Assembly: GCF_008000775.2 (NCBI RefSeq) | Contig: NZ_CP042905.2 | Span: 4,140,001 to 4,172,000, forward strand | Length of the DNA stretch: 32,000 nt | Reading direction: 5' to 3' | Source of the DNA: Promethearchaeum syntrophicum | GTDB lineage: Archaea; Asgardarchaeota; Lokiarchaeia; Sigyniarchaeales; Promethearchaeaceae | Shown here: positions 1 to 32,000 of the stretch, in pieces | Layout: the number at the start of each line of letters is the position of its first letter | Position numbering within the stretch: position 1 is the first letter of the stretch | Notes under the pieces: model-generated | The model's database searches: none | Told to the model about the DNA's origin: nothing | What the model saw: only the letters and a program-made list of their open reading frames with translations | Translations under genes and position numbers: made by a program

Positions 1-419
1 CTCTTTACAATTGACCAAACTACAATTCTAAGAATAACTCCTCGTAGATGATATGCGTTAACTACACGAGCTTCTTCCTTTCCAATTCCTTTTGCAGACA
101 CTAATTCTTTCTTGGGAGAAATTAAATTGATTAATGAGATTGAAATTTTACCTAGGATTGCTAAAGAGAATATACGAAAAACATATAAAAATATGGCAAA
201 TAATGGTGTTAAAACTGAAATTAGAACATATTTCCAACTCGTGAATATTAAAAAGAAATCAAGAAATATGTGTTGTAAAGGAAAAATGCAGATCTTGTAA
301 TAATAATAACCCATAATTATCGAAGGAACCCAAGAATACCCCCACACAAATAAAATAACAAAAATATACTTCTCCATTTCAATTTTTGCACTTGGAGGAA
401 TACGTGGATCTCTCTTCAT
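1..419 (-). CDS. Partial CDS (N-terminal part; gene continues past the left edge): multi-pass membrane protein of unknown function
   Basis: Not in the supplied ORF track. My own reverse-complement translation from ATG (419..417) is stop-free to position 1 (139 codons): MKRDPRIPPSAKIEMEKYIFVILFVWGYSWVPSIIMGYYYYKICIFPLQHIFLDFFLIF... It has several hydrophobic helices. A stop-free run this long is unusual in AT-rich DNA. Confidence 0.5.
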   Translation of the reverse strand, partial: MKRDPRIPPSAKIEMEKYIFVILFVWGYSWVPSIIMGYYYYKICIFPLQHIFLDFFLIFTSWKYVLISVLTPLFAIFLYVFRIFSLAILGKISISLINLISPKKELVSAKGIGKEEARVVNAYHLRGVILRIVVWSIVK

Positions 420-479
420 TATGCACTTAAAATAAACTAAAAATAAAAATCATTGTTAATGATTTTTTTTAATGATTTT

Positions 480-968
480 TTAATCTGAAACCGCTTTTCG
501 TTTTGAAAAGAGGGTCTTCAACTCATCCATTATTGATCCACGTAGGGATACAGGCCCTGCTGGAGCCCCCCCTTTTGGAGGAGGTGCTCTTCCAGGAGGT
601 GGTGGTGGTGCTCCAGGAGGTGGTGACCCAGGTGGCGGTGGTGGTGCTCCGGGACCAGATGCTACTGCTGGAACAGCTAAATTTGCTCCTGCTGCAGCGG
701 CAACTCTAGATTCTACTTGCACTATTCGACCCTCCATTGCTTTTAATCGACCATCGAGACCATTAATTTGATTTGATAGTACTTGGATACTTTGATCTAC
801 CATCTCCGGAATCCTTAACGTGATTGTCATAATCTTCTCGATTACATCGCCCAATCCTTCGACTCGCTCTTTCAATGGTGCTTCACTGTAGCTATTCATT
901 ACGGAAAAGAATTCTTCAGCCATTTTAATTCGACCTAAAAATATTAAATTCAATTTACTGGTAAGCAA
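480..968 (-). CDS. Small protein with an N-terminal helical/coiled-coil region, a polyproline block and a WH2-like C-terminal motif. The likely true start is the internal ATG at 923 (MAEEFF...).
   Basis: ORF track. AGGT lies upstream of ATG 923. The Pro/Gly/Ala-rich block GPGAPPPPPGSPPPGAPPPPPGRAPPPKGGAPAGP is encoded at about 552-656, a local GC-rich island. The C-terminus is SLRGSIMDELKTLFSKRKAVSD (483-548). Confidence 0.75.
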   Translation of the reverse strand: MLTSKLNLIFLGRIKMAEEFFSVMNSYSEAPLKERVEGLGDVIEKIMTITLRIPEMVDQSIQVLSNQINGLDGRLKAMEGRIVQVESRVAAAAGANLAVPAVASGPGAPPPPPGSPPPGAPPPPPGRAPPPKGGAPAGPVSLRGSIMDELKTLFSKRKAVSD

Positions 969-1017
969 ATTGATTATTATGTAGTACTATTGGTAAAACG
1001 ATCTTAAATAATTTTAT

Positions 1018-1635
1018 TTAAAACTCCAGAAATCCAGTGTCACCCAAAATTTCCTCAATTTTTGCCCGTCTTTTGGGTTTTTCACTAACCTTACTTTCCC
1101 CTTCATCGTATGGATTATCTTCGTTTTCTTCATATATGTTTTCGAGAGTGGCATCTTCAATAAGACCAGAATCTAGTTGTTCTTGGAGTCTTTTTCCATT
1201 TTCAACGTATTTGGCTGCAGTCGCTTTCCACATCTCTGCTTGTTCCAAATCTTTTGGGTCTTTATTTTTTTGATATTCTTCAAGAGCTTTTGTGGAATTA
1301 ACATTTGCATTATCAGCTAAAAATGAATAGACTAAGGTTAATTCAGTAAATTGTTTCTTTTCCCAAAGTTTTTCTTCACGAGATGTGAGTCTAGCATATT
1401 CTTGGTCTTTATAATATATATCAATGAAATCTCCAAATGCATCAACGGGTTCTGTGAGGTCATTCTTGGAAACTTTCTGAGATACACCACAATGTCCGCA
1501 AATTACTTCGACATCTTCTTCTTTTGAAGTTACTTTCGCTTTGACTGTCTTGTGTCCGCATTTTGGGCAGGTAAAGATCTTGGGAAGTGATCTTACTCTT
1601 CTATAAACAATTTTTTTTCTTTTGCGTCGACCCAC
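1018..1635 (-). CDS. elf1: Transcription elongation factor Elf1 homologue (zinc ribbon) with a long acidic C-terminal extension
   Basis: GTG start. The basic N-terminus MGRRKRKK is followed by FTCPKCGH...VICGHCG...LTEPVDAFGDFIDIYY. This matches the Elf1 pattern: basic tail, CxxC-x(n)-CxxC, and the (S/T)EP(I/V)D..(S/G)D(W/F)ID motif. About 125 additional residues are rich in E/D/K. Confidence 0.85.
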   Translation of the reverse strand: MGRRKRKKIVYRRVRSLPKIFTCPKCGHKTVKAKVTSKEEDVEVICGHCGVSQKVSKNDLTEPVDAFGDFIDIYYKDQEYARLTSREEKLWEKKQFTELTLVYSFLADNANVNSTKALEEYQKNKDPKDLEQAEMWKATAAKYVENGKRLQEQLDSGLIEDATLENIYEENEDNPYDEGESKVSEKPKRRAKIEEILGDTGFLEF

Positions 1636-1789
1636 GTTAACTCGTATAAAATAAAGAAACCTAATGCAATAAATTTTATGGTCTTATTTTAGAAAGATTT
1701 TTTGGTCATGCTACATTGAATAAATTAAGTTTTTGCAATACATTTTTCGCAAATGAGTGATATTTCGCCATGAATAATAGGAGATCAAT

Positions 1790-2941
1790 ATGACAGAAGA
1801 CCACACAACCTTAGATTTAGAATATGATAGAATGTTATTAGAAGACGTATTTGATTCCCCAAATCTCAGGTACGTATCGTTGTATATGTATATAATTCGG
1901 AAAGATTTATTCCAAGATTTACTGGATGATGATGTCATTGAACAATTTGAAACTATAACATCACTAGATGAACCAACTGTGGAGGATATAACTAGAATAT
2001 GCACAGGAGATTTTATTAAAGCATTATTTCAATATAAAATGATTACCAATCTTCGATCCTATGAAATCTTTCAATCTAAGGGAAATGATTTTAAAATTCG
2101 GTTTGCTAAAGGATTAAATCTAACCCATGATGAATTATCAGAATCCGAAGAGGAAGTTCATATATTTTTCAACGAAGCATATTTAGAAAGAATTTTAAAT
2201 CCTATCATTCCAGAAATGACACAGACTCGAATACATGAATCACTGGAAAGACTTAGAGCGATGATGTGTCCGAAATCATCTATGATTCATGAACTTGTTC
2301 ATAAATATGGGGATTTTTATGTAATTGATGATGATTTCTACTATATTATTGAGGAATTTGGAAATCCCTATCAAGCTTTAAGGATTGAATTAATGATTCG
2401 TGCAATGTCAAGCAAATACAAAGAAATTGAAAGTAATATAAATGAAGTATTAAAGCAATATGATTCTTCAATAGTTAAAGCACCAATAATGAAGAAATTG
2501 AAGCAGGCTAAAGAGAAAGGGAAAGAGGATTATGTTAAATATTTGATCGATAAATCACGTAAAAAAACTCTCCCCCATAAATTTTGGGTTGAATTTCCAG
2601 ATATTGAAATTCCAGATAATTATGTTAAATGGAAAGATTCTTTAAATCAGCTATTTAACCTTAAACTAAAATTTATAGATATTGATCTTAAAATGGATGA
2701 GTTAAGAGCACATTATTCAGGCAAAAACCAAAAAATGACTTATTTGAAATTCATTCAAAAATCTACATATGATGAAGACAATATATCAGAAAGAATTAAG
2801 ACTTTATTAATCGAAGCGCGAAATTCTTTGAAGGAAGTAAGTGAGAATTTAGAGAAATATCCTAAGAAAGAAATGAAATTACTAAATTTAGATATCGAAC
2901 GAATGATAATTGAAAAAGGATTAGATGAGGAAGAAGACTAG
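1790..2941 (+). CDS. Hypothetical protein, operon gene 1 (383 aa, helical, acidic C-terminus)
   Basis: Long ORF in AT-rich DNA. AGGAG sits 6 nt upstream of the ATG. The stop abuts the next gene's start. No motif recognised. Confidence 0.8.
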   Translation: MTEDHTTLDLEYDRMLLEDVFDSPNLRYVSLYMYIIRKDLFQDLLDDDVIEQFETITSLDEPTVEDITRICTGDFIKALFQYKMITNLRSYEIFQSKGNDFKIRFAKGLNLTHDELSESEEEVHIFFNEAYLERILNPIIPEMTQTRIHESLERLRAMMCPKSSMIHELVHKYGDFYVIDDDFYYIIEEFGNPYQALRIELMIRAMSSKYKEIESNINEVLKQYDSSIVKAPIMKKLKQAKEKGKEDYVKYLIDKSRKKTLPHKFWVEFPDIEIPDNYVKWKDSLNQLFNLKLKFIDIDLKMDELRAHYSGKNQKMTYLKFIQKSTYDEDNISERIKTLLIEARNSLKEVSENLEKYPKKEMKLLNLDIERMIIEKGLDEEED

Positions 2942-3916
2942 GTGAAAAATATGGGTGAAATTTGTCCAGCATGTGGAGAAGCAGAACTAACTGAATTAGT
3001 ACCGGGAGTAAAAAGTTGCCCCGCTTGTCGAAAGGTATTTCGTTCGAAGGTTGAAAAGAAAAAAATTCAAAAATCGGAAGGAAAACTTCTTGATGGGGAG
3101 TATTGGATGAAAAATACTACTCTTAATCCAAAATATGAAATTGCCGATAAAGGAATAACGATTTTTAGGGAGGAAAATAAGTTATGGTTTGCAGTTTTAT
3201 TGTGTCATACCCCTGATTTCCCTGATTCAAAATATATTCGATTATCTTGGTGGAAAAAAAGTGTGAATATCCATGCGGGTATGTTTAAAATTGAAGATTT
3301 GGATGAATTAGAAAATGTTTTAATCGCATTGAATCGTATTGAAGAAGATTTCGATGAATATTTTGAAGTAAAGGATAATAAGAAAATTTCATATGAGCCT
3401 ATTCCAGAAAGAAAGGATATTGATGATGAATCTTATGTTTTTAATCTAACTAAAAGAAAATGCCCAAAATGTGGTTGGAAAATGAAAAAAAGTAAAAATC
3501 ATCGCTATTATGAATGTGAAAAATGCGGAGAAATTATCGTATTAGATGATGGGCATCCGATTTATGATATCCCATCAAAATATTTACCAATGTCATATTC
3601 AACTAATTACCCTATCAATTTCTATTTACCCAATTATGGAATTACAGTTAGTAATAAAATGGGGAATTGGAAAGCGATTATCACAATCCATGCAAAAGAA
3701 AACCCCGACAAAAGATGGTTACGATTTTATTGGTGGAGAAGAAATTTCCAACATTATATGACTAGTCAATACTCACTTGGTTCATCCCAAGGATTAAAAT
3801 GGGAAACGCGAAAAGGAGTTATGTCACCCAACATCTATGATAAGAAGTTGATAGCCCCACTAATTAAAGGATTAGAAGAAATGAAGAAAATTTGGTTAAT
3901 GAGTAAAGAGGAATAG
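2942..3916 (+). CDS. Double zinc-ribbon protein with internal two-fold duplication, operon gene 2
   Basis: GTG at 2942, or ATG 9 nt downstream. Ribbon 1 is CPACGEAELTELVPGVKSCPAC and ribbon 2 is CPKCGWKMKKSKNHRYYECEKCG. Each ribbon is followed by a roughly 110-aa domain carrying a WW(K/R)(K/R) motif: YIRLSWWKK and WLRFYWWRR. Confidence 0.8.
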   Translation: MKNMGEICPACGEAELTELVPGVKSCPACRKVFRSKVEKKKIQKSEGKLLDGEYWMKNTTLNPKYEIADKGITIFREENKLWFAVLLCHTPDFPDSKYIRLSWWKKSVNIHAGMFKIEDLDELENVLIALNRIEEDFDEYFEVKDNKKISYEPIPERKDIDDESYVFNLTKRKCPKCGWKMKKSKNHRYYECEKCGEIIVLDDGHPIYDIPSKYLPMSYSTNYPINFYLPNYGITVSNKMGNWKAIITIHAKENPDKRWLRFYWWRRNFQHYMTSQYSLGSSQGLKWETRKGVMSPNIYDKKLIAPLIKGLEEMKKIWLMSKEE

Positions 3917-3918
3917 AG

Positions 3919-5064
3919 ATGGAAAACGAATTAGAAAGCGATTTATGGTCAGAATTGATAGAAAAATTTGGAAATTCTATAAAAAAATCCTTAGAAGTAA
4001 TCAAGGAAAGAGATATTGAGAATATTCCAGGAGCAAAAGAACAATTAATAAGACGCTTTGAAGAATTAAATCGATATCTTCCACGAAATAATGGAGAAAT
4101 TATGATTAAAAGTATAGATGAATCGATTTCGAACTCATTTTTTCCTCAAACCAACAAATTAGCTGTAGCATTTGAAAAAATTTTAAAAACTCTCGAACAA
4201 CAGCATGAAAATGCATTTATAATTAATGAATTAATTAATGGGTTTGTTGCCAGTCAAAGTAAATCGTTTGGATCCTTTAAAGAAGGGCCTATTATAGATC
4301 GTATTATTGAAGCCTTTAAAAAATCAAAGAATTTTCGTATATCTGATTATTCTTTTTATGCAATGTTTGGAAACCCAAATAAACCCAGAAAAAATCTCCA
4401 AACTAATTTGAAATCAATAGCAGAATTTCTTGGATTAGTAAAAGAAGAAAAAATATATGCACGTGATCTTGCTAGAAGTGAGGAAAAAGCAGTTAATTTC
4501 TATACATTCCCTCCGGAAATCTTAGAATTATTAGAAGGAACCTATATTATTCACACTGAAAAAGGCGAGACAATTATTAATGATGATTTTGATAAGAACG
4601 TCTTTACCAGCTTATTCTTGGCAAGATATTCAGTTGGGAGAAAAAACCTAGATGCCTACAAAATAAATGGAATCTGTGCAATTTTTGCTCTTATTCTCAT
4701 ATTAAGCTTTATGCCTAAAGTTAAATTAGCGGAAAATAACCCTATTTTACGTGATCGTAATTATGATTCCCAAAATATGAGTGTGATTCCGAAATCTTGG
4801 ATGATGAAAGAAGTTTTAGTAGAGTTACTTCCTAGCACTATCGAAATAGTAGCATATAGAATGGGAGCATCTCTATGGTATAATAAAATCGAAAAATCTG
4901 ATGCTCAAAAACGATTGCATCTTCAAACTCGATTTTTAATTAAGGATGTTAATAAATGGGTACTAGGAAACTTGTGTAGAGTAGAAATCCCAATATTTGT
5001 TGAAATAAGTAATATTTTCCAGGAAATTACTGTAGATGGAACAGATACGGATTATAATAATTAA
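3919..5064 (+). CDS. Hypothetical protein, operon gene 3 (381 aa)
   Basis: GAGGA lies upstream of the ATG, with a 2-nt gap from gene 2. One segment, VFTSLFLARYSVGRKNLDAYKINGICAIFALILIL, resembles a segment of gene 4. Confidence 0.8.
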   Translation: MENELESDLWSELIEKFGNSIKKSLEVIKERDIENIPGAKEQLIRRFEELNRYLPRNNGEIMIKSIDESISNSFFPQTNKLAVAFEKILKTLEQQHENAFIINELINGFVASQSKSFGSFKEGPIIDRIIEAFKKSKNFRISDYSFYAMFGNPNKPRKNLQTNLKSIAEFLGLVKEEKIYARDLARSEEKAVNFYTFPPEILELLEGTYIIHTEKGETIINDDFDKNVFTSLFLARYSVGRKNLDAYKINGICAIFALILILSFMPKVKLAENNPILRDRNYDSQNMSVIPKSWMMKEVLVELLPSTIEIVAYRMGASLWYNKIEKSDAQKRLHLQTRFLIKDVNKWVLGNLCRVEIPIFVEISNIFQEITVDGTDTDYNN

Positions 5065-5084
5065 CACATATACGGTGAAAAATC

Positions 5085-6332
5085 ATGGCACGTGAAAGAT
5101 GGGAAGAAATTGTAGCATATTATAAAACTTACATTTCGATACTTCAACCTTTATTGAAAGAAACCAGAAGACTTTTCTTAGATTTGACTTCAGAAGAATT
5201 ACTGGATTTTTCAGCTTTACAAGAAAAATTGGAAGAGGAAACTAAAAGAAAAATCAATACAGTAAAAGCCATTGCAGAATTTAATGCTTTTTTCAGGAAA
5301 GAGATTTTTAAACATATTCTTAACTATATCGGAGAAGTTCAGAAAGATTTTGAAGTCCTTGATATAAAGGATAATATAATAGATTTCCTAGATGAATCTA
5401 TTCATGCATTTGATGGTTTATTAGCCTTAATTCAAGAAGATTTTTCAAAACAAGAAGGATCCCCCTTGAATTTTCTGTTCGACTTGTTAAATGAAATATT
5501 ACTTCCAAATGGAGATAATCTGGAAAGTATTTATGAACAGTTATTAGAAAAATCTGAAGAGTGGTATGAAGCTCAAAGGCATATTCTTAGCCCAACTACA
5601 TTTTATAGGGAAAAAATTGGAGAAATGACAATTCCTGGATTAAGTCCAAAAACATATCAGATTATAAATGGGATTACCTCACTTTTTAACCTCGATCCAA
5701 ATTATTTGGATATGGATGAAAATCCTAATTATGTTGTACCTGCAATTATGGTCTCTGACATTTTTGAACCTTACATAGATAATATTGCAAATGCTGAGGA
5801 AGAGTCAATTAAAAGAATTTGCAGTAGATTGGAATTACGAATCACTGATGGAATTTTTATATCTCCCTCAGAGGAATTATTACAATTAGCAGAACCGCAT
5901 AACTTTTTCAGTAGACAAAATGATTCAGATGGAAAAACTCGTTGGATTCCTCAATTCAGTAATGAAACATTTGTATTATTATACTTAGCAAAGGTATCCA
6001 TGCGAAGAGGGTTCCTTTCAAAAGAACTAATTAATTGGATATCGATGAATTTCTCATTTATTATTTATAACACAGTTTTACACGCAAATCTATCCGATGA
6101 GAATATTTTTTATAATTTATTCTTAGATCTTAAAACTGAAGAAAAAATCATTCCGTATTTAATGAAAATCTTGTGTTTTGAGAATTATCTTAGATTAGAC
6201 AGAACTAAAATACGTGATTCTCCGGTATACAGGAAAGAACTATTCAATTTTCTAGGATCAAAAATTGAAATAATTGATAAAATAACATATCTACTAGTAG
6301 AGAAATATGAAAAATTTATGAATCCTAAATAA
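5085..6332 (+). CDS. Hypothetical protein, operon gene 4 (415 aa), possible distant paralogue of gene 3
   Basis: GGTGA lies upstream of the ATG. The segment TFVLLYLAKVSMRRGFLSKELINWISMNFSFIIYN aligns by eye with the gene 3 segment (shared pattern F..L.LA[RK].S..R..L....IN.I...F..I). Confidence 0.8.
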   Translation: MARERWEEIVAYYKTYISILQPLLKETRRLFLDLTSEELLDFSALQEKLEEETKRKINTVKAIAEFNAFFRKEIFKHILNYIGEVQKDFEVLDIKDNIIDFLDESIHAFDGLLALIQEDFSKQEGSPLNFLFDLLNEILLPNGDNLESIYEQLLEKSEEWYEAQRHILSPTTFYREKIGEMTIPGLSPKTYQIINGITSLFNLDPNYLDMDENPNYVVPAIMVSDIFEPYIDNIANAEEESIKRICSRLELRITDGIFISPSEELLQLAEPHNFFSRQNDSDGKTRWIPQFSNETFVLLYLAKVSMRRGFLSKELINWISMNFSFIIYNTVLHANLSDENIFYNLFLDLKTEEKIIPYLMKILCFENYLRLDRTKIRDSPVYRKELFNFLGSKIEIIDKITYLLVEKYEKFMNPK

Positions 6333-6352
6333 AAAAAAAAAAGTGAAAAATA

Positions 6353-7423
6353 ATGACATTTACAATTGAAGAAATGCAACAGCGTTTCAGAAAATTTGGG
6401 ACAATTTATTCAGGTGATGATATCAGAGAAGATGTTGAAGATATTATCGGATTGGAAGATAAAAAAGAGATGATGGCTGATTTTTTTCTATCATTAAAAA
6501 AATATGGCGACATAGCTTCTAACTTACAAGCTGCAAAAATCGCACCTAATTTTACTATGTTACTATATGGCCCTCCTGGAACAGGCAAAACAGCATTAAC
6601 TAGAGCAATGGCAAAGAAATACGAGATTCCAATGGGACTAGTTGATGCAGATAGGTTAGTATCTCCATTATTGGGAGATACTGTGAAAAATATTCGAGGA
6701 GTATTCGATTTAGCAGCAGAATTTTCAAAGGAAAATGGCGTATTTCTTCTTTTTTTTGATGAAATTGATGCCATAACAGGAGAACGTGCAAATGCACATG
6801 AAGTAGGTGAAATTAAAAGAGCAGTCATATCTTTCTTACAAATAATTGATAAAATTTCTTATGATGCTATCCCTCTAGCAATCTTCGGAGCAACGAATCA
6901 TGAAAAACAATTAGATTCAGCCATATGGAGAAGATTTACGTATCATTTAAAATTTCAATTTCCAAATTTTATTGTTCGTAAAAATATCCTAGAATCTTTC
7001 ATTCTCCGAGTTGAAAAAGCAACAATTGGAATAGATCCACGCTTAACGGAATCAATTGAATCAGAATATAAATTTTTATTCCAGAGATATTCAAAATTGA
7101 AAGAAAAATTAGGAAGAGAATTGAACGACGAAGAATATTATGGAATTTTTGATGAATTGAAACAAAAGGGTAAAGAAGGAATTCTATATCATACTTTAGG
7201 ATATACAGGGGCAGATTTAATGCGGGCAATGAGGGTAGCTTTGTTCAAAGCATTACAAAAGAATATGTTGTTGTATGATGATTATTTTCGATCCTTAGAA
7301 TTAGTCGGAGGAACTGAAACACACGTTTTACAAGGATTACGACTAGCTAAAGAGAATTCAGCAAACCAAGAGGAAAATAAACCTCCTACAAGTGATTTAA
7401 GTGATTTTGATATAGATATTTAA
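6353..7423 (+). CDS. Classic-clade AAA ATPase with a very short N-terminal region and an acidic C-terminal tail, operon gene 5
   Basis: Walker A is GPPGTGKT (about 6569-6592) and Walker B is LLFFDEID (D-E at 6758-6763). Sensor-1/SRH reads GATNHEKQLDSAIWRRF. The lid motif is GYTGADLMRAMRVAL. No MIT, CDC48-N or other N-domain is seen. Confidence 0.9.
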   Translation: MTFTIEEMQQRFRKFGTIYSGDDIREDVEDIIGLEDKKEMMADFFLSLKKYGDIASNLQAAKIAPNFTMLLYGPPGTGKTALTRAMAKKYEIPMGLVDADRLVSPLLGDTVKNIRGVFDLAAEFSKENGVFLLFFDEIDAITGERANAHEVGEIKRAVISFLQIIDKISYDAIPLAIFGATNHEKQLDSAIWRRFTYHLKFQFPNFIVRKNILESFILRVEKATIGIDPRLTESIESEYKFLFQRYSKLKEKLGRELNDEEYYGIFDELKQKGKEGILYHTLGYTGADLMRAMRVALFKALQKNMLLYDDYFRSLELVGGTETHVLQGLRLAKENSANQEENKPPTSDLSDFDIDI

Positions 7424-7566
7424 ACGAATCGAGGGGAATTATAATTTTAGAAAGAAATTACACTGATATTAAAATAATAAATCGGGATTCTGTTCAATTT
7501 TTTTCGGAAATCATCGATTCCATTAAAGAAAATCAGAGTAATTTAGATGAACCTGCAGATTCTTAT

Positions 7567-8265
7567 ATGGAATTACTTTCTGAACAGATTAATAATAATA
7601 TCTCCGATATGGCAATAATTTTTAAGAAAATTCAGAAATTTCTAACTGAAGATTATCAAAACGAACTGTTTTTTGACATGCAAAATCTTTCAAAATATTC
7701 AATTGTAAAAGAAATAGGTATTAATCTTCTTAAAAATCGAATTCTCGAAAAACCAATAGAAAGCGATAATATTGTATTTGCAATATATAAAAAATATTGG
7801 GACGCATTGCTACAAAGAATGATTAAATCTTCTAAATTCAATTCTACAATAGAAAAACTAAAAAATTTTCATTATGAGGCTATTAATGATAAAATTAATG
7901 AAGAACTAAAGAAAATCCCAATAGAGATAGATCCAAGTGTAAGGGATGACTACAAAAAAGCATATTATAGTAATCCTTTAACTTTTAGTGAATATCTAAA
8001 TTTTGAACAGAAAAAGCATAAAGAAAGCCAATATTCTCAAGAACAACCAGATTCTTTTAATTCCTCAGAGAAATTACGGAAAGAATTTGTGATGGCCGTT
8101 GAAAAAAAAAAAATTGACAAGAAAAAGGAAGAACAGGAAAAGCAATTTGATAATTATAATGCGTATTTCAACATGGATGATCGCCAATTACAACGCGCTA
8201 AAAGAAATGGAAAAATGAGAAGAAAATATACTAAAAAAACGCGAAAGGAGAAATACAAAAAATGA
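7567..8265 (+). CDS. Hypothetical helical protein with a strongly basic K/R-rich C-terminal tail, operon gene 6. The N-terminus may extend upstream to about 7438.
   Basis: The C-terminus is RAKRNGKMRRKYTKKTRKEKYKK. The stop overlaps the next start (ATGA at 8262-8265). The reading frame is open upstream to 7411, with GAGGGG (7431-7436) preceding ATT/ATA codons. Confidence 0.75.
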   Translation: MELLSEQINNNISDMAIIFKKIQKFLTEDYQNELFFDMQNLSKYSIVKEIGINLLKNRILEKPIESDNIVFAIYKKYWDALLQRMIKSSKFNSTIEKLKNFHYEAINDKINEELKKIPIEIDPSVRDDYKKAYYSNPLTFSEYLNFEQKKHKESQYSQEQPDSFNSSEKLRKEFVMAVEKKKIDKKKEEQEKQFDNYNAYFNMDDRQLQRAKRNGKMRRKYTKKTRKEKYKK

Positions 8266-9893
8266 TTAAACTTAATATTGATTCACATGAAATTCCTATT
8301 AATCAAAAACTGATGTTTCTCCAAGGAAATTATGATATTAATACAATTGAGAATCTTCCTTATTCTTGGATTGACTGGAATGAAAATCTAGAGATTTTAT
8401 TTAGAGACTCAGATTTGTTGATTGAATTTTTTTCACGTTTAAATTCCATTATCACTCATCAAAATTCAAAAAAAATAGGTTTAATATCTGATATCTGGAG
8501 AAATCTATATTCTACATTAAAAGAAAATAAAAATAATATTGCAAAATATGAAAAATTCAATGAGCTCAGTAAAAATTTGCGAAGTAAATCAAATTTGCTT
8601 CAAGATATTGAACGTTTAGAGTTAATGGAAAAAAATCTTGACCAAATGGTAAATCAAAGCATCTTTCAAAGTAAAAAAGATTTATTGCTTAAATTAGAAA
8701 AATTACTCGTAACACAAACTACAGAATTTAATATTCAATCTGATGAATTTTTTGTTAATAAACAAAGAGTTGATGAAAATCTTGCAATAATAACAAAATT
8801 TGACAACAATTTATCACGATTAAAGCAAGAACAAAGAATATTATTTAAGGAAACAAACGAACTCACAAAACAAATGGATTCTTTGGAGCCTTTAATGAAT
8901 GTTTATCAAGAAAAGCTTGAAGTGATTGATTCCTATAAAAATGGTAAAGATTATAATAGAATTAAAAAGAAATTCGAAGATATTGTAAAGGAACATGAAG
9001 ATTGCAAAAACGATAGAGTCCTCAAAATTAAAAAAAGCAAAGATATTACTCAAAAAATGCGGAATTTGCGAGTTCAGATTAAAAAAAATAACAATGATTT
9101 AAGAAAATTAGATTTGTCAAAGTTTAATGAAATTAAAAAAAACTATGAAGATTTAAAAACCGATCTCGAAAATACAAAAACTCAGATTACCTCAGTTCGA
9201 TTAGAAATTGATTCAATGTTAAATAACAGTGAAAAAAATGTCTCTCAAAATGATTTAAATCAAGATGATATGTTTTATTCAAACCCCACCGAAATTAAAG
9301 AACAATTGAAAAAGAAACGAAATCTAATCAGCCAAATCAATGATTTCTTTGAGAATACATATGATACCACCGATTTAGAGATAATTAAAAAGAAAATTGA
9401 TGCTGATAGAAGAAATTTATTGGATGAACTTACTTCCAATTCAGAAAAGCTTCAACTTTCATCTGAGAAATCTCACTATTATGAAGATTTATTAAAGAGA
9501 ATTAAAGAAATTCAATCATGGATGAATAAATTTTTGAGCAAAATTGATATGAAAATATCATTCTCTCTAGCATTTGATAAAGAAAACCTGAAATTAACAA
9601 ATAAAATTATGAAAAAAAATCAATATATCAACTTTAACACGGATTTAAAAAGAATTGAAAAAGCGTTTTTTTATTTTAGTGCGATAATTAGCAGTTACTT
9701 AGGAGAAAACTATAGGTTTATTCCCATAAGGATTAATAAATTGCCAAAATTTATGATAACGAAACAAAATTTCATAAAAAATATCAAAATGCTTGATGAT
9801 ATGTGTGAGGAATTACCTGAAGATATTAATATTATATTTTTTTTAGAAGAAAACAAGTTCGAAATTCCGTTAGAAATTATTAAAATTGACTAA
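8262..9893 (+). CDS. Long coiled-coil protein with SMC/Rad50/RecF-like end regions lacking a P-loop and Walker B (candidate degenerate SMC-like protein), operon gene 7
   Basis: AGGAG lies upstream. The N-terminus MIKLNIDSHEIPINQKLMFLQGNYDINTIENLPYS follows the SMC-head beta-strand pattern but has no GxxGxGKS. The central roughly 350 aa are K/E/L/N-rich heptad-like sequence. The C-terminus LKRIEKAFFYFSAIISSYLGENYRFIPIRINKL...INIIFFLEE mimics the signature/Walker-B/D-loop layout without the catalytic residues. Confidence 0.8.
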   Translation: MIKLNIDSHEIPINQKLMFLQGNYDINTIENLPYSWIDWNENLEILFRDSDLLIEFFSRLNSIITHQNSKKIGLISDIWRNLYSTLKENKNNIAKYEKFNELSKNLRSKSNLLQDIERLELMEKNLDQMVNQSIFQSKKDLLLKLEKLLVTQTTEFNIQSDEFFVNKQRVDENLAIITKFDNNLSRLKQEQRILFKETNELTKQMDSLEPLMNVYQEKLEVIDSYKNGKDYNRIKKKFEDIVKEHEDCKNDRVLKIKKSKDITQKMRNLRVQIKKNNNDLRKLDLSKFNEIKKNYEDLKTDLENTKTQITSVRLEIDSMLNNSEKNVSQNDLNQDDMFYSNPTEIKEQLKKKRNLISQINDFFENTYDTTDLEIIKKKIDADRRNLLDELTSNSEKLQLSSEKSHYYEDLLKRIKEIQSWMNKFLSKIDMKISFSLAFDKENLKLTNKIMKKNQYINFNTDLKRIEKAFFYFSAIISSYLGENYRFIPIRINKLPKFMITKQNFIKNIKMLDDMCEELPEDINIIFFLEENKFEIPLEIIKID

Positions 9894-9908
9894 AGAAGGT
9901 GGAAAACT

Positions 9909-10649
9909 TTGGCGAATGAAGTACTTTTACAGCAAATAAGTAGATTAATAATCCAGAATAAGAAAAAAATAGTTAACGAAAGAGATATAATAAATTTGTG
10001 TTCAAATGATGAAGAATATAAAGAAATACTCCCCATTTTAGTTCAGAATTTCAAACTTATAGGATTTTCCTTAATTCGAACAACTTTTCAAGGAAAGAGA
10101 TATTTCGTTTTAACAACTCCGGGAAAAGACGATATTATTTCTCCAAGTATGTACGGGACATTAGGATTGATTATTGCATTACATAATGAAGTCGGAAGAG
10201 AAATCGAATTAATTAAAATTAAACAGATTTTTAAAGAATTATGGGATGAAATTGAAGAATTAATCACGCATAACTACCTTCAAATTTCGAAAAATAAAGG
10301 ATCAGAGACACTAACTATAACTCCAATAGGAAAAGCGGCTTTTAAAAATATTTTGAAGGAGTTAAATCTTCCAAAAATTCTGACCTTCCAAGGTCTTGAT
10401 GAAACAATAATATCAACAGATGAACCATTAACAGAAACCGAAAAGAAAATAACAACCAAAAAGAAAACTACAAAGAAAAAGACTACAAAAAAGAAGACCA
10501 CTAAAAAAAAAACTACTAAGAAAAAGACTACTAAGAAGAAAACTACTAAGAAAAAGACTACTAAGAAGAAAACTACAAAGAAAAAGACCACTAAAAAGAA
10601 AACTACTAAGAAAAAGACTACTAAAAAGAAAACAACTAAGAAAAAATAA
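9909..10649 (+). CDS. Tandem winged-helix (kite/ScpB/MAGE-like pattern) protein with a C-terminal 13 x TTKKK tail, operon gene 8
   Basis: TTG start with GGTGG 7 nt upstream. Segments EYKEILPILVQNFKLIGFSLIRTTFQGKRYFVLT and YGTLGLIIALHNEVGREIELIKIKQIF...LITHNYLQISKNKGSETLTITPIGKAAF fit a two-WH pattern by eye. The tail is described below. Confidence 0.8.
   Translation: MANEVLLQQISRLIIQNKKKIVNERDIINLCSNDEEYKEILPILVQNFKLIGFSLIRTTFQGKRYFVLTTPGKDDIISPSMYGTLGLIIALHNEVGREIELIKIKQIFKELWDEIEELITHNYLQISKNKGSETLTITPIGKAAFKNILKELNLPKILTFQGLDETIISTDEPLTETEKKITTKKKTTKKKTTKKKTTKKKTTKKKTTKKKTTKKKTTKKKTTKKKTTKKKTTKKKTTKKKTTKKK
10452..10646 (+). repeat. In-frame 15-bp tandem repeat (13 units) encoding (TTKKK)13
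   Basis: Codon-by-codon reading gives 13 Thr-Thr-Lys-Lys-Lys units. Synonymous variation is present (aca/act/acc; aaa/aag). A 30-bp higher-order unit, actactaagaaaaagactactaagaagaaa, recurs. Confidence 0.95.
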
Positions 10650-10654
10650 AGCAA

Positions 10655-11821
10655 TTACAATTTATGTACGCCATCAGATGGAGTAACTTCGTAAGTAATT
10701 GCTGTTAATCCGAATTTTTCTTGGTATCCTTTTAATTTTGATATATATTCAGGAATTGCCTTCTTTTCTATCAATGTTAGAGTACACCCTCCAAAACCCG
10801 CACCGATCATCCTTGAACCATAACATCCTTCAATATTTTGGGCTGTTTCAACTAACCAATCCAATTCTGCACACGAAACTTCATAATATAATTTTAAACT
10901 TTCATGGGAGTCGTTCATTAATTGCCCGAATTTTTTTAAATCTCCATTTTTTAAGAATTTTTCAGCTTCAATAACTCGGTCATTTTCAGATATCACATGG
11001 AAAGCCCTTTTTTTTTGTTCGGGAGTGAAAAATTCACGAGATTTTTCATAATCCCCCATATTATAGTCTCGTAAAGATTTTCCGGGTTTAATTTCATTTA
11101 AAACTTTAACAGCTTCTTCACATTCAAAAACTCGTTCATTATATTTGGAAACGCTTAATTTGTGACTTACATTGGAATTTGTAATGATAAATCCTACAGA
11201 CTTTAATTTTAAAGGAATGTATCGATGATCGAGGGATCTACAATCTAAGAAAAATGCATTTCCAGCTTTTCCAAATTTTGCGGTAAATTGATCCATAATA
11301 CCACATCTTACCCCTACAACCTCTTGTTCCGCTTGTTGACAATATTTAGCCAGATCTTTATCTTTGATTTTCAATTTATATAATTGTTGAATCCCATAAG
11401 CTACAGCAACTTCTAATGCAGCAGATGAAGATAATCCTGCACCTTGTGGAATTGATCCCGTGAAAGAAACTCTTACACCACCAAATTTATGTCCGTGTTT
11501 TTGTAATATTTTAACAACTCCAATTGGATAATTTGCCCAATCATCACTACCGCTACTTTTCATTAAATATGCATACAAAGAAACGATTTTTTTTTCCTTA
11601 TCTAATGAGTAAACTGAAATTACCTCAGAATCTTGTATCCGCGAAATAGCTAAATCTATTCCAAGAGAAATAGCCATGGGTAACACAAATCCATCATTGT
11701 AGTCAGTGTGTTCCCCGATCAAATTAACTCGACCAGGAGAGTGGATAATTAACTCTGGAACCTCACCATATATCTCTTTATGTTTATCTATCAAAAGATT
11801 CTTATTTTTCATTTCCAACAA
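10655..11821 (-). CDS. galK: Galactokinase (GHMP kinase family)
   Basis: PGRVNLIGEHTDYNDGFVLP is the galactokinase signature and PQGAGLSSSAA is GHMP motif II. The C-terminal GAGFGGC is also present. Start is TTG at 11821 or ATG at 11812. Confidence 0.9.
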   Translation of the reverse strand: MLEMKNKNLLIDKHKEIYGEVPELIIHSPGRVNLIGEHTDYNDGFVLPMAISLGIDLAISRIQDSEVISVYSLDKEKKIVSLYAYLMKSSGSDDWANYPIGVVKILQKHGHKFGGVRVSFTGSIPQGAGLSSSAALEVAVAYGIQQLYKLKIKDKDLAKYCQQAEQEVVGVRCGIMDQFTAKFGKAGNAFFLDCRSLDHRYIPLKLKSVGFIITNSNVSHKLSVSKYNERVFECEEAVKVLNEIKPGKSLRDYNMGDYEKSREFFTPEQKKRAFHVISENDRVIEAEKFLKNGDLKKFGQLMNDSHESLKLYYEVSCAELDWLVETAQNIEGCYGSRMIGAGFGGCTLTLIEKKAIPEYISKLKGYQEKFGLTAITYEVTPSDGVHKL

Positions 11822-11904
11822 TAACTAGTATTCATATATGTAAAAAAGACTTACCAACAACGATTATATGTTGAAGCAAAAAAGAAGAAAAAGAAAAAAA
11901 ATTT

Positions 11905-12345
11905 TTATCTTAAATCCATTTCAGCACAAAAATTATCAAATAAGCGCTTTATTCTATCGTGAGTTGGACCCCGTCCTTCAACTCCAGACTCAGTAATGAT
12001 GATTTTTCCACCTAAAAGTTTAATTGAACCACCATCATCATGTAATTCAATGCTTTCGTCTGGAAGAATCTTTCTTAATCTTTCCACAAGTTTATCCATC
12101 GGAAAAGGCTCTCCTTCAATTGCGATGGACTCCCATATTCCCCGAATAAAAATTTTCTCAGTTTTTTGCCTTTTCTCATTAATAGCATTAGCAAGGCAAA
12201 TTGATAATGAATTTACTTCAAATCCTACAAGACGACCAGTATAGTAGTGCCCTTTCTCTTTATCAATAACCACTCTAACCATCGAATTGAGGGCTTGTAC
12301 AATTTCTTTATTAAATTCTCGCGCAGCATTGGATGCGATGCTCAT
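11905..12345 (-). CDS. Sm-like (LSm) fold protein with a C-terminal extension
   Basis: VRVVIDKEKGHYYTGRLVGFEVNSLSICLANA...IFIRGIWESIAIE fits the Sm1/Sm2 motif pattern (G..D..hN..L......IRG..I). An extra domain of about 65 aa follows. Confidence 0.5.
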   Translation of the reverse strand: MSIASNAAREFNKEIVQALNSMVRVVIDKEKGHYYTGRLVGFEVNSLSICLANAINEKRQKTEKIFIRGIWESIAIEGEPFPMDKLVERLRKILPDESIELHDDGGSIKLLGGKIIITESGVEGRGPTHDRIKRLFDNFCAEMDLR

Positions 12346-12422
12346 AATATCTTTAATATTTAAATTCTCAAAAACTTTGCGAAAAATGTTAAAGGAGAAA
12401 ATAATTAAAGAAATTACCGATT

Positions 12423-14438
12423 ATGAAAGAAAAATCCAAAATCCATGGTAAAAAATTAAATCCAGCAGAAATAAATGATTTGATTTTGGATTATGAAATT
12501 CTTCCTAAAACACATTCACCAATGTATTTGATGCATAAGTATTGGGCTAGAAAACCCGCAAATATCGTTGCTAATTACATTAAACGCTATTGTCCGCAAG
12601 AAGGTATTGTTTTAGACCCCTTCATGGGATCGGGAGTAACAATTTTAGAATCAATTTTTAGTAATCGTTTAGCCATTGGTATTGACGTGAATCCTATGGC
12701 AAATTTTATAACAAAAAATACTGGAATTTACGCCGATATATATAAACTAGAAACCGCATTTCAAATAATTAAAAATGAAGTTGAAAAAAAAAATTCTATA
12801 TTCTCACTTCTCTATGAAATTCAATGTGATTCGTGTAAAAACAGTAAAGCGATAATTACTCACATAATATGGTTAAAAAAGAAAGAAGATTTGAATCATC
12901 AAATAGAAGAGATCAGATATAAGTGTTCAAATTGCGGAGAAATAGTTATAAATAATTCAGATCTTAATTCTAGTTTTATTTCAATGAAAGAATTTATTTT
13001 GAATCAGGAGATAAATGCTTTAACATTTCTTTCTAAAGACGAAATAAAAAATCCGAATGTTTCATTCAAATATACAAATAATCAAGCGTTTATACAATTG
13101 CGACATAATTTACGAAAACAACCAGAACTAACCGAACTATTTACACAACGGAATTATGCTTTTTTGGTTTTTTTAATTCATATAATTAATAAATTATCAG
13201 ATAACTACGAAAATGAGAAAGAACTCTTAAAATTCTGCTTTACTAGCTCATTAGCACAAGCAAGTAAAATGGTTTGGGTCATCAATAAACGTAAGGGAAA
13301 AGCATTAAAAAAAAAACAAGTAGGTTCTTGGACCCACCACTTTTTTTGGGATCCATCAAATTTTTTCGAGGTTAATGCATGGAATTGCTTTAAACATAGA
13401 TATTCTAAATTAAAAAATGGAAAAATCGATTCTAATAAAAGAAATAAGAATTCAAATTCAACTTTTAAATTGGCAGATTCTTTTAGTGATCTTTCAATTA
13501 AAAAGCCTGTTCTCCTATGGAATACATCTTCAACGAAATTGGAACTACCAAATAATACTGTAGATTTTGTTTTTACTGATCCTCCTTACGGAGATTCTAT
13601 CCAATATGGTGAACTTTCAACTTTATGGAATGCCTGGTTAGATGTCGATATGGATCGATATAAAAAAAAAATGGAATTGAATGAAATTATAATCAATACA
13701 CATCAAGGAAAAAATTTGAAATCATACGAATTTAACCTAAAAAAAGTATTCAGCGAAATTTTTAGAGTTTTAAAGCCAGATAAATATATGGTTTTGACTT
13801 TTCATAATACATCTTTCAAAATTCGTAATGCACTGATAAATTCAGTAGTATCTTGTGGTTTTGAATTATGTCAAATATTATTTCAGTTACCTCCACGAGT
13901 TTCTATTAAATCTATGCTACATCATGAAGGTTCTCCTATAGGAGATTATTATATTAGATTCCAAAAACCTCTTCAAAGCCTAGATGATAAGAAAAAAACC
14001 AAATTAAAAACCTTAGACAATGAAGAGATCTATAAGATAATTAAAGATAAAATTAGCGAAATCCTAAAAAAACGGGGAGAACCAACTAATTTCATGTGGA
14101 TTTCAAACTTTCTAGATGAAATGCTATATAAATCTCATATATTTCCAATAGATAATCTTGAATTCTATATTACAAGACTTAAAAACTCCAATTTTTTTCA
14201 TATTAGTAAAGAAGGAAAATGGTGGTTTACACATGATTCAATACCAAAAGATTGTGAAAAACCTTTAACTGCGCAAATTGAAGATTTCTTAGAAATTTAT
14301 CTTAAGGATCACTGGTTAGATGTTAAATTATCTGATAGGACAAAAAAGCAAAAAATATTTAATGAAATTTATCGAAAATTTCGCGGTGTATATAGTCCAG
14401 ATAAATTTGAAACTAATCAAATAATCGAAAAATCTTAA
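12423..14438 (+). CDS. DNA (N6-adenine/N4-cytosine type) methyltransferase with motif I before motif IV and an inserted Zn-ribbon (COG1743/DUF1156-like architecture)
   Basis: The N-terminus has HKYWARKP, then DPFMGSGVT (motif I, about 12615-12641). A Zn-ribbon CDSC...CSNCGE follows, then TDPPYG (motif IV, about 13575-13592). Confidence 0.85.
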   Translation: MKEKSKIHGKKLNPAEINDLILDYEILPKTHSPMYLMHKYWARKPANIVANYIKRYCPQEGIVLDPFMGSGVTILESIFSNRLAIGIDVNPMANFITKNTGIYADIYKLETAFQIIKNEVEKKNSIFSLLYEIQCDSCKNSKAIITHIIWLKKKEDLNHQIEEIRYKCSNCGEIVINNSDLNSSFISMKEFILNQEINALTFLSKDEIKNPNVSFKYTNNQAFIQLRHNLRKQPELTELFTQRNYAFLVFLIHIINKLSDNYENEKELLKFCFTSSLAQASKMVWVINKRKGKALKKKQVGSWTHHFFWDPSNFFEVNAWNCFKHRYSKLKNGKIDSNKRNKNSNSTFKLADSFSDLSIKKPVLLWNTSSTKLELPNNTVDFVFTDPPYGDSIQYGELSTLWNAWLDVDMDRYKKKMELNEIIINTHQGKNLKSYEFNLKKVFSEIFRVLKPDKYMVLTFHNTSFKIRNALINSVVSCGFELCQILFQLPPRVSIKSMLHHEGSPIGDYYIRFQKPLQSLDDKKKTKLKTLDNEEIYKIIKDKISEILKKRGEPTNFMWISNFLDEMLYKSHIFPIDNLEFYITRLKNSNFFHISKEGKWWFTHDSIPKDCEKPLTAQIEDFLEIYLKDHWLDVKLSDRTKKQKIFNEIYRKFRGVYSPDKFETNQIIEKS

Positions 14439-14509
14439 AAGATTTAATTTTTAATATAGTAGAAATTATATTTTTTACCTTCCCTATTAATATAGGAGAA
14501 AAATTAAAT

Positions 14510-15532
14510 TTGGCGAATTGTAGTTTTCCAGAATGCGATGAGGTCTTAAATTACTTACCTTTTCGATGCAGATACTGTGGTGGAACTTACTGTAAAAAAC
14601 ACAGACTACCAGAAAATCATAAATGTTCCTTTGAGCTTCAAATACAACCTAAGAAAGAGGTTTCCCAAGAATTAAAACATTTAAAAGAAGAAGAGAAAAA
14701 ATCTAAAAATAATCAAATTCCTGAAGATAAATCCTATGAACAAATCGATAAGGAAATGCGTAATTATATTCGAGAACAAGAAAGAGCTGCAATGCCCCCA
14801 CCTCCAAGTCGTACGAGAGGAACTTTTGGTAGTCGTTCAAGAGGATATTCTCCTTTTATTTCGAGATCCAGTAAGCCAATAGGGACTTACTCCTTAATGG
14901 GATTATCAACTTTATTTTTTATTCTCTCACAAATTCAAGTGATTCCAGAATATATTTTACTTAATTTAAATACTCTTAGATTTGAATTCTTAACCCACTT
15001 TCCTTCTTTTTTCACAGCAATATTAACTCCTAATGGTTTGATTTCATGGATATTTACATTACTCATTCTATTTTGGTCTGGTAAAGTAATTGAAATGCAG
15101 ATGGGAACTAAATTCTTATTAACATTATATTTACTATCTGGTATTGCAAACGGTTTTGCGATTATTTTACTCCAATCGATAGGTCTTTTTATTAATATTC
15201 CGTTTTTTACTGCTATGACATATAATTTAAATTTATATTCTACTCAAAATGGCGCGTATTATGGATTAATGGTATTTATTCTTTATCGAATCGGGTTAGA
15301 TCGTGAAATGCGATTTTATCTATATTTTATTCCTGTTAGAATGAAAGCTAAATACATTCTCTATTTCATGATTGGAATCCAATTAATATATGGAGGTTTT
15401 GGAATAGTGAGAATTTTACTTGAATTGGAGGGTGCATATTATATTTTATCTTCTTTACCCCAACTTGGAGGAATTTTAGTCGGAGCTTACTTCTGGAAGA
15501 AATTTGGACGTCAAATAGTGAATTTTGTGTAA
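14510..15532 (+). CDS. AN1-type zinc-finger protein fused to a rhomboid-like multi-pass membrane domain that appears to lack the catalytic Ser/His
   Basis: TTG start with GGAG upstream. The AN1 pattern is CSFPEC...FRCRYCGGTYCKKHRLPENHKC. The rhomboid-like layout is WSGKVIEMQMGTKFLLTLYLLSGIANG...TQNGAYYGL...PQLGGILVG. Confidence 0.75.
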   Translation: MANCSFPECDEVLNYLPFRCRYCGGTYCKKHRLPENHKCSFELQIQPKKEVSQELKHLKEEEKKSKNNQIPEDKSYEQIDKEMRNYIREQERAAMPPPPSRTRGTFGSRSRGYSPFISRSSKPIGTYSLMGLSTLFFILSQIQVIPEYILLNLNTLRFEFLTHFPSFFTAILTPNGLISWIFTLLILFWSGKVIEMQMGTKFLLTLYLLSGIANGFAIILLQSIGLFINIPFFTAMTYNLNLYSTQNGAYYGLMVFILYRIGLDREMRFYLYFIPVRMKAKYILYFMIGIQLIYGGFGIVRILLELEGAYYILSSLPQLGGILVGAYFWKKFGRQIVNFV

Positions 15533-15574
15533 ATGTTTTTTTTCTTGCAATAACTTTTTTACGATTAATTTGTA

Positions 15575-16924
15575 ATGGATGATATAATGAGCATTGAATT
15601 TGAGGTTTTTATCGAGATTCCAAAAATCGCCGGGAAAATTGAAATTCCTAATAATCAAGAATTGATACATATTGGAAAACGCGAAATTAAAAATAGTGTT
15701 GTAAAAAATTTATCAGATCCAAGAGCTTTCGATTCAATTTCTAGCGTAAGAACTGATAAAGATACAGGAGCAGTAATTAAACAACAATTTATAATATCCA
15801 GAGTAAAAGATAAATATTTCATTGAAGATCAGAATAGCGCTAATGGCACGTATTTAGGAGGGATTAATCTTAAACAAAGCCCCCCAGCACCCTTGAAAAG
15901 CGGAGATGAAATTATAATTCCTATTGAAGAAAATGGTGAATTAATTCAGCTAAAAATGTATTTTCATATTGAAAAAAAAAAATCTGCTCCAGGAGCTCAA
16001 TCACAGCAGAAACAAATCCATTATCCAACACTGGATTTAGATGAAGCAGAATATTCTGATCCTACAATAACCCCTACAATCCCATCTTCGGCAAATCAAG
16101 CAGTAAAGGCAGGTTCATATCAATATAAATCCTTTATTTATGATCCCAACGATCCGATAAACACTTCCAATAGTTTTATTATGATACAGAGAACTCAAGC
16201 CATTCCACCCAATGCTTTCCAACCCAATTCTGGTTTAGACCTTTCAATGGTATATAAATTAGAAAAAAGTGAATTTTGGCATATCTTAGTTGCAGTGGGA
16301 TTGCTTTTTCTAATGATTTATAGGTATTATATAAATATTAATTTAATATTTTTAATTATCGGCTTGATAACTGATTCTCCGGGTCCTTCTTTAAATGATT
16401 TCTTTATTCAACCCTTACCTATTGCTCTTATTTTCGGTATTTCATTTATAACTCATGAATTATCTCACTTACAAACAGGAAAACATTTCAATTTTCAAAG
16501 TAGGTTTTGTCTAACTAAAGTTGGTGTAAAAGCCACTTTAAAATGGGCATTAATTGGATTTCCTTTTGGTCTCCCGGGTGCTGCGGTTTCAGTTGGTGTC
16601 GATCCAGTTAAAGATGAGGATAAGATGGGTTGGATAAAAATCGCGGGTCCATTTTCAAATTTTGTTTTAGGAGTAATTTTTATAATTCTTGCATTTTTCA
16701 TTCCAAGTGGCTCAATTATTGATTTAAAAGCCATTTTCGTACAAGCTAGTTCCTTAAATTTTGTTTTAGGAGCGTTTAATATGATTCCGCGAGAAGTGAA
16801 AGGATTTGCATTGGACGGGAAATTTATCATTAAATGGAATAAACCATGGTATTTTACGCTACTAGCAGGTTTAATATTGGGTTTTGCAACCGCAATTTTT
16901 TACTCCAATTCAGTTAATACTTAA
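15575..16924 (+). CDS. FHA domain fused to an M50 (site-2 protease) family intramembrane metalloprotease
   Basis: The FHA pattern is IHIGKREI...FIISRVKDKYFIEDQNSANGTYLGGINL...LKSGDEIIIP. HELSH lies at 16454-16468 in a TM helix. The downstream NMIPREVKGFALDG matches the M50 N..P....LDG motif. Confidence 0.8.
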   Translation: MDDIMSIEFEVFIEIPKIAGKIEIPNNQELIHIGKREIKNSVVKNLSDPRAFDSISSVRTDKDTGAVIKQQFIISRVKDKYFIEDQNSANGTYLGGINLKQSPPAPLKSGDEIIIPIEENGELIQLKMYFHIEKKKSAPGAQSQQKQIHYPTLDLDEAEYSDPTITPTIPSSANQAVKAGSYQYKSFIYDPNDPINTSNSFIMIQRTQAIPPNAFQPNSGLDLSMVYKLEKSEFWHILVAVGLLFLMIYRYYININLIFLIIGLITDSPGPSLNDFFIQPLPIALIFGISFITHELSHLQTGKHFNFQSRFCLTKVGVKATLKWALIGFPFGLPGAAVSVGVDPVKDEDKMGWIKIAGPFSNFVLGVIFIILAFFIPSGSIIDLKAIFVQASSLNFVLGAFNMIPREVKGFALDGKFIIKWNKPWYFTLLAGLILGFATAIFYSNSVNT

Positions 16925-17208
16925 TTGTTTTAAAAAATGAAATTTATCCAGATCTTTACATAATATCCGCTTTTTTTTCAATATTCCTTTTTAATTTAAA
17001 CACAAATCTTTCAAGGGATTTAATTCTTGGTTCCTTTTTTTCTTCATATTAAAGATAACATAGAAAAAATCTTATTATGATTCATAGTTCATTCATACTA
17101 TTGAAATCAAATAGGTTATTAAGAAAATAGACGTTTTTGTCCAAAAAGGATATAAATATAGAATAGGATTTACAATAATGGAAGTAATTTATTCTGAAAA
17201 TTAAAAAA

Positions 17209-19470
17209 GTGATTATAATGAGAAAAATAAGAAAATATTTTGCAATAGGGATTTTCTTTTTTAGCTTTTTAATACTAAATTTTAATGCACCAGCAGTTGG
17301 AATTGAACCTAAATCAAGTCGAGATGAATATTGGCCATTAGTAGTTGGAACTACAAATCTTGGAAATGATCTTGATCCAGCTAATGCATGGGATTCTTAT
17401 TCATTTGACATAATCTCACAAGTTTGGGAGGGTTTGTATGCCAATGATATAGGAAACGAACCAATGGGAATTATTCCCAGGTTAGCTACTAATAATGGAA
17501 TTTGGAATAGTGCGGGTGATGTTTTTAACGTTACGTTGCGTTCGGGAGTAAGCTTCCATAATGGACAAACCTTTGATGCAAGCACAGTAAAATATACGTT
17601 TGATCGATTATGGAATTTATGTGTATACCATGATACCCAAATAAGAGATTTATATTTTCCTTTTGGATTTAACACACCTGAAATGAATGAAACCATAGGT
17701 TATGGCTATATAATTAATGAGACAATAGTTGTTGATGCTACACATGTTAGTTTCAAACTAAACTTCCCTTATGTACCTTTCAAATCATTGTTGAGTTTTA
17801 GCGGTTCTTCTATTGTGGAACCCTCTACAACTGATATTGATACATTTATTAATTTTGATGATGTTAGTTTAGGCAGAGCAATTGGAACAGGACCATATAA
17901 AATTGTAGAATATTATCCAGACGATTATATTAATTTTGTATCTTATGATACCTATTATCGGGGAATTCCAGCAATAAAAAATATTAGATTTGAAAAATAT
18001 TCGAATTCTGCTGATATTTCACAAGCTTTACTAGATGGCTATATCGATTTTCCTAGGAGTATTGATAATAATAGAAGGAATGATTTTCAAGAGAACCTTA
18101 TGACTTTAGTTGAAGAACCTAATGAATTATCATTGTTTTACTACCTTGGAATGAATAACGATGAAATTGCAAAGGAATACAGGCAAGCAATTAATTATGC
18201 CATAGATTATGAATATATCTTGAATGATATATATGATAATACTTTGATACAAATGACGTCGATAATTCCTCGTAATATTATATATCATAAAGATTGTAAT
18301 GTTCCTTATTGGGATCTCTGGTATGCTAGACAAATTTTAATTGACGCAGGATTGTCGGGCACCTTAAACTATGGGTCCACAGATCAAGAATGGATAAATG
18401 TAGCAAATTCAGGTTCTCCACTTTTATCACTTTACTATCAATTTAATGAGGTAAATAAGTTATGGGAAGAAATTGGTTTATTATTGATTGATAATTTAGA
18501 AAAAATAGGAATAAAAGTATATCTTGAGCCTCTTCCATGGACAGAATTGATGAATAAATTAACTAATTATCCAGAGGAACTTGATTTATTTACACTTGGT
18601 TGGATGGCAGATTTCAATGATCCAAGCAATTTTATTAACTCTCTTTTGTCAAACACATCAAAACATAATGCTGCTCAAGTCAATGATCCATGGTTACAAA
18701 GTAAAATGAGTGAAGGTTTAGTTGAAATCAATGATTTAAATCGTGAAGTTATTTATTACCAAATACAAGATTATATTGCCACTGTTTTAATGCCTTTCGT
18801 GTTTCTTGGATATAAGATGAATACTGGAGTTCATACGGCTCATTTAGAAAATTTCCAATATAACTCCATGCGTATTACTTCCTATTTCGAATGTTCATGG
18901 GCTGATGATGAGTCAGATATCGGGGATGGGGATGGAATTCCTGATTTTTATGAATTTTATCAATATGGTACAGATCCATATAATTGGGACTCAGATTATG
19001 ACAATATTGGAGATTGGGATGAGATTTTTATGTATTATACAAACCCAAATGAATGGGACAGTGATCATGATTCTTTAGGAGATTGGGATGAAATTTTTAA
19101 TATTGGAACCAATCCGACTGATTGGGATACAGATGATGATGATTTGGGTGATGGAGATGAATTAAGTTTTGGAACTGATCCATTTATTTGGGATAGTGAT
19201 GGAGATGGACTTAGCGATGGTGAAGAAGTCTTGAGTTATCATACGGATCCAAACTATTGGGACACAGATTATGATGATTATTCTGATAAAGACGAAATCG
19301 ATGCAGGATCTGATCCACTTGATTCTGAAAGTACCCCCGAAAATGTTGGTGATTCAGGAACAGATCCTTTTGCAAATATCCCTGGTTATCCAGTTACTTA
19401 TCTATTATCTGTATGTATAGTTCTATCAATTGGACTTATATTTTTCACGAAAAAACTGATTAAGAGCTAA
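17209..19470 (+). CDS. Extracellular solute-binding protein (family 5, Opp/Dpp/Nik-like) with C-terminal thrombospondin-type-3-like Ca-binding repeats and a C-terminal TM anchor
   Basis: The N-terminal signal/TM is MRKIRKYFAIGIFFFSFLILNF (ATG at 17218; GTG at 17209). SBP_bac_5-like segments include GTGPYKIVEY and FTLGWMADFNDPSNF. The D-rich repeats read GTDPxxWDSDxDxxGDWDE. The tail is NIPGYPVTYLLSVCIVLSIGLIFFTKKLIKS. Confidence 0.8.
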   Translation: MIIMRKIRKYFAIGIFFFSFLILNFNAPAVGIEPKSSRDEYWPLVVGTTNLGNDLDPANAWDSYSFDIISQVWEGLYANDIGNEPMGIIPRLATNNGIWNSAGDVFNVTLRSGVSFHNGQTFDASTVKYTFDRLWNLCVYHDTQIRDLYFPFGFNTPEMNETIGYGYIINETIVVDATHVSFKLNFPYVPFKSLLSFSGSSIVEPSTTDIDTFINFDDVSLGRAIGTGPYKIVEYYPDDYINFVSYDTYYRGIPAIKNIRFEKYSNSADISQALLDGYIDFPRSIDNNRRNDFQENLMTLVEEPNELSLFYYLGMNNDEIAKEYRQAINYAIDYEYILNDIYDNTLIQMTSIIPRNIIYHKDCNVPYWDLWYARQILIDAGLSGTLNYGSTDQEWINVANSGSPLLSLYYQFNEVNKLWEEIGLLLIDNLEKIGIKVYLEPLPWTELMNKLTNYPEELDLFTLGWMADFNDPSNFINSLLSNTSKHNAAQVNDPWLQSKMSEGLVEINDLNREVIYYQIQDYIATVLMPFVFLGYKMNTGVHTAHLENFQYNSMRITSYFECSWADDESDIGDGDGIPDFYEFYQYGTDPYNWDSDYDNIGDWDEIFMYYTNPNEWDSDHDSLGDWDEIFNIGTNPTDWDTDDDDLGDGDELSFGTDPFIWDSDGDGLSDGEEVLSYHTDPNYWDTDYDDYSDKDEIDAGSDPLDSESTPENVGDSGTDPFANIPGYPVTYLLSVCIVLSIGLIFFTKKLIKS

Positions 19471-19480
19471 TTTTTTTTTT
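19471..19480 (+). terminator. Oligo-T tract (T10) immediately after the stop codon; candidate archaeal intrinsic termination signal
   Basis: taa at 19468-19470 is followed by tttttttttt and then ccattttttc. Confidence 0.35.
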
Positions 19481-19488
19481 CCATTTTT

Positions 19489-19737
19489 TCAATTTTTCTT
19501 CAAAAATTTTTCGATTTCCTTAACAATCAATTCGAAAACATCTTCCATACCTTCCACATTCCCTCCGCCTTGAGCAAAATTTGGTATTCCTCCACCTTTT
19601 CCACCAATTTTTGAGGCAAACAATTTTAGGAGAGTATTCATCTCCACTTGATTTTCATGTCCTTTCGAAGAACGAGCAAAGATAAGATTGACTTTATTAT
19701 CAACAATATTTGCTGTGAGGATAATACAGATTTGCAA
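19489..19737 (-). pseudogene. Duplicated 3' fragment of alaX (DHHA1-like C-terminal part), probably non-functional
   Basis: The encoded ICIILTANIVDNKVNLIFARSSKGHENQVEMNTLLKLFASKIGGKGGG.PNFAQGGGNV is nearly identical to the C-terminus of the 21767-22993 product. There is no ATG; only a fortuitous TTG occurs at the homology breakpoint. Confidence 0.7.
19554..19733. repeat. Direct repeat copy A (180-bp gap-free core) of the alaX 3' region
   Basis: Manual alignment with 21832-22011 shows about 8 mismatches in 180 bp, at a constant offset of 2278 bp. Confidence 0.85.
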
Positions 19738-19918
19738 TAGCAGTATTTTATTCTAATTCACTAAATACCCTATAATATTAATACAATAAGAATCAGAAAT
19801 GTATATATTCCGTTTTTTCTTATTCGCACTTTTTTTTCTAATCAATTTCTACACAATATTTTTTATTTCTTTAAAGAACAATAACGGAAAAAAGGATAAT
19901 AAAAAATTTTAATTTTGA

Positions 19919-21703
19919 TTACATACATTCACTTGTTCGTCTCTTCTTGCGCAATGAAAATATTACTCTTACACATACACCTAATAAACTTGCAATTGAC
20001 AAACCATATAATATCATTAATTCATAACCAGGAATATTATTCGACTCAGATGGGGAAGGATTTGTATATATCTCAAAATAGTCCCCATAAATATTTATTA
20101 AAGGATCAGAAACATCTGTGATTTTTATCTGATATTGAGTAGAATTATCGAGACCTGAAGGGATAGTCCAAGAAAAATCACCATCATTAAATGTGCTTGA
20201 AGCAATTTCCAATTCAAGTGCATCCCCTTTATATAGTTCAATTTTTACATCAGTAATACTACCTGTTGAGATCCAAGCTAGAGAATGTGTTGTCCCTATC
20301 TCCCACGAACTAAAACTATCAGGAGAAGTAACAGTGATTGAATCAGTAACGAACCCGAAAATCTCAAAATAATCGCTATAATCATTTATTAAAGAATTAG
20401 ACACATCGGTGATTTTTATCTGATATTGAGTAGAATTATCGAGACCTGAAGGGATAGTCCAAGAAAAATCACCATCATTAGGAGTGCTCGGAATAATTTC
20501 CAATTCAAATACACCACCTTTAAACAATTCTATTTTTACATCTGTAATACTACCTGTTGAGGTCCAAGCTAGAGAATGTGTTGTCCCTATCTCCCACGAA
20601 CTAAAACTATCAGGAGAAGTAACAATGATTGAATCAGTAACGAAAATCTCAAAATAATCGCTATAATCATTTATTAAAGAATTAGACACATCGGTGATTT
20701 TTATCTGATATTGCGTAGAATTATCAAGACCAGAGGGAACAGTCCAAGAAAAATCACCATCATTAGGAGTGCTCGGAATAATTTCCAATTCAAATACACC
20801 ACTTTTAAACAATTCTATTTTTACATCTGTAATACTACATGTTGAGGTCCAAGCTAGAGAATGTGTTGTCCCTATCTCCCACGAATTGGATGTAGAAGGA
20901 TTAATGACATTAATGGTTTCTACATCCCAAATTTCAAAATATGCATCATTAATTCCCCATGTATCTGCATAGTTACTATTAGATATATTTACTTGGTATT
21001 GATCACCAAAAAATGGAATATCAATTGGAATCCACCATGGGTAAGACCCATTATTTTGTACATTGGTGGCAATTTGACTCAAAAAAGTACCATCGTGATA
21101 AAGTGCAATATCTACATTGGCAAAATTACCTCCACATGTCCAATTAATATAATGAGATGTTTCTACTTTCCATGAGCTGGAACTTGTAGGTTCATCAACT
21201 GTAATAAAATCATCCTCCCAACTATCAGTAAATTCAATTTCACTAGCTGTGAACTCATAATGGTTTATTGCTACAACATACCATTTATCCGAGTAGAGAG
21301 GATAGAAAACACATGAAGCAGATAGTTCTTCGTCCGATAAAAGTTCTGTATAGGGAAAACTTCCACGGGTGCGTGAATTTCTATCCAATCCAATATTATA
21401 CAAATATTCTGAATCATTCATCATGTACCACGTGAGCCCAGGACCAAAATTTGTAACAATGTTCAATTCATAATATTCATGTTCGTTATGATCCCAACCC
21501 GATGCAAATAACCCTCCATACGGAGTTGTCTCGAGGATAGAAATTACGCCAGAACCAGCATCAGGCGAAATATTTTCAAGAGAAACATTTTCAATAGGAG
21601 CATTATCAACTAATAGTGCTTGAAAGCCTGTAATGATATTTATTATTAGAATCCCGATAATTATCATTTTAAGATTTTTTTTAGATTTTGATTTATTAAT
21701 CAT
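19919..21703 (-). CDS. Secreted/surface protein with a signal/TM N-terminus, a unique domain, four Kre9/KNH-like beta-sandwich-type repeats (three near-identical) and a C-terminal NIPGY-TM-basic anchor
   Basis: The N-terminus is KKNLKMIIIGILIINIITGF. Repeats read SSWEIGTTHSLAWTSTGSITDVKIELFKGGVFELEIIPSTPNDGDFSWTIPSGLDNSTQYQIKITDVSN. The C-terminus is NIPGYELMILYGLSIASLLGVCVRVIFSLRKKRR. Confidence 0.85.
   Translation of the reverse strand: MINKSKSKKNLKMIIIGILIINIITGFQALLVDNAPIENVSLENISPDAGSGVISILETTPYGGLFASGWDHNEHEYYELNIVTNFGPGLTWYMMNDSEYLYNIGLDRNSRTRGSFPYTELLSDEELSASCVFYPLYSDKWYVVAINHYEFTASEIEFTDSWEDDFITVDEPTSSSSWKVETSHYINWTCGGNFANVDIALYHDGTFLSQIATNVQNNGSYPWWIPIDIPFFGDQYQVNISNSNYADTWGINDAYFEIWDVETINVINPSTSNSWEIGTTHSLAWTSTCSITDVKIELFKSGVFELEIIPSTPNDGDFSWTVPSGLDNSTQYQIKITDVSNSLINDYSDYFEIFVTDSIIVTSPDSFSSWEIGTTHSLAWTSTGSITDVKIELFKGGVFELEIIPSTPNDGDFSWTIPSGLDNSTQYQIKITDVSNSLINDYSDYFEIFGFVTDSITVTSPDSFSSWEIGTTHSLAWISTGSITDVKIELYKGDALELEIASSTFNDGDFSWTIPSGLDNSTQYQIKITDVSDPLINIYGDYFEIYTNPSPSESNNIPGYELMILYGLSIASLLGVCVRVIFSLRKKRRTSECM
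20066..20905. repeat. Three tandem coding repeats (units of 291 and 285 bp) within the surface-protein gene
   Basis: The string gatttttatctgatattg(a/c)gtagaattatc recurs at 20120, 20411 and 20696. Long identical stretches lie between units. Confidence 0.9.
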
Positions 21704-21766
21704 ATTTCATCAATTTATTTGTTTAATATTAAACATATAAGATTAACTAATCACATTTTCATTTTT

Positions 21767-22993
21767 TCAAGTTTTCTTCAAATCTTCTTCAATCTTCTCA
21801 AGAATTAAATCAAAAACTTCTTCCAGACCATCCACATTCCCTCCTCCTTGAGCAAAATTTGGTTTTCCTCCACCTTTTCCACCAATTTTTGAGGCAAACA
21901 ATTTTAGGAGTGTATTCATCTCCACTTGATTTTCATGTCCTTTCGAAGAACGAGCAAAGATTAGATTAACTTTATTATCAACAATATTTGCAGTAAGGAT
22001 TATACAGATTTCATCTTCTATTAAGTCGGTTACGATTTTTCGTATAATTTTAAAATTTCCATCATTAAAAATAAGTTTAACAACTGGAATTCCTTCGATT
22101 CTTTGAGATTGGTTTATTTCATTATTGAATTTTTCCTTTAATTCGTTAAATTGCAATTCTTCAATGTGTTTTCTTTGAATTTTATTATCTTCAAATAATT
22201 TTTCTACGGTATCCTTCAAATCTTTCTTCTTAACAGCCAGAAATTCAGCGATTTCTGAGATCATTTTGTTTTTCCACTGGTAATCACTTAAAGCTCGTTC
22301 TCCACAAATGAAATCAACACGAAATCCATTTTTTATCTTAATCCATTTTAATACTTTTATAGGTCCTAATTCAACTGAACTTTTTAAATGAGTTCCACCA
22401 CATGGCGAGTAATCAAATTTACCTACTTCTACTATTCGTATGTTTTCATTTACTTTTGGCTTTTTACGCAATGGAAATTTATCTAATTCATCATTACCTA
22501 CCCAATGAATATCTATGTGTCGATTTTCTGAAATGATTTTATTTGCTAAATTTTCGACTTTATGAACATCTTCCCACTTTAATTTCGAAAGACCCACATC
22601 TAAAGTTAGAGAATGTTCACCTAAATGAACGGAAAAGGTTTCTCCTCCCAATTCTTTGAGAAAACTTTCTGATAGTATATGTTGAGCGGTATGATTCTGC
22701 ATGAATTTATATCTACGTGCCCAATCTATCTTACCCTTTATTTTTTTTCCGATTTCCAAGGTTTTTTCTGTAATATGGATAATTTCACCATCTTTTATTT
22801 GGGTATCAAGAACTGGAATTTTATCTAATTTACCGATATCACCTAATTGCCCTCCACCTTCCGGATAAAAGCATGTTTTTTCTAAAATTATCCCATATTT
22901 TCCTTTTAACTCTAATACTTCTAGAACTTTTGAAGTGAATTCTTTTTGATAAGCATTTTTATAATATAATTTTTCGGTCAGCATACTATTCAC
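21767..22993 (-). CDS. alaX: Alanyl-tRNA editing protein AlaX-L (AlaRS editing domain plus DHHA1-like C-terminal domain)
   Basis: TEKLYYKNAY...CFYPEGGGQLGDIG is the AlaX N-terminus. Zinc motifs are HTAQHILS and SPCGGTH. The C-terminus carries GGKGGGKPNFAQGGG. Start is GTG at 22993 (4-nt overlap with the upstream ABC gene) or ATG at 22984. Confidence 0.88.
   Translation of the reverse strand: MNSMLTEKLYYKNAYQKEFTSKVLEVLELKGKYGIILEKTCFYPEGGGQLGDIGKLDKIPVLDTQIKDGEIIHITEKTLEIGKKIKGKIDWARRYKFMQNHTAQHILSESFLKELGGETFSVHLGEHSLTLDVGLSKLKWEDVHKVENLANKIISENRHIDIHWVGNDELDKFPLRKKPKVNENIRIVEVGKFDYSPCGGTHLKSSVELGPIKVLKWIKIKNGFRVDFICGERALSDYQWKNKMISEIAEFLAVKKKDLKDTVEKLFEDNKIQRKHIEELQFNELKEKFNNEINQSQRIEGIPVVKLIFNDGNFKIIRKIVTDLIEDEICIILTANIVDNKVNLIFARSSKGHENQVEMNTLLKLFASKIGGKGGGKPNFAQGGGNVDGLEEVFDLILEKIEEDLKKT
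21832..22011. repeat. Direct repeat copy B (inside intact alaX), matching 19554-19733
   Basis: See copy A. Confidence 0.85.
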
Positions 22994-24789
22994 ATGGCAG
23001 TTTTTATTTTTTCTAAATATTTTGCGGATTGAGTTTTGAAATATAAGTGATACATATCTTGGTAAGGTCCTTTTTGTTCCATTAATTCTTTATGATTTCC
23101 AATTTGTTTAATTTCTCCATCTTCTAAAACAATAATGAAATCACTCTTAAGAATCGTAGTCAATCTATGGGCAATTACAATAGATGTTCTCCCCTTAAGT
23201 AATAATTCAGTTGAATCTTGTATTTTTGACTCAGTATATAAATCTACAGCTGATGTTGCTTCATCTAAAATTATTATATCAGGTTTTCCTAATAAAACTC
23301 GTGCATACGAAATCATTTGACGTTGTCCGACCGAGAGGTTCTTGCCTCCTTCTGTTACAAGAAAATCTAAACTATTTGGCAATAGTTCAATGAATTCTCG
23401 TGCCTGCACTGTATCTAAAGCATCCCATATGTCTTCATCAGATGCATTTTCATTTCCAATAAGCATATTTTCTCTTATTGTTCCTTTAAATAACAAAACT
23501 CGCTGACTTACAAGCCCAATTACAGTTCTTAATGATTTTAATTCATAATTTTGAATGTTTACTCCATCAACTAATATCTCTCCATTATTGATATTATAAA
23601 ACCTTGGGATTAGAGCCGCTATTGTAGATTTTCCAGAACCAGTATGTCCAACTAACGCAACACGTTGACCTGGTTTAATTTGAAATGAAATGTTGTTTAA
23701 CACCGGGGTATCTTTTATATATGAGAAATTGACATTTTTAAATTCTACTTTTCCATGTAATTTTTCTGCAATTTTTAATGATTCATTTGATAATGTATTT
23801 ATTTCCTTGGTTTCAGAGTTTTCACTAACATTTAATAATCGTTCAAGATTTACAAAGAGACTTTGAAATCGGCTATAATTTCGTGCTAAAGAAAGAAGTG
23901 GGTAATAATAGTAGTCCATCAGAAAAATGAATAGGTAAAACGTAGCAACATCAAGGTTTCCATTGAAAGATTCAATTGTGCCAACGGTCAAAATTAGTAT
24001 GAGTAACAAATGTCTAAAGAAATCATTAATAGGACCAATAATAAAAATTGCAAATCCTCGCTTAATTGAAGAAATATATGTTTCCTCGTTAAGAAGCGTA
24101 AATTTTTTTATATTTTCTTCTTCTCTAGCAAATGATTTACTAATTGCAATTGATCTCATGGTTTCACTGAAGCGTTGATTTACAGTAGCAAAATTTTTGC
24201 GCCAAACCTTAGCTATCCTTCTTTGATATTTCCTAAGAGAAAAAACAACTAAGAAAAAAATTGGGAGAAATATCACTGAGACAAGAGTTAATTTTGGTGA
24301 GAAATAGAGTAAAATTCCAATAGTAATAACTAAACGAAAGAGGCTTGTGAAAAGATCAACAAATCTTTGGCCTGCTTCTCTCATTTCATTGATATCATTT
24401 GTAAGACCACTTGTTAAAAATCCCGTTTCGGAATTATCAAAAAAGGTGAGGTTGTTCTCTAATATTCCATTAAACGACTTTACTCGTAAATCTTTTGTTA
24501 TTTGGGCATTTAATTTAGCTTTGAAGATATTTTGAAACACTTCCCAAAACCATTTAACAAGCATTAAAAGAAAATATGCAATTAATGGTGTTAATACCAT
24601 TATTATTGTTGTAGAAATTTCATTGGTTTCAATTAAATCCAAAGCTTTTCTGAAAAATAATGGAGCAATCGTGCCAAAAGCGACATTTAAAAGAAGTAAG
24701 AAAATAACTAAATAAAATTCTTTTAAATGCAATCTAACGATATTCCATAAATATATTAATAAATCTTTGTCAGTAGGTTTGTCTACCAT
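22990..24789 (-). CDS. ABC exporter half-transporter (TMD-NBD fusion, ABCB/MsbA-like), subunit B
   Basis: There are six predicted TM helices followed by GHTGSGKST (Walker A), LSVGQRQ (atypical signature) and IIILDEATSAVD (Walker B). I prefer the ATG at 24789 (MVDKPTDKD) because GGAGG lies about 10 nt upstream. The track start at 24819 would overlap the upstream gene by 29 nt. Confidence 0.9.
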   Translation of the reverse strand: MVDKPTDKDLLIYLWNIVRLHLKEFYLVIFLLLLNVAFGTIAPLFFRKALDLIETNEISTTIIMVLTPLIAYFLLMLVKWFWEVFQNIFKAKLNAQITKDLRVKSFNGILENNLTFFDNSETGFLTSGLTNDINEMREAGQRFVDLFTSLFRLVITIGILLYFSPKLTLVSVIFLPIFFLVVFSLRKYQRRIAKVWRKNFATVNQRFSETMRSIAISKSFAREEENIKKFTLLNEETYISSIKRGFAIFIIGPINDFFRHLLLILILTVGTIESFNGNLDVATFYLFIFLMDYYYYPLLSLARNYSRFQSLFVNLERLLNVSENSETKEINTLSNESLKIAEKLHGKVEFKNVNFSYIKDTPVLNNISFQIKPGQRVALVGHTGSGKSTIAALIPRFYNINNGEILVDGVNIQNYELKSLRTVIGLVSQRVLLFKGTIRENMLIGNENASDEDIWDALDTVQAREFIELLPNSLDFLVTEGGKNLSVGQRQMISYARVLLGKPDIIILDEATSAVDLYTESKIQDSTELLLKGRTSIVIAHRLTTILKSDFIIVLEDGEIKQIGNHKELMEQKGPYQDMYHLYFKTQSAKYLEKIKTAM

Positions 24790-24790
24790 T

Positions 24791-26569
24791 TTAAACAACC
24801 TCCAACTCAGGTAATTCATAATGTTTCTCGAATAATCGTCTGTAATAAGGATTTTTTCTGATTAATTGTTCATGTGATCCCAATCCAACAATTTTACCAT
24901 CTTCCATAATAATTACTAAATCCGCTTTAGCGATAATTGCTAGCCGATGAGTGGTTATAACAGTTGTTCTGGTTCTAAGGATTTCAGAAATAGCCTTTTG
25001 AATTTTTACCTCAGTCCTTGCATCTAACGCGCTTGCACCATCATCCATAAGTAAAATTGAAGGGTTGAGCAATAATGCGCGCGCTATTGACAATCTCTGT
25101 GCTTGTCCTCCTGAAAGGCGCACGCCTCCTTCTCCAATCAAATTTTCAAATTTTTTGGGAAGTTCTAAAATAAAATCATTAGCTTCAGCAATTTTAGCAA
25201 CGTTTGTAATTTCTTCATCAGTTGCTTCAGGTTTCCCATAGCGAATATTATCCTTCACACTTAAATTAAAGAGAAAAATATCTTGTTCAACCGTTGTTAT
25301 ATTTTTCCTTAGAGATTTATTGGAATATTCGGAAATTGGCCTTCCACTGAGCAGAATTTCTCCTGAAGTTGGTAAGTATAACCTTTGTATTAATTTTGTG
25401 ATAGTTGATTTTCCAGAACCAGGTGGGCCAACTATTGCTATAGTCTGAAGATCTTCAACTCTGAATGAAACATTTCTTAAAGCGTAGGGTAATTCATCCT
25501 TATATCTAAATGATACATTTTTGAACTCAATAGTTGCATGATTACTTTCGAATTCGGTATCCCCATCTTCAAAAGCAGCAGGATCTTTTTCGCTAACAAT
25601 GTCATAAATTCTATCTGCAGATACCTTACCACGAATTAAAAACCACATCGTCCATTGTACTTCTTCACTCATCCCTGTGAGAAATGATACAAATCCAGCG
25701 ATTAGAATAACATCCTTTATGCTTACATCAAATAAACCCATGTATGCAAAATATATACTTAAGACGATCATTAACGCAGCATAAAATGTAACAACAAAAA
25801 TCGGATAGAACCAAGCACTCTTTGTTTGTTCTTTAATTACATTTTTTTGATATTTAATTGCAGTTTTTAACAGCTTTTTCTTTGACCACGGAGTAGCAAC
25901 AAATGATTTAATCTCCCGAACACCAGTTAAACTACTGCTTATAACCTCGGATATTTCAGCAAAATTTTCTCTTGCTTTAACACTCAAAGGAAGAATTTTT
26001 GTACTATAAATGAAAGTGGTTATTACAAAAATAATGAATACAATTACAGTGATAAGAGCTAGAATATAATGGATACTTATAGTGATAATAAAGGCTACAA
26101 TCCAAACAATTGTAACGTTAATGATAATTCTTACGGCAGGTGAGATCGCAATATTGATTGTCCGAGTATCTCCTGTTGCCCGTGCCATGATATTCCCAAC
26201 ATCTTTTGAATCATGATACGTTAAACTCCTGTATTGAAGAGATTCAAATAATTCTTGTGTAATATCGGTGGTTACCCTGTGAGCAAGCACTTCATTTAGA
26301 AAAGAAACTGAAAAATATAAAAATGCTTGCACAAATGCCAATCCTAATAAAAACCAGAGTTGCCCTTTTGCATTTGCTATTCCCCCTCCTTCTATCGAAA
26401 TTTCAATCACATTTGCCGTTATGGAAATTGGCAAAAGGAATATCAAAATCTCTATCATACCTCCAATTAGAACATAGAACGTTCTAAAGGGATATCGCAG
26501 ATGAAGCCGGGCAACCCATTTTAACGAATTCATATCTCTGTCGTATTTGAAAAGATTTTCTTCGCTCAA
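24791..26569 (-). CDS. ABC exporter half-transporter (TMD-NBD fusion), subunit A, with a non-canonical Walker B
   Basis: TTG start with GAGGT upstream. Motifs are GPPGSGKST (Walker A), LSGGQAQR (signature) and ILLMDDGASALD (Walker B with D-D instead of D-E). Confidence 0.9.
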   Translation of the reverse strand: MSEENLFKYDRDMNSLKWVARLHLRYPFRTFYVLIGGMIEILIFLLPISITANVIEISIEGGGIANAKGQLWFLLGLAFVQAFLYFSVSFLNEVLAHRVTTDITQELFESLQYRSLTYHDSKDVGNIMARATGDTRTINIAISPAVRIIINVTIVWIVAFIITISIHYILALITVIVFIIFVITTFIYSTKILPLSVKARENFAEISEVISSSLTGVREIKSFVATPWSKKKLLKTAIKYQKNVIKEQTKSAWFYPIFVVTFYAALMIVLSIYFAYMGLFDVSIKDVILIAGFVSFLTGMSEEVQWTMWFLIRGKVSADRIYDIVSEKDPAAFEDGDTEFESNHATIEFKNVSFRYKDELPYALRNVSFRVEDLQTIAIVGPPGSGKSTITKLIQRLYLPTSGEILLSGRPISEYSNKSLRKNITTVEQDIFLFNLSVKDNIRYGKPEATDEEITNVAKIAEANDFILELPKKFENLIGEGGVRLSGGQAQRLSIARALLLNPSILLMDDGASALDARTEVKIQKAISEILRTRTTVITTHRLAIIAKADLVIIMEDGKIVGLGSHEQLIRKNPYYRRLFEKHYELPELEVV

Positions 26570-26791
26570 AAAATTACCTCTTCGAATTAAATTAGGATTA
26601 AAATAATGTTTTTAGACTTGAAATGGAAAATAGAAGAAAATTCTGTTCGATCTACCGACATAAATAATTTAGAAAACCAACACAAAGATACCCCTATTAA
26701 ACTCATATTCCTCATTTTAACTTAGATAATATGGGGATGATATCCATTTATTTTATATCGAAATAAGGCTTATAATTTAGAATTTCTCGAT

Positions 26792-27061
26792 TTGATAAAT
26801 ATGACATCCGTGCAAAATTTTGATCAATGGTTATCTCACATTGAGATAATGAAGAATATGGCGAAAAGATCCAAAAATCCAGACGTTAAAGCTTTCTCTC
26901 TCCGTTTAGCTGCTCGGTATTATTATAAATCTGGAGAAATCGAACTAGCTCAAAAACTCATTAAAGAAGCATTAAGTTTATACCCATTAAACCACAGATA
27001 TCACCAACACACACTTAAAGAATTAACCAGATATAAAAATGAAAGCATCTTGAAGATCTGA
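26792..27061 (+). CDS. Small hypothetical helical protein (possible single TPR-like hairpin)
   Basis: ORF only. TTG at 26792 or ATG at 26801. No motif recognised beyond LAARYYYKSGEIELAQKLIKEAL. Confidence 0.45.
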   Translation: MINMTSVQNFDQWLSHIEIMKNMAKRSKNPDVKAFSLRLAARYYYKSGEIELAQKLIKEALSLYPLNHRYHQHTLKELTRYKNESILKI

Positions 27062-27079
27062 AATTCTACTAATATTGAG

Positions 27080-27088
27080 TTTTTTTTT
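27080..27088 (+). terminator. Oligo-T tract (T9) about 20 nt after the stop of the 26792-27061 ORF
   Basis: The sequence gagttttttttta lies downstream of tga at 27059-27061. Confidence 0.3.
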
Positions 27089-27147
27089 AATTCTGCTTTT
27101 TATAATCCCCAATAAATCTTTATTTAGAATTATTATTTCTTTATATT

Positions 27148-27384
27148 ATGCAAGATAATCAAAATAAGCAAGATAATCTTTCAAATGAAGAAAAATTCAT
27201 TCTAAAGACAATTAAAGAATCGGGAGAAAATGGAAAATCGATTTCATATAAGAATTTGCAAGATCTTTGTGCGGATGAGTTCGAAGGAGTCAGATTAATT
27301 CTCAAGAAATTAAAAGGAAAGAATTTGGTAGATTTTGATGGAATAATTCCAGGTTTCTCGAGCGTTATAATATTGGTTAGTTAA
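27148..27384 (+). CDS. Small winged-helix-like protein (MarR/RPC34-type WH pattern)
   Basis: NEEKFILKTIKESGENGKSISYKNLQDLCADEFEGVRLILKKLKGKNLVDF resembles a helix-turn-helix plus wing layout. Judged by eye only. Confidence 0.5.
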   Translation: MQDNQNKQDNLSNEEKFILKTIKESGENGKSISYKNLQDLCADEFEGVRLILKKLKGKNLVDFDGIIPGFSSVIILVS

Positions 27385-27401
27385 GAAAAAAGAATTAGTA
27401 A

Positions 27402-27806
27402 TTAATTTACGATTGGTCTTCCGAATTCATCTGTAAAAGTTCCCCCTACAACAGCACAAATATCAATTAACCATCCAATTCCAAAGAGTCCTCCGGTACA
27501 GAGATAAAGGAAACCCATACCGATTTTACCCGCATAAAAATGATGCAAACCAAGATATCCTCCAAAGAACCAAAGAATAATTAATACTCCTTGTGATTTT
27601 GGTGAAACATCTGAATTAGGATAATTTTCATTTACATATCTTTGATTGTAATTTGATTGAGGTTGAGCATATACTGGTGGTGGCTGAGCATATACAGGCT
27701 GTGGCTGCTGAGGTGGTTCTATAGGAGTTCCACAACTTTCACAAAATTTACCATCTGATGTTATTGGAGCCCCACAATTTGGACAATATTTCGCTATTTT
27801 TATCAC
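27402..27806 (-). CDS. Zinc-ribbon / P,Q-rich linker / TM2-domain membrane protein
   Basis: The zinc ribbon is CPNCGAPITSDGKFCESCG. The linker is PPQQPQPVYAQPPPVYAQPQ. The TM2-like pattern is LIILWFFGGYLGLHHFYAGKIGMGFLYLCTGGLFGIGWLIDI. Confidence 0.8.
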   Translation of the reverse strand: MIKIAKYCPNCGAPITSDGKFCESCGTPIEPPQQPQPVYAQPPPVYAQPQSNYNQRYVNENYPNSDVSPKSQGVLIILWFFGGYLGLHHFYAGKIGMGFLYLCTGGLFGIGWLIDICAVVGGTFTDEFGRPIVN

Positions 27807-27987
27807 CTAATTAGGTATATTTTACATGAGTTTTTTAATTTATTCTTAATAGGAATAAATCTAGTTTATCACGGGTTTTTTTGGGATTTTGTTTAAGATT
27901 TAAAATATTGTCGAAAGGTCTTTAAATCAAATAATTCAATAAATAATTATAATTTATTTGAGTTCTATCTCTCAATATGTGATAATC

Positions 27988-28338
27988 ATGGTTTCATTTA
28001 CAATATTTGTTGGTACCGGACCTTATACGACAGAACGGCCATATACGGCATTAAGATTTGCTTATACTGCATTATTAGACGAAAATACAGTGAAAATGTT
28101 TTTTTTTGAAGATGGAATATTTGCCTTGAAAAAAAATCAAAACCCCTCAGATATTTACAACCTTCAGGAATGGGTTCAAAATTGTTTTGAGGAAAAGGGC
28201 TTTGAAATTGCTGCTTGTGGTGTTTGTATGAAAGCCCGAGGAGTTGATCAAACGGAATTAATTGACGGGATACAAACAGGAACAATGGAAATGGCTGTTG
28301 AATGGACTAAACAAAGTGACAAGCAATTATTCTTTTAA
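27988..28338 (+). CDS. DsrE/DsrF-like (TusD-like) sulfur-relay family protein
   Basis: MVSFTIFVGTGPYTTERPYTALRFAYTALL...FFFEDGIFAL...AACGVCMKARG fits the family layout. ATG at 27988 is preferred over the track's TTG at 27958. Confidence 0.7.
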   Translation: MVSFTIFVGTGPYTTERPYTALRFAYTALLDENTVKMFFFEDGIFALKKNQNPSDIYNLQEWVQNCFEEKGFEIAACGVCMKARGVDQTELIDGIQTGTMEMAVEWTKQSDKQLFF

Positions 28339-28361
28339 TACTATTCATTGGAGCGCGAATA

Positions 28362-28586
28362 ATGGTTGATATAAAATTAGAAACATACAACAAGGTTTGT
28401 CCAATACCTGCAGCCATGACAAAAAAAGCGGCTATTAAGATGGAAAAGGGACAAACTATTCAAATAGAAGGCGATTTTTGTCCAGCGATTGAAAATGTTA
28501 TTCGAATGTTAGAAAAACATGGCTTAGAGATTACAGAAAAAGAGATAGCACCTGATTATTTTCGAGTCTGCGCTTTAAAAATGTAG
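28362..28586 (+). CDS. TusA/SirA-like sulfur carrier protein
   Basis: The CPIP (CPxP) motif lies near the N-terminus, the protein is about 74 aa, and a GAGCG/GGAG-like sequence lies upstream. It sits adjacent to the DsrE-like gene. Confidence 0.75.
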   Translation: MVDIKLETYNKVCPIPAAMTKKAAIKMEKGQTIQIEGDFCPAIENVIRMLEKHGLEITEKEIAPDYFRVCALKM

Positions 28587-28699
28587 AAAAGTTATTCTTT
28601 TTTTAATCAAATATATCAGATTTAAATATATGACTTTTGCCCGATTGCATTATATTATTAATAATTTTAATCAAATTGTAAAAAATAAGAGAAATATTG

Positions 28700-28798
28700 C
28701 GGGCCATGAGGGATTCGGACCCCCGACTTGCGGGTTTCTTCAAACATTTTTCAATATTTGTAAAAGCCCGACACGCTACCTGGCTGCGTCAATGGCCC
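28700..28798 (-). tRNA. Intron-containing tRNA, anticodon read as UUU (Lys), with a 25-nt intron at the canonical 37/38 position
   Basis: The reverse complement is GGGCCAT-TG-ACGC-AGCCAGGTA-GCGT-G-TCGGG-CTTTTA[caaatattgaaaaatgtttgaagaa]A-CCCGC-AAGTC-GGGGG-TCCGAAT-CCCTC-ATGGCCC-G. The acceptor stem is a perfect 7 bp, the D stem 4 bp and the T stem 5 bp (one G-U). The 27:43 pair is a mismatch, and the T-loop has C at position 55. Confidence 0.75.
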
Positions 28799-29058
28799 AT
28801 GGTTGATATTTTTTGTTTAACTCCATGAAAAATGCAATTTTAAAAATCATCAATTTCTTTTCAAAGATATTAAAGAGATACATGATTTAAGGGATTAAAC
28901 TAAGGAGTAGAGTTGTACATCTAATAAAAATTTTTGTATGGAATGGGAAGAAAAACTTTATTAGAGAGAATGTGTGGAATAACTGGTTATTAAATGATAC
29001 AATTCTCAAAAAATGCATGATGATTCTTACCAAGAAATTAAAATGAATAGGAACTGAT

Positions 29059-29697
29059 TTATAACACTGTGGTTAAAAAACTAATCCAAGTTCCTATGAG
29101 CAAAAACGCAATAAAATATTGAAAAAAATGATTTATTTTCACAAAACCATTTTTCAATGCTAATTTTGAATACTTTTTAATTGTTTCTTCTGGTAAAAAA
29201 ATCCCGGTATTCTTAAAAAATTCATGAAATCGGATCACAATACGTTTATTCCATTTAATGTATTGAACGATGAAATAAATAAAACCCACAGTTTCAGCTA
29301 TTATTAGAAATAGTCCTATAGCATAGATTGAGAATTTTTCAAGAATACCTGCAACGAAAAAAACAAGAAAAACTATTATCCCTTCTGTTATCAAAATTGG
29401 ATTAAATTTGTTGTAGTTATACTTATCTTTCCAGTCTATTGCACTATCACCGGCCATTTGTACAGCGATATAAGGAATTCCATGTTCGTAACTATTTGCA
29501 TGAATGCCGATTTTTAAAACATCATCCTGAATATCTAAATAGTGATCCAAATCATCATGTTCTATTGTTTCTTCGAAATCAGCAATTTTTGCTTTAGTAG
29601 GTTCTTTTTCACGAGTTTCATTTAATTTCACATCATAGAAAATTTTTAAGAGTTTATTTTCAGCTTCTTCTTTCGATAGCATATCAATCAAATCCAT
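29059..29697 (-). CDS. Tandem-array membrane protein paralogue, type C (divergent)
   Basis: It shares the family layout: EEAENKLLKIFYDVKL...ANSYEHGIPYIAV...2 TM...KWNKRIVIRFHEFFKNTGIFLPEE...C-terminal TM. Confidence 0.8.
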   Translation of the reverse strand: MDLIDMLSKEEAENKLLKIFYDVKLNETREKEPTKAKIADFEETIEHDDLDHYLDIQDDVLKIGIHANSYEHGIPYIAVQMAGDSAIDWKDKYNYNKFNPILITEGIIVFLVFFVAGILEKFSIYAIGLFLIIAETVGFIYFIVQYIKWNKRIVIRFHEFFKNTGIFLPEETIKKYSKLALKNGFVKINHFFQYFIAFLLIGTWISFLTTVL

Positions 29698-29717
29698 TCA
29701 TTTTTGATCTATTCTCA

Positions 29718-30326
29718 CTAAGAAAAAATAATTCCCCAACTTATGAAGAGAATGAAAACAGTAAAACCATGTATAGCATTAATAATTACAAAAGCATCAA
29801 GGAAAAGTTTTTTTGCATAATATTTTATTCTTTCTTCCGCTAAAAATATACCAGTGTTTTTAAATAACTCCCGAAATCGTAATAAAACACGTTTTTTCCA
29901 ATTTATTTTTAGAATTATAAAATAAATTAGAATTCCTGTTCCAATTATATCTATAATAATTGCTCCTAAAAGGGAATAAGATTTAACAAGCATTGCAAGG
30001 ATAAAAGTAATAAATGGGAGGATTGTATGGAATAATATATAAAGTTTCAAATATTTGGAAAAAATATCCTCATTCCAGTGTAGAGCACTATCATGAGCCA
30101 TATTTACTGCAAAATATGGAATTCCATGTTCATAATTATTTGCCCACATGGCTATTACTAGCTCGTCATCCTTTACTTTATAAAAATGCTCTTCAGGATC
30201 CGGAATATTTGTTTCTTCAAACATATCAATATTTGCATGGGAAGGGCGTTTTTTCAAATATCGATCCAATTTTACATCATAATAGATTTTTAGCAGTTTT
30301 TCTTCTGCTTCTTCTTTAGATATCAT
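29718..30326 (-). CDS. Tandem-array membrane protein paralogue, type A (copy 1)
   Basis: MISKEEAEEKLLKIYYDVKLDRYLKKRPSHANIDMFEET...HFYKVKDDELVIAMWANNYEHGIPYFAV...NWKKRVLLRFRELFKNTGI. Confidence 0.8.
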   Translation of the reverse strand: MISKEEAEEKLLKIYYDVKLDRYLKKRPSHANIDMFEETNIPDPEEHFYKVKDDELVIAMWANNYEHGIPYFAVNMAHDSALHWNEDIFSKYLKLYILFHTILPFITFILAMLVKSYSLLGAIIIDIIGTGILIYFIILKINWKKRVLLRFRELFKNTGIFLAEERIKYYAKKLFLDAFVIINAIHGFTVFILFISWGIIFS

Positions 30327-30328
30327 CT

Positions 30329-30943
30329 CTATGCTCCTTTACTGAATCCCATAACCCAGCTGATAACGAACAAAAAAATAACGAAACCTTGAAGTATAGT
30401 AATACCAATCAAATCAGAAAAACGTGATTTTGAATGTTTTTTTATTTCTTCTTCAGGTAAATTTATCCCTGTGTTTTCAAATAACTCTCTAAAACGAATT
30501 AAAACACGTTTTTTCCAGTTTATTTTTAATACTATGAAATAAATAATAATTCCTGTCCCCAGTATATTTAAGAGAATTGCTCCAATAAGTGAATAAAGCC
30601 TAATAAAACCTACCAAAGTCATAAAAATTAAGGGGATAATCAAATGAGAATTTATATAAAGTTTCATACGTTTTCGCAAAGAATCCTCACGCCAGTACTT
30701 TGCACTATCACAAGCCATAATTACAGCAAAAAAGGGAATTCCATGTTCATAGCTATTTGCAAACATTCCAATATTCAAAGTATCATCTTTAATACCAAAC
30801 CAATCATCTAAATCATCAGGATCTTTTGTTTCTTCGAAATCGACAATTTTCGCACTGGTAGGATATAAGTCAAAATAGCTATCCAATTTTACATCATAAA
30901 AAATTTTTAGCAGTTTTTCTTCTGCTTCCTCTTTTGATACCAT
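30329..30943 (-). CDS. Tandem-array membrane protein paralogue, type B (copy 1)
   Basis: MVSKEEAEEKLLKIFYDVKLDSYFDLYP...MFANSYEHGIPFFAV...NWKKRVLIRFRELFENTGI...SKSRFSDLIGITILQGFVIF...GFSKGA. The gap to the downstream gene is 2 nt. Confidence 0.8.
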   Translation of the reverse strand: MVSKEEAEEKLLKIFYDVKLDSYFDLYPTSAKIVDFEETKDPDDLDDWFGIKDDTLNIGMFANSYEHGIPFFAVIMACDSAKYWREDSLRKRMKLYINSHLIIPLIFMTLVGFIRLYSLIGAILLNILGTGIIIYFIVLKINWKKRVLIRFRELFENTGINLPEEEIKKHSKSRFSDLIGITILQGFVIFLFVISWVMGFSKGA

Positions 30944-30975
30944 GTAATCAGCTCGTTTGATTTTTATCTATATTT

Positions 30976-31581
30976 TTATGTGAATATTATTACCCAACTT
31001 AATAAGAGCAAGAAAAATGCAAAACATTGAATGGTATTAAAAGAAGAAAAATCATTGTATAGTCTTTTTGAATATTGTTTGAATTTTTCTTCGGAAATAC
31101 TTATACCGGTGTCATCAAAGAACTCTCTGTATCGGATTAAAACTCGTTTTTTCCAATTATTTTTTAACACAACGAAATAAATTATAACACCAGTTACTAT
31201 CAAGTTTATCAAAATTGCTCCAAAAAGTGATTTAGATTTAATAATATACCCTAAAAAAAAAAAGATTAAAGGTAACAGCATATGGGATATTGTATATATG
31301 ATTAAATATTTGGATAAAGGATCTCCACGCCAAGATTCTGCACTATCAATAGCCATATTAACTGCAAAAAAAGGAATCCCATGTTCATAGCTATTTGCCC
31401 ACATGGCTATTACTAATTCATCATCCTTTACCTTATAAAAATGCTCTAGATGATTAAGATCTTTCGTTTCTTCAAACATGTCAATATTTGCATGGGTAGG
31501 GGTTTTTTTCAAATAACGATCCAATTTTACATCATAAAAAATTTTTAACAGTTTTTCTTCTGCTTCTAATTTAGAAATCAT
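30976..31581 (-). CDS. Tandem-array membrane protein paralogue, type A (copy 2)
   Basis: MISKLEAEEKLLKIFYDVKLDRYLKKTPTHANIDMFEET...HFYKVKDDELVIAMWANSYEHGIPFFAV...NWKKRVLIRYREFF. Confidence 0.8.
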   Translation of the reverse strand: MISKLEAEEKLLKIFYDVKLDRYLKKTPTHANIDMFEETKDLNHLEHFYKVKDDELVIAMWANSYEHGIPFFAVNMAIDSAESWRGDPLSKYLIIYTISHMLLPLIFFFLGYIIKSKSLFGAILINLIVTGVIIYFVVLKNNWKKRVLIRYREFFDDTGISISEEKFKQYSKRLYNDFSSFNTIQCFAFFLLLLSWVIIFT

Positions 31582-31645
31582 CCTAATAAAAAATAATTAA
31601 GATGTTGGAATATATAAATCATAATAGTACTTGTTCCATATTGAT

Positions 31646-32000
31646 CTATACTCCATTACTGAATCCCAGAGCCAAGCTGATAATTAACAAACAAAAAATA
31701 ACGAACCCTTGAAGGATAGTAATCGCAATTATATCTGGGAAACGTGATTTTGAATATTTTTTTATTTTTTCTTCTGGTAAATAAATACCTGTGTTTCCAA
31801 ATAGTTCTCTAAATCGGATTAAAACACGTTTTTTCCATTTTATTTTCAATATAATGAAATAAATAATTATTCCAATTCCCAGTAAATTTATGAGAATTGC
31901 TCCAATACGAGAATAAAGACTAATAAAACCTACCAAGAATATAAGGATTATTGGAATAATCAAATGAGAATATGCATATAGTTTCATATGTTTAGCCAAA
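31646..32000 (-). CDS. Tandem-array membrane protein paralogue, type B (copy 2), partial: the N-terminal part lies beyond the right edge
   Basis: The frame is open to the window end. The track's initial M is an internal TTG. The sequence KHMKLYAYSHLIIPIILIFLVGFISLYSRIGAILINLLG...KWKKRVLIRFRELFGNTGI...SKSRFPDIIAITILQGFVIF...GFSNGV parallels residues from about 95 onward of 30329-30943. Confidence 0.8.
   Translation of the reverse strand, partial: LAKHMKLYAYSHLIIPIILIFLVGFISLYSRIGAILINLLGIGIIIYFIILKIKWKKRVLIRFRELFGNTGIYLPEEKIKKYSKSRFPDIIAITILQGFVIFCLLIISLALGFSNGV

Follow-up and report, generated by a model that had tools for sequence, protein, structure and literature searches.

A small proline-rich protein family of Asgard archaea with a conserved C-terminal helix, a candidate actin-binding adaptor

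The gene at 480..923 (reverse strand) of the window, the 32,000-nucleotide stretch of Promethearchaeum syntrophicum DNA analysed here, encodes a putative small modular adaptor of 147 aa. On sequence grounds, it represents an unannotated, previously undescribed protein family across Asgard archaea. The family is nearly universal in Asgard archaea and well expressed. The protein is read as an oligomeric, proline-rich factor that may bind actin or actin filaments; the probability of this reading is put at roughly 0.4. Asgard cells make dynamic actin-filled protrusions and crawl. Asgard actin regulators described to date are profilins and gelsolins only. Nucleators, elongators and membrane-to-actin linkers are not known from Asgard archaea, and no natural polyproline partner has been defined for their profilins.

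The complete gene extends from an ATG at 923-921 to a TAA stop at 482-480. An alternative open reading frame with a TTG start at 968 comprises 162 aa. This start is probably not real, because most homologues open with MAEEF, MADEF or near variants such as MSDEF. A terminator-like element (439..465, reverse strand), read from the sequence, is located just 3' of the stop codon and consists of an 8-bp inverted repeat, AAATCATT/AATGATTT, whose arms lie at 465-458 and 454-447, and a T-rich tract behind it at 446-439. The presence of an inverted repeat and a T-rich tract after the stop suggests that the transcript of the gene may end at its own terminator. The GC-rich island remarked on in the first-pass annotation is present, with a GC content of 0.52-0.68 over 501-700 (100-base windows) against about 0.25-0.4 in the flanks. 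The open reading frame observed there is likewise genuine: a 147-aa gene with 38 homologues in the protein collection, none of which carries a Pfam domain, and a family found by a motif scan of genomes in at least 120 species-level Asgard genomes among the matches listed. Nearly all of these matches are titled Asgard (Promethearchaeota) or 'uncultured archaeon' MAGs; Loki, Thor, Hermod, Hod, Odin and Sigyn labels are represented. No convincing members outside Asgard archaea were found among the matches listed.

The N-terminus forms a short helix, AEEFFSVMNSYS (885..920, reverse strand; residues 2-13; AlphaFold2). The N-terminal family consensus is MAxEFxxxLxS, with F5 almost invariant. A long conserved helix follows (684..875, reverse strand; residues 17-80), which the AlphaFold2 model, built from a 37-sequence alignment, predicts as a single helix with block-mean pLDDT of 92-98 over residues 21-70 (10-residue blocks). 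Its first half carries the specific conserved block VEGLxDVIEKIM..IP.MVD, its second half a heptad-like coiled coil, SIQVLSNQINGLDGRLKAMEGRIVQVESRV. Neither E29 nor P39 varies. Helix 17-80 is presumed to be an oligomerisation or partner-binding element. A PDB profile search with the N-terminal helix returned mostly generic coiled-coil matches, many of them trimeric; Foldseek of the AlphaFold2 model against PDB gave no match. The whole-protein Pfam, NCBIfam and PDB matches Baculo_PEP_C, DEC-1_N, BLOC1_2, FlaC and GCN4 adaptors are of the generic coiled-coil or low-complexity type and were treated as compositional.

Residues 81-123 constitute a disordered Pro/Gly/Ala-rich linker (555..683, reverse strand), in which both the GC-rich island and the block GPGAPPPPPGSPPPGAPPPPPGRAPPPKGG lie. 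Predicted pLDDT is below 50 across most of residues 81-121. The proline block is present as annotated at first pass, but at 567-656 (residues 90-119) and not at about 552-656. It carries two GAPPPPPG units, of the type that binds profilin in Ena/VASP. Family statistics were obtained from 148 unique full-length members. At least one [GASLI]P≥4 run, the counterpart of the central proline-rich feature of Ena/VASP, occurs in 119 of the 148 and at least two runs in 54; a P≥4 run is absent from 29. The 60 residues preceding the terminal motif are 34% Pro and 21% Gly. Runs of the XPPPPP type directly upstream of the motif (119/148 members) were counted for the actin-factor reading.

The C-terminal conserved motif PVSLRGSIMDELKTLFSKRK (495..554, reverse strand; residues 124-143) consists of a helix, then a basic cluster. 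Helix 127-146 is predicted with a block-mean pLDDT of 92 over residues 131-140 (AlphaFold2). The tail SLRGSIMDELKTLFSKRKAVSD corresponds to residues 126-147, at 483-548, exactly as claimed at first pass. The variable tail AVSD (483..494, reverse strand) is swapped in some relatives for poly-Asp/Glu, reaching 11 acidic residues, or for W-E-N-[ED]. Acidic tails (at least 4 D/E) occur in 9 and Trp in 5 of 148 members; the window protein has neither. Conservation of the terminal motif in orthologues had been set beforehand as a check, and no segment of the family is conserved as well as this motif, which stands far above the remainder of the protein. Its consensus is [ST]L[RK]-x-[SA]-IM-x-ELK-x-L[FL]-x-K[RK][RK]; P124, L127, I131, M132, E134, L135, K136, L138 and K141 do not vary across the 37 aligned sequences. 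The motif occurs on at least three N-terminal contexts and, judged by this distribution, is a portable module. The architecture of helical N-terminus, proline tract and conserved terminal helix, proposed earlier for the single protein, holds family-wide.

The inferred Lokiarchaeum orthologue (L. ossiferum, GNAMCCOK_02219) was quantified in 16 of 16 proteome columns with a mean log2 of 18.47, which falls between gelsolins (17.3-20.1) and profilins (17.4-19.5) in the same proteome. It does not occur in the examined part of the published Lokiactin co-IP table, which extends to a log2 ratio of at least 0.31; profilin B35_Pro1 is likewise unenriched in that co-IP (0.31, not significant). A 38.1 kDa 'Arf' enriched in the same Lokiactin co-IP was considered as a motif-bearing Arf-like protein; no fetched homologue has such a mass, and therefore no link to it was established. 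Loki and Odin profilins are reported not to bind VASP polyproline (PMC8410842). No actin gene was found near the target gene in 126 loci (tblastn; human beta-actin query). The absence from the listed co-IP proteins, the absence of actin synteny, the negative profilin-polyproline result and the 29 members that lack a P≥4 run were counted against the actin reading.

Profile alignment indicates homology of the protein, over its full length, with the C-terminal module of a ~410-aa family of Asgard Arf-like GTPases (hhalign Prob 99.1%, E 1.3e-18, 116 columns; terminal motif against the motif of that family, P 1.4e-13). The helix of residues 2-13 aligns with the segment directly after the GTPase domain. 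A term search of two Asgard Arf GTPase papers, covering the searched terms only, found no mention of such a C-terminal extension or motif. A second conserved neighbour is cc205, a 206-aa all-helical protein with weak similarity to F-BAR domains. The target gene is located 112-150 bp downstream of cc205 in most lineages; where cc205 was found, it is immediately upstream on the same strand in 91 of 101 loci (median gap 133 bp). It may be a membrane partner of the family protein. A Roadblock-like gene lies between cc205 and the target gene in Hod- and Sigyn-type loci.

Adjacency of this kind is typical of subunits in one complex and points to a somewhat unlikely alternative, a docking-peptide adaptor whose C-terminal helix plugs into a conserved non-actin Asgard hub, with the Pro/Gly region as a flexible tether. 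The hub could be cc205, a Roadblock/LC7 protein or one of the domains of the Arf-like GTPase system. The N-helix and C-helix module common to the Arf-like family, the intervening Roadblock-like gene, the missing actin synteny and the absence of the orthologue from the listed co-IP proteins are all consistent with docking. Against it, the motif is unchanged in the window's own clade, although cc205 is no longer adjacent there. Docking also leaves unexplained why the XPPPPP runs have the placement seen in proteins that recruit profilin, and it does not account for a specific, in-register resemblance to the FAB block of Ena/VASP.

This resemblance is among the points counted for the actin reading. 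Against a FAB profile derived from vertebrate Ena/VASP sequences only, and picked as a comparison after the motif had been inspected, hhalign of the motif gave Prob 78-82% and P 1e-5 to 2e-5, with 16-18 columns in register (GSIMDELKSLFSKRRTAS against GGLMEEMNAMLARRRKAT). The motif-FAB score of 21.6 was reached by none of 1000 column permutations, whose scores averaged 7.3 and peaked at 17.5. When 176 sliding windows, taken from three helical Asgard families, were scored against FAB, the motif windows alone gave 15-21.5; the next best is 11.2. The FAB HMM ranks family C-termini first of 1620 Asgard ORFs, the best at 6.6 bits and E 0.5; HMM-to-sequence scores are weak throughout (≤8 bits). The resemblance may be convergent or fortuitous. 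Ena/VASP is not known to be pan-eukaryotic, and a shared origin with the Asgard family is therefore doubtful.

The terminal helix is basic and amphipathic. Its single hydrophobic face (I131, M132, L135, L138, F139), net charge of +3 to +4 and extreme C-terminal position behind a disordered linker, like that of small-GTPase membrane anchors, fit an unlikely alternative in which the helix, on a Pro/Gly stalk, tethers the protein and the Arf-like GTPases to membrane and the coiled coil is displayed as a scaffold. Arf-like genes adjoin inositol-phosphate and lipid-phosphatase genes. Asgard ArfR proteins bind membrane through an N-terminal amphipathic helix (bioRxiv 2024.02.28.582541); an extra N-terminal domain, seen in the AlphaFold2 model of the Arf-like protein P0119, replaces it in the ~410-aa family, a point counted for anchoring. 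The 18-mer has a low hydrophobic moment of 0.09-0.15, similar to that of VASP FAB (0.12) and below those of the MinD (0.29) and FtsA (0.57) anchors. It would be unusual for a lipid-binding helix to show such residue invariance, the charged E134 and K136 included, over deeply divergent lineages and in both paralogous families. In some members a run of 6-11 Asp/Glu directly follows the helix, which also argues against anchoring.

The first-pass annotation aligned the C-terminal tail by eye with the WH2 consensus and called it WH2-like; membership in WH2 is not supported. The LKKV element is missing: its Leu position is occupied by the invariant K141, and the family reads K-[RQ]-[RK]. A Pfam scan of eight C-terminal peptides at E ≤ 10 yielded no match of any kind, WH2 included, with HMMER speed filters that may lose weak short matches such as WH2. 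WH2 (PF02205) is not in the top 25 Pfam families for 37 whole proteins. The motif profile matched neither a WH2 nor a formin autoregulatory (DAD) chain among PDB chains at E ≤ 10; similarity to formin DAD was rejected on this search. As a negative control, the motif was aligned by hhalign with the GAB block of Ena/VASP, which is WH2-like; the result was P = 0.2 with 2 aligned columns. A literal WH2 that binds G-actin beside a profilin-binding tract, as in a nucleation-promoting factor of the WASP/WIP type, is therefore very unlikely. WH2 helices do align by eye with the terminal motif, both having a short amphipathic helix with basic residues behind it, beside proline tracts, and the acidic or W-E-N-[ED] tail of a few members recalls the WASP acidic region. 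In place of a short helix and an extended LKKV segment, AlphaFold2 predicts a continuous 20-residue helix that runs through the basic cluster; L-K-K-[VT] and any HMM or profile similarity are wanting. The acidic or Trp tail was rejected as a WASP-like acidic region, being too rare in the family, and the window protein ends in AVSD. Asgard two-domain gelsolins have WH2-like LKKT motifs in their linkers, so that LKKT-like actin contacts already exist in the phylum (PMC9433394). 'ProGel' was tried as a proline-rich gelsolin and discarded; the name stands for 'prototypical gelsolin'.

An ESCRT-III-like MIM helix, read by the MIT domain of an AAA ATPase such as that in a nearby five-gene cluster, was also considered. 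The MIM1 layout is a C-terminal helix behind a flexible linker, and the cluster with the AAA ATPase co-occurs with the target in many genomes. The MIM1 consensus is (D/E)xxLxxRLxxL(K/R). The family motif does not fit it, with the invariant E134 at the Arg position and F139 in place of the last basic residue. Only about 60 residues precede the AAA domain in the neighbouring AAA protein, which is nearest to p97-D1 and IetA, not to Vps4. At 80 residues, the long helix falls short of an ESCRT-III core, and Snf7 is not among the top families. A MIM/MIT pair is hardly credible and was ruled out by the consensus and by the nature of the neighbouring AAA ATPase.

Under the actin reading, the coiled coil would render the protein multivalent. 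The terminal helix would bind actin, more likely a filament or the barbed-end region, as FAB does, than a monomer in the manner of WH2. The proline runs would recruit profilin or profilin-actin, or serve just as a stiff spacer. Combined, these parts could tether Lokiactin filaments, bundle them or feed them, with membranes as the probable site. Because the Arf-like family shares the module, the stand-alone protein could be a GTPase-independent version of the effector arm of that family. Broader, and doubtful, is the proposal of a phylum-wide new class of actin regulator: oligomeric, with polyproline runs and a FAB-like helix, which would tether or elongate Lokiactin and be the natural profilin ligand, its arm fused to an Arf-family GTPase and its gene paired with that of a BAR-like membrane protein.

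The protein is small, well expressed and near-universal, carries profilin-type runs beside a FAB-like helix and is homologous to an Arf-like tail; it is therefore a concrete and cheap candidate to test. If it does act on actin, a design of polyproline plus actin-binding helix either predates eukaryogenesis or arose independently. A new regulator class would imply a prokaryotic GTPase-to-membrane-to-actin assembly module, predating or paralleling the logic of Ena/VASP, WASP and formins. If the helix is an anchor or docking peptide instead, it is still a new targeting module common to two Asgard-wide families.

One close known relative is the extension of the Arf-like family, in which N-helix, coiled coil, linker and terminal motif are all homologous. 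The window protein differs in lacking the N-terminal helical domain and the GTPase, and its linker is richer in polyproline. With WASP/WAVE it shares the order helical or coiled-coil N-terminus, Pro-rich region and C-terminal helix of actin-binding type, and the acidic or Trp-containing tails added in few members. Differences are the lack of a central region, the rarity of that tail and the fact that nothing points to Arp2/3. The N-helix profile weakly matches BRICK1/HSPC300 of the WAVE complex in PDB (E 0.0086); the match sits amid many better generic coiled-coil matches. Burkholderia BimA, a bacterial Ena/VASP mimic, has a trimeric coiled coil, proline-rich motifs and WH2. It is alike in its minimal oligomer-type design with proline-rich and actin-binding-type elements, and differs in being a surface autotransporter with true WH2 motifs. 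The NCBIfam BimA_second match is very weak (E 0.0029, 16.5 bits against a cut-off of 600) and probably compositional; it and the BRICK1 match were treated as such.

The proline-rich region of Ena/VASP serves to recruit profilin-actin, and its EVH2 domain tetramerises and binds G- and F-actin; DdVASP made monomeric by mutation does not function in solution (PMC3034019). For the FAB block itself, WH2-like properties are a proposal (PMC3034019). At about 147 aa, the family protein is smaller than human VASP with its roughly 380 aa. No EVH1 (WH1) match was found in the family, the N-terminus of which is a single long helix, and VASP_tetra (PF08776) is not among the Pfam matches; the coiled coil is N-terminal in the family and C-terminal in Ena/VASP. 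GAB/WH2 is lacking, as the proline tract leads to the terminal motif with no second helix in between and no GAB similarity was detected, which leaves one actin-binding-like helix only. Shared with Ena/VASP are the GPPPPP-type runs, a helix with Arg/Lys cluster that aligns in register with the FAB block as I/L-M-D/E-E-L/M-x-x-L/M-F/L-x-K/R-R-R, and the combination of a coiled coil, in the family presumed to be oligomerising, with a multivalent set of small modules of actin-binding type.

The target gene occupies 480..923 on the minus strand and codes for a 147-aa protein, MAEEFFSVMNSYSEAPLKERVEGLGDVIEKIMTITLRIPEMVDQSIQVLSNQINGLDGRLKAMEGRIVQVESRVAAAAGANLAVPAVASGPGAPPPPPGSPPPGAPPPPPGRAPPPKGGAPAGPVSLRGSIMDELKTLFSKRKAVSD. 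The mechanical ORF opens at TTG, 968; ATG at 923-921 is taken as the start codon, because most homologues begin MAEEF, MADEF or near variants such as MSDEF. The polyproline block is read at residues 90-119 (567-656, minus strand). It is a GC island, as the first-pass annotation had it, with a GC content of 0.52-0.68 against about 0.3 in the flanks, and the tail quoted there (483-548, minus strand) matches residues 126-147. Directly past the stop codon are an 8-bp inverted repeat and then a T tract (439-465). The gene upstream, on the same strand, is assigned by Pfam to the Elf1 zinc-ribbon proteins (E 7e-18). An AlphaFold2 model, built with a 37-sequence alignment, consists of a short helix (residues 2-13), a single long helix (17-80; block-mean pLDDT 92-98 across residues 21-70), a linker (81-121; pLDDT <50 for the most part) and a terminal helix (127-146; block mean 92 across residues 131-140). 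No match to the PDB is found for the model with Foldseek. Sequence-profile matches are to generic coiled coils, of which many are trimeric. Predicted helices and coiled-coil matches together therefore bear out the earlier description of the protein as a helical, coiled-coil-like N-terminus, a polyproline block and a terminal helix.

Homologues number 38 in the protein collection, none annotated; the three named by source are labelled Promethearchaeota or Hodarchaeota. The best-conserved part of their alignment is the C-terminal motif (residues 124-143), with P124, L127, I131, M132, E134, L135, K136, L138 and K141 invariant; the conservation that mattered to the first-pass annotation is thus present in these nine columns. 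A degenerate DNA pattern, scanned against one genome per prokaryotic species, finds at least 120 stretches that carry the motif. In all matches listed, the encoded protein has a Pro/Gly-rich region and then the motif at its end. Complete ORFs among these are of about 110-180 aa; nearly all the records belong to Promethearchaeota or 'uncultured archaeon' MAGs, with Loki-, Thor-, Hermod-, Hod-, Odin- and Sigyn-type labels, and the closest relatives of the window among the matches listed are 'Promethearchaeum sp.' MAGs. The cultured Ca. Lokiarchaeum ossiferum is among the carriers. Typical members of the family, otherwise Asgard-only, also lie on contigs labelled Nanopelagicaceae bacterium (DATKTW010000134.1, locus L063) and Bathyarchaeota (WJJB01000420.1, locus L035); their neighbours are Asgard-type and the contigs are probably mis-binned within their MAGs. 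The 148 unique full-length members have a median length of 147.5 aa; between the end of the motif and the C-terminus lie 3-16 residues, and the 60 residues preceding the motif are 34% Pro and 21% Gly. [GASLI]P≥4 runs occur at least once in 119 of the 148 and twice or more in 54. Tails are acidic in nine members and contain Trp in five, both limited to a few clades. The protein is conserved and modular Asgard-wide: helix, Pro-rich linker, invariant terminal helix.

In Asgard archaea, the WH2-like motifs so far on record are of LKKT type and sit in the linkers of two-domain gelsolins (PMC9433394; bioRxiv 2025.11.30.690169). The earlier WH2-like reading of the tail is supported by none of the tests. 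An invariant Lys stands where LKKV has its L; eight tail peptides give no Pfam match at E <= 10; a search of PDB sequences with the motif profile yields neither WH2 nor DAD chains at E <= 10; and, aligned by hhalign with the WH2-like G-actin-binding (GAB) block taken from real Ena/VASP sequences, the motif has P = 0.2. A true WH2 nucleation-promoting factor is very improbable, and a MIM-like helix more so still.

In appearance the motif is nearer to the Ena/VASP F-actin-binding (FAB) block. Real VASP, ENAH and EVL sequences were retrieved for this comparison, and the tetramerisation and GAB segments agree with PDB chains. The FAB blocks of VASP GGGLMEEMNAMLARRRKAT, ENAH GSGLMEEMSALLARRRRIA, EVL GGGLMEEMNKLLAKRRKAA and a more divergent VASP homologue GGGLMGEMSAILARRRKAA align without gaps with the tail sequences RGSIMDELKSLFSKRRTAS and RGAIMGELKQLFAKRK. 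With a FAB profile of vertebrate sequences only, picked once the motif had been seen, hhalign aligns 16-18 columns at Prob 78-82% and P 1e-5 to 2e-5. The motif's score of 21.6 is reached by 0 of 1000 column permutations (null mean 7.3, maximum 17.5). When three helical Asgard families are cut into 176 sliding windows of 22 columns, motif windows alone score 15-21.5; the best non-motif window scores 11.2 and the median is 5.4. Against single sequences the FAB HMM scores weakly, with 8 bits at most and a best E of 0.5 in a set of 1620 ORFs, though the family's C-termini rank first. In profile-profile comparison, the terminal helix specifically resembles the FAB block. FAB binds F-actin; WH2-like properties are only proposed for it (PMC3034019). 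The N-terminal helix of some members (loci L064, L100, L103), KIAEEFNSMLAATRKAPLD, has a weak FAB HMM match of 3.6 bits; its counterpart in the window protein is AEEFFSVMNSYS (885-920). This match is probably due to chance, though one protein might carry two similar helices.

A conserved 206-aa, all-helical protein starting MPIITHEDE (cc205) turns up in 101 loci, L004 9251-9874, L006 9609-10244 and L005 8570-9181 among them; in 91 loci it shares the strand of the target gene and lies directly upstream of it (median gap 133 bp). The two form a conserved gene pair. cc205 is absent from the window; in the window's clade (window, L001, L007, L090, L117) it has been lost from the position upstream of the target, which Elf1 occupies. 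In three of 14 cc205 representatives the same region has an FCH/F-BAR match below threshold (best E 5.7e-4, 20.6 bits vs a cut-off of 27.8), at most a hint of F-BAR likeness. In the Hod- and Sigyn-type group, a protein of about 145 aa with a weak MAPKK1_Int (Roadblock/LC7 fold) match lies between target and cc205 (L005 9298-9744, minus; L006 9055-9489, plus; also L035, L036, L087). Elf1 and a five-gene cluster divergent from it (1790-7423, plus; also L004 11309-17325 and L001 3469-9114) accompany the target in many Asgard genomes, the cluster being conserved beside it. The cluster codes for proteins of 383, 324 (with zinc ribbons), 381 and 415 aa and ends with a 356-aa AAA ATPase, nearest to p97-D1 and IetA, not Vps4. 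Four of the five have no significant family match, the zinc-ribbon matches of the 324-aa protein being sub-threshold; no known defence system in PADLOC is matched. No actin gene is found in the 126 loci searched. Elsewhere in the window, four tandem genes of 201-212 aa (29059-31581, minus), with no significant Pfam match, may be a paralogous array. Two membrane-protease-type genes that adjoin each other are unusual fusions: AN1 zinc finger with rhomboid-like domain (14510-15532, plus) and FHA domain with M50 peptidase (15575-16924, plus).

Searched exhaustively as a profile, the 28-position motif yields 24 proteins at E <= 1e-3. About 20 have a clear copy; the weakest few are low-complexity or repeat proteins. 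Carriers beyond the family include two proteins of about 400 aa that have an Arf-type GTPase, one of 210 aa whose N-terminus differs, and a zinc-ribbon protein in which the copy is internal. Homology search from one Arf-type protein finds 106 Asgard proteins, most of about 400-430 aa, all with Pfam Arf and nearly all ending R..[IV][LMIV].EL[KN].LF.K[KR][KR]. The two motif profiles match at P 1.4e-13. The whole window protein matches the final ~120 residues of the Arf-like family (Prob 99.1%, E 1.3e-18), a homology that extends over its full length, so that by alignment the target gene is a free-standing copy of the Arf-like C-terminal arm. AlphaFold2 of one Arf-like protein predicts a helical N-domain, GTPase, long helix, disordered linker and terminal helix. 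This Asgard-wide family (P0119, P0125-P0229; ~410 aa) has an additional N-terminal helical domain; one gene (L127 8001-9278) adjoins inositol-1-phosphate synthase and inositol-phosphate-kinase-like genes, another (L128 8001-9245) a PAP2 phosphatase. Term search in the two papers on Asgard Arf proteins finds no mention of the extension in the text matched. Less probable than the actin-binding reading is a docking peptide whose partner is not actin but, for instance, cc205 or the Arf-like system; a helix anchoring the protein in the membrane is somewhat less probable again.

The L. ossiferum orthologue maps to CP104013.1, ~2,628,799-2,629,257. Elf1 upstream of it (L007 4036-4656) has a monoisotopic mass of 24.013 kDa, and GNAMCCOK_02218 is listed at 24.01 kDa (supplementary table, bioRxiv 2025.11.30.690169); from gene order and this mass, the orthologue is therefore very probably GNAMCCOK_02219. 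In published data GNAMCCOK_02219 has a value in 16 of 16 proteome columns, with a mean log2 of 18.47 (actin 21.69, 2DGel1 20.11, Pro1 19.51, Gel2 18.69, GelX 18.64, Pro2 17.38, 2DGel2 17.27). It is not among the Lokiactin co-IP rows listed, which reach down to log2 ratio >= 0.31. This counts against a stable actin complex, only weakly, because the profilin B35_Pro1 is also unenriched (0.31, not significant) and only the rows listed are concerned. GNAMCCOK_02218, the Elf1 homologue by mass, is modestly enriched in that co-IP (log2 1.36, adjusted p 0.034), which may be non-specific.

Full-text literature searches turn up no account of any Asgard archaeal protein that combines polyproline with a WH2-, FAB- or VASP-like motif, and the known Asgard actin regulators in recent papers are profilins and gelsolins only. 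Ena/VASP proteins recruit profilin-actin through their proline-rich region and tetramerise through the EVH2 domain; a monomeric mutant of DdVASP is non-functional in solution (PMC3034019). In the window protein the terminal helix would bind actin, with the filament as the likelier target; the proline runs would engage profilin or serve as a spacer, and the coiled coil would supply multivalency. A proline tract combined with an actin-binding-type helix and an oligomeriser is a familiar design in eukaryotes and bacterial pathogens. The protein may work like the EVH2 half of Ena/VASP, a reading given a probability of roughly 0.4. It is no member of the Ena/VASP family: it has no EVH1, no GAB and no C-terminal tetramerisation domain, and common descent is doubtful.

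Follow-up and report, generated by a model that had tools for sequence, protein, structure and literature searches.

The closest described systems are the archaeal SMC5/6-related operons (Yoshinaga and Inagaki 2021, PMC8665677; van Hooff et al., bioRxiv 10.1101/2024.01.07.573240) together with eukaryotic SMC5/6. SMC5/6-related aSMC are patchily distributed in Asgard archaea, and additional kite paralogues lie together with distinct SMC and kleisin genes (PMC8665677; bioRxiv 10.1101/2024.01.07.573240); the term 'AAA' does not occur in van Hooff et al. A similar logic of SMC-like protein, kleisin and kite is followed by MukBEF, MksBEFG and Wadjet (JetABCD), and the ASRPs (ClsN/coalescin, Sph1/2) are short archaeal coiled coils that lack a canonical hinge and carry a head of SMC type at one end; they have a Zn hook and retain Walker A and B (PMC9389158). 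For the ATPase described below, the systems to compare are the classic-clade AAA+ proteins (Cdc48/p97 D1, Vps4/CdvC, PAN) and IetAS (Ietis).

The cultured Asgard archaeon Promethearchaeum syntrophicum MK-D1 is the source of the 32,000-nt stretch of DNA analysed here (the window), in which eight co-directional, tightly packed ORFs (g1 to g8, 1790-10649, plus strand) lie at the coordinates of the original prediction. No description of this operon was found in the literature searched. The features of the locus are:

1018 to 1635, minus strand: Elf1-like transcription elongation factor, 205 aa (Pfam Zn_ribbon_Elf1, 7.4e-18), conserved divergent neighbour
1636 to 1789, no strand assigned: Elf1/g1 divergent intergenic region, 154 nt, AT-rich, presumed bidirectional promoter region for Elf1 (minus strand) and g1
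1790 to 2941, plus strand: g1, 383 aa, orphan protein conserved across Asgard archaea
2942 to 3916, plus strand: g2, 324 aa, internally duplicated Zn-ribbon protein
3919 to 5064, plus strand: g3, 381 aa, slowly evolving orphan and g4 paralogue (hhalign)
5085 to 6332, plus strand: g4, 415 aa (AF2 model)
6353 to 7423, plus strand: g5, 356 aa, single-domain classic-clade AAA+ ATPase (Pfam AAA, 2.1e-25)
7438 to 8265, plus strand: g6, 232 aa from the ATG at 7567 (7567-8265) or 275 aa from ATT/ATA at 7438-7446, the extension being conserved with locus L003
8262 to 9893, plus strand: g7, 543 aa, SMC-shaped coiled-coil protein (alignment, AF2, hhalign)
9909 to 10649, plus strand: g8, 246 aa, conserved core of ~165 aa (putative tandem winged helix) and lineage-specific (TTKKK)n tail
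10443 to 10646, plus strand: 15-nt tandem repeat, 13.6 copies (TRF), coding for the (TTKKK) tail of g8
10655 to 11821: galactokinase, between g8 and Lsm in the window
11905 to 12345, minus strand: Lsm/SmAP-like protein (Pfam Lsm_C), conserved convergent neighbour

Successive genes are separated by 0, 2, 20, 20, 143, -4 and 15 nt; the 143-nt junction becomes 14 nt if g6 starts at 7438, and with g6 thus extended every junction is 20 nt or less. The starts have AGGAG, GAGG, GGTG or GTGA motifs 5-12 nt upstream. The short junctions and SD-like motifs bear out the single operon that had been predicted for the eight genes.

Relatives were recovered in 127 species-representative genomes, of which 80 loci were fetched. 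The eight genes are complete and in the same order in 55 of these 80 loci, from Asgard genomes labelled Loki-, Thor-, Hod-, Hermod- and Odin-, which is far beyond chance for loci of other species; most of the remainder are truncated by contig ends. The flanks are conserved as well, with Elf1 directly upstream of g1 and divergent in 58 of 60 related loci, and Lsm directly downstream of g8 and convergent in 54 of 61. Checking neighbourhood conservation across Asgard genomes, as had been proposed, thus confirmed the ordered eight-gene set, but the description of the operon as an orphan must be abandoned: it is phylum-wide and syntenic, and its position is fixed. Median identity to the window among Asgard loci is 34% for g1, 43% for g2, 52% for g3, 48% for g4 and 52% for g5, whereas that of g6 (22%) and g7 (18%) indicates fast evolution. 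The genes g1 to g8 are one operon, which with moderate confidence codes for a multiprotein system that Asgard archaea have conserved and that is composed of two modules, a slow module A (g1-g5) and a fast module B (g6-g8).

The only evident enzyme of the operon, as foreseen, is g5, an AAA ATPase (Pfam AAA, 90.1 bits against a cut-off of 21.2) whose GPPGTGKT, LLFFDEID and ATNHEKQLDSAIWRRF are conserved in 73 family members. It shares Walker A, Walker B, sensor 1 and an SRH with adjacent arginines with the classic clade, from which it differs in being a single domain of 356 aa that lacks an N-domain, MIT or OB domain; no N-terminal substrate domain is recognisable. Its best solved relatives are p97/VCP D1 domains (3e-32), and its pore-loop-1 position (LLG in SPLLGDT) is non-aromatic, as in p97 D1; its SRH (LDSAIWRRF) is Vps4-like. 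The best named family is IetA/IteA (PADLOC 1.7e-55, NCBIfam 3.3e-51), with a match that covers only core residues 36-223 and scores 174.6 bits against a cut-off of 510; the second-best NCBIfam match resembles CdvC/Vps4, and all NCBIfam equivalogs fall far below their cut-offs. Unlike IetAS, the operon has no IetS protease gene, and g5 behaves genomically as a core gene.

The four other products of module A are orphan proteins. The g1 protein has no match in Pfam, NCBIfam or PADLOC, and a profile search of PDB sequences with it was empty. The predicted two-fold duplication of g2 is upheld by half-versus-half BLASTP (E = 1e-6): in each half a CxxC...CxxC Zn ribbon leads into a conserved W-rich domain (RLSWWKK / RFYWWRR), and the eight Zn-ribbon cysteines show little or no variation across 49 sequences; matches in Pfam and PDB do not go beyond the level of the Zn ribbon. 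As had been suspected, g3 and g4 are distant paralogues, the g3 profile matching the g4 family of the variant operons described below with an hhalign probability of 92.7% (E = 4e-7) and g4 itself directly with E = 0.0046; g3 has no sequence relative in PDB. The AF2 model of g4 (pLDDT 86.6, pTM 0.88) has a helical bundle at the N-terminus and a helical domain at the C-terminus, with a winged-helix-like alpha/beta region between them, and finds no Foldseek match in PDB at E < 0.5. Relatives of g4 form 596 homologue clusters at ~50% identity, with records labelled Loki, Thor and Hod, and have 40 representatives among 1.84 billion, of which all named ones checked are from Asgard archaea; only Asgard-labelled records were found, and none on viral contigs.

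A minority of Asgard genomes have variant operons, of which five are complete (L085, L086/L087, L089, L091 and L092), and these share g1 (99.3%), g3 (100%), g4 (99.9%), g5 (100%) and g8 (98.6%) with the canonical operon by hhalign. Their module-A proteins are strongly diverged. A g2 gene lies within or next to no fewer than four of these five, L086, L091 and L092 among them, and fragments of g2 are beside the fifth. The slot of g6 and g7 is occupied by a full-length SMC, a kite-like protein and an Nse4-like kleisin. The SMC (1053-1087 aa) has intact GxNGxGKS, HSSGQKQ and IDEFDxGLD motifs and a hinge-like central segment, and among PDB sequences it is closest to eukaryotic SMC6 (8e-44, full length) and SMC5 (2e-28), ahead of prokaryotic Smc (1e-21) and Rad50 (1e-8); it also scores against LmuB, JetC and AriA models. 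The gene after it encodes a tandem winged-helix protein (HTH_45 in 4/5, MksE in 2/5), and the next gene matches Nse4_C in 3/5 (best E = 0.0013). Two of these operons adjoin the neighbour genes of the window: Lsm and galK precede the operon of L086, and after that of L092 come Elf1, a pair of small genes and a Hexapep gene. Two Harpocratesius-labelled genomes have differing cassettes adjoining galK and Lsm, and in such a genome it is the canonical operon that adjoins them.

The SMC, kite-like and Nse4_C-like trio of the variants is like those of archaeal SMC5/6-related operons and eukaryotic SMC5/6. The window departs from this pattern in lacking a functional SMC, a detectable kleisin, a second kite and an Nse2-like SUMO ligase, and in having an AAA+ ATPase and four orphan proteins as obligatory companions; its links to it are g8, which is homologous to a variant-operon gene, and g7, which aligns to the C-terminal half of the SMC. 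The variant proteins also match JetC and MksE weakly, but neither a JetD nor an MksG nuclease is present, SMC5/6 is a far nearer relative of the variant SMC than MukBEF, MksBEFG or Wadjet, and the window has no active ATPase head.

The original prediction of an SMC-shaped protein without catalytic motifs holds for g7, which has three N-terminal beta strands up to a conserved Gly, ~350 helical residues with a break near residues 222-227, and a C-terminal alpha/beta lobe. The strand-strand-strand-Gly N-terminus is kept in 33 aligned orthologues, none of which has Walker A or Walker B. At half the length of the variant SMC, g7 has neither hinge nor signature motif; the ASRPs differ from it in retaining Walker A, Walker B and the Zn hook. 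Comparison with the variant SMC by hhalign (72.8%, E = 3e-5) places LTTPEK of g7 opposite HSSGQKQ, with the signature-motif region in register. The C-terminal head lobe alone gives E = 0.012 and a score of 21.1, against 8-14 for shuffled and 17.9 for reversed sequences, and the N-terminal lobe alone gives no signal; g7 escapes detection by Pfam SMC_N, AAA_23 and PDB sequence searches, and the Pfam matches of its family are generic coiled-coil families. In the AF2 model (pTM 0.33) the helices are confident and the head regions have pLDDT below 50, so its best Foldseek matches (Rad50 1.9e-5, Smc5/6 arm 1.3e-3, MukB 4e-3, and Smc coiled coils) may mostly mirror long helices. Because variant operons carry an intact SMC in the g6/g7 slot, g7 is best taken as a hinge-less SMC derivative that lacks ATPase motifs and probably descends from that SMC, and this context supports the SMC reading.

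On either side of g7, the assignments are less direct. The 43 in-frame codons upstream of the g6 ATG are open and conserved at the protein level with L003, where the extension starts with TTG; MK-D1 and L005 have ATT/ATA there and no ATG, GTG or TTG. The N-terminal extension is genuine coding sequence. The g6 protein is K/R/E-rich with conserved basic C-terminal segments, is ~346 aa long in most Asgard genomes, has no family match (43 members), and no relationship between it and the variant kite or kleisin can be detected. The gene g8, for which a kite-like winged-helix product was proposed, has its homologue in the last gene of the SMC5/6-type variants, which is consistent with that reading; the protein is a putative kite, with weak, collinear similarity to the variant tandem winged-helix protein k1 (24%, E = 8e-4), weak RQC, DUF4364 and ScpB matches, and no sequence relative in PDB. 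Its polybasic TTKKK tail is a recent local expansion and no core feature; relatives have a short tail (L003) or none, and their median length is 169 aa.

SMC5/6 and Wadjet restrict extrachromosomal DNA such as plasmids and viruses. The operon might likewise serve in surveillance of or defence against foreign DNA, like eukaryotic SMC5/6 or bacterial Wadjet/Mks, with the AAA protein as effector or regulator; the anti-phage ATPase IetA/IteA is the best named match of g5, LmuB, JetC and AriA models match the variant SMC, the evolution of g6 and g7 is far quicker than that of the other genes, and the different cassettes beside galK/Lsm in the Harpocratesius-labelled genomes are reminiscent of defence hot spots. 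This is unlikely, and the alternative of a defence system or integrated element is disfavoured, by the fixed position between housekeeping genes in so many species, the slow evolution of g1-g5, the confinement of the IetA match to the ATPase core far below the family cut-off, the lack of an IetS, JetD or LmuA partner or of any complete PADLOC system, the failure of Pfam, PADLOC and NCBIfam to reveal a nuclease, protease or other effector domain, and the absence of g4 relatives from viral contigs.

It is similarly improbable that the operon encodes a protein-remodelling or cytoskeletal/membrane machine unconnected with DNA, in which g7 would be a structural coiled coil whose polymers a Vps4-like AAA protein disassembles. 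The SRH and second-best NCBIfam match of g5 would suit such a machine, as would the generic coiled-coil matches of the g7 family, the weakness of its SMC-head similarity, and DNA-binding domains that are putative throughout g1-g8, but Pfam and NCBIfam searches found neither an MIT domain nor an ESCRT-III gene, and the SMC5/6-type, kite-like and Nse4-like proteins that stand in the g6/g7 slot beside common g1, g3, g4, g5 and g8, the conserved basic segments of g6 and the divergent neighbour Elf1 argue against it. That g1-g5 (an AAA machine with its own substrate) and g6-g8 or the SMC cassette are two independent units, simply transcribed together, is very unlikely: the adjacency, common direction and tight spacing of the modules in 55/80 loci and in 5/5 complete variant operons, and the strong divergence of variant module-A proteins, which suggests co-evolution with the SMC module, outweigh their very different rates, the ability of an SMC cassette to take the place of module B while module A homologues persist, and two loci of which one (L032) has g1-g5 with nothing downstream and the other (L083) g1-g5 with a g6 match ~8 kb away.

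The best explanation of the locus, with an even chance of being right, is an AAA module joined to a dead SMC5/6-type remnant whose scaffold it remodels. Of the earlier proposal that the AAA protein replaces or acts on a dead SMC scaffold, the first part fails, since the same AAA family adjoins a motif-intact SMC; its presence alongside both live and dead SMC proteins indicates that it acts on an SMC-type complex and does not take over the role of the complex's ATPase. Module A would comprise an orphan, the duplicated Zn-ribbon protein, a paralogous helical/winged-helix pair and the classic-clade AAA+ ATPase, and module B would be the remnant of an SMC5/6-type SMC-kleisin-kite complex, with g7 as a short hinge-less SMC-like coiled coil in whose head Walker A, Walker B and the signature motif are gone, g8 as the small winged-helix partner common to the intact-SMC version, and g6 as a basic protein filling the rest of the slot. 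Such a remnant may form on DNA a non-catalytic scaffold shaped as a rod or ring, and an AAA hexamer with g1-g4 as adaptors may assemble, load, extract or recycle it. The scaffold of these Asgard archaea would thus be handled by ATP-driven protein remodelling in association with the chromosome.

Eight ORFs (g1-g8) lie head to tail on the plus strand at window 1790-10649, with successive junctions of 0, 2, 20, 20, 143, -4 and 15 nt and with AGGAG, GAGG, GGTG or GTGA upstream of every start, which agrees with the tightly packed, co-directional set described in the original prediction. The GC content and skew of the operon are uniform with the surrounding DNA; its seventh product (g7) is identical to DSAG12_00351, and the DNA of the window is also found on a Logan contig of run DRR199588. 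Extension of g6 had been proposed to close the gap that separates it from g5, and the upstream codons bear this out: the g6 frame is open from window 7411, and the 43 in-frame codons preceding its ATG are conserved at the protein level with the locus L003 of another genome, where TTG is the start. In the upstream start region, behind a GAGGGG motif, MK-D1 (the source of the window) has ATT ATA ATT TTA and a second Promethearchaeum genome (L005) has ATC ATA ATA ATA, with no ATG, GTG or TTG in either. Judging from these codons, g6 appears to start at a non-canonical codon within window 7411-7566; the public annotation places the start at the downstream ATG (232 aa). The 143-nt gap is not real, and with g6 extended in this way all junctions are of 20 nt or less.

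In its distribution and synteny the operon behaves like a core Asgard system, and the term "orphan" originally applied to it has to be given up. With each GTDB species represented by one genome, a scan detected relatives in 127 genomes, and the neighbourhood comparison that had been suggested found the eight-gene set to be syntenic: according to family HMMs, g1-g8 are complete and in order in 55 of 80 fetched loci, most of the incomplete patterns being due to contig ends that cut the operon. The flanks are also kept, with a divergent Elf1-like gene adjoining g1 in 58 of 60 loci and a convergent Lsm gene adjoining g8 in 54 of 61. With g4 as the query, 596 clusters at approximately 50% identity were retrieved, from metagenome-assembled genomes labelled Lokiarchaeota, Thorarchaeota and Hodarchaeota; an exhaustive HMMER search of 1.84 billion representative proteins with the g4 profile gave only 40 matches, of which all those named and checked were Asgard, and a g4 scan of viral contigs gave no relative. 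Readings of the operon as an "orphan island", an integrated element or an ordinary "defence island" do not fit this Asgard-wide distribution, the synteny, the conserved neighbours and the absence of a relative from the viral contigs. Median identities to the window are 34, 43, 52, 48 and 52% for g1-g5 and 38% for g8; the fast genes are g6 (22%) and g7 (18%), and g7 as a query found only 16 close relatives, the same 16 being returned by a broad g7 alignment.

Some loci deserve separate mention. A 62-kb contig (L046, DATKTW010000134.1) deposited as "Candidatus Nanopelagicaceae bacterium" carries a complete Asgard operon with both the Elf1 and the Lsm flanks, and is probably mis-binned. Locus L032 has g1-g5 followed by no g6-g8 match within the locus, L083 has an insertion of approximately 8 kb between g5 and the g6 match, and each of the two contains a second, weak Elf1-like match. 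The first of the following window features adjoins the operon also in L003 (together with an SBP_bac_5 protein) and in both Harpocratesius-labelled genomes (L086 and L094).

10655-19470: block of galactokinase, Lsm, 671-aa N6/N4 DNA methylase, zf-AN1/rhomboid and FHA/M50 peptidase genes.
28700-28798, minus strand: tRNA match, of which the 99-nt span against a 71-position model suggests an intron-containing gene.
29059-31999, minus strand: tandem array of five paralogues encoding proteins of approximately 200 aa with 45-75% mutual identity, the last gene being cut by the window end; the soluble N-terminal part is conserved (SKEEAEEKLLKI.YDVKL...YEHGIP.FAV.MA.DSA), the C-terminal segments are hydrophobic, and no Pfam family is matched.

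The most distant g4-like proteins sit in a second type of operon, found in a Helarchaeota MAG (P0160), in "Harpocratesius repetitus" (P0168) and on three unlabelled metagenome contigs. The order of this variant is g1-like, g3-like, g4-like, g5-like AAA, a 1053-1087-aa protein, two proteins of approximately 300 aa, and g8-like, with g2 located upstream or on the opposite strand; homology to the canonical genes is supported by hhalign probabilities of 99.3% (g1), 100% (g3), 99.9% (g4), 100% (g5) and 98.6% (g8). The 1053-1087-aa protein is a bona fide SMC, having the motifs GxNGxGKS, HSSGQKQ and IDEFDxGLD, a hinge-like central segment, and matches to Pfam AAA_23, AAA_21 and SMC_N. Among proteins of solved structure, it is closest to eukaryotic SMC6 (8e-44, over the full length) and SMC5 (2e-28), ahead of prokaryotic Smc (1e-21), the cohesin and condensin SMCs (1e-16 or weaker) and Rad50 (1e-8). 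The gene that follows it, k1, encodes a tandem winged-helix protein (HTH_45 in four of five, with E-values down to 9.6e-10, and MksE in two of five), and the next, k2, matches Nse4_C in three of five (best E = 0.0013, below the Pfam cut-off). Together, the variant SMC, k1 and k2 make up the SMC-kleisin-kite set, related to SMC5/6, that Yoshinaga and Inagaki (PMC8665677) and van Hooff et al. (bioRxiv 10.1101/2024.01.07.573240) described in archaea; the word "AAA" is absent from the latter paper. No locus was confirmed when metagenomes were scanned with the variant SMC alignment.

In H. repetitus (L086), Lsm and galactokinase genes directly precede the variant operon, and the DNA methylase, zf-AN1/rhomboid and FHA/M50 genes lie beyond, as they do downstream of the operon in the window; in another variant locus (L092), Elf1, two small genes and a Hexapep gene come after the operon, and in the window these are the upstream neighbours. 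The variant operon is inverted relative to these flanks. A genome labelled Harpocratesius sp. (GCA_054039255.1, L094) has canonical g1-g8 next to galK and Lsm, and a canonical-type g2 (L086 19187-20164, minus strand; 399 bits with the canonical HMM) stands beside the variant cassette (7510-18823) of H. repetitus. The shared neighbours, the canonical operon of GCA_054039255.1 and the retained g2 thus indicate that the two forms are alternative occupants of one locus, and suggest replacement of the cassette in situ in H. repetitus with g2 kept. A third, more divergent arrangement (L088 50-7476) encodes proteins of 359 aa, 711 aa (g4-like), 347 aa (weakly g3-like), 706 aa (g4-like) and 220 aa, with no AAA or SMC domain reported.

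In canonical operons, g7 and g6 occupy the place of the variant SMC, kite and kleisin. As predicted for a P-loop-less, SMC-shaped protein, none of 33 g7 sequences has a GxxGxGK[ST] P-loop at the N-terminus, where three strands lead to a near-invariant glycine (consensus TLIxGKFKK; MFLQGNYD in the window). At the C-terminus, the consensus of the 33 orthologues is ...F..LTTPEK.FF.I.FYISI...IIFSNLFIP..YNK.GSI.RTIRKILP...LIFIISNLE; the signature motif (LSGGQ/E) and Walker B (hhhhDE) are absent, the aligned positions being taken by LTTPEK (DLKRIEK in the window) and IIFSNLFIP, so that the segment may be read as following the SMC pattern LSGGEK...hhhhDE...QFI.ITH, all catalytic residues having been substituted. 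Aligned over its whole length, g7 matches the variant SMC with 72.8% probability (hhalign, E = 3e-5), LTTPEK falling opposite HSSGQKQ; the C-terminal lobe alone gives a marginal result (score 21.1, E = 0.012, compared with 8-14 for shuffled and 17.9 for reversed controls), and the N-terminal lobe alone gives nothing. There is no match of g7 to Pfam SMC_N or AAA_23 or to PDB sequences, and Pfam scans of its family members return generic coiled-coil matches only.

With only 16 close relatives retrieved, the AlphaFold2 model of g7 was built on a shallow alignment. It has confident helices at residues 75-221 and 228-427 (approximately 350 residues), interrupted at 222-227; a hinge domain and a CxxC motif are both absent, and the head regions cannot be relied on (pLDDT under 50; pTM 0.33, too low to confirm an antiparallel fold-back). 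In the structural searches recommended at the outset, the top Foldseek matches of g7 are Rad50 (1.9e-5), an Smc5/6 arm (1.3e-3), MukB (4e-3) and Smc coiled coils, matches such as long helices can produce; g4 matches nothing in the PDB at E < 0.5. We consider g7 to be probably a reduced, hinge-less derivative of SMC without ATPase motifs; as it passes none of the functional tests of SMC family membership, it is not classed as an SMC ATPase.

The identification of g5 as a classic AAA ATPase is confirmed. It is a single-domain protein matching Pfam AAA (PF00004) at 2.1e-25 and 90.1 bits, against a gathering cut-off of 21.2, with Walker A (GPPGTGKT) and Walker B (LLFFDEID) at least 90% conserved among 73 sequences, and a second region of homology with arginine fingers (ATNHEKQLDSAIWRRF), of which the Vps4-like LDSAIWRRF is kept across the 73 orthologues. 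Pore loop 1 lacks the aromatic-hydrophobic-glycine pattern, its position being non-aromatic both in the window (SPLLGDT) and in the family consensus. Pore loop 1 of p97 D1 is similarly non-aromatic, and the p97/VCP D1 domain is the closest solved relative of g5 (approximately 3e-32).

Apart from the AAA domain and Zn ribbons, nothing was found in Pfam, NCBIfam or PADLOC for the eight proteins, g1, g3, g4, g6, g7 and g8 having no family match at all; family profiles of g1, g3, g4, g7 and g8 gave no significant match to PDB sequences, and that of g2 gave only matches at the level of Zn ribbons, none significant. The proposed twofold duplication of g2 is evident from its halves, which align at E = 1e-6; in each, a Zn ribbon with four cysteines precedes a conserved domain rich in Trp. 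Profile comparisons likewise support the proposal that g3 and g4 are distant paralogues (E = 0.0046 directly; 92.7%, E = 4e-7 when g3 is compared with the diverged g4 family from variant operons). In the confident AlphaFold2 model of g4 (pLDDT 86.6, pTM 0.88), a helical bundle at the N-terminus leads into a winged-helix-like alpha/beta region in the centre, and the C-terminal domain is again helical. A kite-like nature of g8, also part of the original prediction, is plausible from its homology to the last gene of the variant SMC operons and its weak collinearity with k1 (24%, E = 8e-4), but per-member Pfam scans of the g8 family give only sub-threshold winged-helix matches. The g6 protein has conserved basic segments; its family members have only generic coiled-coil or sub-threshold Pfam matches, and hhalign finds no relation to the variant kite, kleisin or SMC (0.3% probability against k2).

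Resemblance to an SMC5/6-type complex differs between the two operon forms. An SMC closest to SMC5 and SMC6 is encoded in the variants only, the window having the degenerate g7 alone, and an Nse4-like kleisin (k2, sub-threshold) is likewise present in the variant whereas no gene of the window resembles Nse4; neither the Nse2 SUMO ligase nor the Nse5/Nse6 helical pair is matched, no SP-RING having been found. The paralogues g3 and g4 are both rich in helix, but the g4 model has no significant similarity to any PDB chain. The IetAS, ESCRT/Vps4 and Wadjet readings are rejected. The best named match of g5, the anti-phage ATPase IetA/IteA of the IetAS system, covers the core only (174.6 bits, cut-off 510), and there is no protease gene in or next to the operon; against CdvC of the ESCRT/Vps4 system g5 scores 89.9 bits (cut-off 650), and no operon protein has an MIT or Snf7 match; similarity to Wadjet/Mks (JetABCD) is confined to g7 with JetC (E = 0.044) and g3 with JetD (E = 0.0065 over 52 residues).

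As hexameric protein remodellers, classic-clade AAA+ ATPases choose their substrates through N-domains or adaptors. Since g5 has no N-domain of its own for this choice, is always encoded together with g1-g4, and belongs to an AAA family that accompanies SMC proteins with intact motifs as well as those without, g1-g5 would most economically be read as a remodeller that assembles, loads, extracts or recycles an SMC-type complex, the SMC part of which, in most sampled Asgard genomes, may now serve passively as a coiled-coil scaffold, together with basic partners that bind DNA. The original interpretation is supported in part and made more precise: of the two roles that it offered for the AAA motor, replacing a dead SMC-like scaffold or acting on it, the second fits better, since the same AAA family also accompanies a live SMC.

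Three other readings are less probable. A role in surveillance of foreign DNA would be in keeping with the IetA/IteA match, and less so with the fixed chromosomal neighbours. A coiled-coil remodelling machine unrelated to DNA might accommodate the generic coiled-coil matches of g7, and would have to be squared with the SMC in the variant operons. Two independent units, g1-g5 and g6-g8, merely co-transcribed, could account for the fast divergence of g6 and g7, and would leave the preserved gene order to be explained. A bolder version of the remodeller reading, which we regard as improbable, is that the operon encodes a chromosome machine of a kind not recognised before, ancestral to, or sister of, the eukaryotic SMC5/6 holocomplex, in which a classic AAA+ unfoldase with dedicated adaptors (g1, g2 and the g3/g4 pair, possible counterparts of Nse5/Nse6) would load or unload an SMC-kleisin-kite ring, and in which the SMC would be non-catalytic in most Asgard archaea, with all energy coming from the AAA+ motor.

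Among prokaryotes, Asgard archaea are the closest known relatives of eukaryotes, and SMC5/6 is the least understood eukaryotic SMC complex, its origin and ancestral function being an open question. SMC5/6-related archaeal complexes are already known; several components of this operon are wholly uncharacterised, and no paper came up in the literature under the locus tags (DSAG12_0034x-0035x, NEF87_00218x). The embedding of such a complex in an eight-gene AAA+ operon with four orphan families, the motif-less reduced SMC form that dominates the sampled Asgard genomes, and the alternative cassettes at one locus appear in none of the papers searched by locus tag and keyword, a search of incomplete coverage. 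An Asgard SMC5/6-type complex is embedded in a larger conserved operon that encodes an AAA+ ATPase and four protein families without known relatives. In most sampled genomes the SMC has apparently been reduced to a version lacking ATPase motifs, whereas the remaining parts of the machine are kept under strong constraint. No function is assigned to five to seven of the proteins encoded here, which are among the most conserved that are restricted to Asgard archaea. The operon is present in two cultured organisms, P. syntrophicum MK-D1 and Lokiarchaeum ossiferum, in which its products could be co-purified, localised and studied structurally. Should the AAA module indeed load or unload SMC, it would represent a new way of regulating SMC complexes.

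Follow-up and report, generated by a model that had tools for sequence, protein, structure and literature searches.

An eight-gene operon of Promethearchaeum syntrophicum may encode a DNA- or chromatin-associated multi-subunit complex that derives from an SMC5/6-related SMC-kleisin-kite machine and is served by an AAA+ remodeller, a reading to which we give about an even chance. The genes (g1 to g8) are co-directional on the + strand in the ORF listing and fill positions 1790-10649 of the window, the whole stretch of 32,000 nucleotides analysed here (Table 1). Rare sister operons with a live SMC, referred to below as form A, keep an SMC6-like ATPase, so the window's type of operon (form B) looks like a remodelled SMC5/6-type complex. 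All operon members are annotated as "hypothetical" in the databases, and no description of this operon was found in the literature searched.

Operon structure and conservation

Table 1. Features of the operon and its upstream border, in window coordinates
Feature	Position	Strand	Description
Elf1-like gene	1018-1635	-	divergent from g1 (Pfam Zn_ribbon_Elf1 7e-18)
Intergenic, Elf1-like gene to g1	1636-1789	.	presumed operon promoter region
g1	1790-2941	+	383 aa, helical, no known family
g2	2942-3916	+	324 aa, twofold Zn-ribbon and ~100-aa domain repeat
g3	3919-5064	+	381 aa, helical bundle and winged-helix
g4	5085-6332	+	415 aa, helical, possible distant g3 paralogue
g5	6353-7423	+	356 aa, classic-clade AAA+ ATPase
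g6 N-terminal extension, probable	7438-7566	+	in frame, without stop, downstream of GAGGGG
g6	7567-8265	+	232 aa from ATG, helical, K/R-rich C-terminal tail
g7	8262-9893	+	543 aa, SMC/Rad50-shaped
g8	9909-10649	+	246 aa, kite-like tandem winged-helix
Tandem repeat, 15 nt	10443-10646	+	encodes (TTKKK) tail of g8, 13.6 copies

The first-pass annotation had described eight co-directional ORFs with short junctions and SD-like motifs, and the ORF listing and upstream sequence agree with it throughout. From g1 to g8 the junctions measure 0, 2, 20, 20, 143, -4 and 15 nt, and SD-like motifs lie 5-12 nt 5' of g1 (GGAG), g2 (GAGGA), g3 (GAGGA), g4 (GGTGA), g5 (GTGA), g7 (GGAG) and g8 (GGTGG). Conservation of the eight-gene order across genomes supports the further claim that these genes probably form one operon. 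It is very improbable that g1-g5 and g6-g8 are two unrelated adjoining transcription units, as the 143-nt gap between g5 and the g6 ATG, which lacks an SD (position 7567), might suggest, given that the gap, after an SD-like motif, contains coding sequence that extends g6 in frame and is conserved, and that no complete locus examined has one half without the other, whether of form A, form B or a rearranged variant. The extended start of g6 is reasonable because GAGGGG stands at 7431-7436, the frame is open upstream of the ATG, and the peptide encoded there, INRDSVQFFSEIID, is conserved in a congener (G003), whose start codon for it, TTG, corresponds to ATA in the window. The spacing of about 14 nt proposed earlier for an extended gene 6 is therefore sensible but needs a non-canonical ATT/ATA start. 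Orthologues of g6 in other genera are 260-355 aa long and include this N-terminal part.

All eight genes, their order and their flanks (Elf1-like, galK, Lsm and methylase genes) are kept in Ca. Lokiarchaeum ossiferum and in second-family genomes. The Elf1-like gene is a conserved divergent neighbour in both families, and family f1 has a gene for a 671-aa DNA methylase 1.8 kb 3' of the operon. Among genomes of the two families, which belong to one Asgard order, g3 is present in 12 of 13 and 119 of 135, with three weak matches in some 250 genomes from the rest of the phylum. Calling the genes "orphan" was thus too strong: they are narrow families that almost all genomes of the two families carry, and sister operons exist. 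The concern that orthologues might not be syntenic in related genomes is answered by an order conserved across Asgard (Lokiarchaeia-type) genomes, and searches assigned none of the proteins to an already characterised housekeeping family.

Each of the eight genes is single-copy in the window's genome, and dN/dS is 0.05-0.13 for g2-g6 and g8 and 0.31 for g7, compared with 0.10 for galK. Single copy and purifying selection argue against a mobile element. The suggestion that the window's form is the core module of an integrated element was rejected, given the same flanks in distant genera, single copy and galK-like dN/dS. As far as the sequences go, the locus is most likely a single operon passed on by vertical descent and confined to two families within one Asgard order (Promethearchaeota / Lokiarchaeia-type).

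The eight gene products

The only intact enzyme of the set is g5, correctly recognised at the outset as a classic AAA ATPase, in which every catalytic motif is intact. It shows the hallmarks of a classic AAA+ protein (Walker A and B, sensor 1, arginine fingers in the second region of homology), with the motifs GPPGTGKT, LLFFDEID, GATNH and LDSAIWRRF invariant in 17 homologues, and matches Pfam AAA (PF00004) at 2e-25 (90 bits against a cut-off of 21). Its architecture comprises a single AAA domain and lid, the core resembling IetA and the second region of homology resembling Vps4/CdvC; Pfam finds no MIT or other known N-domain, and the pore loop, SPLLGD, is without an aromatic residue. The PADLOC match to IetA (1.7e-55) covers residues 37-222, the ATPase core only, and in NCBIfam the core alone aligns with IteA (3e-51, 174.6 bits against an equivalog cut-off of 510), followed by CdvC as second-best (1.6e-25). 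The best PDB matches are p97/VAT/NSF (3e-32).

The first-pass annotation's view of g7 as SMC-shaped and P-loop-less is borne out by the predicted structure and by Foldseek. The AF2 model (pLDDT 85) assembles an SMC/Rad50-type head from residues 1-75 and 428-543, joined by an antiparallel coiled-coil arm of about 150 residues whose tip is a plain helical turn (residues 221-228) with no globular hinge and no CxxC. All 50 PDB matches listed by Foldseek (best E 9.5e-9 among them) are Rad50, MukB, JetC, Smc5/6, LmuB or Smc/cohesin/condensin, except one integrative model. VIA Z is 13.6-13.7 to Rad50 and to the Smc5/6 head over residues 1-543, values that purely helical proteins reach similarly. Walker A (GxxGxGKS/T), Walker B (hhhhDE) and signature (LSGGQ/E) motifs are absent from g7 and all 12 of its orthologues, the equivalent places in g7 reading GNYDINTI, IPIRIN and LKRIEK. 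No match was obtained in Pfam, NCBIfam or PADLOC, and an SMC_N scan of the genome was silent at the locus. On its predicted structure, g7 is a protein of SMC/Rad50 architecture with a short arm that has lost its ATPase motifs.

Tandem winged-helix domains make up residues 1-165 of g8, followed by the genus-specific (TTKKK)n tail. The protein has no Pfam match; its features gave leads to MAGE and DUF4194/MksE. The Atlas model, of moderate confidence (pTM 0.53, pLDDT 0.63), matches two ScpB clusters (TM 0.51 and 0.54) and Nse1 (TM 0.54) over 131-138 residues, supporting the earlier label "kite-like" at the level of predicted fold. Genome scans for ScpB, MAGE and Nse1 gave no match at g8, the MAGE scan saying little because its control matched nowhere. 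The tail, first described as (TTKKK)13, is real: its repeat has a period of 15, it is confined to the window's genus, and it is shorter or absent in orthologues. Contigs of a public sequencing run break at this repeat.

The remaining five products belong to no known family. No Pfam, NCBIfam or PADLOC family was found for g1 or g4. Homologues of g1 are 26-64% identical and its orthologues hold the same operon position, and g4 follows g3 in all loci examined. The twofold duplication of a Zn-ribbon seen earlier in g2 is borne out: a conserved domain (YIRLSWWKK / WLRFYWWRR) comes after each of its two CPxC...CxxC ribbons, and C26, C29, C174, C177, C192 and C195 are invariant in the alignment. Pfam returns only generic Zn-ribbon matches below cut-off for this protein and PADLOC only weak Zn-ribbon matches to Cas12f; its 339 homologues, from Promethearchaeota-type records, are labelled hypothetical, unnamed or generic Zn-ribbon, none with a specific function. 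The most conserved non-ATPase subunit is g3, a family of only 40 clusters among 1.84 billion representatives. Its AF2 model (pLDDT 84, pTM 0.83) is a helical bundle with a winged-helix at about residues 108-240; no whole-chain structural match was found, and the best matches are winged-helix domains of TFIIE/TFE, Cdt1 and ORC (Z 4.5-5.6). That g3 and g4 are distant paralogues, as had been proposed, is weakly supported by hhalign (E 0.0025, probability 12%) and by single ORFs in two divergent loci (L057 and L156) that match both HMMs. By comparison, g6 evolves fast (17-38% identity between genera); none of its 13 members has a Pfam match, an Atlas structure search returned nothing, and family-model and profile comparisons found no kleisin signature.

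Sister operons and a proposed function

The form A gene order, seen in six loci, is g1'-(g2')-g3'-g4'-AAA'-SMC', after which come genes for proteins of ~300 aa (multi-winged-helix), ~285 aa and ~165 aa, the last homologous to g8. As homologues, g1-g5 and g8 are common to both forms, and a full-length SMC6-like ATPase stands where form B has g7. The g1 HMM matches the first gene of form A cassettes (E 4e-12 and 3e-11), g2 is the component best conserved between the forms (56-59% identity), and the last gene of the form A cassette encodes a g8 homologue (E 7e-8) that hhalign aligns with g8 over the full length. SMC' is 1000-1200 aa long with GxNGxGKS and IDEF intact and Walker A, Walker B and signature motifs all present; its profile matches SMC6 at 1.2e-55, SMC5 at 1e-29 and archaeal Smc at 2.6e-27, and it also matches the LmuB (3e-17), mad3 and JetC models. 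A protein after SMC' matches Nse4_C below cut-off (E 1.3e-3). A profile of its family found nothing in the PDB, an Nse4_C scan of the window's genome gave no match anywhere, and profile comparison detected no relation of g6 to the kleisin-like or multi-winged-helix proteins of form A.

Form A is sporadic and adjoins NYN and JAB genes. It occupies the form B locus in one genome (G013) and replaces form B in another of the window's own genus (G001); none of the genomes searched has both forms. A further genome (G006) encodes a 678-aa dead SMC intermediate. Elsewhere in the window's genome lie two intact Smc genes of the condensin type, each near an ScpB gene, and no intact SMC5/6-type gene was found in it.

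Compared by hhalign, g7 and SMC' reach a probability of 96.8%, a value inflated by the coiled coil, since reversed controls score 73-91%; pieces confined to the heads align in register, at E 0.01-0.05. The proposed SMC5/6 kinship of g7 itself draws on operon position and predicted fold. The first-pass annotation had the AAA motor replace, or act on, a dead SMC-like scaffold. Since the AAA protein and g1-g4 already accompany a live SMC in form A, the comparison does not bear out replacement, and action on or with the complex is more likely.

In the SMC5/6-derived complex that we favour, g7 would descend from, or have taken the place of, SMC'. Dimers of g7 with g8, and probably g6, may form a DNA-binding clamp or bridge that no longer opens or translocates through an ATP cycle of its own, leaving a g5 hexamer as the sole NTPase. 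The winged-helix and Zn-ribbon proteins g1-g4 would recruit this hexamer, which might thread a subunit tail and thereby load, unload or disassemble the scaffold, by analogy with Vps4 on ESCRT-III or NSF on SNAREs. The function would be housekeeping-like, in chromosome maintenance or DNA surveillance, as opposed to that of a mobile defence island. A more specific proposal, which we regard as tentative and rather doubtful, is that, in Asgard archaea of the Lokiarchaeia type, an SMC5/6-related complex has become an ATP-independent SMC scaffold that a classic AAA+ unfoldase of its own and four lineage-specific adaptors load and remove in trans. If true, this would add a new principle to the ways in which SMC complexes operate, and the g1-g4/AAA module would be an archaeal regulator set of a kind built independently by eukaryotes (Nse5/6-type loaders, Cdc48/p97-type extraction).

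A lineage-fixed SMC-type defence against plasmids or viruses, like Wadjet, Lamassu or eukaryotic SMC5/6 episome restriction, is conceivable, if unlikely; on that reading, foreign DNA would be sensed by the SMC-like/kite module, and the IetA-like AAA and g1-g4 would carry out the response. Short-armed SMC-like proteins are typical of defence systems, and JetC and LmuB are among the structural neighbours of g7, as their models and mad3 are among the matches of SMC'. The best family of g5 in both PADLOC and NCBIfam is IetA of IetAS, the methylase gene lies downstream in family f1, and form A, sporadic and next to NYN and JAB genes, stands in for form B in G013 and G001, much as cassettes swap at defence loci. 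However, form B as found in the window occurs almost universally, in a single copy and in synteny with housekeeping genes, and is as slow to evolve as galK, and the IetS protease partner is missing from the operon. Family models and the predicted fold of g3, a helical bundle with a winged-helix and not a nuclease, revealed no effector domain such as a nuclease or protease, and the seven proteins other than g5 have no significant PADLOC match, the nearest being the weak Cas12f Zn-ribbon for g2 and a chance-level JetD for g3.

The Vps4-like features of g5, namely its LDSAIWRRF motif and CdvC match, would also suit a scaffold with no connection to DNA, for protein remodelling or of a cytoskeletal/membrane kind, in which a Vps4-like AAA disassembles a lattice of coiled-coil g7 and the winged-helix domains are protein-protein modules, as in ESCRT-II, where tandem winged-helix folds also occur. 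We consider both the scaffold and this role for its winged-helix domains improbable: form A has an SMC6-like ATPase together with a kite homologue and a protein weakly resembling Nse4_C, and we know of no SMC-kleisin-kite type complex that does not act on DNA. Structurally, g8 lies near the SMC kites ScpB and Nse1 and not near Vps25, g5 is without an MIT domain, and nucleic acid would be a fitting partner for the Zn-ribbons of g2 and the basic tails that g6 and g8 carry.

Comparison with known systems

The operon shares superfamily architecture with canonical archaeal Smc-ScpAB, and the predicted g8 fold resembles ScpB, but the genome already carries the two intact Smc genes near ScpB elsewhere, and g7 and g8 are undetected by the SMC_N and ScpB Pfam models. 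Like Wadjet (JetABCD) and MksBEF(G), it combines an SMC-like protein and a kite in one operon, JetC being among the best structural matches of g7 and DUF4194/MksE a lead for g8. Unlike Wadjet, it has no recognisable JetD/Toprim nuclease (the sole JetD match, g3, is at chance level, E 0.0065), its SMC-like protein is not an active ATPase as JetC is, it includes an AAA+ partner, and it is fixed and syntenic where Wadjet is patchy and mobile. Lamassu (LmuA-LmuB-LmuC) offers the short-armed LmuB (~600 aa), found among the Foldseek matches of g7 and by SMC', but LmuB retains its ATPase motifs, no LmuA-type effector is recognisable here, the distribution differs, and the operon adds an AAA+ ATPase and four extra subunits.

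The g5 core matches the IetA models best, whereas IetAS pairs its AAA ATPase with the protease IetS; the operon has no subtilase/protease partner, its gene context is entirely different, and the IteA score is far below cut-off. In Vps4/CdvC-ESCRT-III and NSF-SNAREs, helical or coiled-coil assemblies are taken apart by an AAA+ hexamer of the classic clade, and g5 has a Vps4-like second region of homology. With no MIT domain, no ESCRT-III-like substrate and a non-aromatic pore loop, the likeness would be one of mechanism by analogy and not of membership.

"SMC5/6-related" archaeal SMC operons have been described (PMC8665677; bioRxiv 10.1101/2024.01.07.573240). Neither source mentions the partnership with an AAA+ ATPase and g1-g4, and "AAA", "Walker" and "inactive" have 0 occurrences in the latter. 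SMC5/6 itself (Smc5-Smc6, the Nse4 kleisin and the Nse1/Nse3 kites) differs from the window's operon in that g7 has half the length of an SMC and is without hinge, Walker A, Walker B and signature motif, and in that no kleisin is recognisable. The likeness lies in the profile of SMC', far closer to SMC6 than to other SMCs, in the weakly Nse4_C-like and winged-helix (kite-like) proteins after it, in the predicted fold of g8, which resembles Nse1 and ScpB, and in the head-arm architecture of g7, with Smc6 chains among the Foldseek matches listed. What sets both forms apart from SMC5/6 is that an AAA+ ATPase and g1-g4, of unknown families, are obligatory operon partners.

Operon architecture and conservation

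The eight plus-strand ORFs of the operon (g1 to g8) recognized in the first-pass annotation are confirmed by the ORF listing, with junctions of 0, 2, 20, 20, 143, -4 and 15 nt, and SD-like motifs were likewise found before seven of the eight starts, the exception being the annotated ATG of g6 at 7567. The open frame of g6 runs upstream of this ATG to the end of g5, with GAGGGG at 7431-7436. The upstream peptide (INRDSVQFFSEIID...) is conserved in a congener, which starts with TTG where the window has ATA, and g6 orthologues from other genera include this N-terminal part. These features suggest that g6 is probably longer than annotated, with a start at a non-canonical ATT or ATA; otherwise, ∼40 N-terminal residues have been lost in this species. 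The window belongs to a complete 4.32-Mb genome (G000:C1:4140001-4172000), and the operon block has a G+C content of 25-33% and a positive GC skew. The sole "RNA" run containing the locus comprises 9-41 kb contigs whose depth is flat over genes and spacers, resembling genomic contigs, and provided no evidence of transcription or of a single transcript for the operon. A bacterial promoter and terminator scan was set aside as uninformative, the host being an archaeon.

Searches with the eight proteins (tblastn) recovered the complete gene set, in unchanged order, from Candidatus Lokiarchaeum ossiferum B35, two congeners and three further genera, with galK, Lsm and the DNA-methylase gene likewise kept downstream. 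A chance adjacency of two unrelated operons is unlikely. In the second family of the order, g1 to g5 and g8 were recovered in the same order by BLAST, with a ∼500-aa ORF in the g7 slot, the Elf1-like gene divergent upstream and Lsm downstream. This Elf1-like gene is a conserved divergent neighbor in the two families, and locus L050 has another, more distant copy on the downstream side. A g3 probe was positive in 6/7 genomes sampled from one family and 64/68 from the other, with one weak match among ∼225 other genomes of the phylum, and a broader g3 profile in 12/13 and 119/135 genomes, with three weak matches elsewhere, some of the match-less genomes being incomplete assemblies. The g3 family is very narrow (40 clusters among 1.84 billion representatives), and the 339 proteins matched by g2 are all in Asgard-type records, labelled hypothetical, unnamed or generic Zn-ribbon.

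Each of g1 to g8 is single-copy in the genome, and dN/dS relative to a congener (G002) is 0.05-0.10 for g2 to g5, 0.13 for g6, 0.31 for g7 and 0.10 for g8, compared with 0.10 for the adjoining galK. In its distribution, synteny, single copy number and dN/dS values, the operon behaves like a vertically inherited core function and unlike a mobile island. The earlier alternative that it forms the core module of an integrated element was ruled out by the conserved flanks, with no integrase or repeats seen.

The remainder of the window (see table) includes two adjacent, unusual membrane-protease fusions and a Kre9/KNH-like gene, a family known mainly from fungi, beside a gene for a solute-binding protein. 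A tRNA detected by Rfam and not by ARAGORN fits an intron-containing archaeal tRNA gene. An array of tandem paralogues extends past the window end, and the four complete ones scanned had no Pfam match.

Coordinates of features in the window, in the same genome and in relatives
Feature	Location	Strand	Description
Elf1-like gene	1018-1635	-	205 aa; N-terminal Elf1 zinc-ribbon (7e-18), long C-terminal extension
Operon g1 to g8	1790-10649	+	
DNA-methylase gene	12423-14438	+	671 aa; split matches (N6_N4_Mtase, UPF0020); no visible restriction partner; conserved downstream of Lsm in one of the two families (f1)
Membrane-protease fusions	14510-16924	+	340 aa, AN1 zinc finger and weakly rhomboid-like domain; 449 aa, FHA domain and M50 site-2 protease
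Solute-binding protein	17209-19470	+	753 aa; bacterial TSP3 repeat
Kre9/KNH-like protein	19919-21703	-	594 aa; four Kre9/KNH-like Ig domains
tRNA	28700-28798	-	99 nt; Rfam 46.8 bits
Tandem paralogues	29059-31999	-	at least five genes; 45-75% identity; ∼200-aa products, C-terminal halves hydrophobic
Smc locus L157	G000:C1:289000-299500		condensin-type
Smc locus L158	G000:C1:3317000-3329000		condensin-type
Form-A locus L048	G013:C1:1133000-1152000		
Form-A locus L154	G001:C66		short contig, flanks not covered
Locus L155	G006:C24:2000-21999		ORF 13080-15116 in the g7 slot

Predicted properties of the operon proteins

Across the eight proteins, the AAA domain and generic Zn-ribbons were the only matches from Pfam, NCBIfam and PADLOC scans, and no protein was assigned to a characterized housekeeping family. 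The g5 product is a classic AAA+ ATPase, in agreement with the first-pass annotation, matching Pfam AAA at 2e-25 and p97, VAT and NSF in the PDB at 3e-32, with Walker A, Walker B, sensor 1 and the arginines invariant across 17 homologues. IetA, from the IetAS defence system, is the closest match to its core (1.7e-55), with a score far under the NCBI equivalog cut-off, and CdvC/Vps4 ranks second; the second region of homology (LDSAIWRRF) resembles that of Vps4, and the pore loop (SPLLGD) is without an aromatic residue.

The description of g7 as a P-loop-less SMC-shaped protein is supported by a model folded with 12 orthologues (pLDDT 85), in which strands of both termini make a head and an antiparallel coiled coil of ∼150 residues per strand has a plain turn (residues 221-228) as its tip. 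With the exception of one integrative model, the 50 Foldseek matches listed from the PDB are Rad50, MukB, JetC, Smc5/6, LmuB and Smc/cohesin/condensin (best E 9.5e-9), and ATPase motifs are absent from g7 and every orthologue examined. A second-look aligner gave Z 13.6-13.7 to Rad50 and the Smc5/6 head over residues 1-543, scores that purely helical proteins also approach. Profile searches of the PDB with g7 and g8 returned only coiled-coil noise (haemagglutinin HA2 and similar).

The kite-like nature of g8 is borne out by its ESM Atlas model, whose neighbors are two ScpB clusters (TM 0.51, 0.54) and eukaryotic Nse1 (TM 0.54), and its feature neighbors include MAGE and DUF4194/MksE, all of them kite families. 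Alignment of g8 with single ScpB sequences of the genome (hhalign) gave no result in an insensitive query setup. The reported (TTKKK) tail corresponds to a 15-nt tandem repeat of 13.6 copies and is limited to the window's genus.

Among the remaining proteins, g2 is a twofold repeat, each unit comprising a Zn-ribbon and a conserved domain, and g3 is modelled as a helical bundle into which a winged helix (WH) is inserted (pLDDT 84, pTM 0.83); it lacks a whole-chain structural match, the best matches being WH domains of TFIIE/TFE, Cdt1 and ORC (Z ∼5). Leads to a nuclease in g3, namely FokI and AlwI (Atlas features 0.75-0.78) and Tsp45I (Pfam E 0.007, G013 homologue), were rejected because the model is a helical bundle with a WH and gave no restriction-enzyme match. 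The distant paralogy of g3 and g4 noted earlier is weakly suggested. No family was detectable for g1, g4 or g6, and when members of the g1 and g6 alignments were scanned one by one against Pfam, nothing consistent emerged. Complex prediction for g6-g7-g8 scored 0.59, compared with 0.54 when an unrelated protein took the place of g7.

Sister operons with an intact SMC

The complete genome G013, from the same family, is without g7 and has an inverted cassette (form A) at the operon's chromosomal place, between a g2 gene and a g8 remnant adjoining galK. The cassette encodes, in order, a g1 homologue (HMM E 4e-12), g3' (25% identity), g4' (23%), AAA' (35%, also IetA-like), a 1057-aa SMC-like protein (SMC') matching the P-loop families AAA_21, AAA_23 and SMC_N, a 322-aa protein, a 313-aa protein with a weak Nse4_C match and a 176-aa protein aligning over its full length with g8. 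G001, a genome of the same genus as the window, shares this architecture, as do four contigs of metagenomic or MAG origin, in one of which the last small gene matches g8 at 7e-8. The form-A ∼300-aa protein has several weak WH matches, MksE among them, and no relation was found between g6 and the two middle form-A proteins. In the SMC' proteins, the GxNGxGKS, H-S-x-G-Q and IDEF motifs are all intact, and their profile matches SMC6 (1.2e-55) ahead of SMC5 (1e-29), SMC4 (4e-28) and archaeal Smc (2.6e-27).

G001 and G013 have form A only, and the other genomes searched only the dead form. The g2 proteins of G001 and G013 share 56-59% identity with that of the window, versus 85% for congener G002, a divergence suggesting that the whole cassette was probably exchanged, and it looks as if form A replaced the dead form, or the reverse, by recombination in these two genomes.

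Alignment of the g7 and SMC' families (hhalign) gave a probability of 96.8% (E 2e-10), with reversed-sequence controls reaching 73-91%, and head-only pieces aligned in the expected register at E 0.01-0.05; given these values, the match was discounted as proof of homology. Instead of sequence, the case for g7 as the degenerate counterpart of SMC' draws on the fold of g7, on its place within a homologous operon and on the G006 protein. In G006, a genus of the same family, the g7 slot holds a 678-aa motif-less protein, which may represent a stage between the live SMC-like form and the short dead one. The G006 locus also has an extra 432-aa ORF and the gene order g2-x-g1.

Elsewhere, two condensin-type Smc genes (1493 and 1197 aa) are intact in the window's genome, both with a ScpB-type kite gene close by, and there is a Rad50-like gene; an intact SMC5/6-type gene was not found in it, and MAGE, Nse1 and Nse4_C scans of the genome had no matches. 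Based on the two complete Smc genes with their ScpB-type neighbors, Lokiarchaeia-type genomes may hold two canonical SMC complexes and a degenerate third.

A proposed lineage-fixed SMC5/6-related complex or a possible defence system

In the best-supported reading, the operon derives from an SMC5/6-related complex and is fixed in its lineage; the SMC subunit (g7) would have lost its ATPase and half of its arm, and the kite (g8) and the basic-tailed helical subunit (g6) would have been retained. The ancestral live form would already have included the AAA+ ATPase together with four accessory proteins of WH or Zn-ribbon type. The proposal that an AAA motor replaces a dead SMC does not hold as a simple replacement, because the AAA accompanies live SMC' as well. 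A more probable role for the AAA+ ATPase is in loading, unloading or disassembling the complex, or in acting on the substrate of the complex. We infer the mechanism as well as DNA binding and assembly.

The main rival is a role in defence similar to that of Wadjet, Lamassu or SMC5/6 restriction. Points for it are the IetA-like AAA, the structural neighbors JetC and LmuB, the swapping of cassettes and the nearby methylase gene. Against it, the operon is near-universal and syntenic in its lineage, evolves slowly and is without any effector domain detected. A DNA-independent scaffold is an unlikely reading.

An ATP-driven cycle is the defining trait of SMC complexes. A dead, shortened SMC under purifying selection across an order is thus unexpected for the field, and more unexpected is that it is always accompanied by an intact AAA+ motor and five proteins of unknown families. 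These five families, all currently annotated as hypothetical, are candidate SMC regulators. SMC5/6 is thought to derive from an archaeal SMC5/6-related complex, and with regard to eukaryogenesis the cultured, best-studied Asgard lineage (Lokiarchaeum and the genus that includes a MAG named Promethearchaeum) appears to retain only a degenerate version. Rare relatives retain a live version with the same accessory genes, providing a natural live/dead pair for experiments. SMC5/6-related archaeal SMC-kleisin-kite operons have already been described (PMC8665677; bioRxiv 10.1101/2024.01.07.573240), and these publications make no mention of an AAA partner or of an inactive form.

Follow-up and report, generated by a model that had tools for sequence, protein, structure and literature searches.

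Organization of the locus

The window, i.e. the whole 32,000-nucleotide stretch of DNA analyzed here, belongs to contig NZ_CP042905.2 of Promethearchaeum syntrophicum and carries at positions 1790-10649 eight tightly packed open reading frames, g1 to g8, all on the + strand (Table 1). Their number and common direction, as given by a sequence-only reading of this DNA, were reproduced from the sequence, as were the intergenic gaps from g1 to g8 (0, 2, 20, 20, 143, -4, and 15 nt, in order), and the purine-rich SD-like motifs which that reading had placed before most of the frames precede 6 of the 8 genes. A 41.5-kb contig of a 2020 transcriptome run is identical to positions 1000-10538 of the window, which attests to the presence of the organism and not to expression or a single transcript.

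Table 1. Genes and other features at the locus (window coordinates; loci are Asgard loci)
Feature	Position	Strand	Basis and occurrence
Elf1-like zinc-ribbon transcription elongation factor, left flank	1018..1635	-	Pfam Zn_ribbon_Elf1 7e-18; same position in 64/80 loci
g1, helical, predicted core subunit	1790..2941	+	without known domain; 72/80 loci
g2, duplicated two-zinc-ribbon protein, predicted core subunit	2942..3916	+	Pfam DZR 2e-4; 78/80 loci
g3, helical and winged-helix (residues ~115-230), g4 paralogue, predicted core subunit	3919..5064	+	
g4, helical, g3 paralogue, predicted core subunit	5085..6332	+	alignment; hhalign; 80/80 loci
g5, classic-clade AAA+ ATPase	6353..7423	+	Pfam AAA 2e-25
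g6, helical, K/R-rich C-terminal tail, putative partner of the SMC-like module	7567..8265	+	translation; 53/80 loci
g7, SMC-like, 543 aa, without Walker A/signature/Walker B	8262..9893	+	AF2 model, Foldseek, VIA
g8, KITE-like winged-helix, core ~165 aa, (TTKKK)13 tail	9909..10649	+	Atlas structure neighbours; 63/80 loci
15-bp tandem repeat coding the TTKKK tail of g8	10443..10646	+	TRF: 13.6 copies, 78% match
Lsm-like protein, right flank	11905..12345	-	Pfam Lsm_C 7e-8; 58/80 loci

The encoded proteins

The product of g1 has no match in Pfam, PHROG, or PDB profiles and no usable one in the Atlas, and is weakly homologous to g1' of a paralogous cluster. The duplicated Zn-ribbon protein proposed from the sequence is well borne out for g2, which contains two ribbons (CPAC..CPAC and CPKC..CEKC), each with a W-rich motif, and in which C8, C11, C26, C29, C174, C177, C192, and C195 are invariant across 20 aligned homologues; a profile search against PDB sequences returned nothing specific, ribosomal zinc ribbons only. 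Winged-helix (WH) domains occur in both g3 and g4, and the suggestion that these two are distant paralogues agrees with hhalign (P=96.4%, E=1e-9). For the g3 model, Foldseek gave no significant match and VIA generic WH folds only. A JetD-like identity of g3/g4 was dismissed, since the PADLOC match of g3 to JetD reaches only E=0.0065. The basic C terminus claimed for g6 is evident in its translation; the profile search of g6 against PDB sequences found designed coiled coils only and nothing specific, and a g6 homologue from locus L045 had no usable Atlas match.

The AlphaFold model of g7 retrieved Rad50, MukB, JetC, LmuB, Smc5/6, and SMC heads as the top Foldseek matches (E 4e-9), and in VIA its N and C termini align onto the two halves of the Rad50 and Smc5/6 heads. 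The arm of the AF2 model is a short antiparallel coiled coil, a helical hairpin of ~130 residues. All 26 g7 homologues lack the ABC-type Walker A, signature, and Walker B motifs. By its modelled fold, g7 is an SMC-like protein whose termini form a head-like domain and in which all ATPase motifs have been lost in this lineage, much as the catalytically dead SMC/Rad50-like protein of the sequence-only reading. The nearest structural neighbours of g8 in the Atlas are ScpB (TM 0.51/0.54) and Nse1 (TM 0.54), all at ~0.5, and its feature leads were MAGE/MksE; it has no Pfam ScpB match, and a profile search against PDB sequences gave nothing specific. At this TM level g8 is a putative KITE-like tandem-WH subunit, as its kite-like description had anticipated. 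The (TTKKK)13 tail described for g8 does exist, whereas its 13-copy form is specific to this genome; relatives carry short KKK tails.

The only enzyme among the eight products is g5, which is retained in every cluster variant. The motifs by which it had been recognized as an AAA ATPase are all in place, namely Walker A (GPPGTGKT), Walker B (FLLFFDEID), and an SRH (LDSAIWRRF) with RR arginine fingers, together with a lid motif (GYSGSDIERG) and a C-terminal [GS]PPEI. The alignment of g5 homologues shows the AAA+ motifs to be intact and without variation, and orthologues are ~52-55% identical across the order in which the cluster is found. The best NCBIfam matches of g5 are IteA, CdvC (1.6e-25), PAN, and CDC48, the IteA match reaching 174.6 bits, far below the family cut-off of 510 bits; in PADLOC it matches IetA (1.7e-55), and the TRIP13 score is 9e-18. 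On these motifs and matches, g5 is a classic-clade AAA+ related to Vps4/CdvC/PAN/TRIP13/IetA. The resemblance to CdvC/Vps4 would also fit a non-DNA machine analogous to ESCRT, in which such an AAA+ acts on coiled-coil/WH assemblies at membranes or the cytoskeleton, and Asgard ESCRT is indeed built from WH proteins, zinc ribbons, and coiled coils (PMC10936438). We consider this quite improbable, since the Pfam search found no MIT domain in g5 and the fold of g7 resembles not ESCRT-III but an SMC head plus coiled coil. An ESCRT locus as such was rejected because the Vps4 and ESCRT-III of this genome are encoded elsewhere, outside the cluster.

Distribution and variants of the cluster

Asgard archaea are the closest archaeal relatives of eukaryotes. 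In one order of Promethearchaeota (Lokiarchaeia), about 131 of 148 genomes from its two families contain the cluster, which was not found in any of ~250 other Asgard genomes searched. Core genes g1-g5 are present at 72-80 of 80 Asgard loci (GTDB genomes), and both the gene order and the Elf1/Lsm flanks are conserved. The operon had been called an orphan, which is wrong because both conservation and synteny of the cluster extend across an Asgard order; what had been presented as a candidate undescribed system is instead a conserved gene set of one Asgard order, inherited vertically and not mobile. A mobile or viral element was rejected on the conserved synteny, and no g3 homologue was found in viral contigs. 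In line with the earlier remark that nuclease, integrase, and capsid signatures are lacking, none was found in g1-g8, Pfam and PADLOC searches covering the nuclease domains.

A role in defence against plasmids or viruses would make g7 an SMC-like DNA sensor acting, as in Wadjet or Lamassu, with a KITE-like partner and an IetA-like AAA+. The anti-phage ATPase IetA/IteA is the best NCBIfam/PADLOC match of g5, g7 and g3 have weak PADLOC matches to JetC and JetD, respectively, the SMC-like plus KITE layout is reminiscent of Wadjet/Lamassu, and the SMC slot is variable, with a paralogous copy of the cluster in some genomes. On the other hand, the cluster encodes neither a nuclease nor an effector (it has no JetD or LmuA), the IteA score falls short of its cut-off, and order-wide vertical conservation at a fixed locus between housekeeping genes is unusual for defence islands, so that we regard a defence function as unlikely.

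The AAA+ core is common to all variants of the cluster while the SMC-like slot changes. For example, an active SMC-like protein (GRTAAGKS/VSGGE/FLIGDE) adjoins g1-g5 in genomes G015, G196, and G266, an active Rad50/SbcC-like SMC (GKNGSGKS) and an Nse4_C kleisin adjoin the paralogous g1'-g5' in G013 and G001, and G006 has a dead SMC-like protein and a g8 homologue. The active SMC-slot protein is 644 aa long in G015 and about 670 aa in G196 and G266. In variants B and C, the SMC-slot proteins carry ABC-type motifs. Compared by hhalign with the SMC-slot proteins of other variants, the g6, g7, and g8 profiles showed no detectable homology, except to the 678-aa and 157-aa proteins of G006, where the g8 homologue follows the dead SMC (P=97%). 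In SMC complexes, KITE proteins are bound to the kleisin. A kleisin was not identified in the main variant, where g3 or g6 might take its place. It is conceivable that g5 serves in general protein quality control, being encoded in one operon with the SMC-like complex without acting on it. PAN and CDC48 of the classic clade are general unfoldases, and an AlphaFold run on g7 with g3 gave no verdict on an interaction, its score of 0.03 against a mark of 0.32 having been obtained without controls and not being evidence either way. The AAA+ nevertheless adjoins the SMC-like module in every variant, swapped SMC modules included, and we find such a bystander role very improbable.

A putative SMC-like complex with a possible AAA+ motor

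Building on the observed synteny, conservation, folds, and motif loss, we see an about even chance that the operon encodes a lineage-specific multi-subunit SMC-like (SMC–KITE) complex of one Asgard order, probably acting on DNA, with the AAA+ as remodeler or energy source. It is the conserved co-location of the genes that suggests one joint complex, and the domain types that suggest action on DNA: the zinc ribbons and basic tails, together with the WH domains, point at sequence level to nucleic-acid binding, in keeping with the nucleic-acid-directed machine of the sequence-only reading. In such a complex, the helical g1, zinc-ribbon g2, WH paralogues g3/g4, and AAA+ g5 would form the conserved core, the basic-tailed helical g6 would be the partner of the SMC-like g7 and KITE-like g8 subunits, and DNA would be contacted by WH domains, zinc ribbons, and basic tails. 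As an unfoldase-type remodeler, g5 would provide the ATP-driven step and may load, unload, or reshape either the SMC-like/KITE assembly or the substrate of this assembly. With this energy probably supplied already by the AAA+, the lineage would be able to do without an SMC ATPase.

The part of the AAA+ in the complex can be narrowed from the variants. It had been proposed that the AAA ATPase replaces, or acts on, a dead SMC. The first half is not supported: the AAA+ core also lies beside active SMCs and therefore probably did not evolve simply as a substitute for a lost SMC ATPase, making such replacement an unlikely reason for its presence, whereas acting on the SMC-like protein may still apply. 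Most likely, the AAA+ remodels the SMC-like complex or powers its action. A bolder form of the proposal, which we hold to be doubtful, is that in this Asgard lineage an AAA+ unfoldase-type ATPase took over as energy source of an SMC-like DNA-organizing complex that lost its SMC ATPase, with the same AAA+ module beside active SMCs in other lineages, giving a modular AAA+-powered SMC machine unlike every described SMC family.

What stands out is an order-specific, vertically inherited Asgard system in which a constant AAA+ core is joined by SMC-like and KITE subunits; its SMC ATPase is dead in most lineages, yet active SMCs can fill the same slot. Since the slot is mostly dead, sometimes active, and the AAA+ core constant, the SMC-like protein may depend on an external motor for its energy or its remodelling, an architecture which to our knowledge has not been described for any SMC family. 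If this is true, how SMC-like complexes work without their own ATPase becomes testable, and the Asgard repertoire gains a new SMC-type complex.

Comparison with known systems

A literature search of limited scope found no description of this AAA+-SMC-like cluster in an ESCRT review (PMC10936438) or in a preprint on Asgard SMC evolution (10.1101/2024.01.07.573240). With SMC–ScpA–ScpB and Smc5/6 (Nse1/Nse3 KITEs, Nse4 kleisin), the cluster shares an SMC-like protein whose N and C termini build the head and, in g8, a putative KITE-like protein, and with Smc5/6 also the Nse4_C-type kleisin of the paralogous variant. It differs from both in the dead ATPase and short arm of g7, in the additional classic-clade AAA+ and four more conserved subunits, and in a main variant without an identified kleisin. 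Two canonical SMC-ScpB complexes are encoded elsewhere in the same genome. Wadjet (JetABCD) and Lamassu (LmuABC) also contain an SMC-like protein together with partners of the KITE/kleisin type, and some of their parts can be degenerate; the cluster, on the other hand, is devoid of the topoisomerase-VI-like JetD and of the LmuA effector/nuclease, has extra AAA+ and WH/zinc-ribbon subunits, and is vertically inherited across an archaeal order. In the archaeal Rad50–Mre11–HerA–NurA operon, an SMC-family coiled-coil gene also lies beside a separate gene for an ATP-driven motor, but here the putative motor is a classic-clade AAA+ and not HerA (FtsK/HerA family), Mre11, NurA, and HerA are missing, and g7 is dead where the Rad50 ATPase is active.

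AAA+ ATPases of the Vps4/CdvC and TRIP13/PCH2 type remodel structural assemblies (ESCRT-III and HORMA, respectively). These and IetA share the clade of g5, whose best scores are to IetA, CdvC, PAN, and TRIP13. An IetA-like g5 is present in the cluster without the IetS serine protease of the Iet system, no protease at all having been found among the genes, and g5 is likewise without an MIT domain and without an ESCRT-III or HORMA partner; its partners here are SMC-like and WH proteins.

Results

The cluster g1-g8 occupies window 1790-10649 on the + strand, and the eight co-directional genes and junctions described in the sequence-only reading agree exactly with the sequence; the Shine-Dalgarno-like motifs reported before most genes correspond to purine motifs 5' of six of the eight. 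The product of g5 matches the classic AAA+ ATPase proposed earlier (Pfam AAA, 2e-25; GPPGTGKT, FFDEID, and LDSAIWRRF), with a lid motif GYSGSDIERG, a pore loop 1 (SPLLGD) devoid of an aromatic residue, and a C-terminal [GS]PPEI motif common to most orthologues in the alignment. The internal duplication of g2 was borne out, its two zinc ribbons containing eight cysteines that are invariant in the homologue alignment, and hhalign recovered g3 and g4 as distant paralogues (P=96%). The basic tail of g6, the 543-aa coiled-coil protein g7, and the (TTKKK)13 tail of g8 are likewise present, the last arising from a 15-bp tandem repeat at 10443-10646; relatives have a short KKK only. The structural neighbours of the g8 Atlas model, ScpB (TM 0.51/0.54) and Nse1 (0.54), make it a putative KITE-like tandem-WH protein, as had been suggested, and language-model leads for g8 were MAGE (Nse3) and MksE.

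The window (G000:C1:4140001-4172000) comes from the 4.32-Mb single-contig genome (G000) of an Asgard host that belongs to the order Promethearchaeales (Promethearchaeota/Lokiarchaeia). Among its nearest relatives are a congener, Promethearchaeum sp. CSMAG_2396, and a member of the same family, Ca. Lokiarchaeum ossiferum. The cluster lies among housekeeping genes encoding Elf1, Lsm, galactokinase, an N6-adenine methylase, a rhomboid, and an M50 peptidase; Vps4 and three ESCRT-III genes are located away from it, and the genome also encodes two canonical SMC proteins, two ScpB kites, and one Rad50-like protein. The adjoining methyltransferase could be a component of a restriction-modification system. 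Farther along the window, the AlaX-like protein is likely a trans-editing enzyme, the paired ABC exporter genes probably form a heterodimeric transporter, and within the Kre9/KNH gene a 291-bp unit is repeated in tandem at 20070-20885 (2.8 copies, 92% identity). A 41.5-kb contig identical to window 1000-10538 was found in a 2020 transcriptome run, so the host organism was present there.

Features in the window and SMC-family genes elsewhere in G000
Feature	Position	Strand	Evidence or remark
Two canonical SMC proteins	C1:291-297 kb and 3.319-3.327 Mb		ScpB kite near each
Rad50-like protein	C1, 4.298 Mb
Galactokinase	window 10655-11821	-	between g8 and Lsm
N6/N4 DNA methyltransferase, 671 aa	window 12423-14438	+	Pfam N6_N4_Mtase 2e-16; adjoins cluster
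Kre9/KNH Ig-like domain protein	window 19919-21703	-	Pfam 3e-35
AlaX-like protein	window 21767-22993	-	DHHA1, tRNA_SAD, partial class II alanyl-tRNA synthetase domain
Two neighbouring ABC exporter genes	window 22990-26569	-	ABC_membrane + ABC_tran
Four ORFs, ~200 aa each	window 29059-31581	-	no Pfam matches

The g3 profile identified 115 loci in GTDB genomes, all Asgard (Promethearchaeota, MAGs bearing Thor-, Hod-, or Hermodarchaeota labels, and a single misbinned contig), in which the g1-g5 order is kept at 30-90% identity, followed by g6 and g8, with a g7 homologue in an equivalent ~1.6-kb slot. Elf1 and Lsm border the majority of these loci, the galactokinase gene between g8 and Lsm being confined to Promethearchaeum/Lokiarchaeum relatives. 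Among 400 Asgard genomes, g3 is confined to two families belonging to a single order, where 12/13 and 119/135 genomes have it; none of the ~250 others does. Identity among g5 orthologues across the order is about 52-55%, the best 120 g5 homologues in the protein database are all Asgard, and viral contigs encode no g3 homologue. The cluster is a real, non-random arrangement, vertically kept and specific to one Asgard order, and because of this conservation and synteny the earlier label of "orphan" was wrong.

The slot held by g7 varies. In variant A, that of the window, core g1-g5 is accompanied by a dead SMC-like g7, i.e. one without Walker A, signature, and Walker B motifs. Variant B occurs as a paralogous cluster in certain family-f1 genomes (loci L022/L023 in G013 and G001; order g2' g1' g3' g4' g5'). 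Its slot encodes an active Rad50/SbcC-like SMC of 1057-1071 aa (GKNGSGKS, SSGQKQ, AIDE; Pfam AAA_23/SMC_N), next to which come a protein of 322 aa and a kleisin of the Nse4_C type; this cluster may represent a second, novel type of Asgard SMC complex. In variant C, found in a few family-f3 genomes (G015, G196, G266; 4/154 genomes of the order), the SMC-like protein encoded after g1-g5 is active (644-672 aa; GRTAAGKS, VSGGE, FLIGDE) and is followed by a 156-aa protein. In variant D (G006), the gene after g5 encodes a protein of 265 aa; next come a dead SMC-like protein of 678 aa and a homologue of g8. Judged by motifs, B and C have a catalytically active protein in the slot, and A and D a dead one. 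This comparison shows a modular system, and the constant position of the AAA+ core next to the slot in all variants contradicts a merely coincidental association with SMC-like genes.

Discussion

The most consistent reading is that the cluster encodes an SMC-like complex, probably acting on DNA given its domain types: zinc ribbons, WH domains, and basic tails would be the DNA-binding-type elements, g7 the SMC-like scaffold, g8 a KITE-like subunit, and g6 a helical partner bearing a basic tail; the conserved core g1-g5 would contribute a classic-clade AAA+ (g5), most likely to remodel, load, or unload the assembly or its substrate. It is unlikely that the AAA+ evolved merely to substitute for a lost SMC ATPase, because it is kept beside active SMC slots, but it may let the dead form persist. 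The similarity of g5 to CdvC could instead suggest an ESCRT-like machine not acting on DNA; however, g5 has no MIT domain and the predicted g7 fold is of SMC rather than ESCRT-III type. Likewise, the SMC/KITE parts and the resemblance of g5 to IetA would suit a defence system against mobile genetic elements of the Wadjet/Lamassu kind, but the cluster has no nuclease and is vertically conserved at a fixed locus.

The proposed SMC-like complex may be likened in its working to an SMC-KITE complex, although variant A, the main form, lacks the SMC head ATPase that defines such complexes, and a kleisin was not recognised. In the literature searched, the nearest account is of canonical Asgard SMC complexes, each having its SMC, kleisin, and kite together in an operon of its own; it does not mention an AAA+ module (10.1101/2024.01.07.573240). 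The conserved AAA+/WH/zinc-ribbon core is not known from ScpAB, MukBEF, Smc5/6, Wadjet, Lamassu, or the Rad50-Mre11-HerA-NurA operon. The cluster is best classed with SMC complexes, as a form restricted to a single Asgard lineage, in which the SMC-like subunit is ATPase-dead and the AAA+ core is constant.

Follow-up and report, generated by a model that had tools for sequence, protein, structure and literature searches.

A conserved operon of Lokiarchaeia ends in a predicted kite-like tandem winged-helix protein that carries, in one clade, a TTKKK-repeat tail of variable length

Lysine-rich tails are a feature of several DNA-compacting proteins, such as linker histone H1 (S/TPKK), HupB/Hlp (PAKKA), Chlamydia Hc1 and Pseudomonas AlgP (KPAA), and the globular domain of H1 is itself a winged helix (WH). 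Tandem WH domains characterize the kite subunits of SMC complexes (Nse3/MAGE, ScpB, MukE). The kite NSE3 binds DNA (PMC4756808), archaeal SMC5/6-like operons normally carry the SMC, kleisin and kite together (bioRxiv 10.1101/2024.01.07.573240), and archaeal ScpB may itself fail to bind ScpA (PMC7055376). Archaeal Vps4-like ATPases, some of which lack an MIT domain, are also often co-directed with WH and coiled-coil proteins (Makarova et al. 2024, PMC10936438). Here we describe an archaeal gene, initially noticed for a kite-like tandem-WH pattern followed by a repetitive lysine-rich tail, and compare its product and its operon with these systems.

The target ORF lies at positions 9909-10649 on the forward strand of the window, by which we mean the whole 32,000-nucleotide stretch of DNA that was analyzed, in a genome of ~30% GC. 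It starts with TTG and encodes 246 aa. A Shine-Dalgarno-like GGTGG motif, as read from the sequence (9898-9902, +), is found 6 nt 5' of the TTG, and the homologs share this start residue, whether their start codon is ATG, GTG or TTG. The upstream gene, referred to below as gene 7, ends with its stop codon at 9891-9893, and the target starts 15 nt further on. The TAA stop codon of the target (10647-10649, +) is separated by 5 nt from the stop of the convergent galK (10655-11821, -), a stop-to-stop gap that recurs in six homologous loci (L001, L003, L004, L005, L007 and L010), whatever the length of the tail.

The AF2 model of the target presents two consecutive WH domains (helix-strand-helix-helix-hairpin, twice), with a core pLDDT of 81-94 and, for the whole model, a mean pLDDT of 78.5 and a pTM of 0.72. 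The first domain (residues 1-70; 9909-10118, +; block pLDDT 82-92) is built of helix 2-16, strand 21-23, helices 24-30 and 34-50 and a wing hairpin at 54-60/63-69. The second (residues 79-145; 10143-10343, +; block pLDDT 81-94) contains helices 79-95, 101-107 and 109-120, a wing hairpin at 124-129/132-137 and a further helix at 139-145. Invariant residues are N47, F48, G52, S54-T58 and G62 in the first domain, and P139, G141, K142 and the AFKN stretch at 144-147 in the second. The three segments that the preliminary description had aligned by eye fall onto defined elements of the model, namely helix 3 and the wing of the first domain, helix 1 to helix 2 of the second, and helix 3, the wing and the next helix of the second. 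The two domains are followed by a disordered linker (residues 146-181; 10344-10451, +; pLDDT 35-67) with 5 K+R and 7 D+E, which is poorly conserved even among close homologs.

When the model was compared with the PDB using Foldseek, ranks 1-9 were all occupied by kite proteins, aligned over 163-189 columns that include both WH domains. The best were MAGE-G1 in its complex with NSE1 (5wy5_B, 7.9e-4) and ScpB from Pyrococcus yayanosii (6juv_A, 8.9e-4), and the other matches among these nine include the ScpB structures 3w6j, 1t6s and 4i98 and the MAGE-A4 structure 7uoa. ScpB chains, both archaeal and bacterial, account for six of the nine, while MukE appears further down the list, at ranks 25, 33 and 43. 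It should be considered that all of these kite matches are marginal (E 8e-4 to 1e-2, TM 0.25-0.35, rmsd 10-15 Å), and that the tandem-WH proteins ESCRT-II Vps22 and TFIIIC come close behind (1e-2 to 4e-2).

At the sequence level, a Pfam search with the target and 18 family members (E up to 5) gave a single MksE match at E 0.078 as its sole kite signal, in addition to weak matches to the HTH_34 winged helix in four of the 18 members, in line with the second WH domain. Homology to ScpB (PF04079, TIGR00281), MAGE (PF01454), Nse1 or MukE/MksE was not detected by sequence or profile comparison, NCBIfam and PADLOC contained no kite-family match for the target, and phmmer and profile searches of the PDB found no kite homolog. 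Membership of the target in a known family at the level of sequence was thus rejected, with Pfam, NCBIfam, PADLOC, PHROGs and both PDB searches all negative. A viral origin was likewise rejected: the BFVD fold search gave no match below 1e-3, its best matches being unnamed proteins, and PHROGs was empty. The kinship to ScpB, MukE and MAGE/Nse3 that had been proposed by eye is therefore one of predicted fold, with marginal E-values, and does not extend to a sequence-level link. At the fold level, the interpretation of the target as kite-like is largely supported.

The target family is small, with 39 cluster representatives in 1.8 billion, and is confined to Loki/Helarchaeota. Its members are unannotated, all of the named copies being called "hypothetical", and a scan of the genome collection with one of the family alignments found four loci only. 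We found no description of the family or of its operon in the literature, and the family is, as such, undescribed. Nearly every family member closes an operon that also encodes orphan proteins and an AAA+ ATPase of IetA-like type. All eight genes recur, in unchanged order, in Ca. Lokiarchaeum ossiferum (55% identity) and at two further loci, L001 (47%) and L012 (24%), and the arrangement of the distal genes is kept at L017 and L018 and in the close relatives L003-L007. For the divergent member L016, no AAA gene was found within 6 kb upstream. In every genome examined, over 24-100% identity, the target adjoins the coiled-coil gene, usually with a gap of 15 nt or less. As the synteny of the surroundings (Elf1, galK, Lsm and a methyltransferase) is conserved as well, gene order alone overstates the functional linkage. 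The operon is vertically inherited, and the target is the last of its eight cistrons.

The first operon gene in the window, gene 1 (383 aa; 1790-2941, +), is an orphan. It is followed by gene 2 (324 aa; 2942-3916, +), an orphan containing a zinc ribbon, as judged from weak DZR/zinc-ribbon matches, which is limited to the Loki-type operon and has no counterpart at the Helarchaeota locus described below (L014). Gene 3 (381 aa; 3919-5064, +) and gene 4 (415 aa; 5085-6332, +) are orphans and paralogs of one another (hhalign of their two alignments, probability 95%, E 2e-8). Genes 1, 3 and 4 have no Pfam match, and genes 3 and 4 have no PDB match even when cross-lineage profiles are used. Weak matches to JetD (E 0.0065) and REase_II (E 7e-4) were to different families and were treated as noise. 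Gene 5 (356 aa; 6353-7423, +) encodes a classical AAA+ ATPase (PF00004 at 2e-25) that is closest to the IetA-type ATPases (PADLOC IetA, 1.7e-55), with CdvC (1.6e-25) as the second-best match in NCBIfam. The NCBIfam IteA model aligns to the AAA core alone and scores 174.6 bits against a cut-off of 510, so that gene 5 fails the family cut-off, and no IetS protease is found in the operon. As only ~55 residues are found ahead of the ATPase core, the protein has no MIT domain.

A tandem-WH protein encoded together with an AAA ATPase could also be read as an ESCRT-II/Vps25-like adaptor in an AAA-driven membrane-remodeling or sorting module, where the polybasic tail would sit on acidic lipids. Such a role would agree with the Vps22 chains at Foldseek ranks 11, 12 and 15 (E 1.5e-2 to 3.6e-2), with the second place of CdvC among the matches of the ATPase, and with the association of WH and coiled-coil proteins with Vps4-like ATPases (PMC10936438). 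We nonetheless regard this role as highly improbable, as Vps22 is outranked by the kite proteins in the fold search, the score of the MIT-less ATPase against IetA is double that against CdvC, and the Helarchaeota version of the operon includes an SMC, which is a DNA-handling protein. Moreover, neither the operon proteins nor the 18 family members have an ESCRT-II, EAP30 or Snf7 Pfam match, and no transmembrane or lipid-binding domains were seen.

Gene 6 (7567-8265, +; 232 aa as called) overlaps gene 7 by 4 nt and probably begins at an upstream non-canonical start, which would bring its true length to ~270 aa. Its basic C-terminus, RNGKMRRKYTKKTRKEKYKK, is conserved in all orthologs, and among the ORFs of the window with 100 aa or more, a strongly basic C-terminus is seen only in gene 6 and the target, both in this operon. 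Gene 6 has no match to a kleisin family and no C-terminal WH domain, and no kleisin could be identified in the operon.

The product of gene 7 (543 aa; 8262-9893, +) had been described as SMC-shaped. In the AF2 model it is an antiparallel coiled-coil hairpin, in which helices 75-221 and 228-427 are connected by a turn at 222-227. The pLDDT of the arm is mostly 80-92, while the N- and C-terminal regions are poorly defined (<50) and poorly conserved. The top Foldseek matches are Rad50 (1.9e-5), the Smc5/6 arm, MukB and the Smc coiled coil. However, the modeled apex is no more than the six-residue turn (YKNGKD region), with no globular hinge and no CxxC; the Walker A and signature motifs are absent in seven of seven orthologs, no Walker B was found, and full-length hhalign against the Helarchaeota SMC gave a probability of 1.7%. 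By eye, the gene 7 C-terminus (DLKRIEKAFFYFSAIISSYL...FIPIRINKLP) and that of the protein L016_678 resemble a signature helix followed by a Walker B strand. A degenerate ABC/SMC head is not supported, as profiles of the termini alone matched no ABC/SMC chain of the PDB and gave no alignment to the head of the Helarchaeota SMC. The Rad50/SMC-like antiparallel arm agrees with the earlier statement, but with no ATPase motifs, no hinge and no detectable homology to the Helarchaeota SMC, the gene 7 product is SMC-shaped in its arm only and is not an SMC.

A link to SMC proteins is offered by a divergent, 25%-identical family member in Helarchaeota (L014), which is found in an operon with a genuine SMC5/6-like ATPase. 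BLAST identified orthologs at this locus of gene 1 (5e-11), gene 3 (3e-34), gene 4 (6e-26), the AAA protein (4e-84) and the WH protein (3e-8). The SMC is 1053 aa long, with the Walker A GRNGVGKS and the Walker B IVVIDEFD. It matches SMC6 at 2e-14 and SMC_prok_A at 1e-33, and aligns in full length to yeast Smc6 and SMC5. This should be weighed against the number of cases, as an SMC ATPase beside a kite-like gene is found in this one Helarchaeota contig, whereas the window and the other Loki-type loci have the motif-less hairpin. Homology of genes 6 and 7 to the 292-aa, 281-aa or SMC proteins of Helarchaeota was rejected (hhalign probabilities of 0.1-1.7%). The 281-aa protein, whose termini by eye resemble those of ScpA, is a putative kleisin; it has no match in Pfam, NCBIfam, PADLOC or the PDB, and no homolog but itself among 5.8 billion proteins.

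The operon could also be an SMC-like defense system against viruses or plasmids (cf. Wadjet, Lamassu), here with an IetA-type ATPase and with the target, through its cationic tail, as a DNA sensor or clamp in place of a factor of chromosome organization. The AAA ATPases of the operons are nearer to IetA (1.7e-55, 5.4e-60) than to CdvC/Vps4 (1e-25 to 4e-30), the Helarchaeota SMC also matches the defense ABC ATPases mad3 (6e-18), LmuB (2e-16) and JetC, its operon adjoins MoxR-VWA and RNase III-Piwi genes, and the fast divergence of genes 6 and 7, together with the hypervariable tail, would fit an arms race. However, the housekeeping neighborhood (Elf1, galK, Lsm) is constant over 24-100% identity, which indicates long vertical inheritance, unusual for defense islands. 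As, in addition, no nuclease or protease that could act as an effector was detected (the JetD and REase_II signals being at noise level, and IetS missing) and the IetA scores reach only 174-181 bits against the cut-off of 510, we consider a defense function unlikely.

The tail of the target occupies residues 182-246 (10452-10646, +), 65 aa of which 39 are Lys and none is acidic. It consists of exactly 13 perfect TTKKK units, as the preliminary description had stated, and 13 perfect copies of a five-residue unit are far beyond chance. At the DNA level, TRF reports a period of 15 with 13.6 copies and a period of 60 with 3.3 copies. Nine DNA versions are found among the 13 units, and all of the differences between them are synonymous third-position changes. 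The 30-bp super-unit of the preliminary description is evident from the identity of 0.879 at lag 30 vs 0.789 at lag 15, and in units 5-8 two exact 15-mers alternate. Super-units of 30 bp specific to a lineage are also found elsewhere, with TT/AT alternation in L005 and L007 and PT/TT in P0002. AAG makes up 51% of the Lys codons in the tail and 16% in the operon, and the poly-A runs in the tail are thus broken up.

Several observations bear on whether the peptide, rather than the DNA, is maintained. The tail in the window has accumulated at least seven independent substitutions, all of them synonymous; as a unit allows 45 single changes, nine of them synonymous, the calculated probability of this by chance is ~0.2^7, or roughly 1e-5. 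In the 16 homologs, the reading frame of the tail is open in every case, and Lys or Arg fills repeat positions 3-5 in 355 of 372 cases. The 124 units contain no acidic residue at all, although K to E is a single transition, which argues that positive charge is selected. The earlier suggestion of maintenance at the protein level is thus strengthened. The number of units, for which a check for polymorphism had been proposed, ranges from 1 to 15 among proteins that are at least 70% identical. The tail is confined to this Promethearchaeum-level clade and is absent from Ca. Lokiarchaeum ossiferum, from five other homologs (P0017 and P0019-22) and from all distant family members. Orthologs outside the clade thus lack the basic tail that had been expected of them, yet are still linked to the coiled-coil partner.

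As most of the family does without the tail and its length is unconstrained, it also fits a weakly selected slippage product. On such a reading, the operon would end in a free-standing WH regulator or a small chromatin protein, and the tail would be a nearly neutral slippage expansion, tolerated on a disordered C-terminus. Many of the partial fold and profile matches are single-WH regulators (MarR, ArsR, Sso10a, AspA), repeats rich in AAR arise readily in AT-rich genomes, and the antisense strand of the tail contains 11 runs of at least five T just downstream of galK, so that the DNA could matter above the peptide. We judge this explanation to be improbable. The best fold matches cover both kite WH domains, unlike those to single-WH regulators, all of the genomes examined have the target joined to the coiled-coil gene, and a tail that is free of acidic residues, shows synonymous changes only in the window and is open in frame argues for selection on the peptide.

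The explanation that we favor, although tentatively and with somewhat less than even confidence, is that the target serves a novel SMC-related complex as a kite-like subunit, its tail binding polyanions, DNA in particular. The ORF, its repeat, the predicted fold, the conservation of the operon and of the tail charge and the variable copy number were observed; that the target forms a complex and binds DNA, and what role it plays, we infer. Among known folds, the predicted one lies nearest to those of the SMC-complex kite subunits. The two winged helices would dock onto a complex partner, the product of gene 6 or gene 7, and the docked pair may contribute a surface for binding nucleic acids. In the Promethearchaeum-level clade, the C-terminus has gained a disordered (xTKKK)n tail, with a charge of +39 here, which in this reading lengthens and shortens as its 15- and 30-bp units slip or recombine unequally and is kept cationic by selection. 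Such a tail would most likely tether the protein to DNA, or to a different polyanion, by non-specific electrostatic attraction, comparable to the lysine-rich tails of linker histones and HupB. Phosphorylation or glycosylation of its Thr residues and an H1-like condensation of DNA, as raised in the preliminary description, are speculative.

A more far-reaching version, which we find distinctly doubtful, is that Lokiarchaeia derived a new, vertically inherited chromatin-handling machine from an SMC5/6-like complex, with Helarchaeota representing the ancestral state. In Loki/Promethearchaeum, an ATPase-less hairpin would have taken the place of the ABC-ATPase arm protein or arisen from it by degeneration, the energy input would have shifted to the AAA+ ATPase working with the two paralogous orphan subunits, and a linker-histone-like polylysine tail of variable copy number would have evolved independently on the kite-like subunit, for DNA compaction. 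If true, this would be an Asgard-specific route of DNA organization, with a bearing on how eukaryotic SMC5/6 and linker-histone-type tails arose. Should the target be a true kite-like subunit, it would add one more, highly divergent kite lineage, and would bring the kite fold together with an ATPase-less SMC-shaped arm and an AAA+ ATPase, which we have not found described in combination; the strains with 1-15 TTKKK units would then offer a natural experiment on how polycationic disordered tails tune DNA association. As the family has no Pfam or NCBIfam match and its copies are named "hypothetical", it would escape HMM-based censuses of kites. A plain WH regulator with a slippage tail would be a more modest result. 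As Promethearchaeum-type genomes and the cultivated Ca. Lokiarchaeum ossiferum both have the operon, these possibilities are directly testable.

Compared with known systems, the target resembles Nse3/MAGE and Nse1 in its tandem WH domains, with MAGE-G1 as the top Foldseek match and MAGE-A4 placed high, and it resembles Nse3 in context, as a divergent family member shares an operon with an SMC5/6-like ATPase. It differs in that none of 18 family members gives a MAGE or Nse1 Pfam signal, in its size (~160 aa, against ~200 aa for the MAGE homology domain), and in that, unlike in SMC5/6, the partner in the window is without ATPase motifs and no Nse4-like kleisin was found. We know of no repeat tail such as this one in Nse1 or Nse3. 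With ScpB the target shares the two-WH architecture, a size of 160-190 aa and six of the nine best fold matches, but the TM is ~0.3, with another relative orientation of the two domains, PF04079 and TIGR00281 are not matched, and the gene is not located beside scpA or smc. MukE, MksE and JetB are similar in their tandem-WH fold and in sharing an operon with a coiled-coil ABC-like protein, although the matches are weak and the similarity is much lower than to ScpB or MAGE; unlike MukBEF, MksBEF and Wadjet, the target operon contains neither a MukF/JetA kleisin nor a JetD nuclease. Tandem WH domains and co-direction with an AAA ATPase in Asgard genomes (PMC10936438) are shared with ESCRT-II Vps22/Vps25/Vps36, which differ in their lower fold rank, in the EAP30/ESCRT-II Pfam families that the target does not match, and in that the target operon is without ESCRT-III and its ATPase without MIT. 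As for the tail, TTKKK differs from the H1/HupB-type repeats in containing no Pro or Ala, in its perfect period and in its strain-level copy variation, and, unlike in H1 and HU, it is carried by a kite-like double WH encoded in an operon, for which DNA binding is putative. What the target has in common with the H1/HupB type is a disordered, periodic and strongly cationic C-terminus, with hydroxyl residues among the Lys, on a folded domain of a DNA-binding type.

The gene under study (9909-10649, + strand) encodes a 246-aa protein with a TTG start, preceded by a GGTGG motif 6 nt 5' of this start and by the stop codon of the preceding gene 15 nt upstream, in archaeal DNA of about 30% GC. Residues 182-246 (10452-10646, + strand) form an exact (TTKKK)x13 tail that contains 39 Lys and no acidic residues, and the globular part is charge-neutral (18 Lys and Arg vs. 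18 Asp and Glu). Tandem Repeats Finder described the tail DNA with a period of 15 (13.6 copies) and of 60 (3.3 copies). The 13 units comprise 9 distinct DNA strings, which differ only at synonymous third positions. As self-identity is higher at lag 30 (0.879) than at lag 15 (0.789) and two exact 15-mers alternate in units 5-8, the 30-bp super-unit noted in the preliminary description is confirmed, as are its other facts on the ORF and the repeat.

The tail is carried by 14 of 14 full-length homologues of at least 83% identity. One 70% identical homologue (P0015) presents a degenerate basic C-terminus, and orthologues at 56% identity or less are all tail-less. When units were counted by parsing from the C-terminus, tailed homologues were found to carry 1-15 units per protein, with gaps of up to 8 units between proteins whose globular parts are more than 90% identical, such that the length polymorphism envisaged earlier indeed exists. 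The 30-bp super-units are lineage-specific, being TTKKK-ATKKK at loci L005 and L007, PTKKK-TTKKK in homologue P0002 and, in the window, a pair of TTKKK versions that differ synonymously; as different lineages amplified different super-units, tail expansion is recurrent and recent. The stop-to-stop gap to the convergent galK is 5 nt, whatever the tail length, and the tail is thus an in-frame internal expansion.

Despite this recurrent expansion, the parsed units point to a constrained tail composition. Positions 3-5 are Lys or Arg at 355 of 372 residues, and 99 of the 124 units have Thr at position 2; position 1 varies freely (T, A, S, V, P, I or K). Only two acidic residues were found, both in the boundary unit. 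A Lys-to-Glu change requires one transition, of the same kind as the abundant AAA/AAG flips, and yet is absent, which indicates, at the level of sequence comparison, purifying selection on charge. Moreover, at least 7 independent substitutions in the window tail are all synonymous; with 9 of 45 possible single-base changes per unit being synonymous, we calculated the chance of such an outcome as ~1e-5. The earlier proposal that the periodic peptide is maintained at the protein level is, therefore, supported by these counts. Of the Lys codons in the tail, 51% are AAG, as compared to 16% in the rest of the operon, a usage that restricts homopolymeric runs of A. A free-standing winged-helix (WH) regulator with a near-neutral slippage product as its tail is argued against by this charge selection, as well as by the near-invariant linkage of the gene to the upstream coiled-coil gene. 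On the opposite strand (10401-10654, − strand), the tail antisense contains 11 runs of at least five T, one of them T10, directly downstream of the galK stop; the tail-less orthologous loci L001 and L010 contain 1 and 5 such runs, respectively. As archaeal terminator signals include oligo-T tracts, the repeat may also influence galK termination.

The AlphaFold2 model of the protein, built on a 20-sequence alignment (mean pLDDT 78.5, pTM 0.72, core pLDDT 81-94), presents an H-strand-H-H-beta-hairpin topology twice (1-70 and 79-137), then a short helix and, after about residue 150, disorder. Foldseek against the PDB ranked MAGE-G1 first (5wy5_B, E 7.9e-4), followed by Pyrococcus yayanosii ScpB (6juv_A, 8.9e-4), MAGE-G1 again (5hvq_D, 1.3e-3), ScpB (3w6j, 4.1e-3), MAGE-A4 (4.3e-3), further ScpB chains (up to 1.0e-2), TFIIIC tauB (1.3e-2), ESCRT-II Vps22 (1.5e-2 to 3.6e-2) and MukE (from 7e-2). 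The alignments to kites, the tandem-WH subunits of SMC complexes, span 163-189 columns and thus cover both WH domains; with a TM of 0.25-0.35 and an rmsd of 10-15 Å, however, the two domains are oriented to each other differently than in kites and the statistical margin is small. As no sequence-level link was found between the family and ScpB, MAGE, MukE or ESCRT-II, "kite-like" should be considered here as a modeled likeness of fold rather than demonstrated homology. What stands of the kite/ScpB/MAGE-like assignment in the preliminary description is, therefore, the predicted WH pair and its ranking, and we consider a tandem-WH kite-like fold to be quite probable. The Vps22 matches would suit an ESCRT-II-like adaptor, a reading of lower fold rank: Vps22 falls under the MAGE and ScpB kites, neither ESCRT-III nor MIT domains accompany the gene, and the Helarchaeota version of the operon includes an SMC.

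When 1.84 billion cluster representatives were searched exhaustively with an HMM, the family amounted to only 39 proteins at E ≤1e-3, of which the full-length members are mostly 150-172 aa long and tail-less. Homologues of the globular part derive from metagenome bins of Promethearchaeota, Lokiarchaeota and Helarchaeota, with every named one annotated as "hypothetical". In a scan of genome collections, Promethearchaeum MAGs were found to carry the gene, and the complete genome of Ca. Lokiarchaeum ossiferum a tail-less orthologue of 55% identity. Two members, P0030 (295 aa, locus L015) and P0056 (221 aa), present another C-terminal extension instead of the lysine tail, namely an acidic linker and then an extra, apparently folded, WH-like domain.

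A run of eight closely spaced, co-directional genes (1790-10649) ends with this gene. The first encodes an orphan (w1, 383 aa) and the second a zinc ribbon protein (w2, 324 aa), followed by two adjacent orphan paralogues, w3 (3919-5064, 381 aa) and w4 (5085-6332, 415 aa), that match each other in hhalign (probability 95%, E 2e-8, 258 columns) and have no relatives among PDB sequences. Then come a classical AAA+ ATPase without an MIT domain (w5, 356 aa), closest to IetA-type ATPases, although far under the family cut-off, w6 (7567-8265, 232 aa as called) and the coiled-coil hairpin protein w7 (543 aa). All eight genes are found in the same order in L. ossiferum, L001 and L012 (the WH protein of L012 being 24% identical), and the distal part is found again in L002-L007, L017 and L018. 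The flanks are also conserved, with Elf1 upstream and, on the downstream side, convergent galK, Lsm and a DNA methyltransferase gene; in Lokiarchaeia, the operon is thus a stable part of the chromosome and behaves unlike a mobile island. At L016, the divergent member P0058 follows a 678-aa protein lacking ATPase motifs (L016 4319-6829), and the 6 kb upstream contain no AAA gene, such that the operon core is not universal. Elsewhere in the window, a 291-bp tandem repeat (20070-20885, 2.8 copies, 92% identity) in ORF 19919-21703 (− strand) codes for repeated Kre9_KNH/fn3 Ig-like domains of what is probably a surface protein, and a tRNA at 28700-28798 (− strand; Rfam 46.8 bits, 99 nt vs. a 71-nt model), for which ARAGORN reports none, is probably an intron-containing archaeal tRNA.

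The basic C-terminus of w6 is kept in every orthologue, with the motif RNGKMRRKYTKKTRxxKY (8200-8265) common to all those in L001-L012, including Ca. L. ossiferum, and among window ORFs of at least 100 aa it is the sole strongly basic C-terminal tail besides TTKKK. The 141 nt 5' of the called w6 ATG (7426-7566) are open and in frame, encoding ...IINRDSVQFFSEIIDSIKENQSNLDEPADSY, which is conserved at the N-terminus of the L003 orthologue (271 aa). This stretch contains no ATG, GTG or TTG, the TTG start of L003 being TTA in the window, and w6 probably begins at a non-canonical codon or has only just lost its start.

For w7, AlphaFold2 (mean pLDDT 66.6) confidently predicts an antiparallel coiled-coil hairpin, in which helix 75-221 leads through a six-residue turn into return helices up to 427, while regions 1-76 and 430-543 are of low confidence and the termini are poorly conserved. 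The top Foldseek matches are full-length Rad50 (1.9e-5), the Smc5/6 arm, MukB, the Pyrococcus Smc coiled coil and JetC. However, Walker A, signature and Walker B motifs are found in no w7 orthologue, w7 has neither hinge nor zinc hook, and full-length or termini-only profiles detect no SMC or ABC proteins. The upstream product is thus SMC-shaped, as first described, in its arm geometry, and its membership in the SMC family was rejected. The L001 orthologue (730 aa) has a 190-aa C-terminal extension (L001 9430-9975) with two repeats, ending in ...PRGYHYN and ...PRGYSYN, that may be small DNA-binding modules; the WH protein there is tail-less.

On a 467-kb Helarchaeota contig (L014) lies P0051, at ~25% identity the most divergent of the family, in an operon that also includes orthologues of w1, w3, w4 and the AAA protein (41% identity). 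Between the AAA and WH genes are encoded a 1053-aa protein, a 292-aa multi-WH protein and a 281-aa orphan. The 1053-aa protein contains Walker A (GRNGVGKS) and Walker B (IVVIDEFD) motifs and, as read by eye, a hinge-like middle; its nearest solved relatives are SMC6 (2e-14, full-length alignments), archaeal Smc heads and SMC5, and it matches NCBIfam SMC_prok_A (1e-33). No relatives of the 281-aa protein, a candidate kleisin, were detected, nor was any homology between this middle module and w6 or w7. As described in a preprint, archaeal SMC5/6-like operons co-encode SMC, kleisin and kite, with up to three kite paralogues in Asgard archaea (10.1101/2024.01.07.573240). Of the contextual evidence for a kite-like role, this SMC-bearing operon is the strongest, although it comes from a single contig. 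Downstream (L014 12440-19037), MoxR-type AAA and VWA genes and an RNase III and Piwi (Argonaute) pair look like a defence-island context. A Wadjet- or Lamassu-type defence system combined with an IetA-like ATPase is supported by this neighbourhood and by the ATPase affinities, yet is weakened by the deep vertical synteny of the operon and by the lack of an effector.

The kite-like reading draws on the predicted double-WH fold, nearest to kites, the near-invariant linkage to a coiled-coil-arm gene and an AAA+ operon, the SMC5/6-like ATPase in one related operon and the second conserved basic tail, on w6. The WH pair would dock on a partner, as kites do on kleisins, in a complex that would handle DNA; that the protein functions in an SMC-related complex is a tentative proposal, slightly short of an even chance. 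The tail is a disordered, charge-selected polylysine of variable copy number. Linker-histone and HupB-type tails have non-specific electrostatic affinity for DNA, and the TTKKK tail could provide the same, with its length either tuned or drifting by slippage; we regard a polyanion tether as evenly balanced.

The fold class and the concept of kite subunits are already known. Neither the family nor the operon is described in the databases and literature searched, and three features appear to be new, namely a sequence-orphan kite-like family, the pairing of a kite-like protein with an ATPase-less SMC-shaped arm and an AAA+ ATPase, and a hypervariable TTKKK tail.
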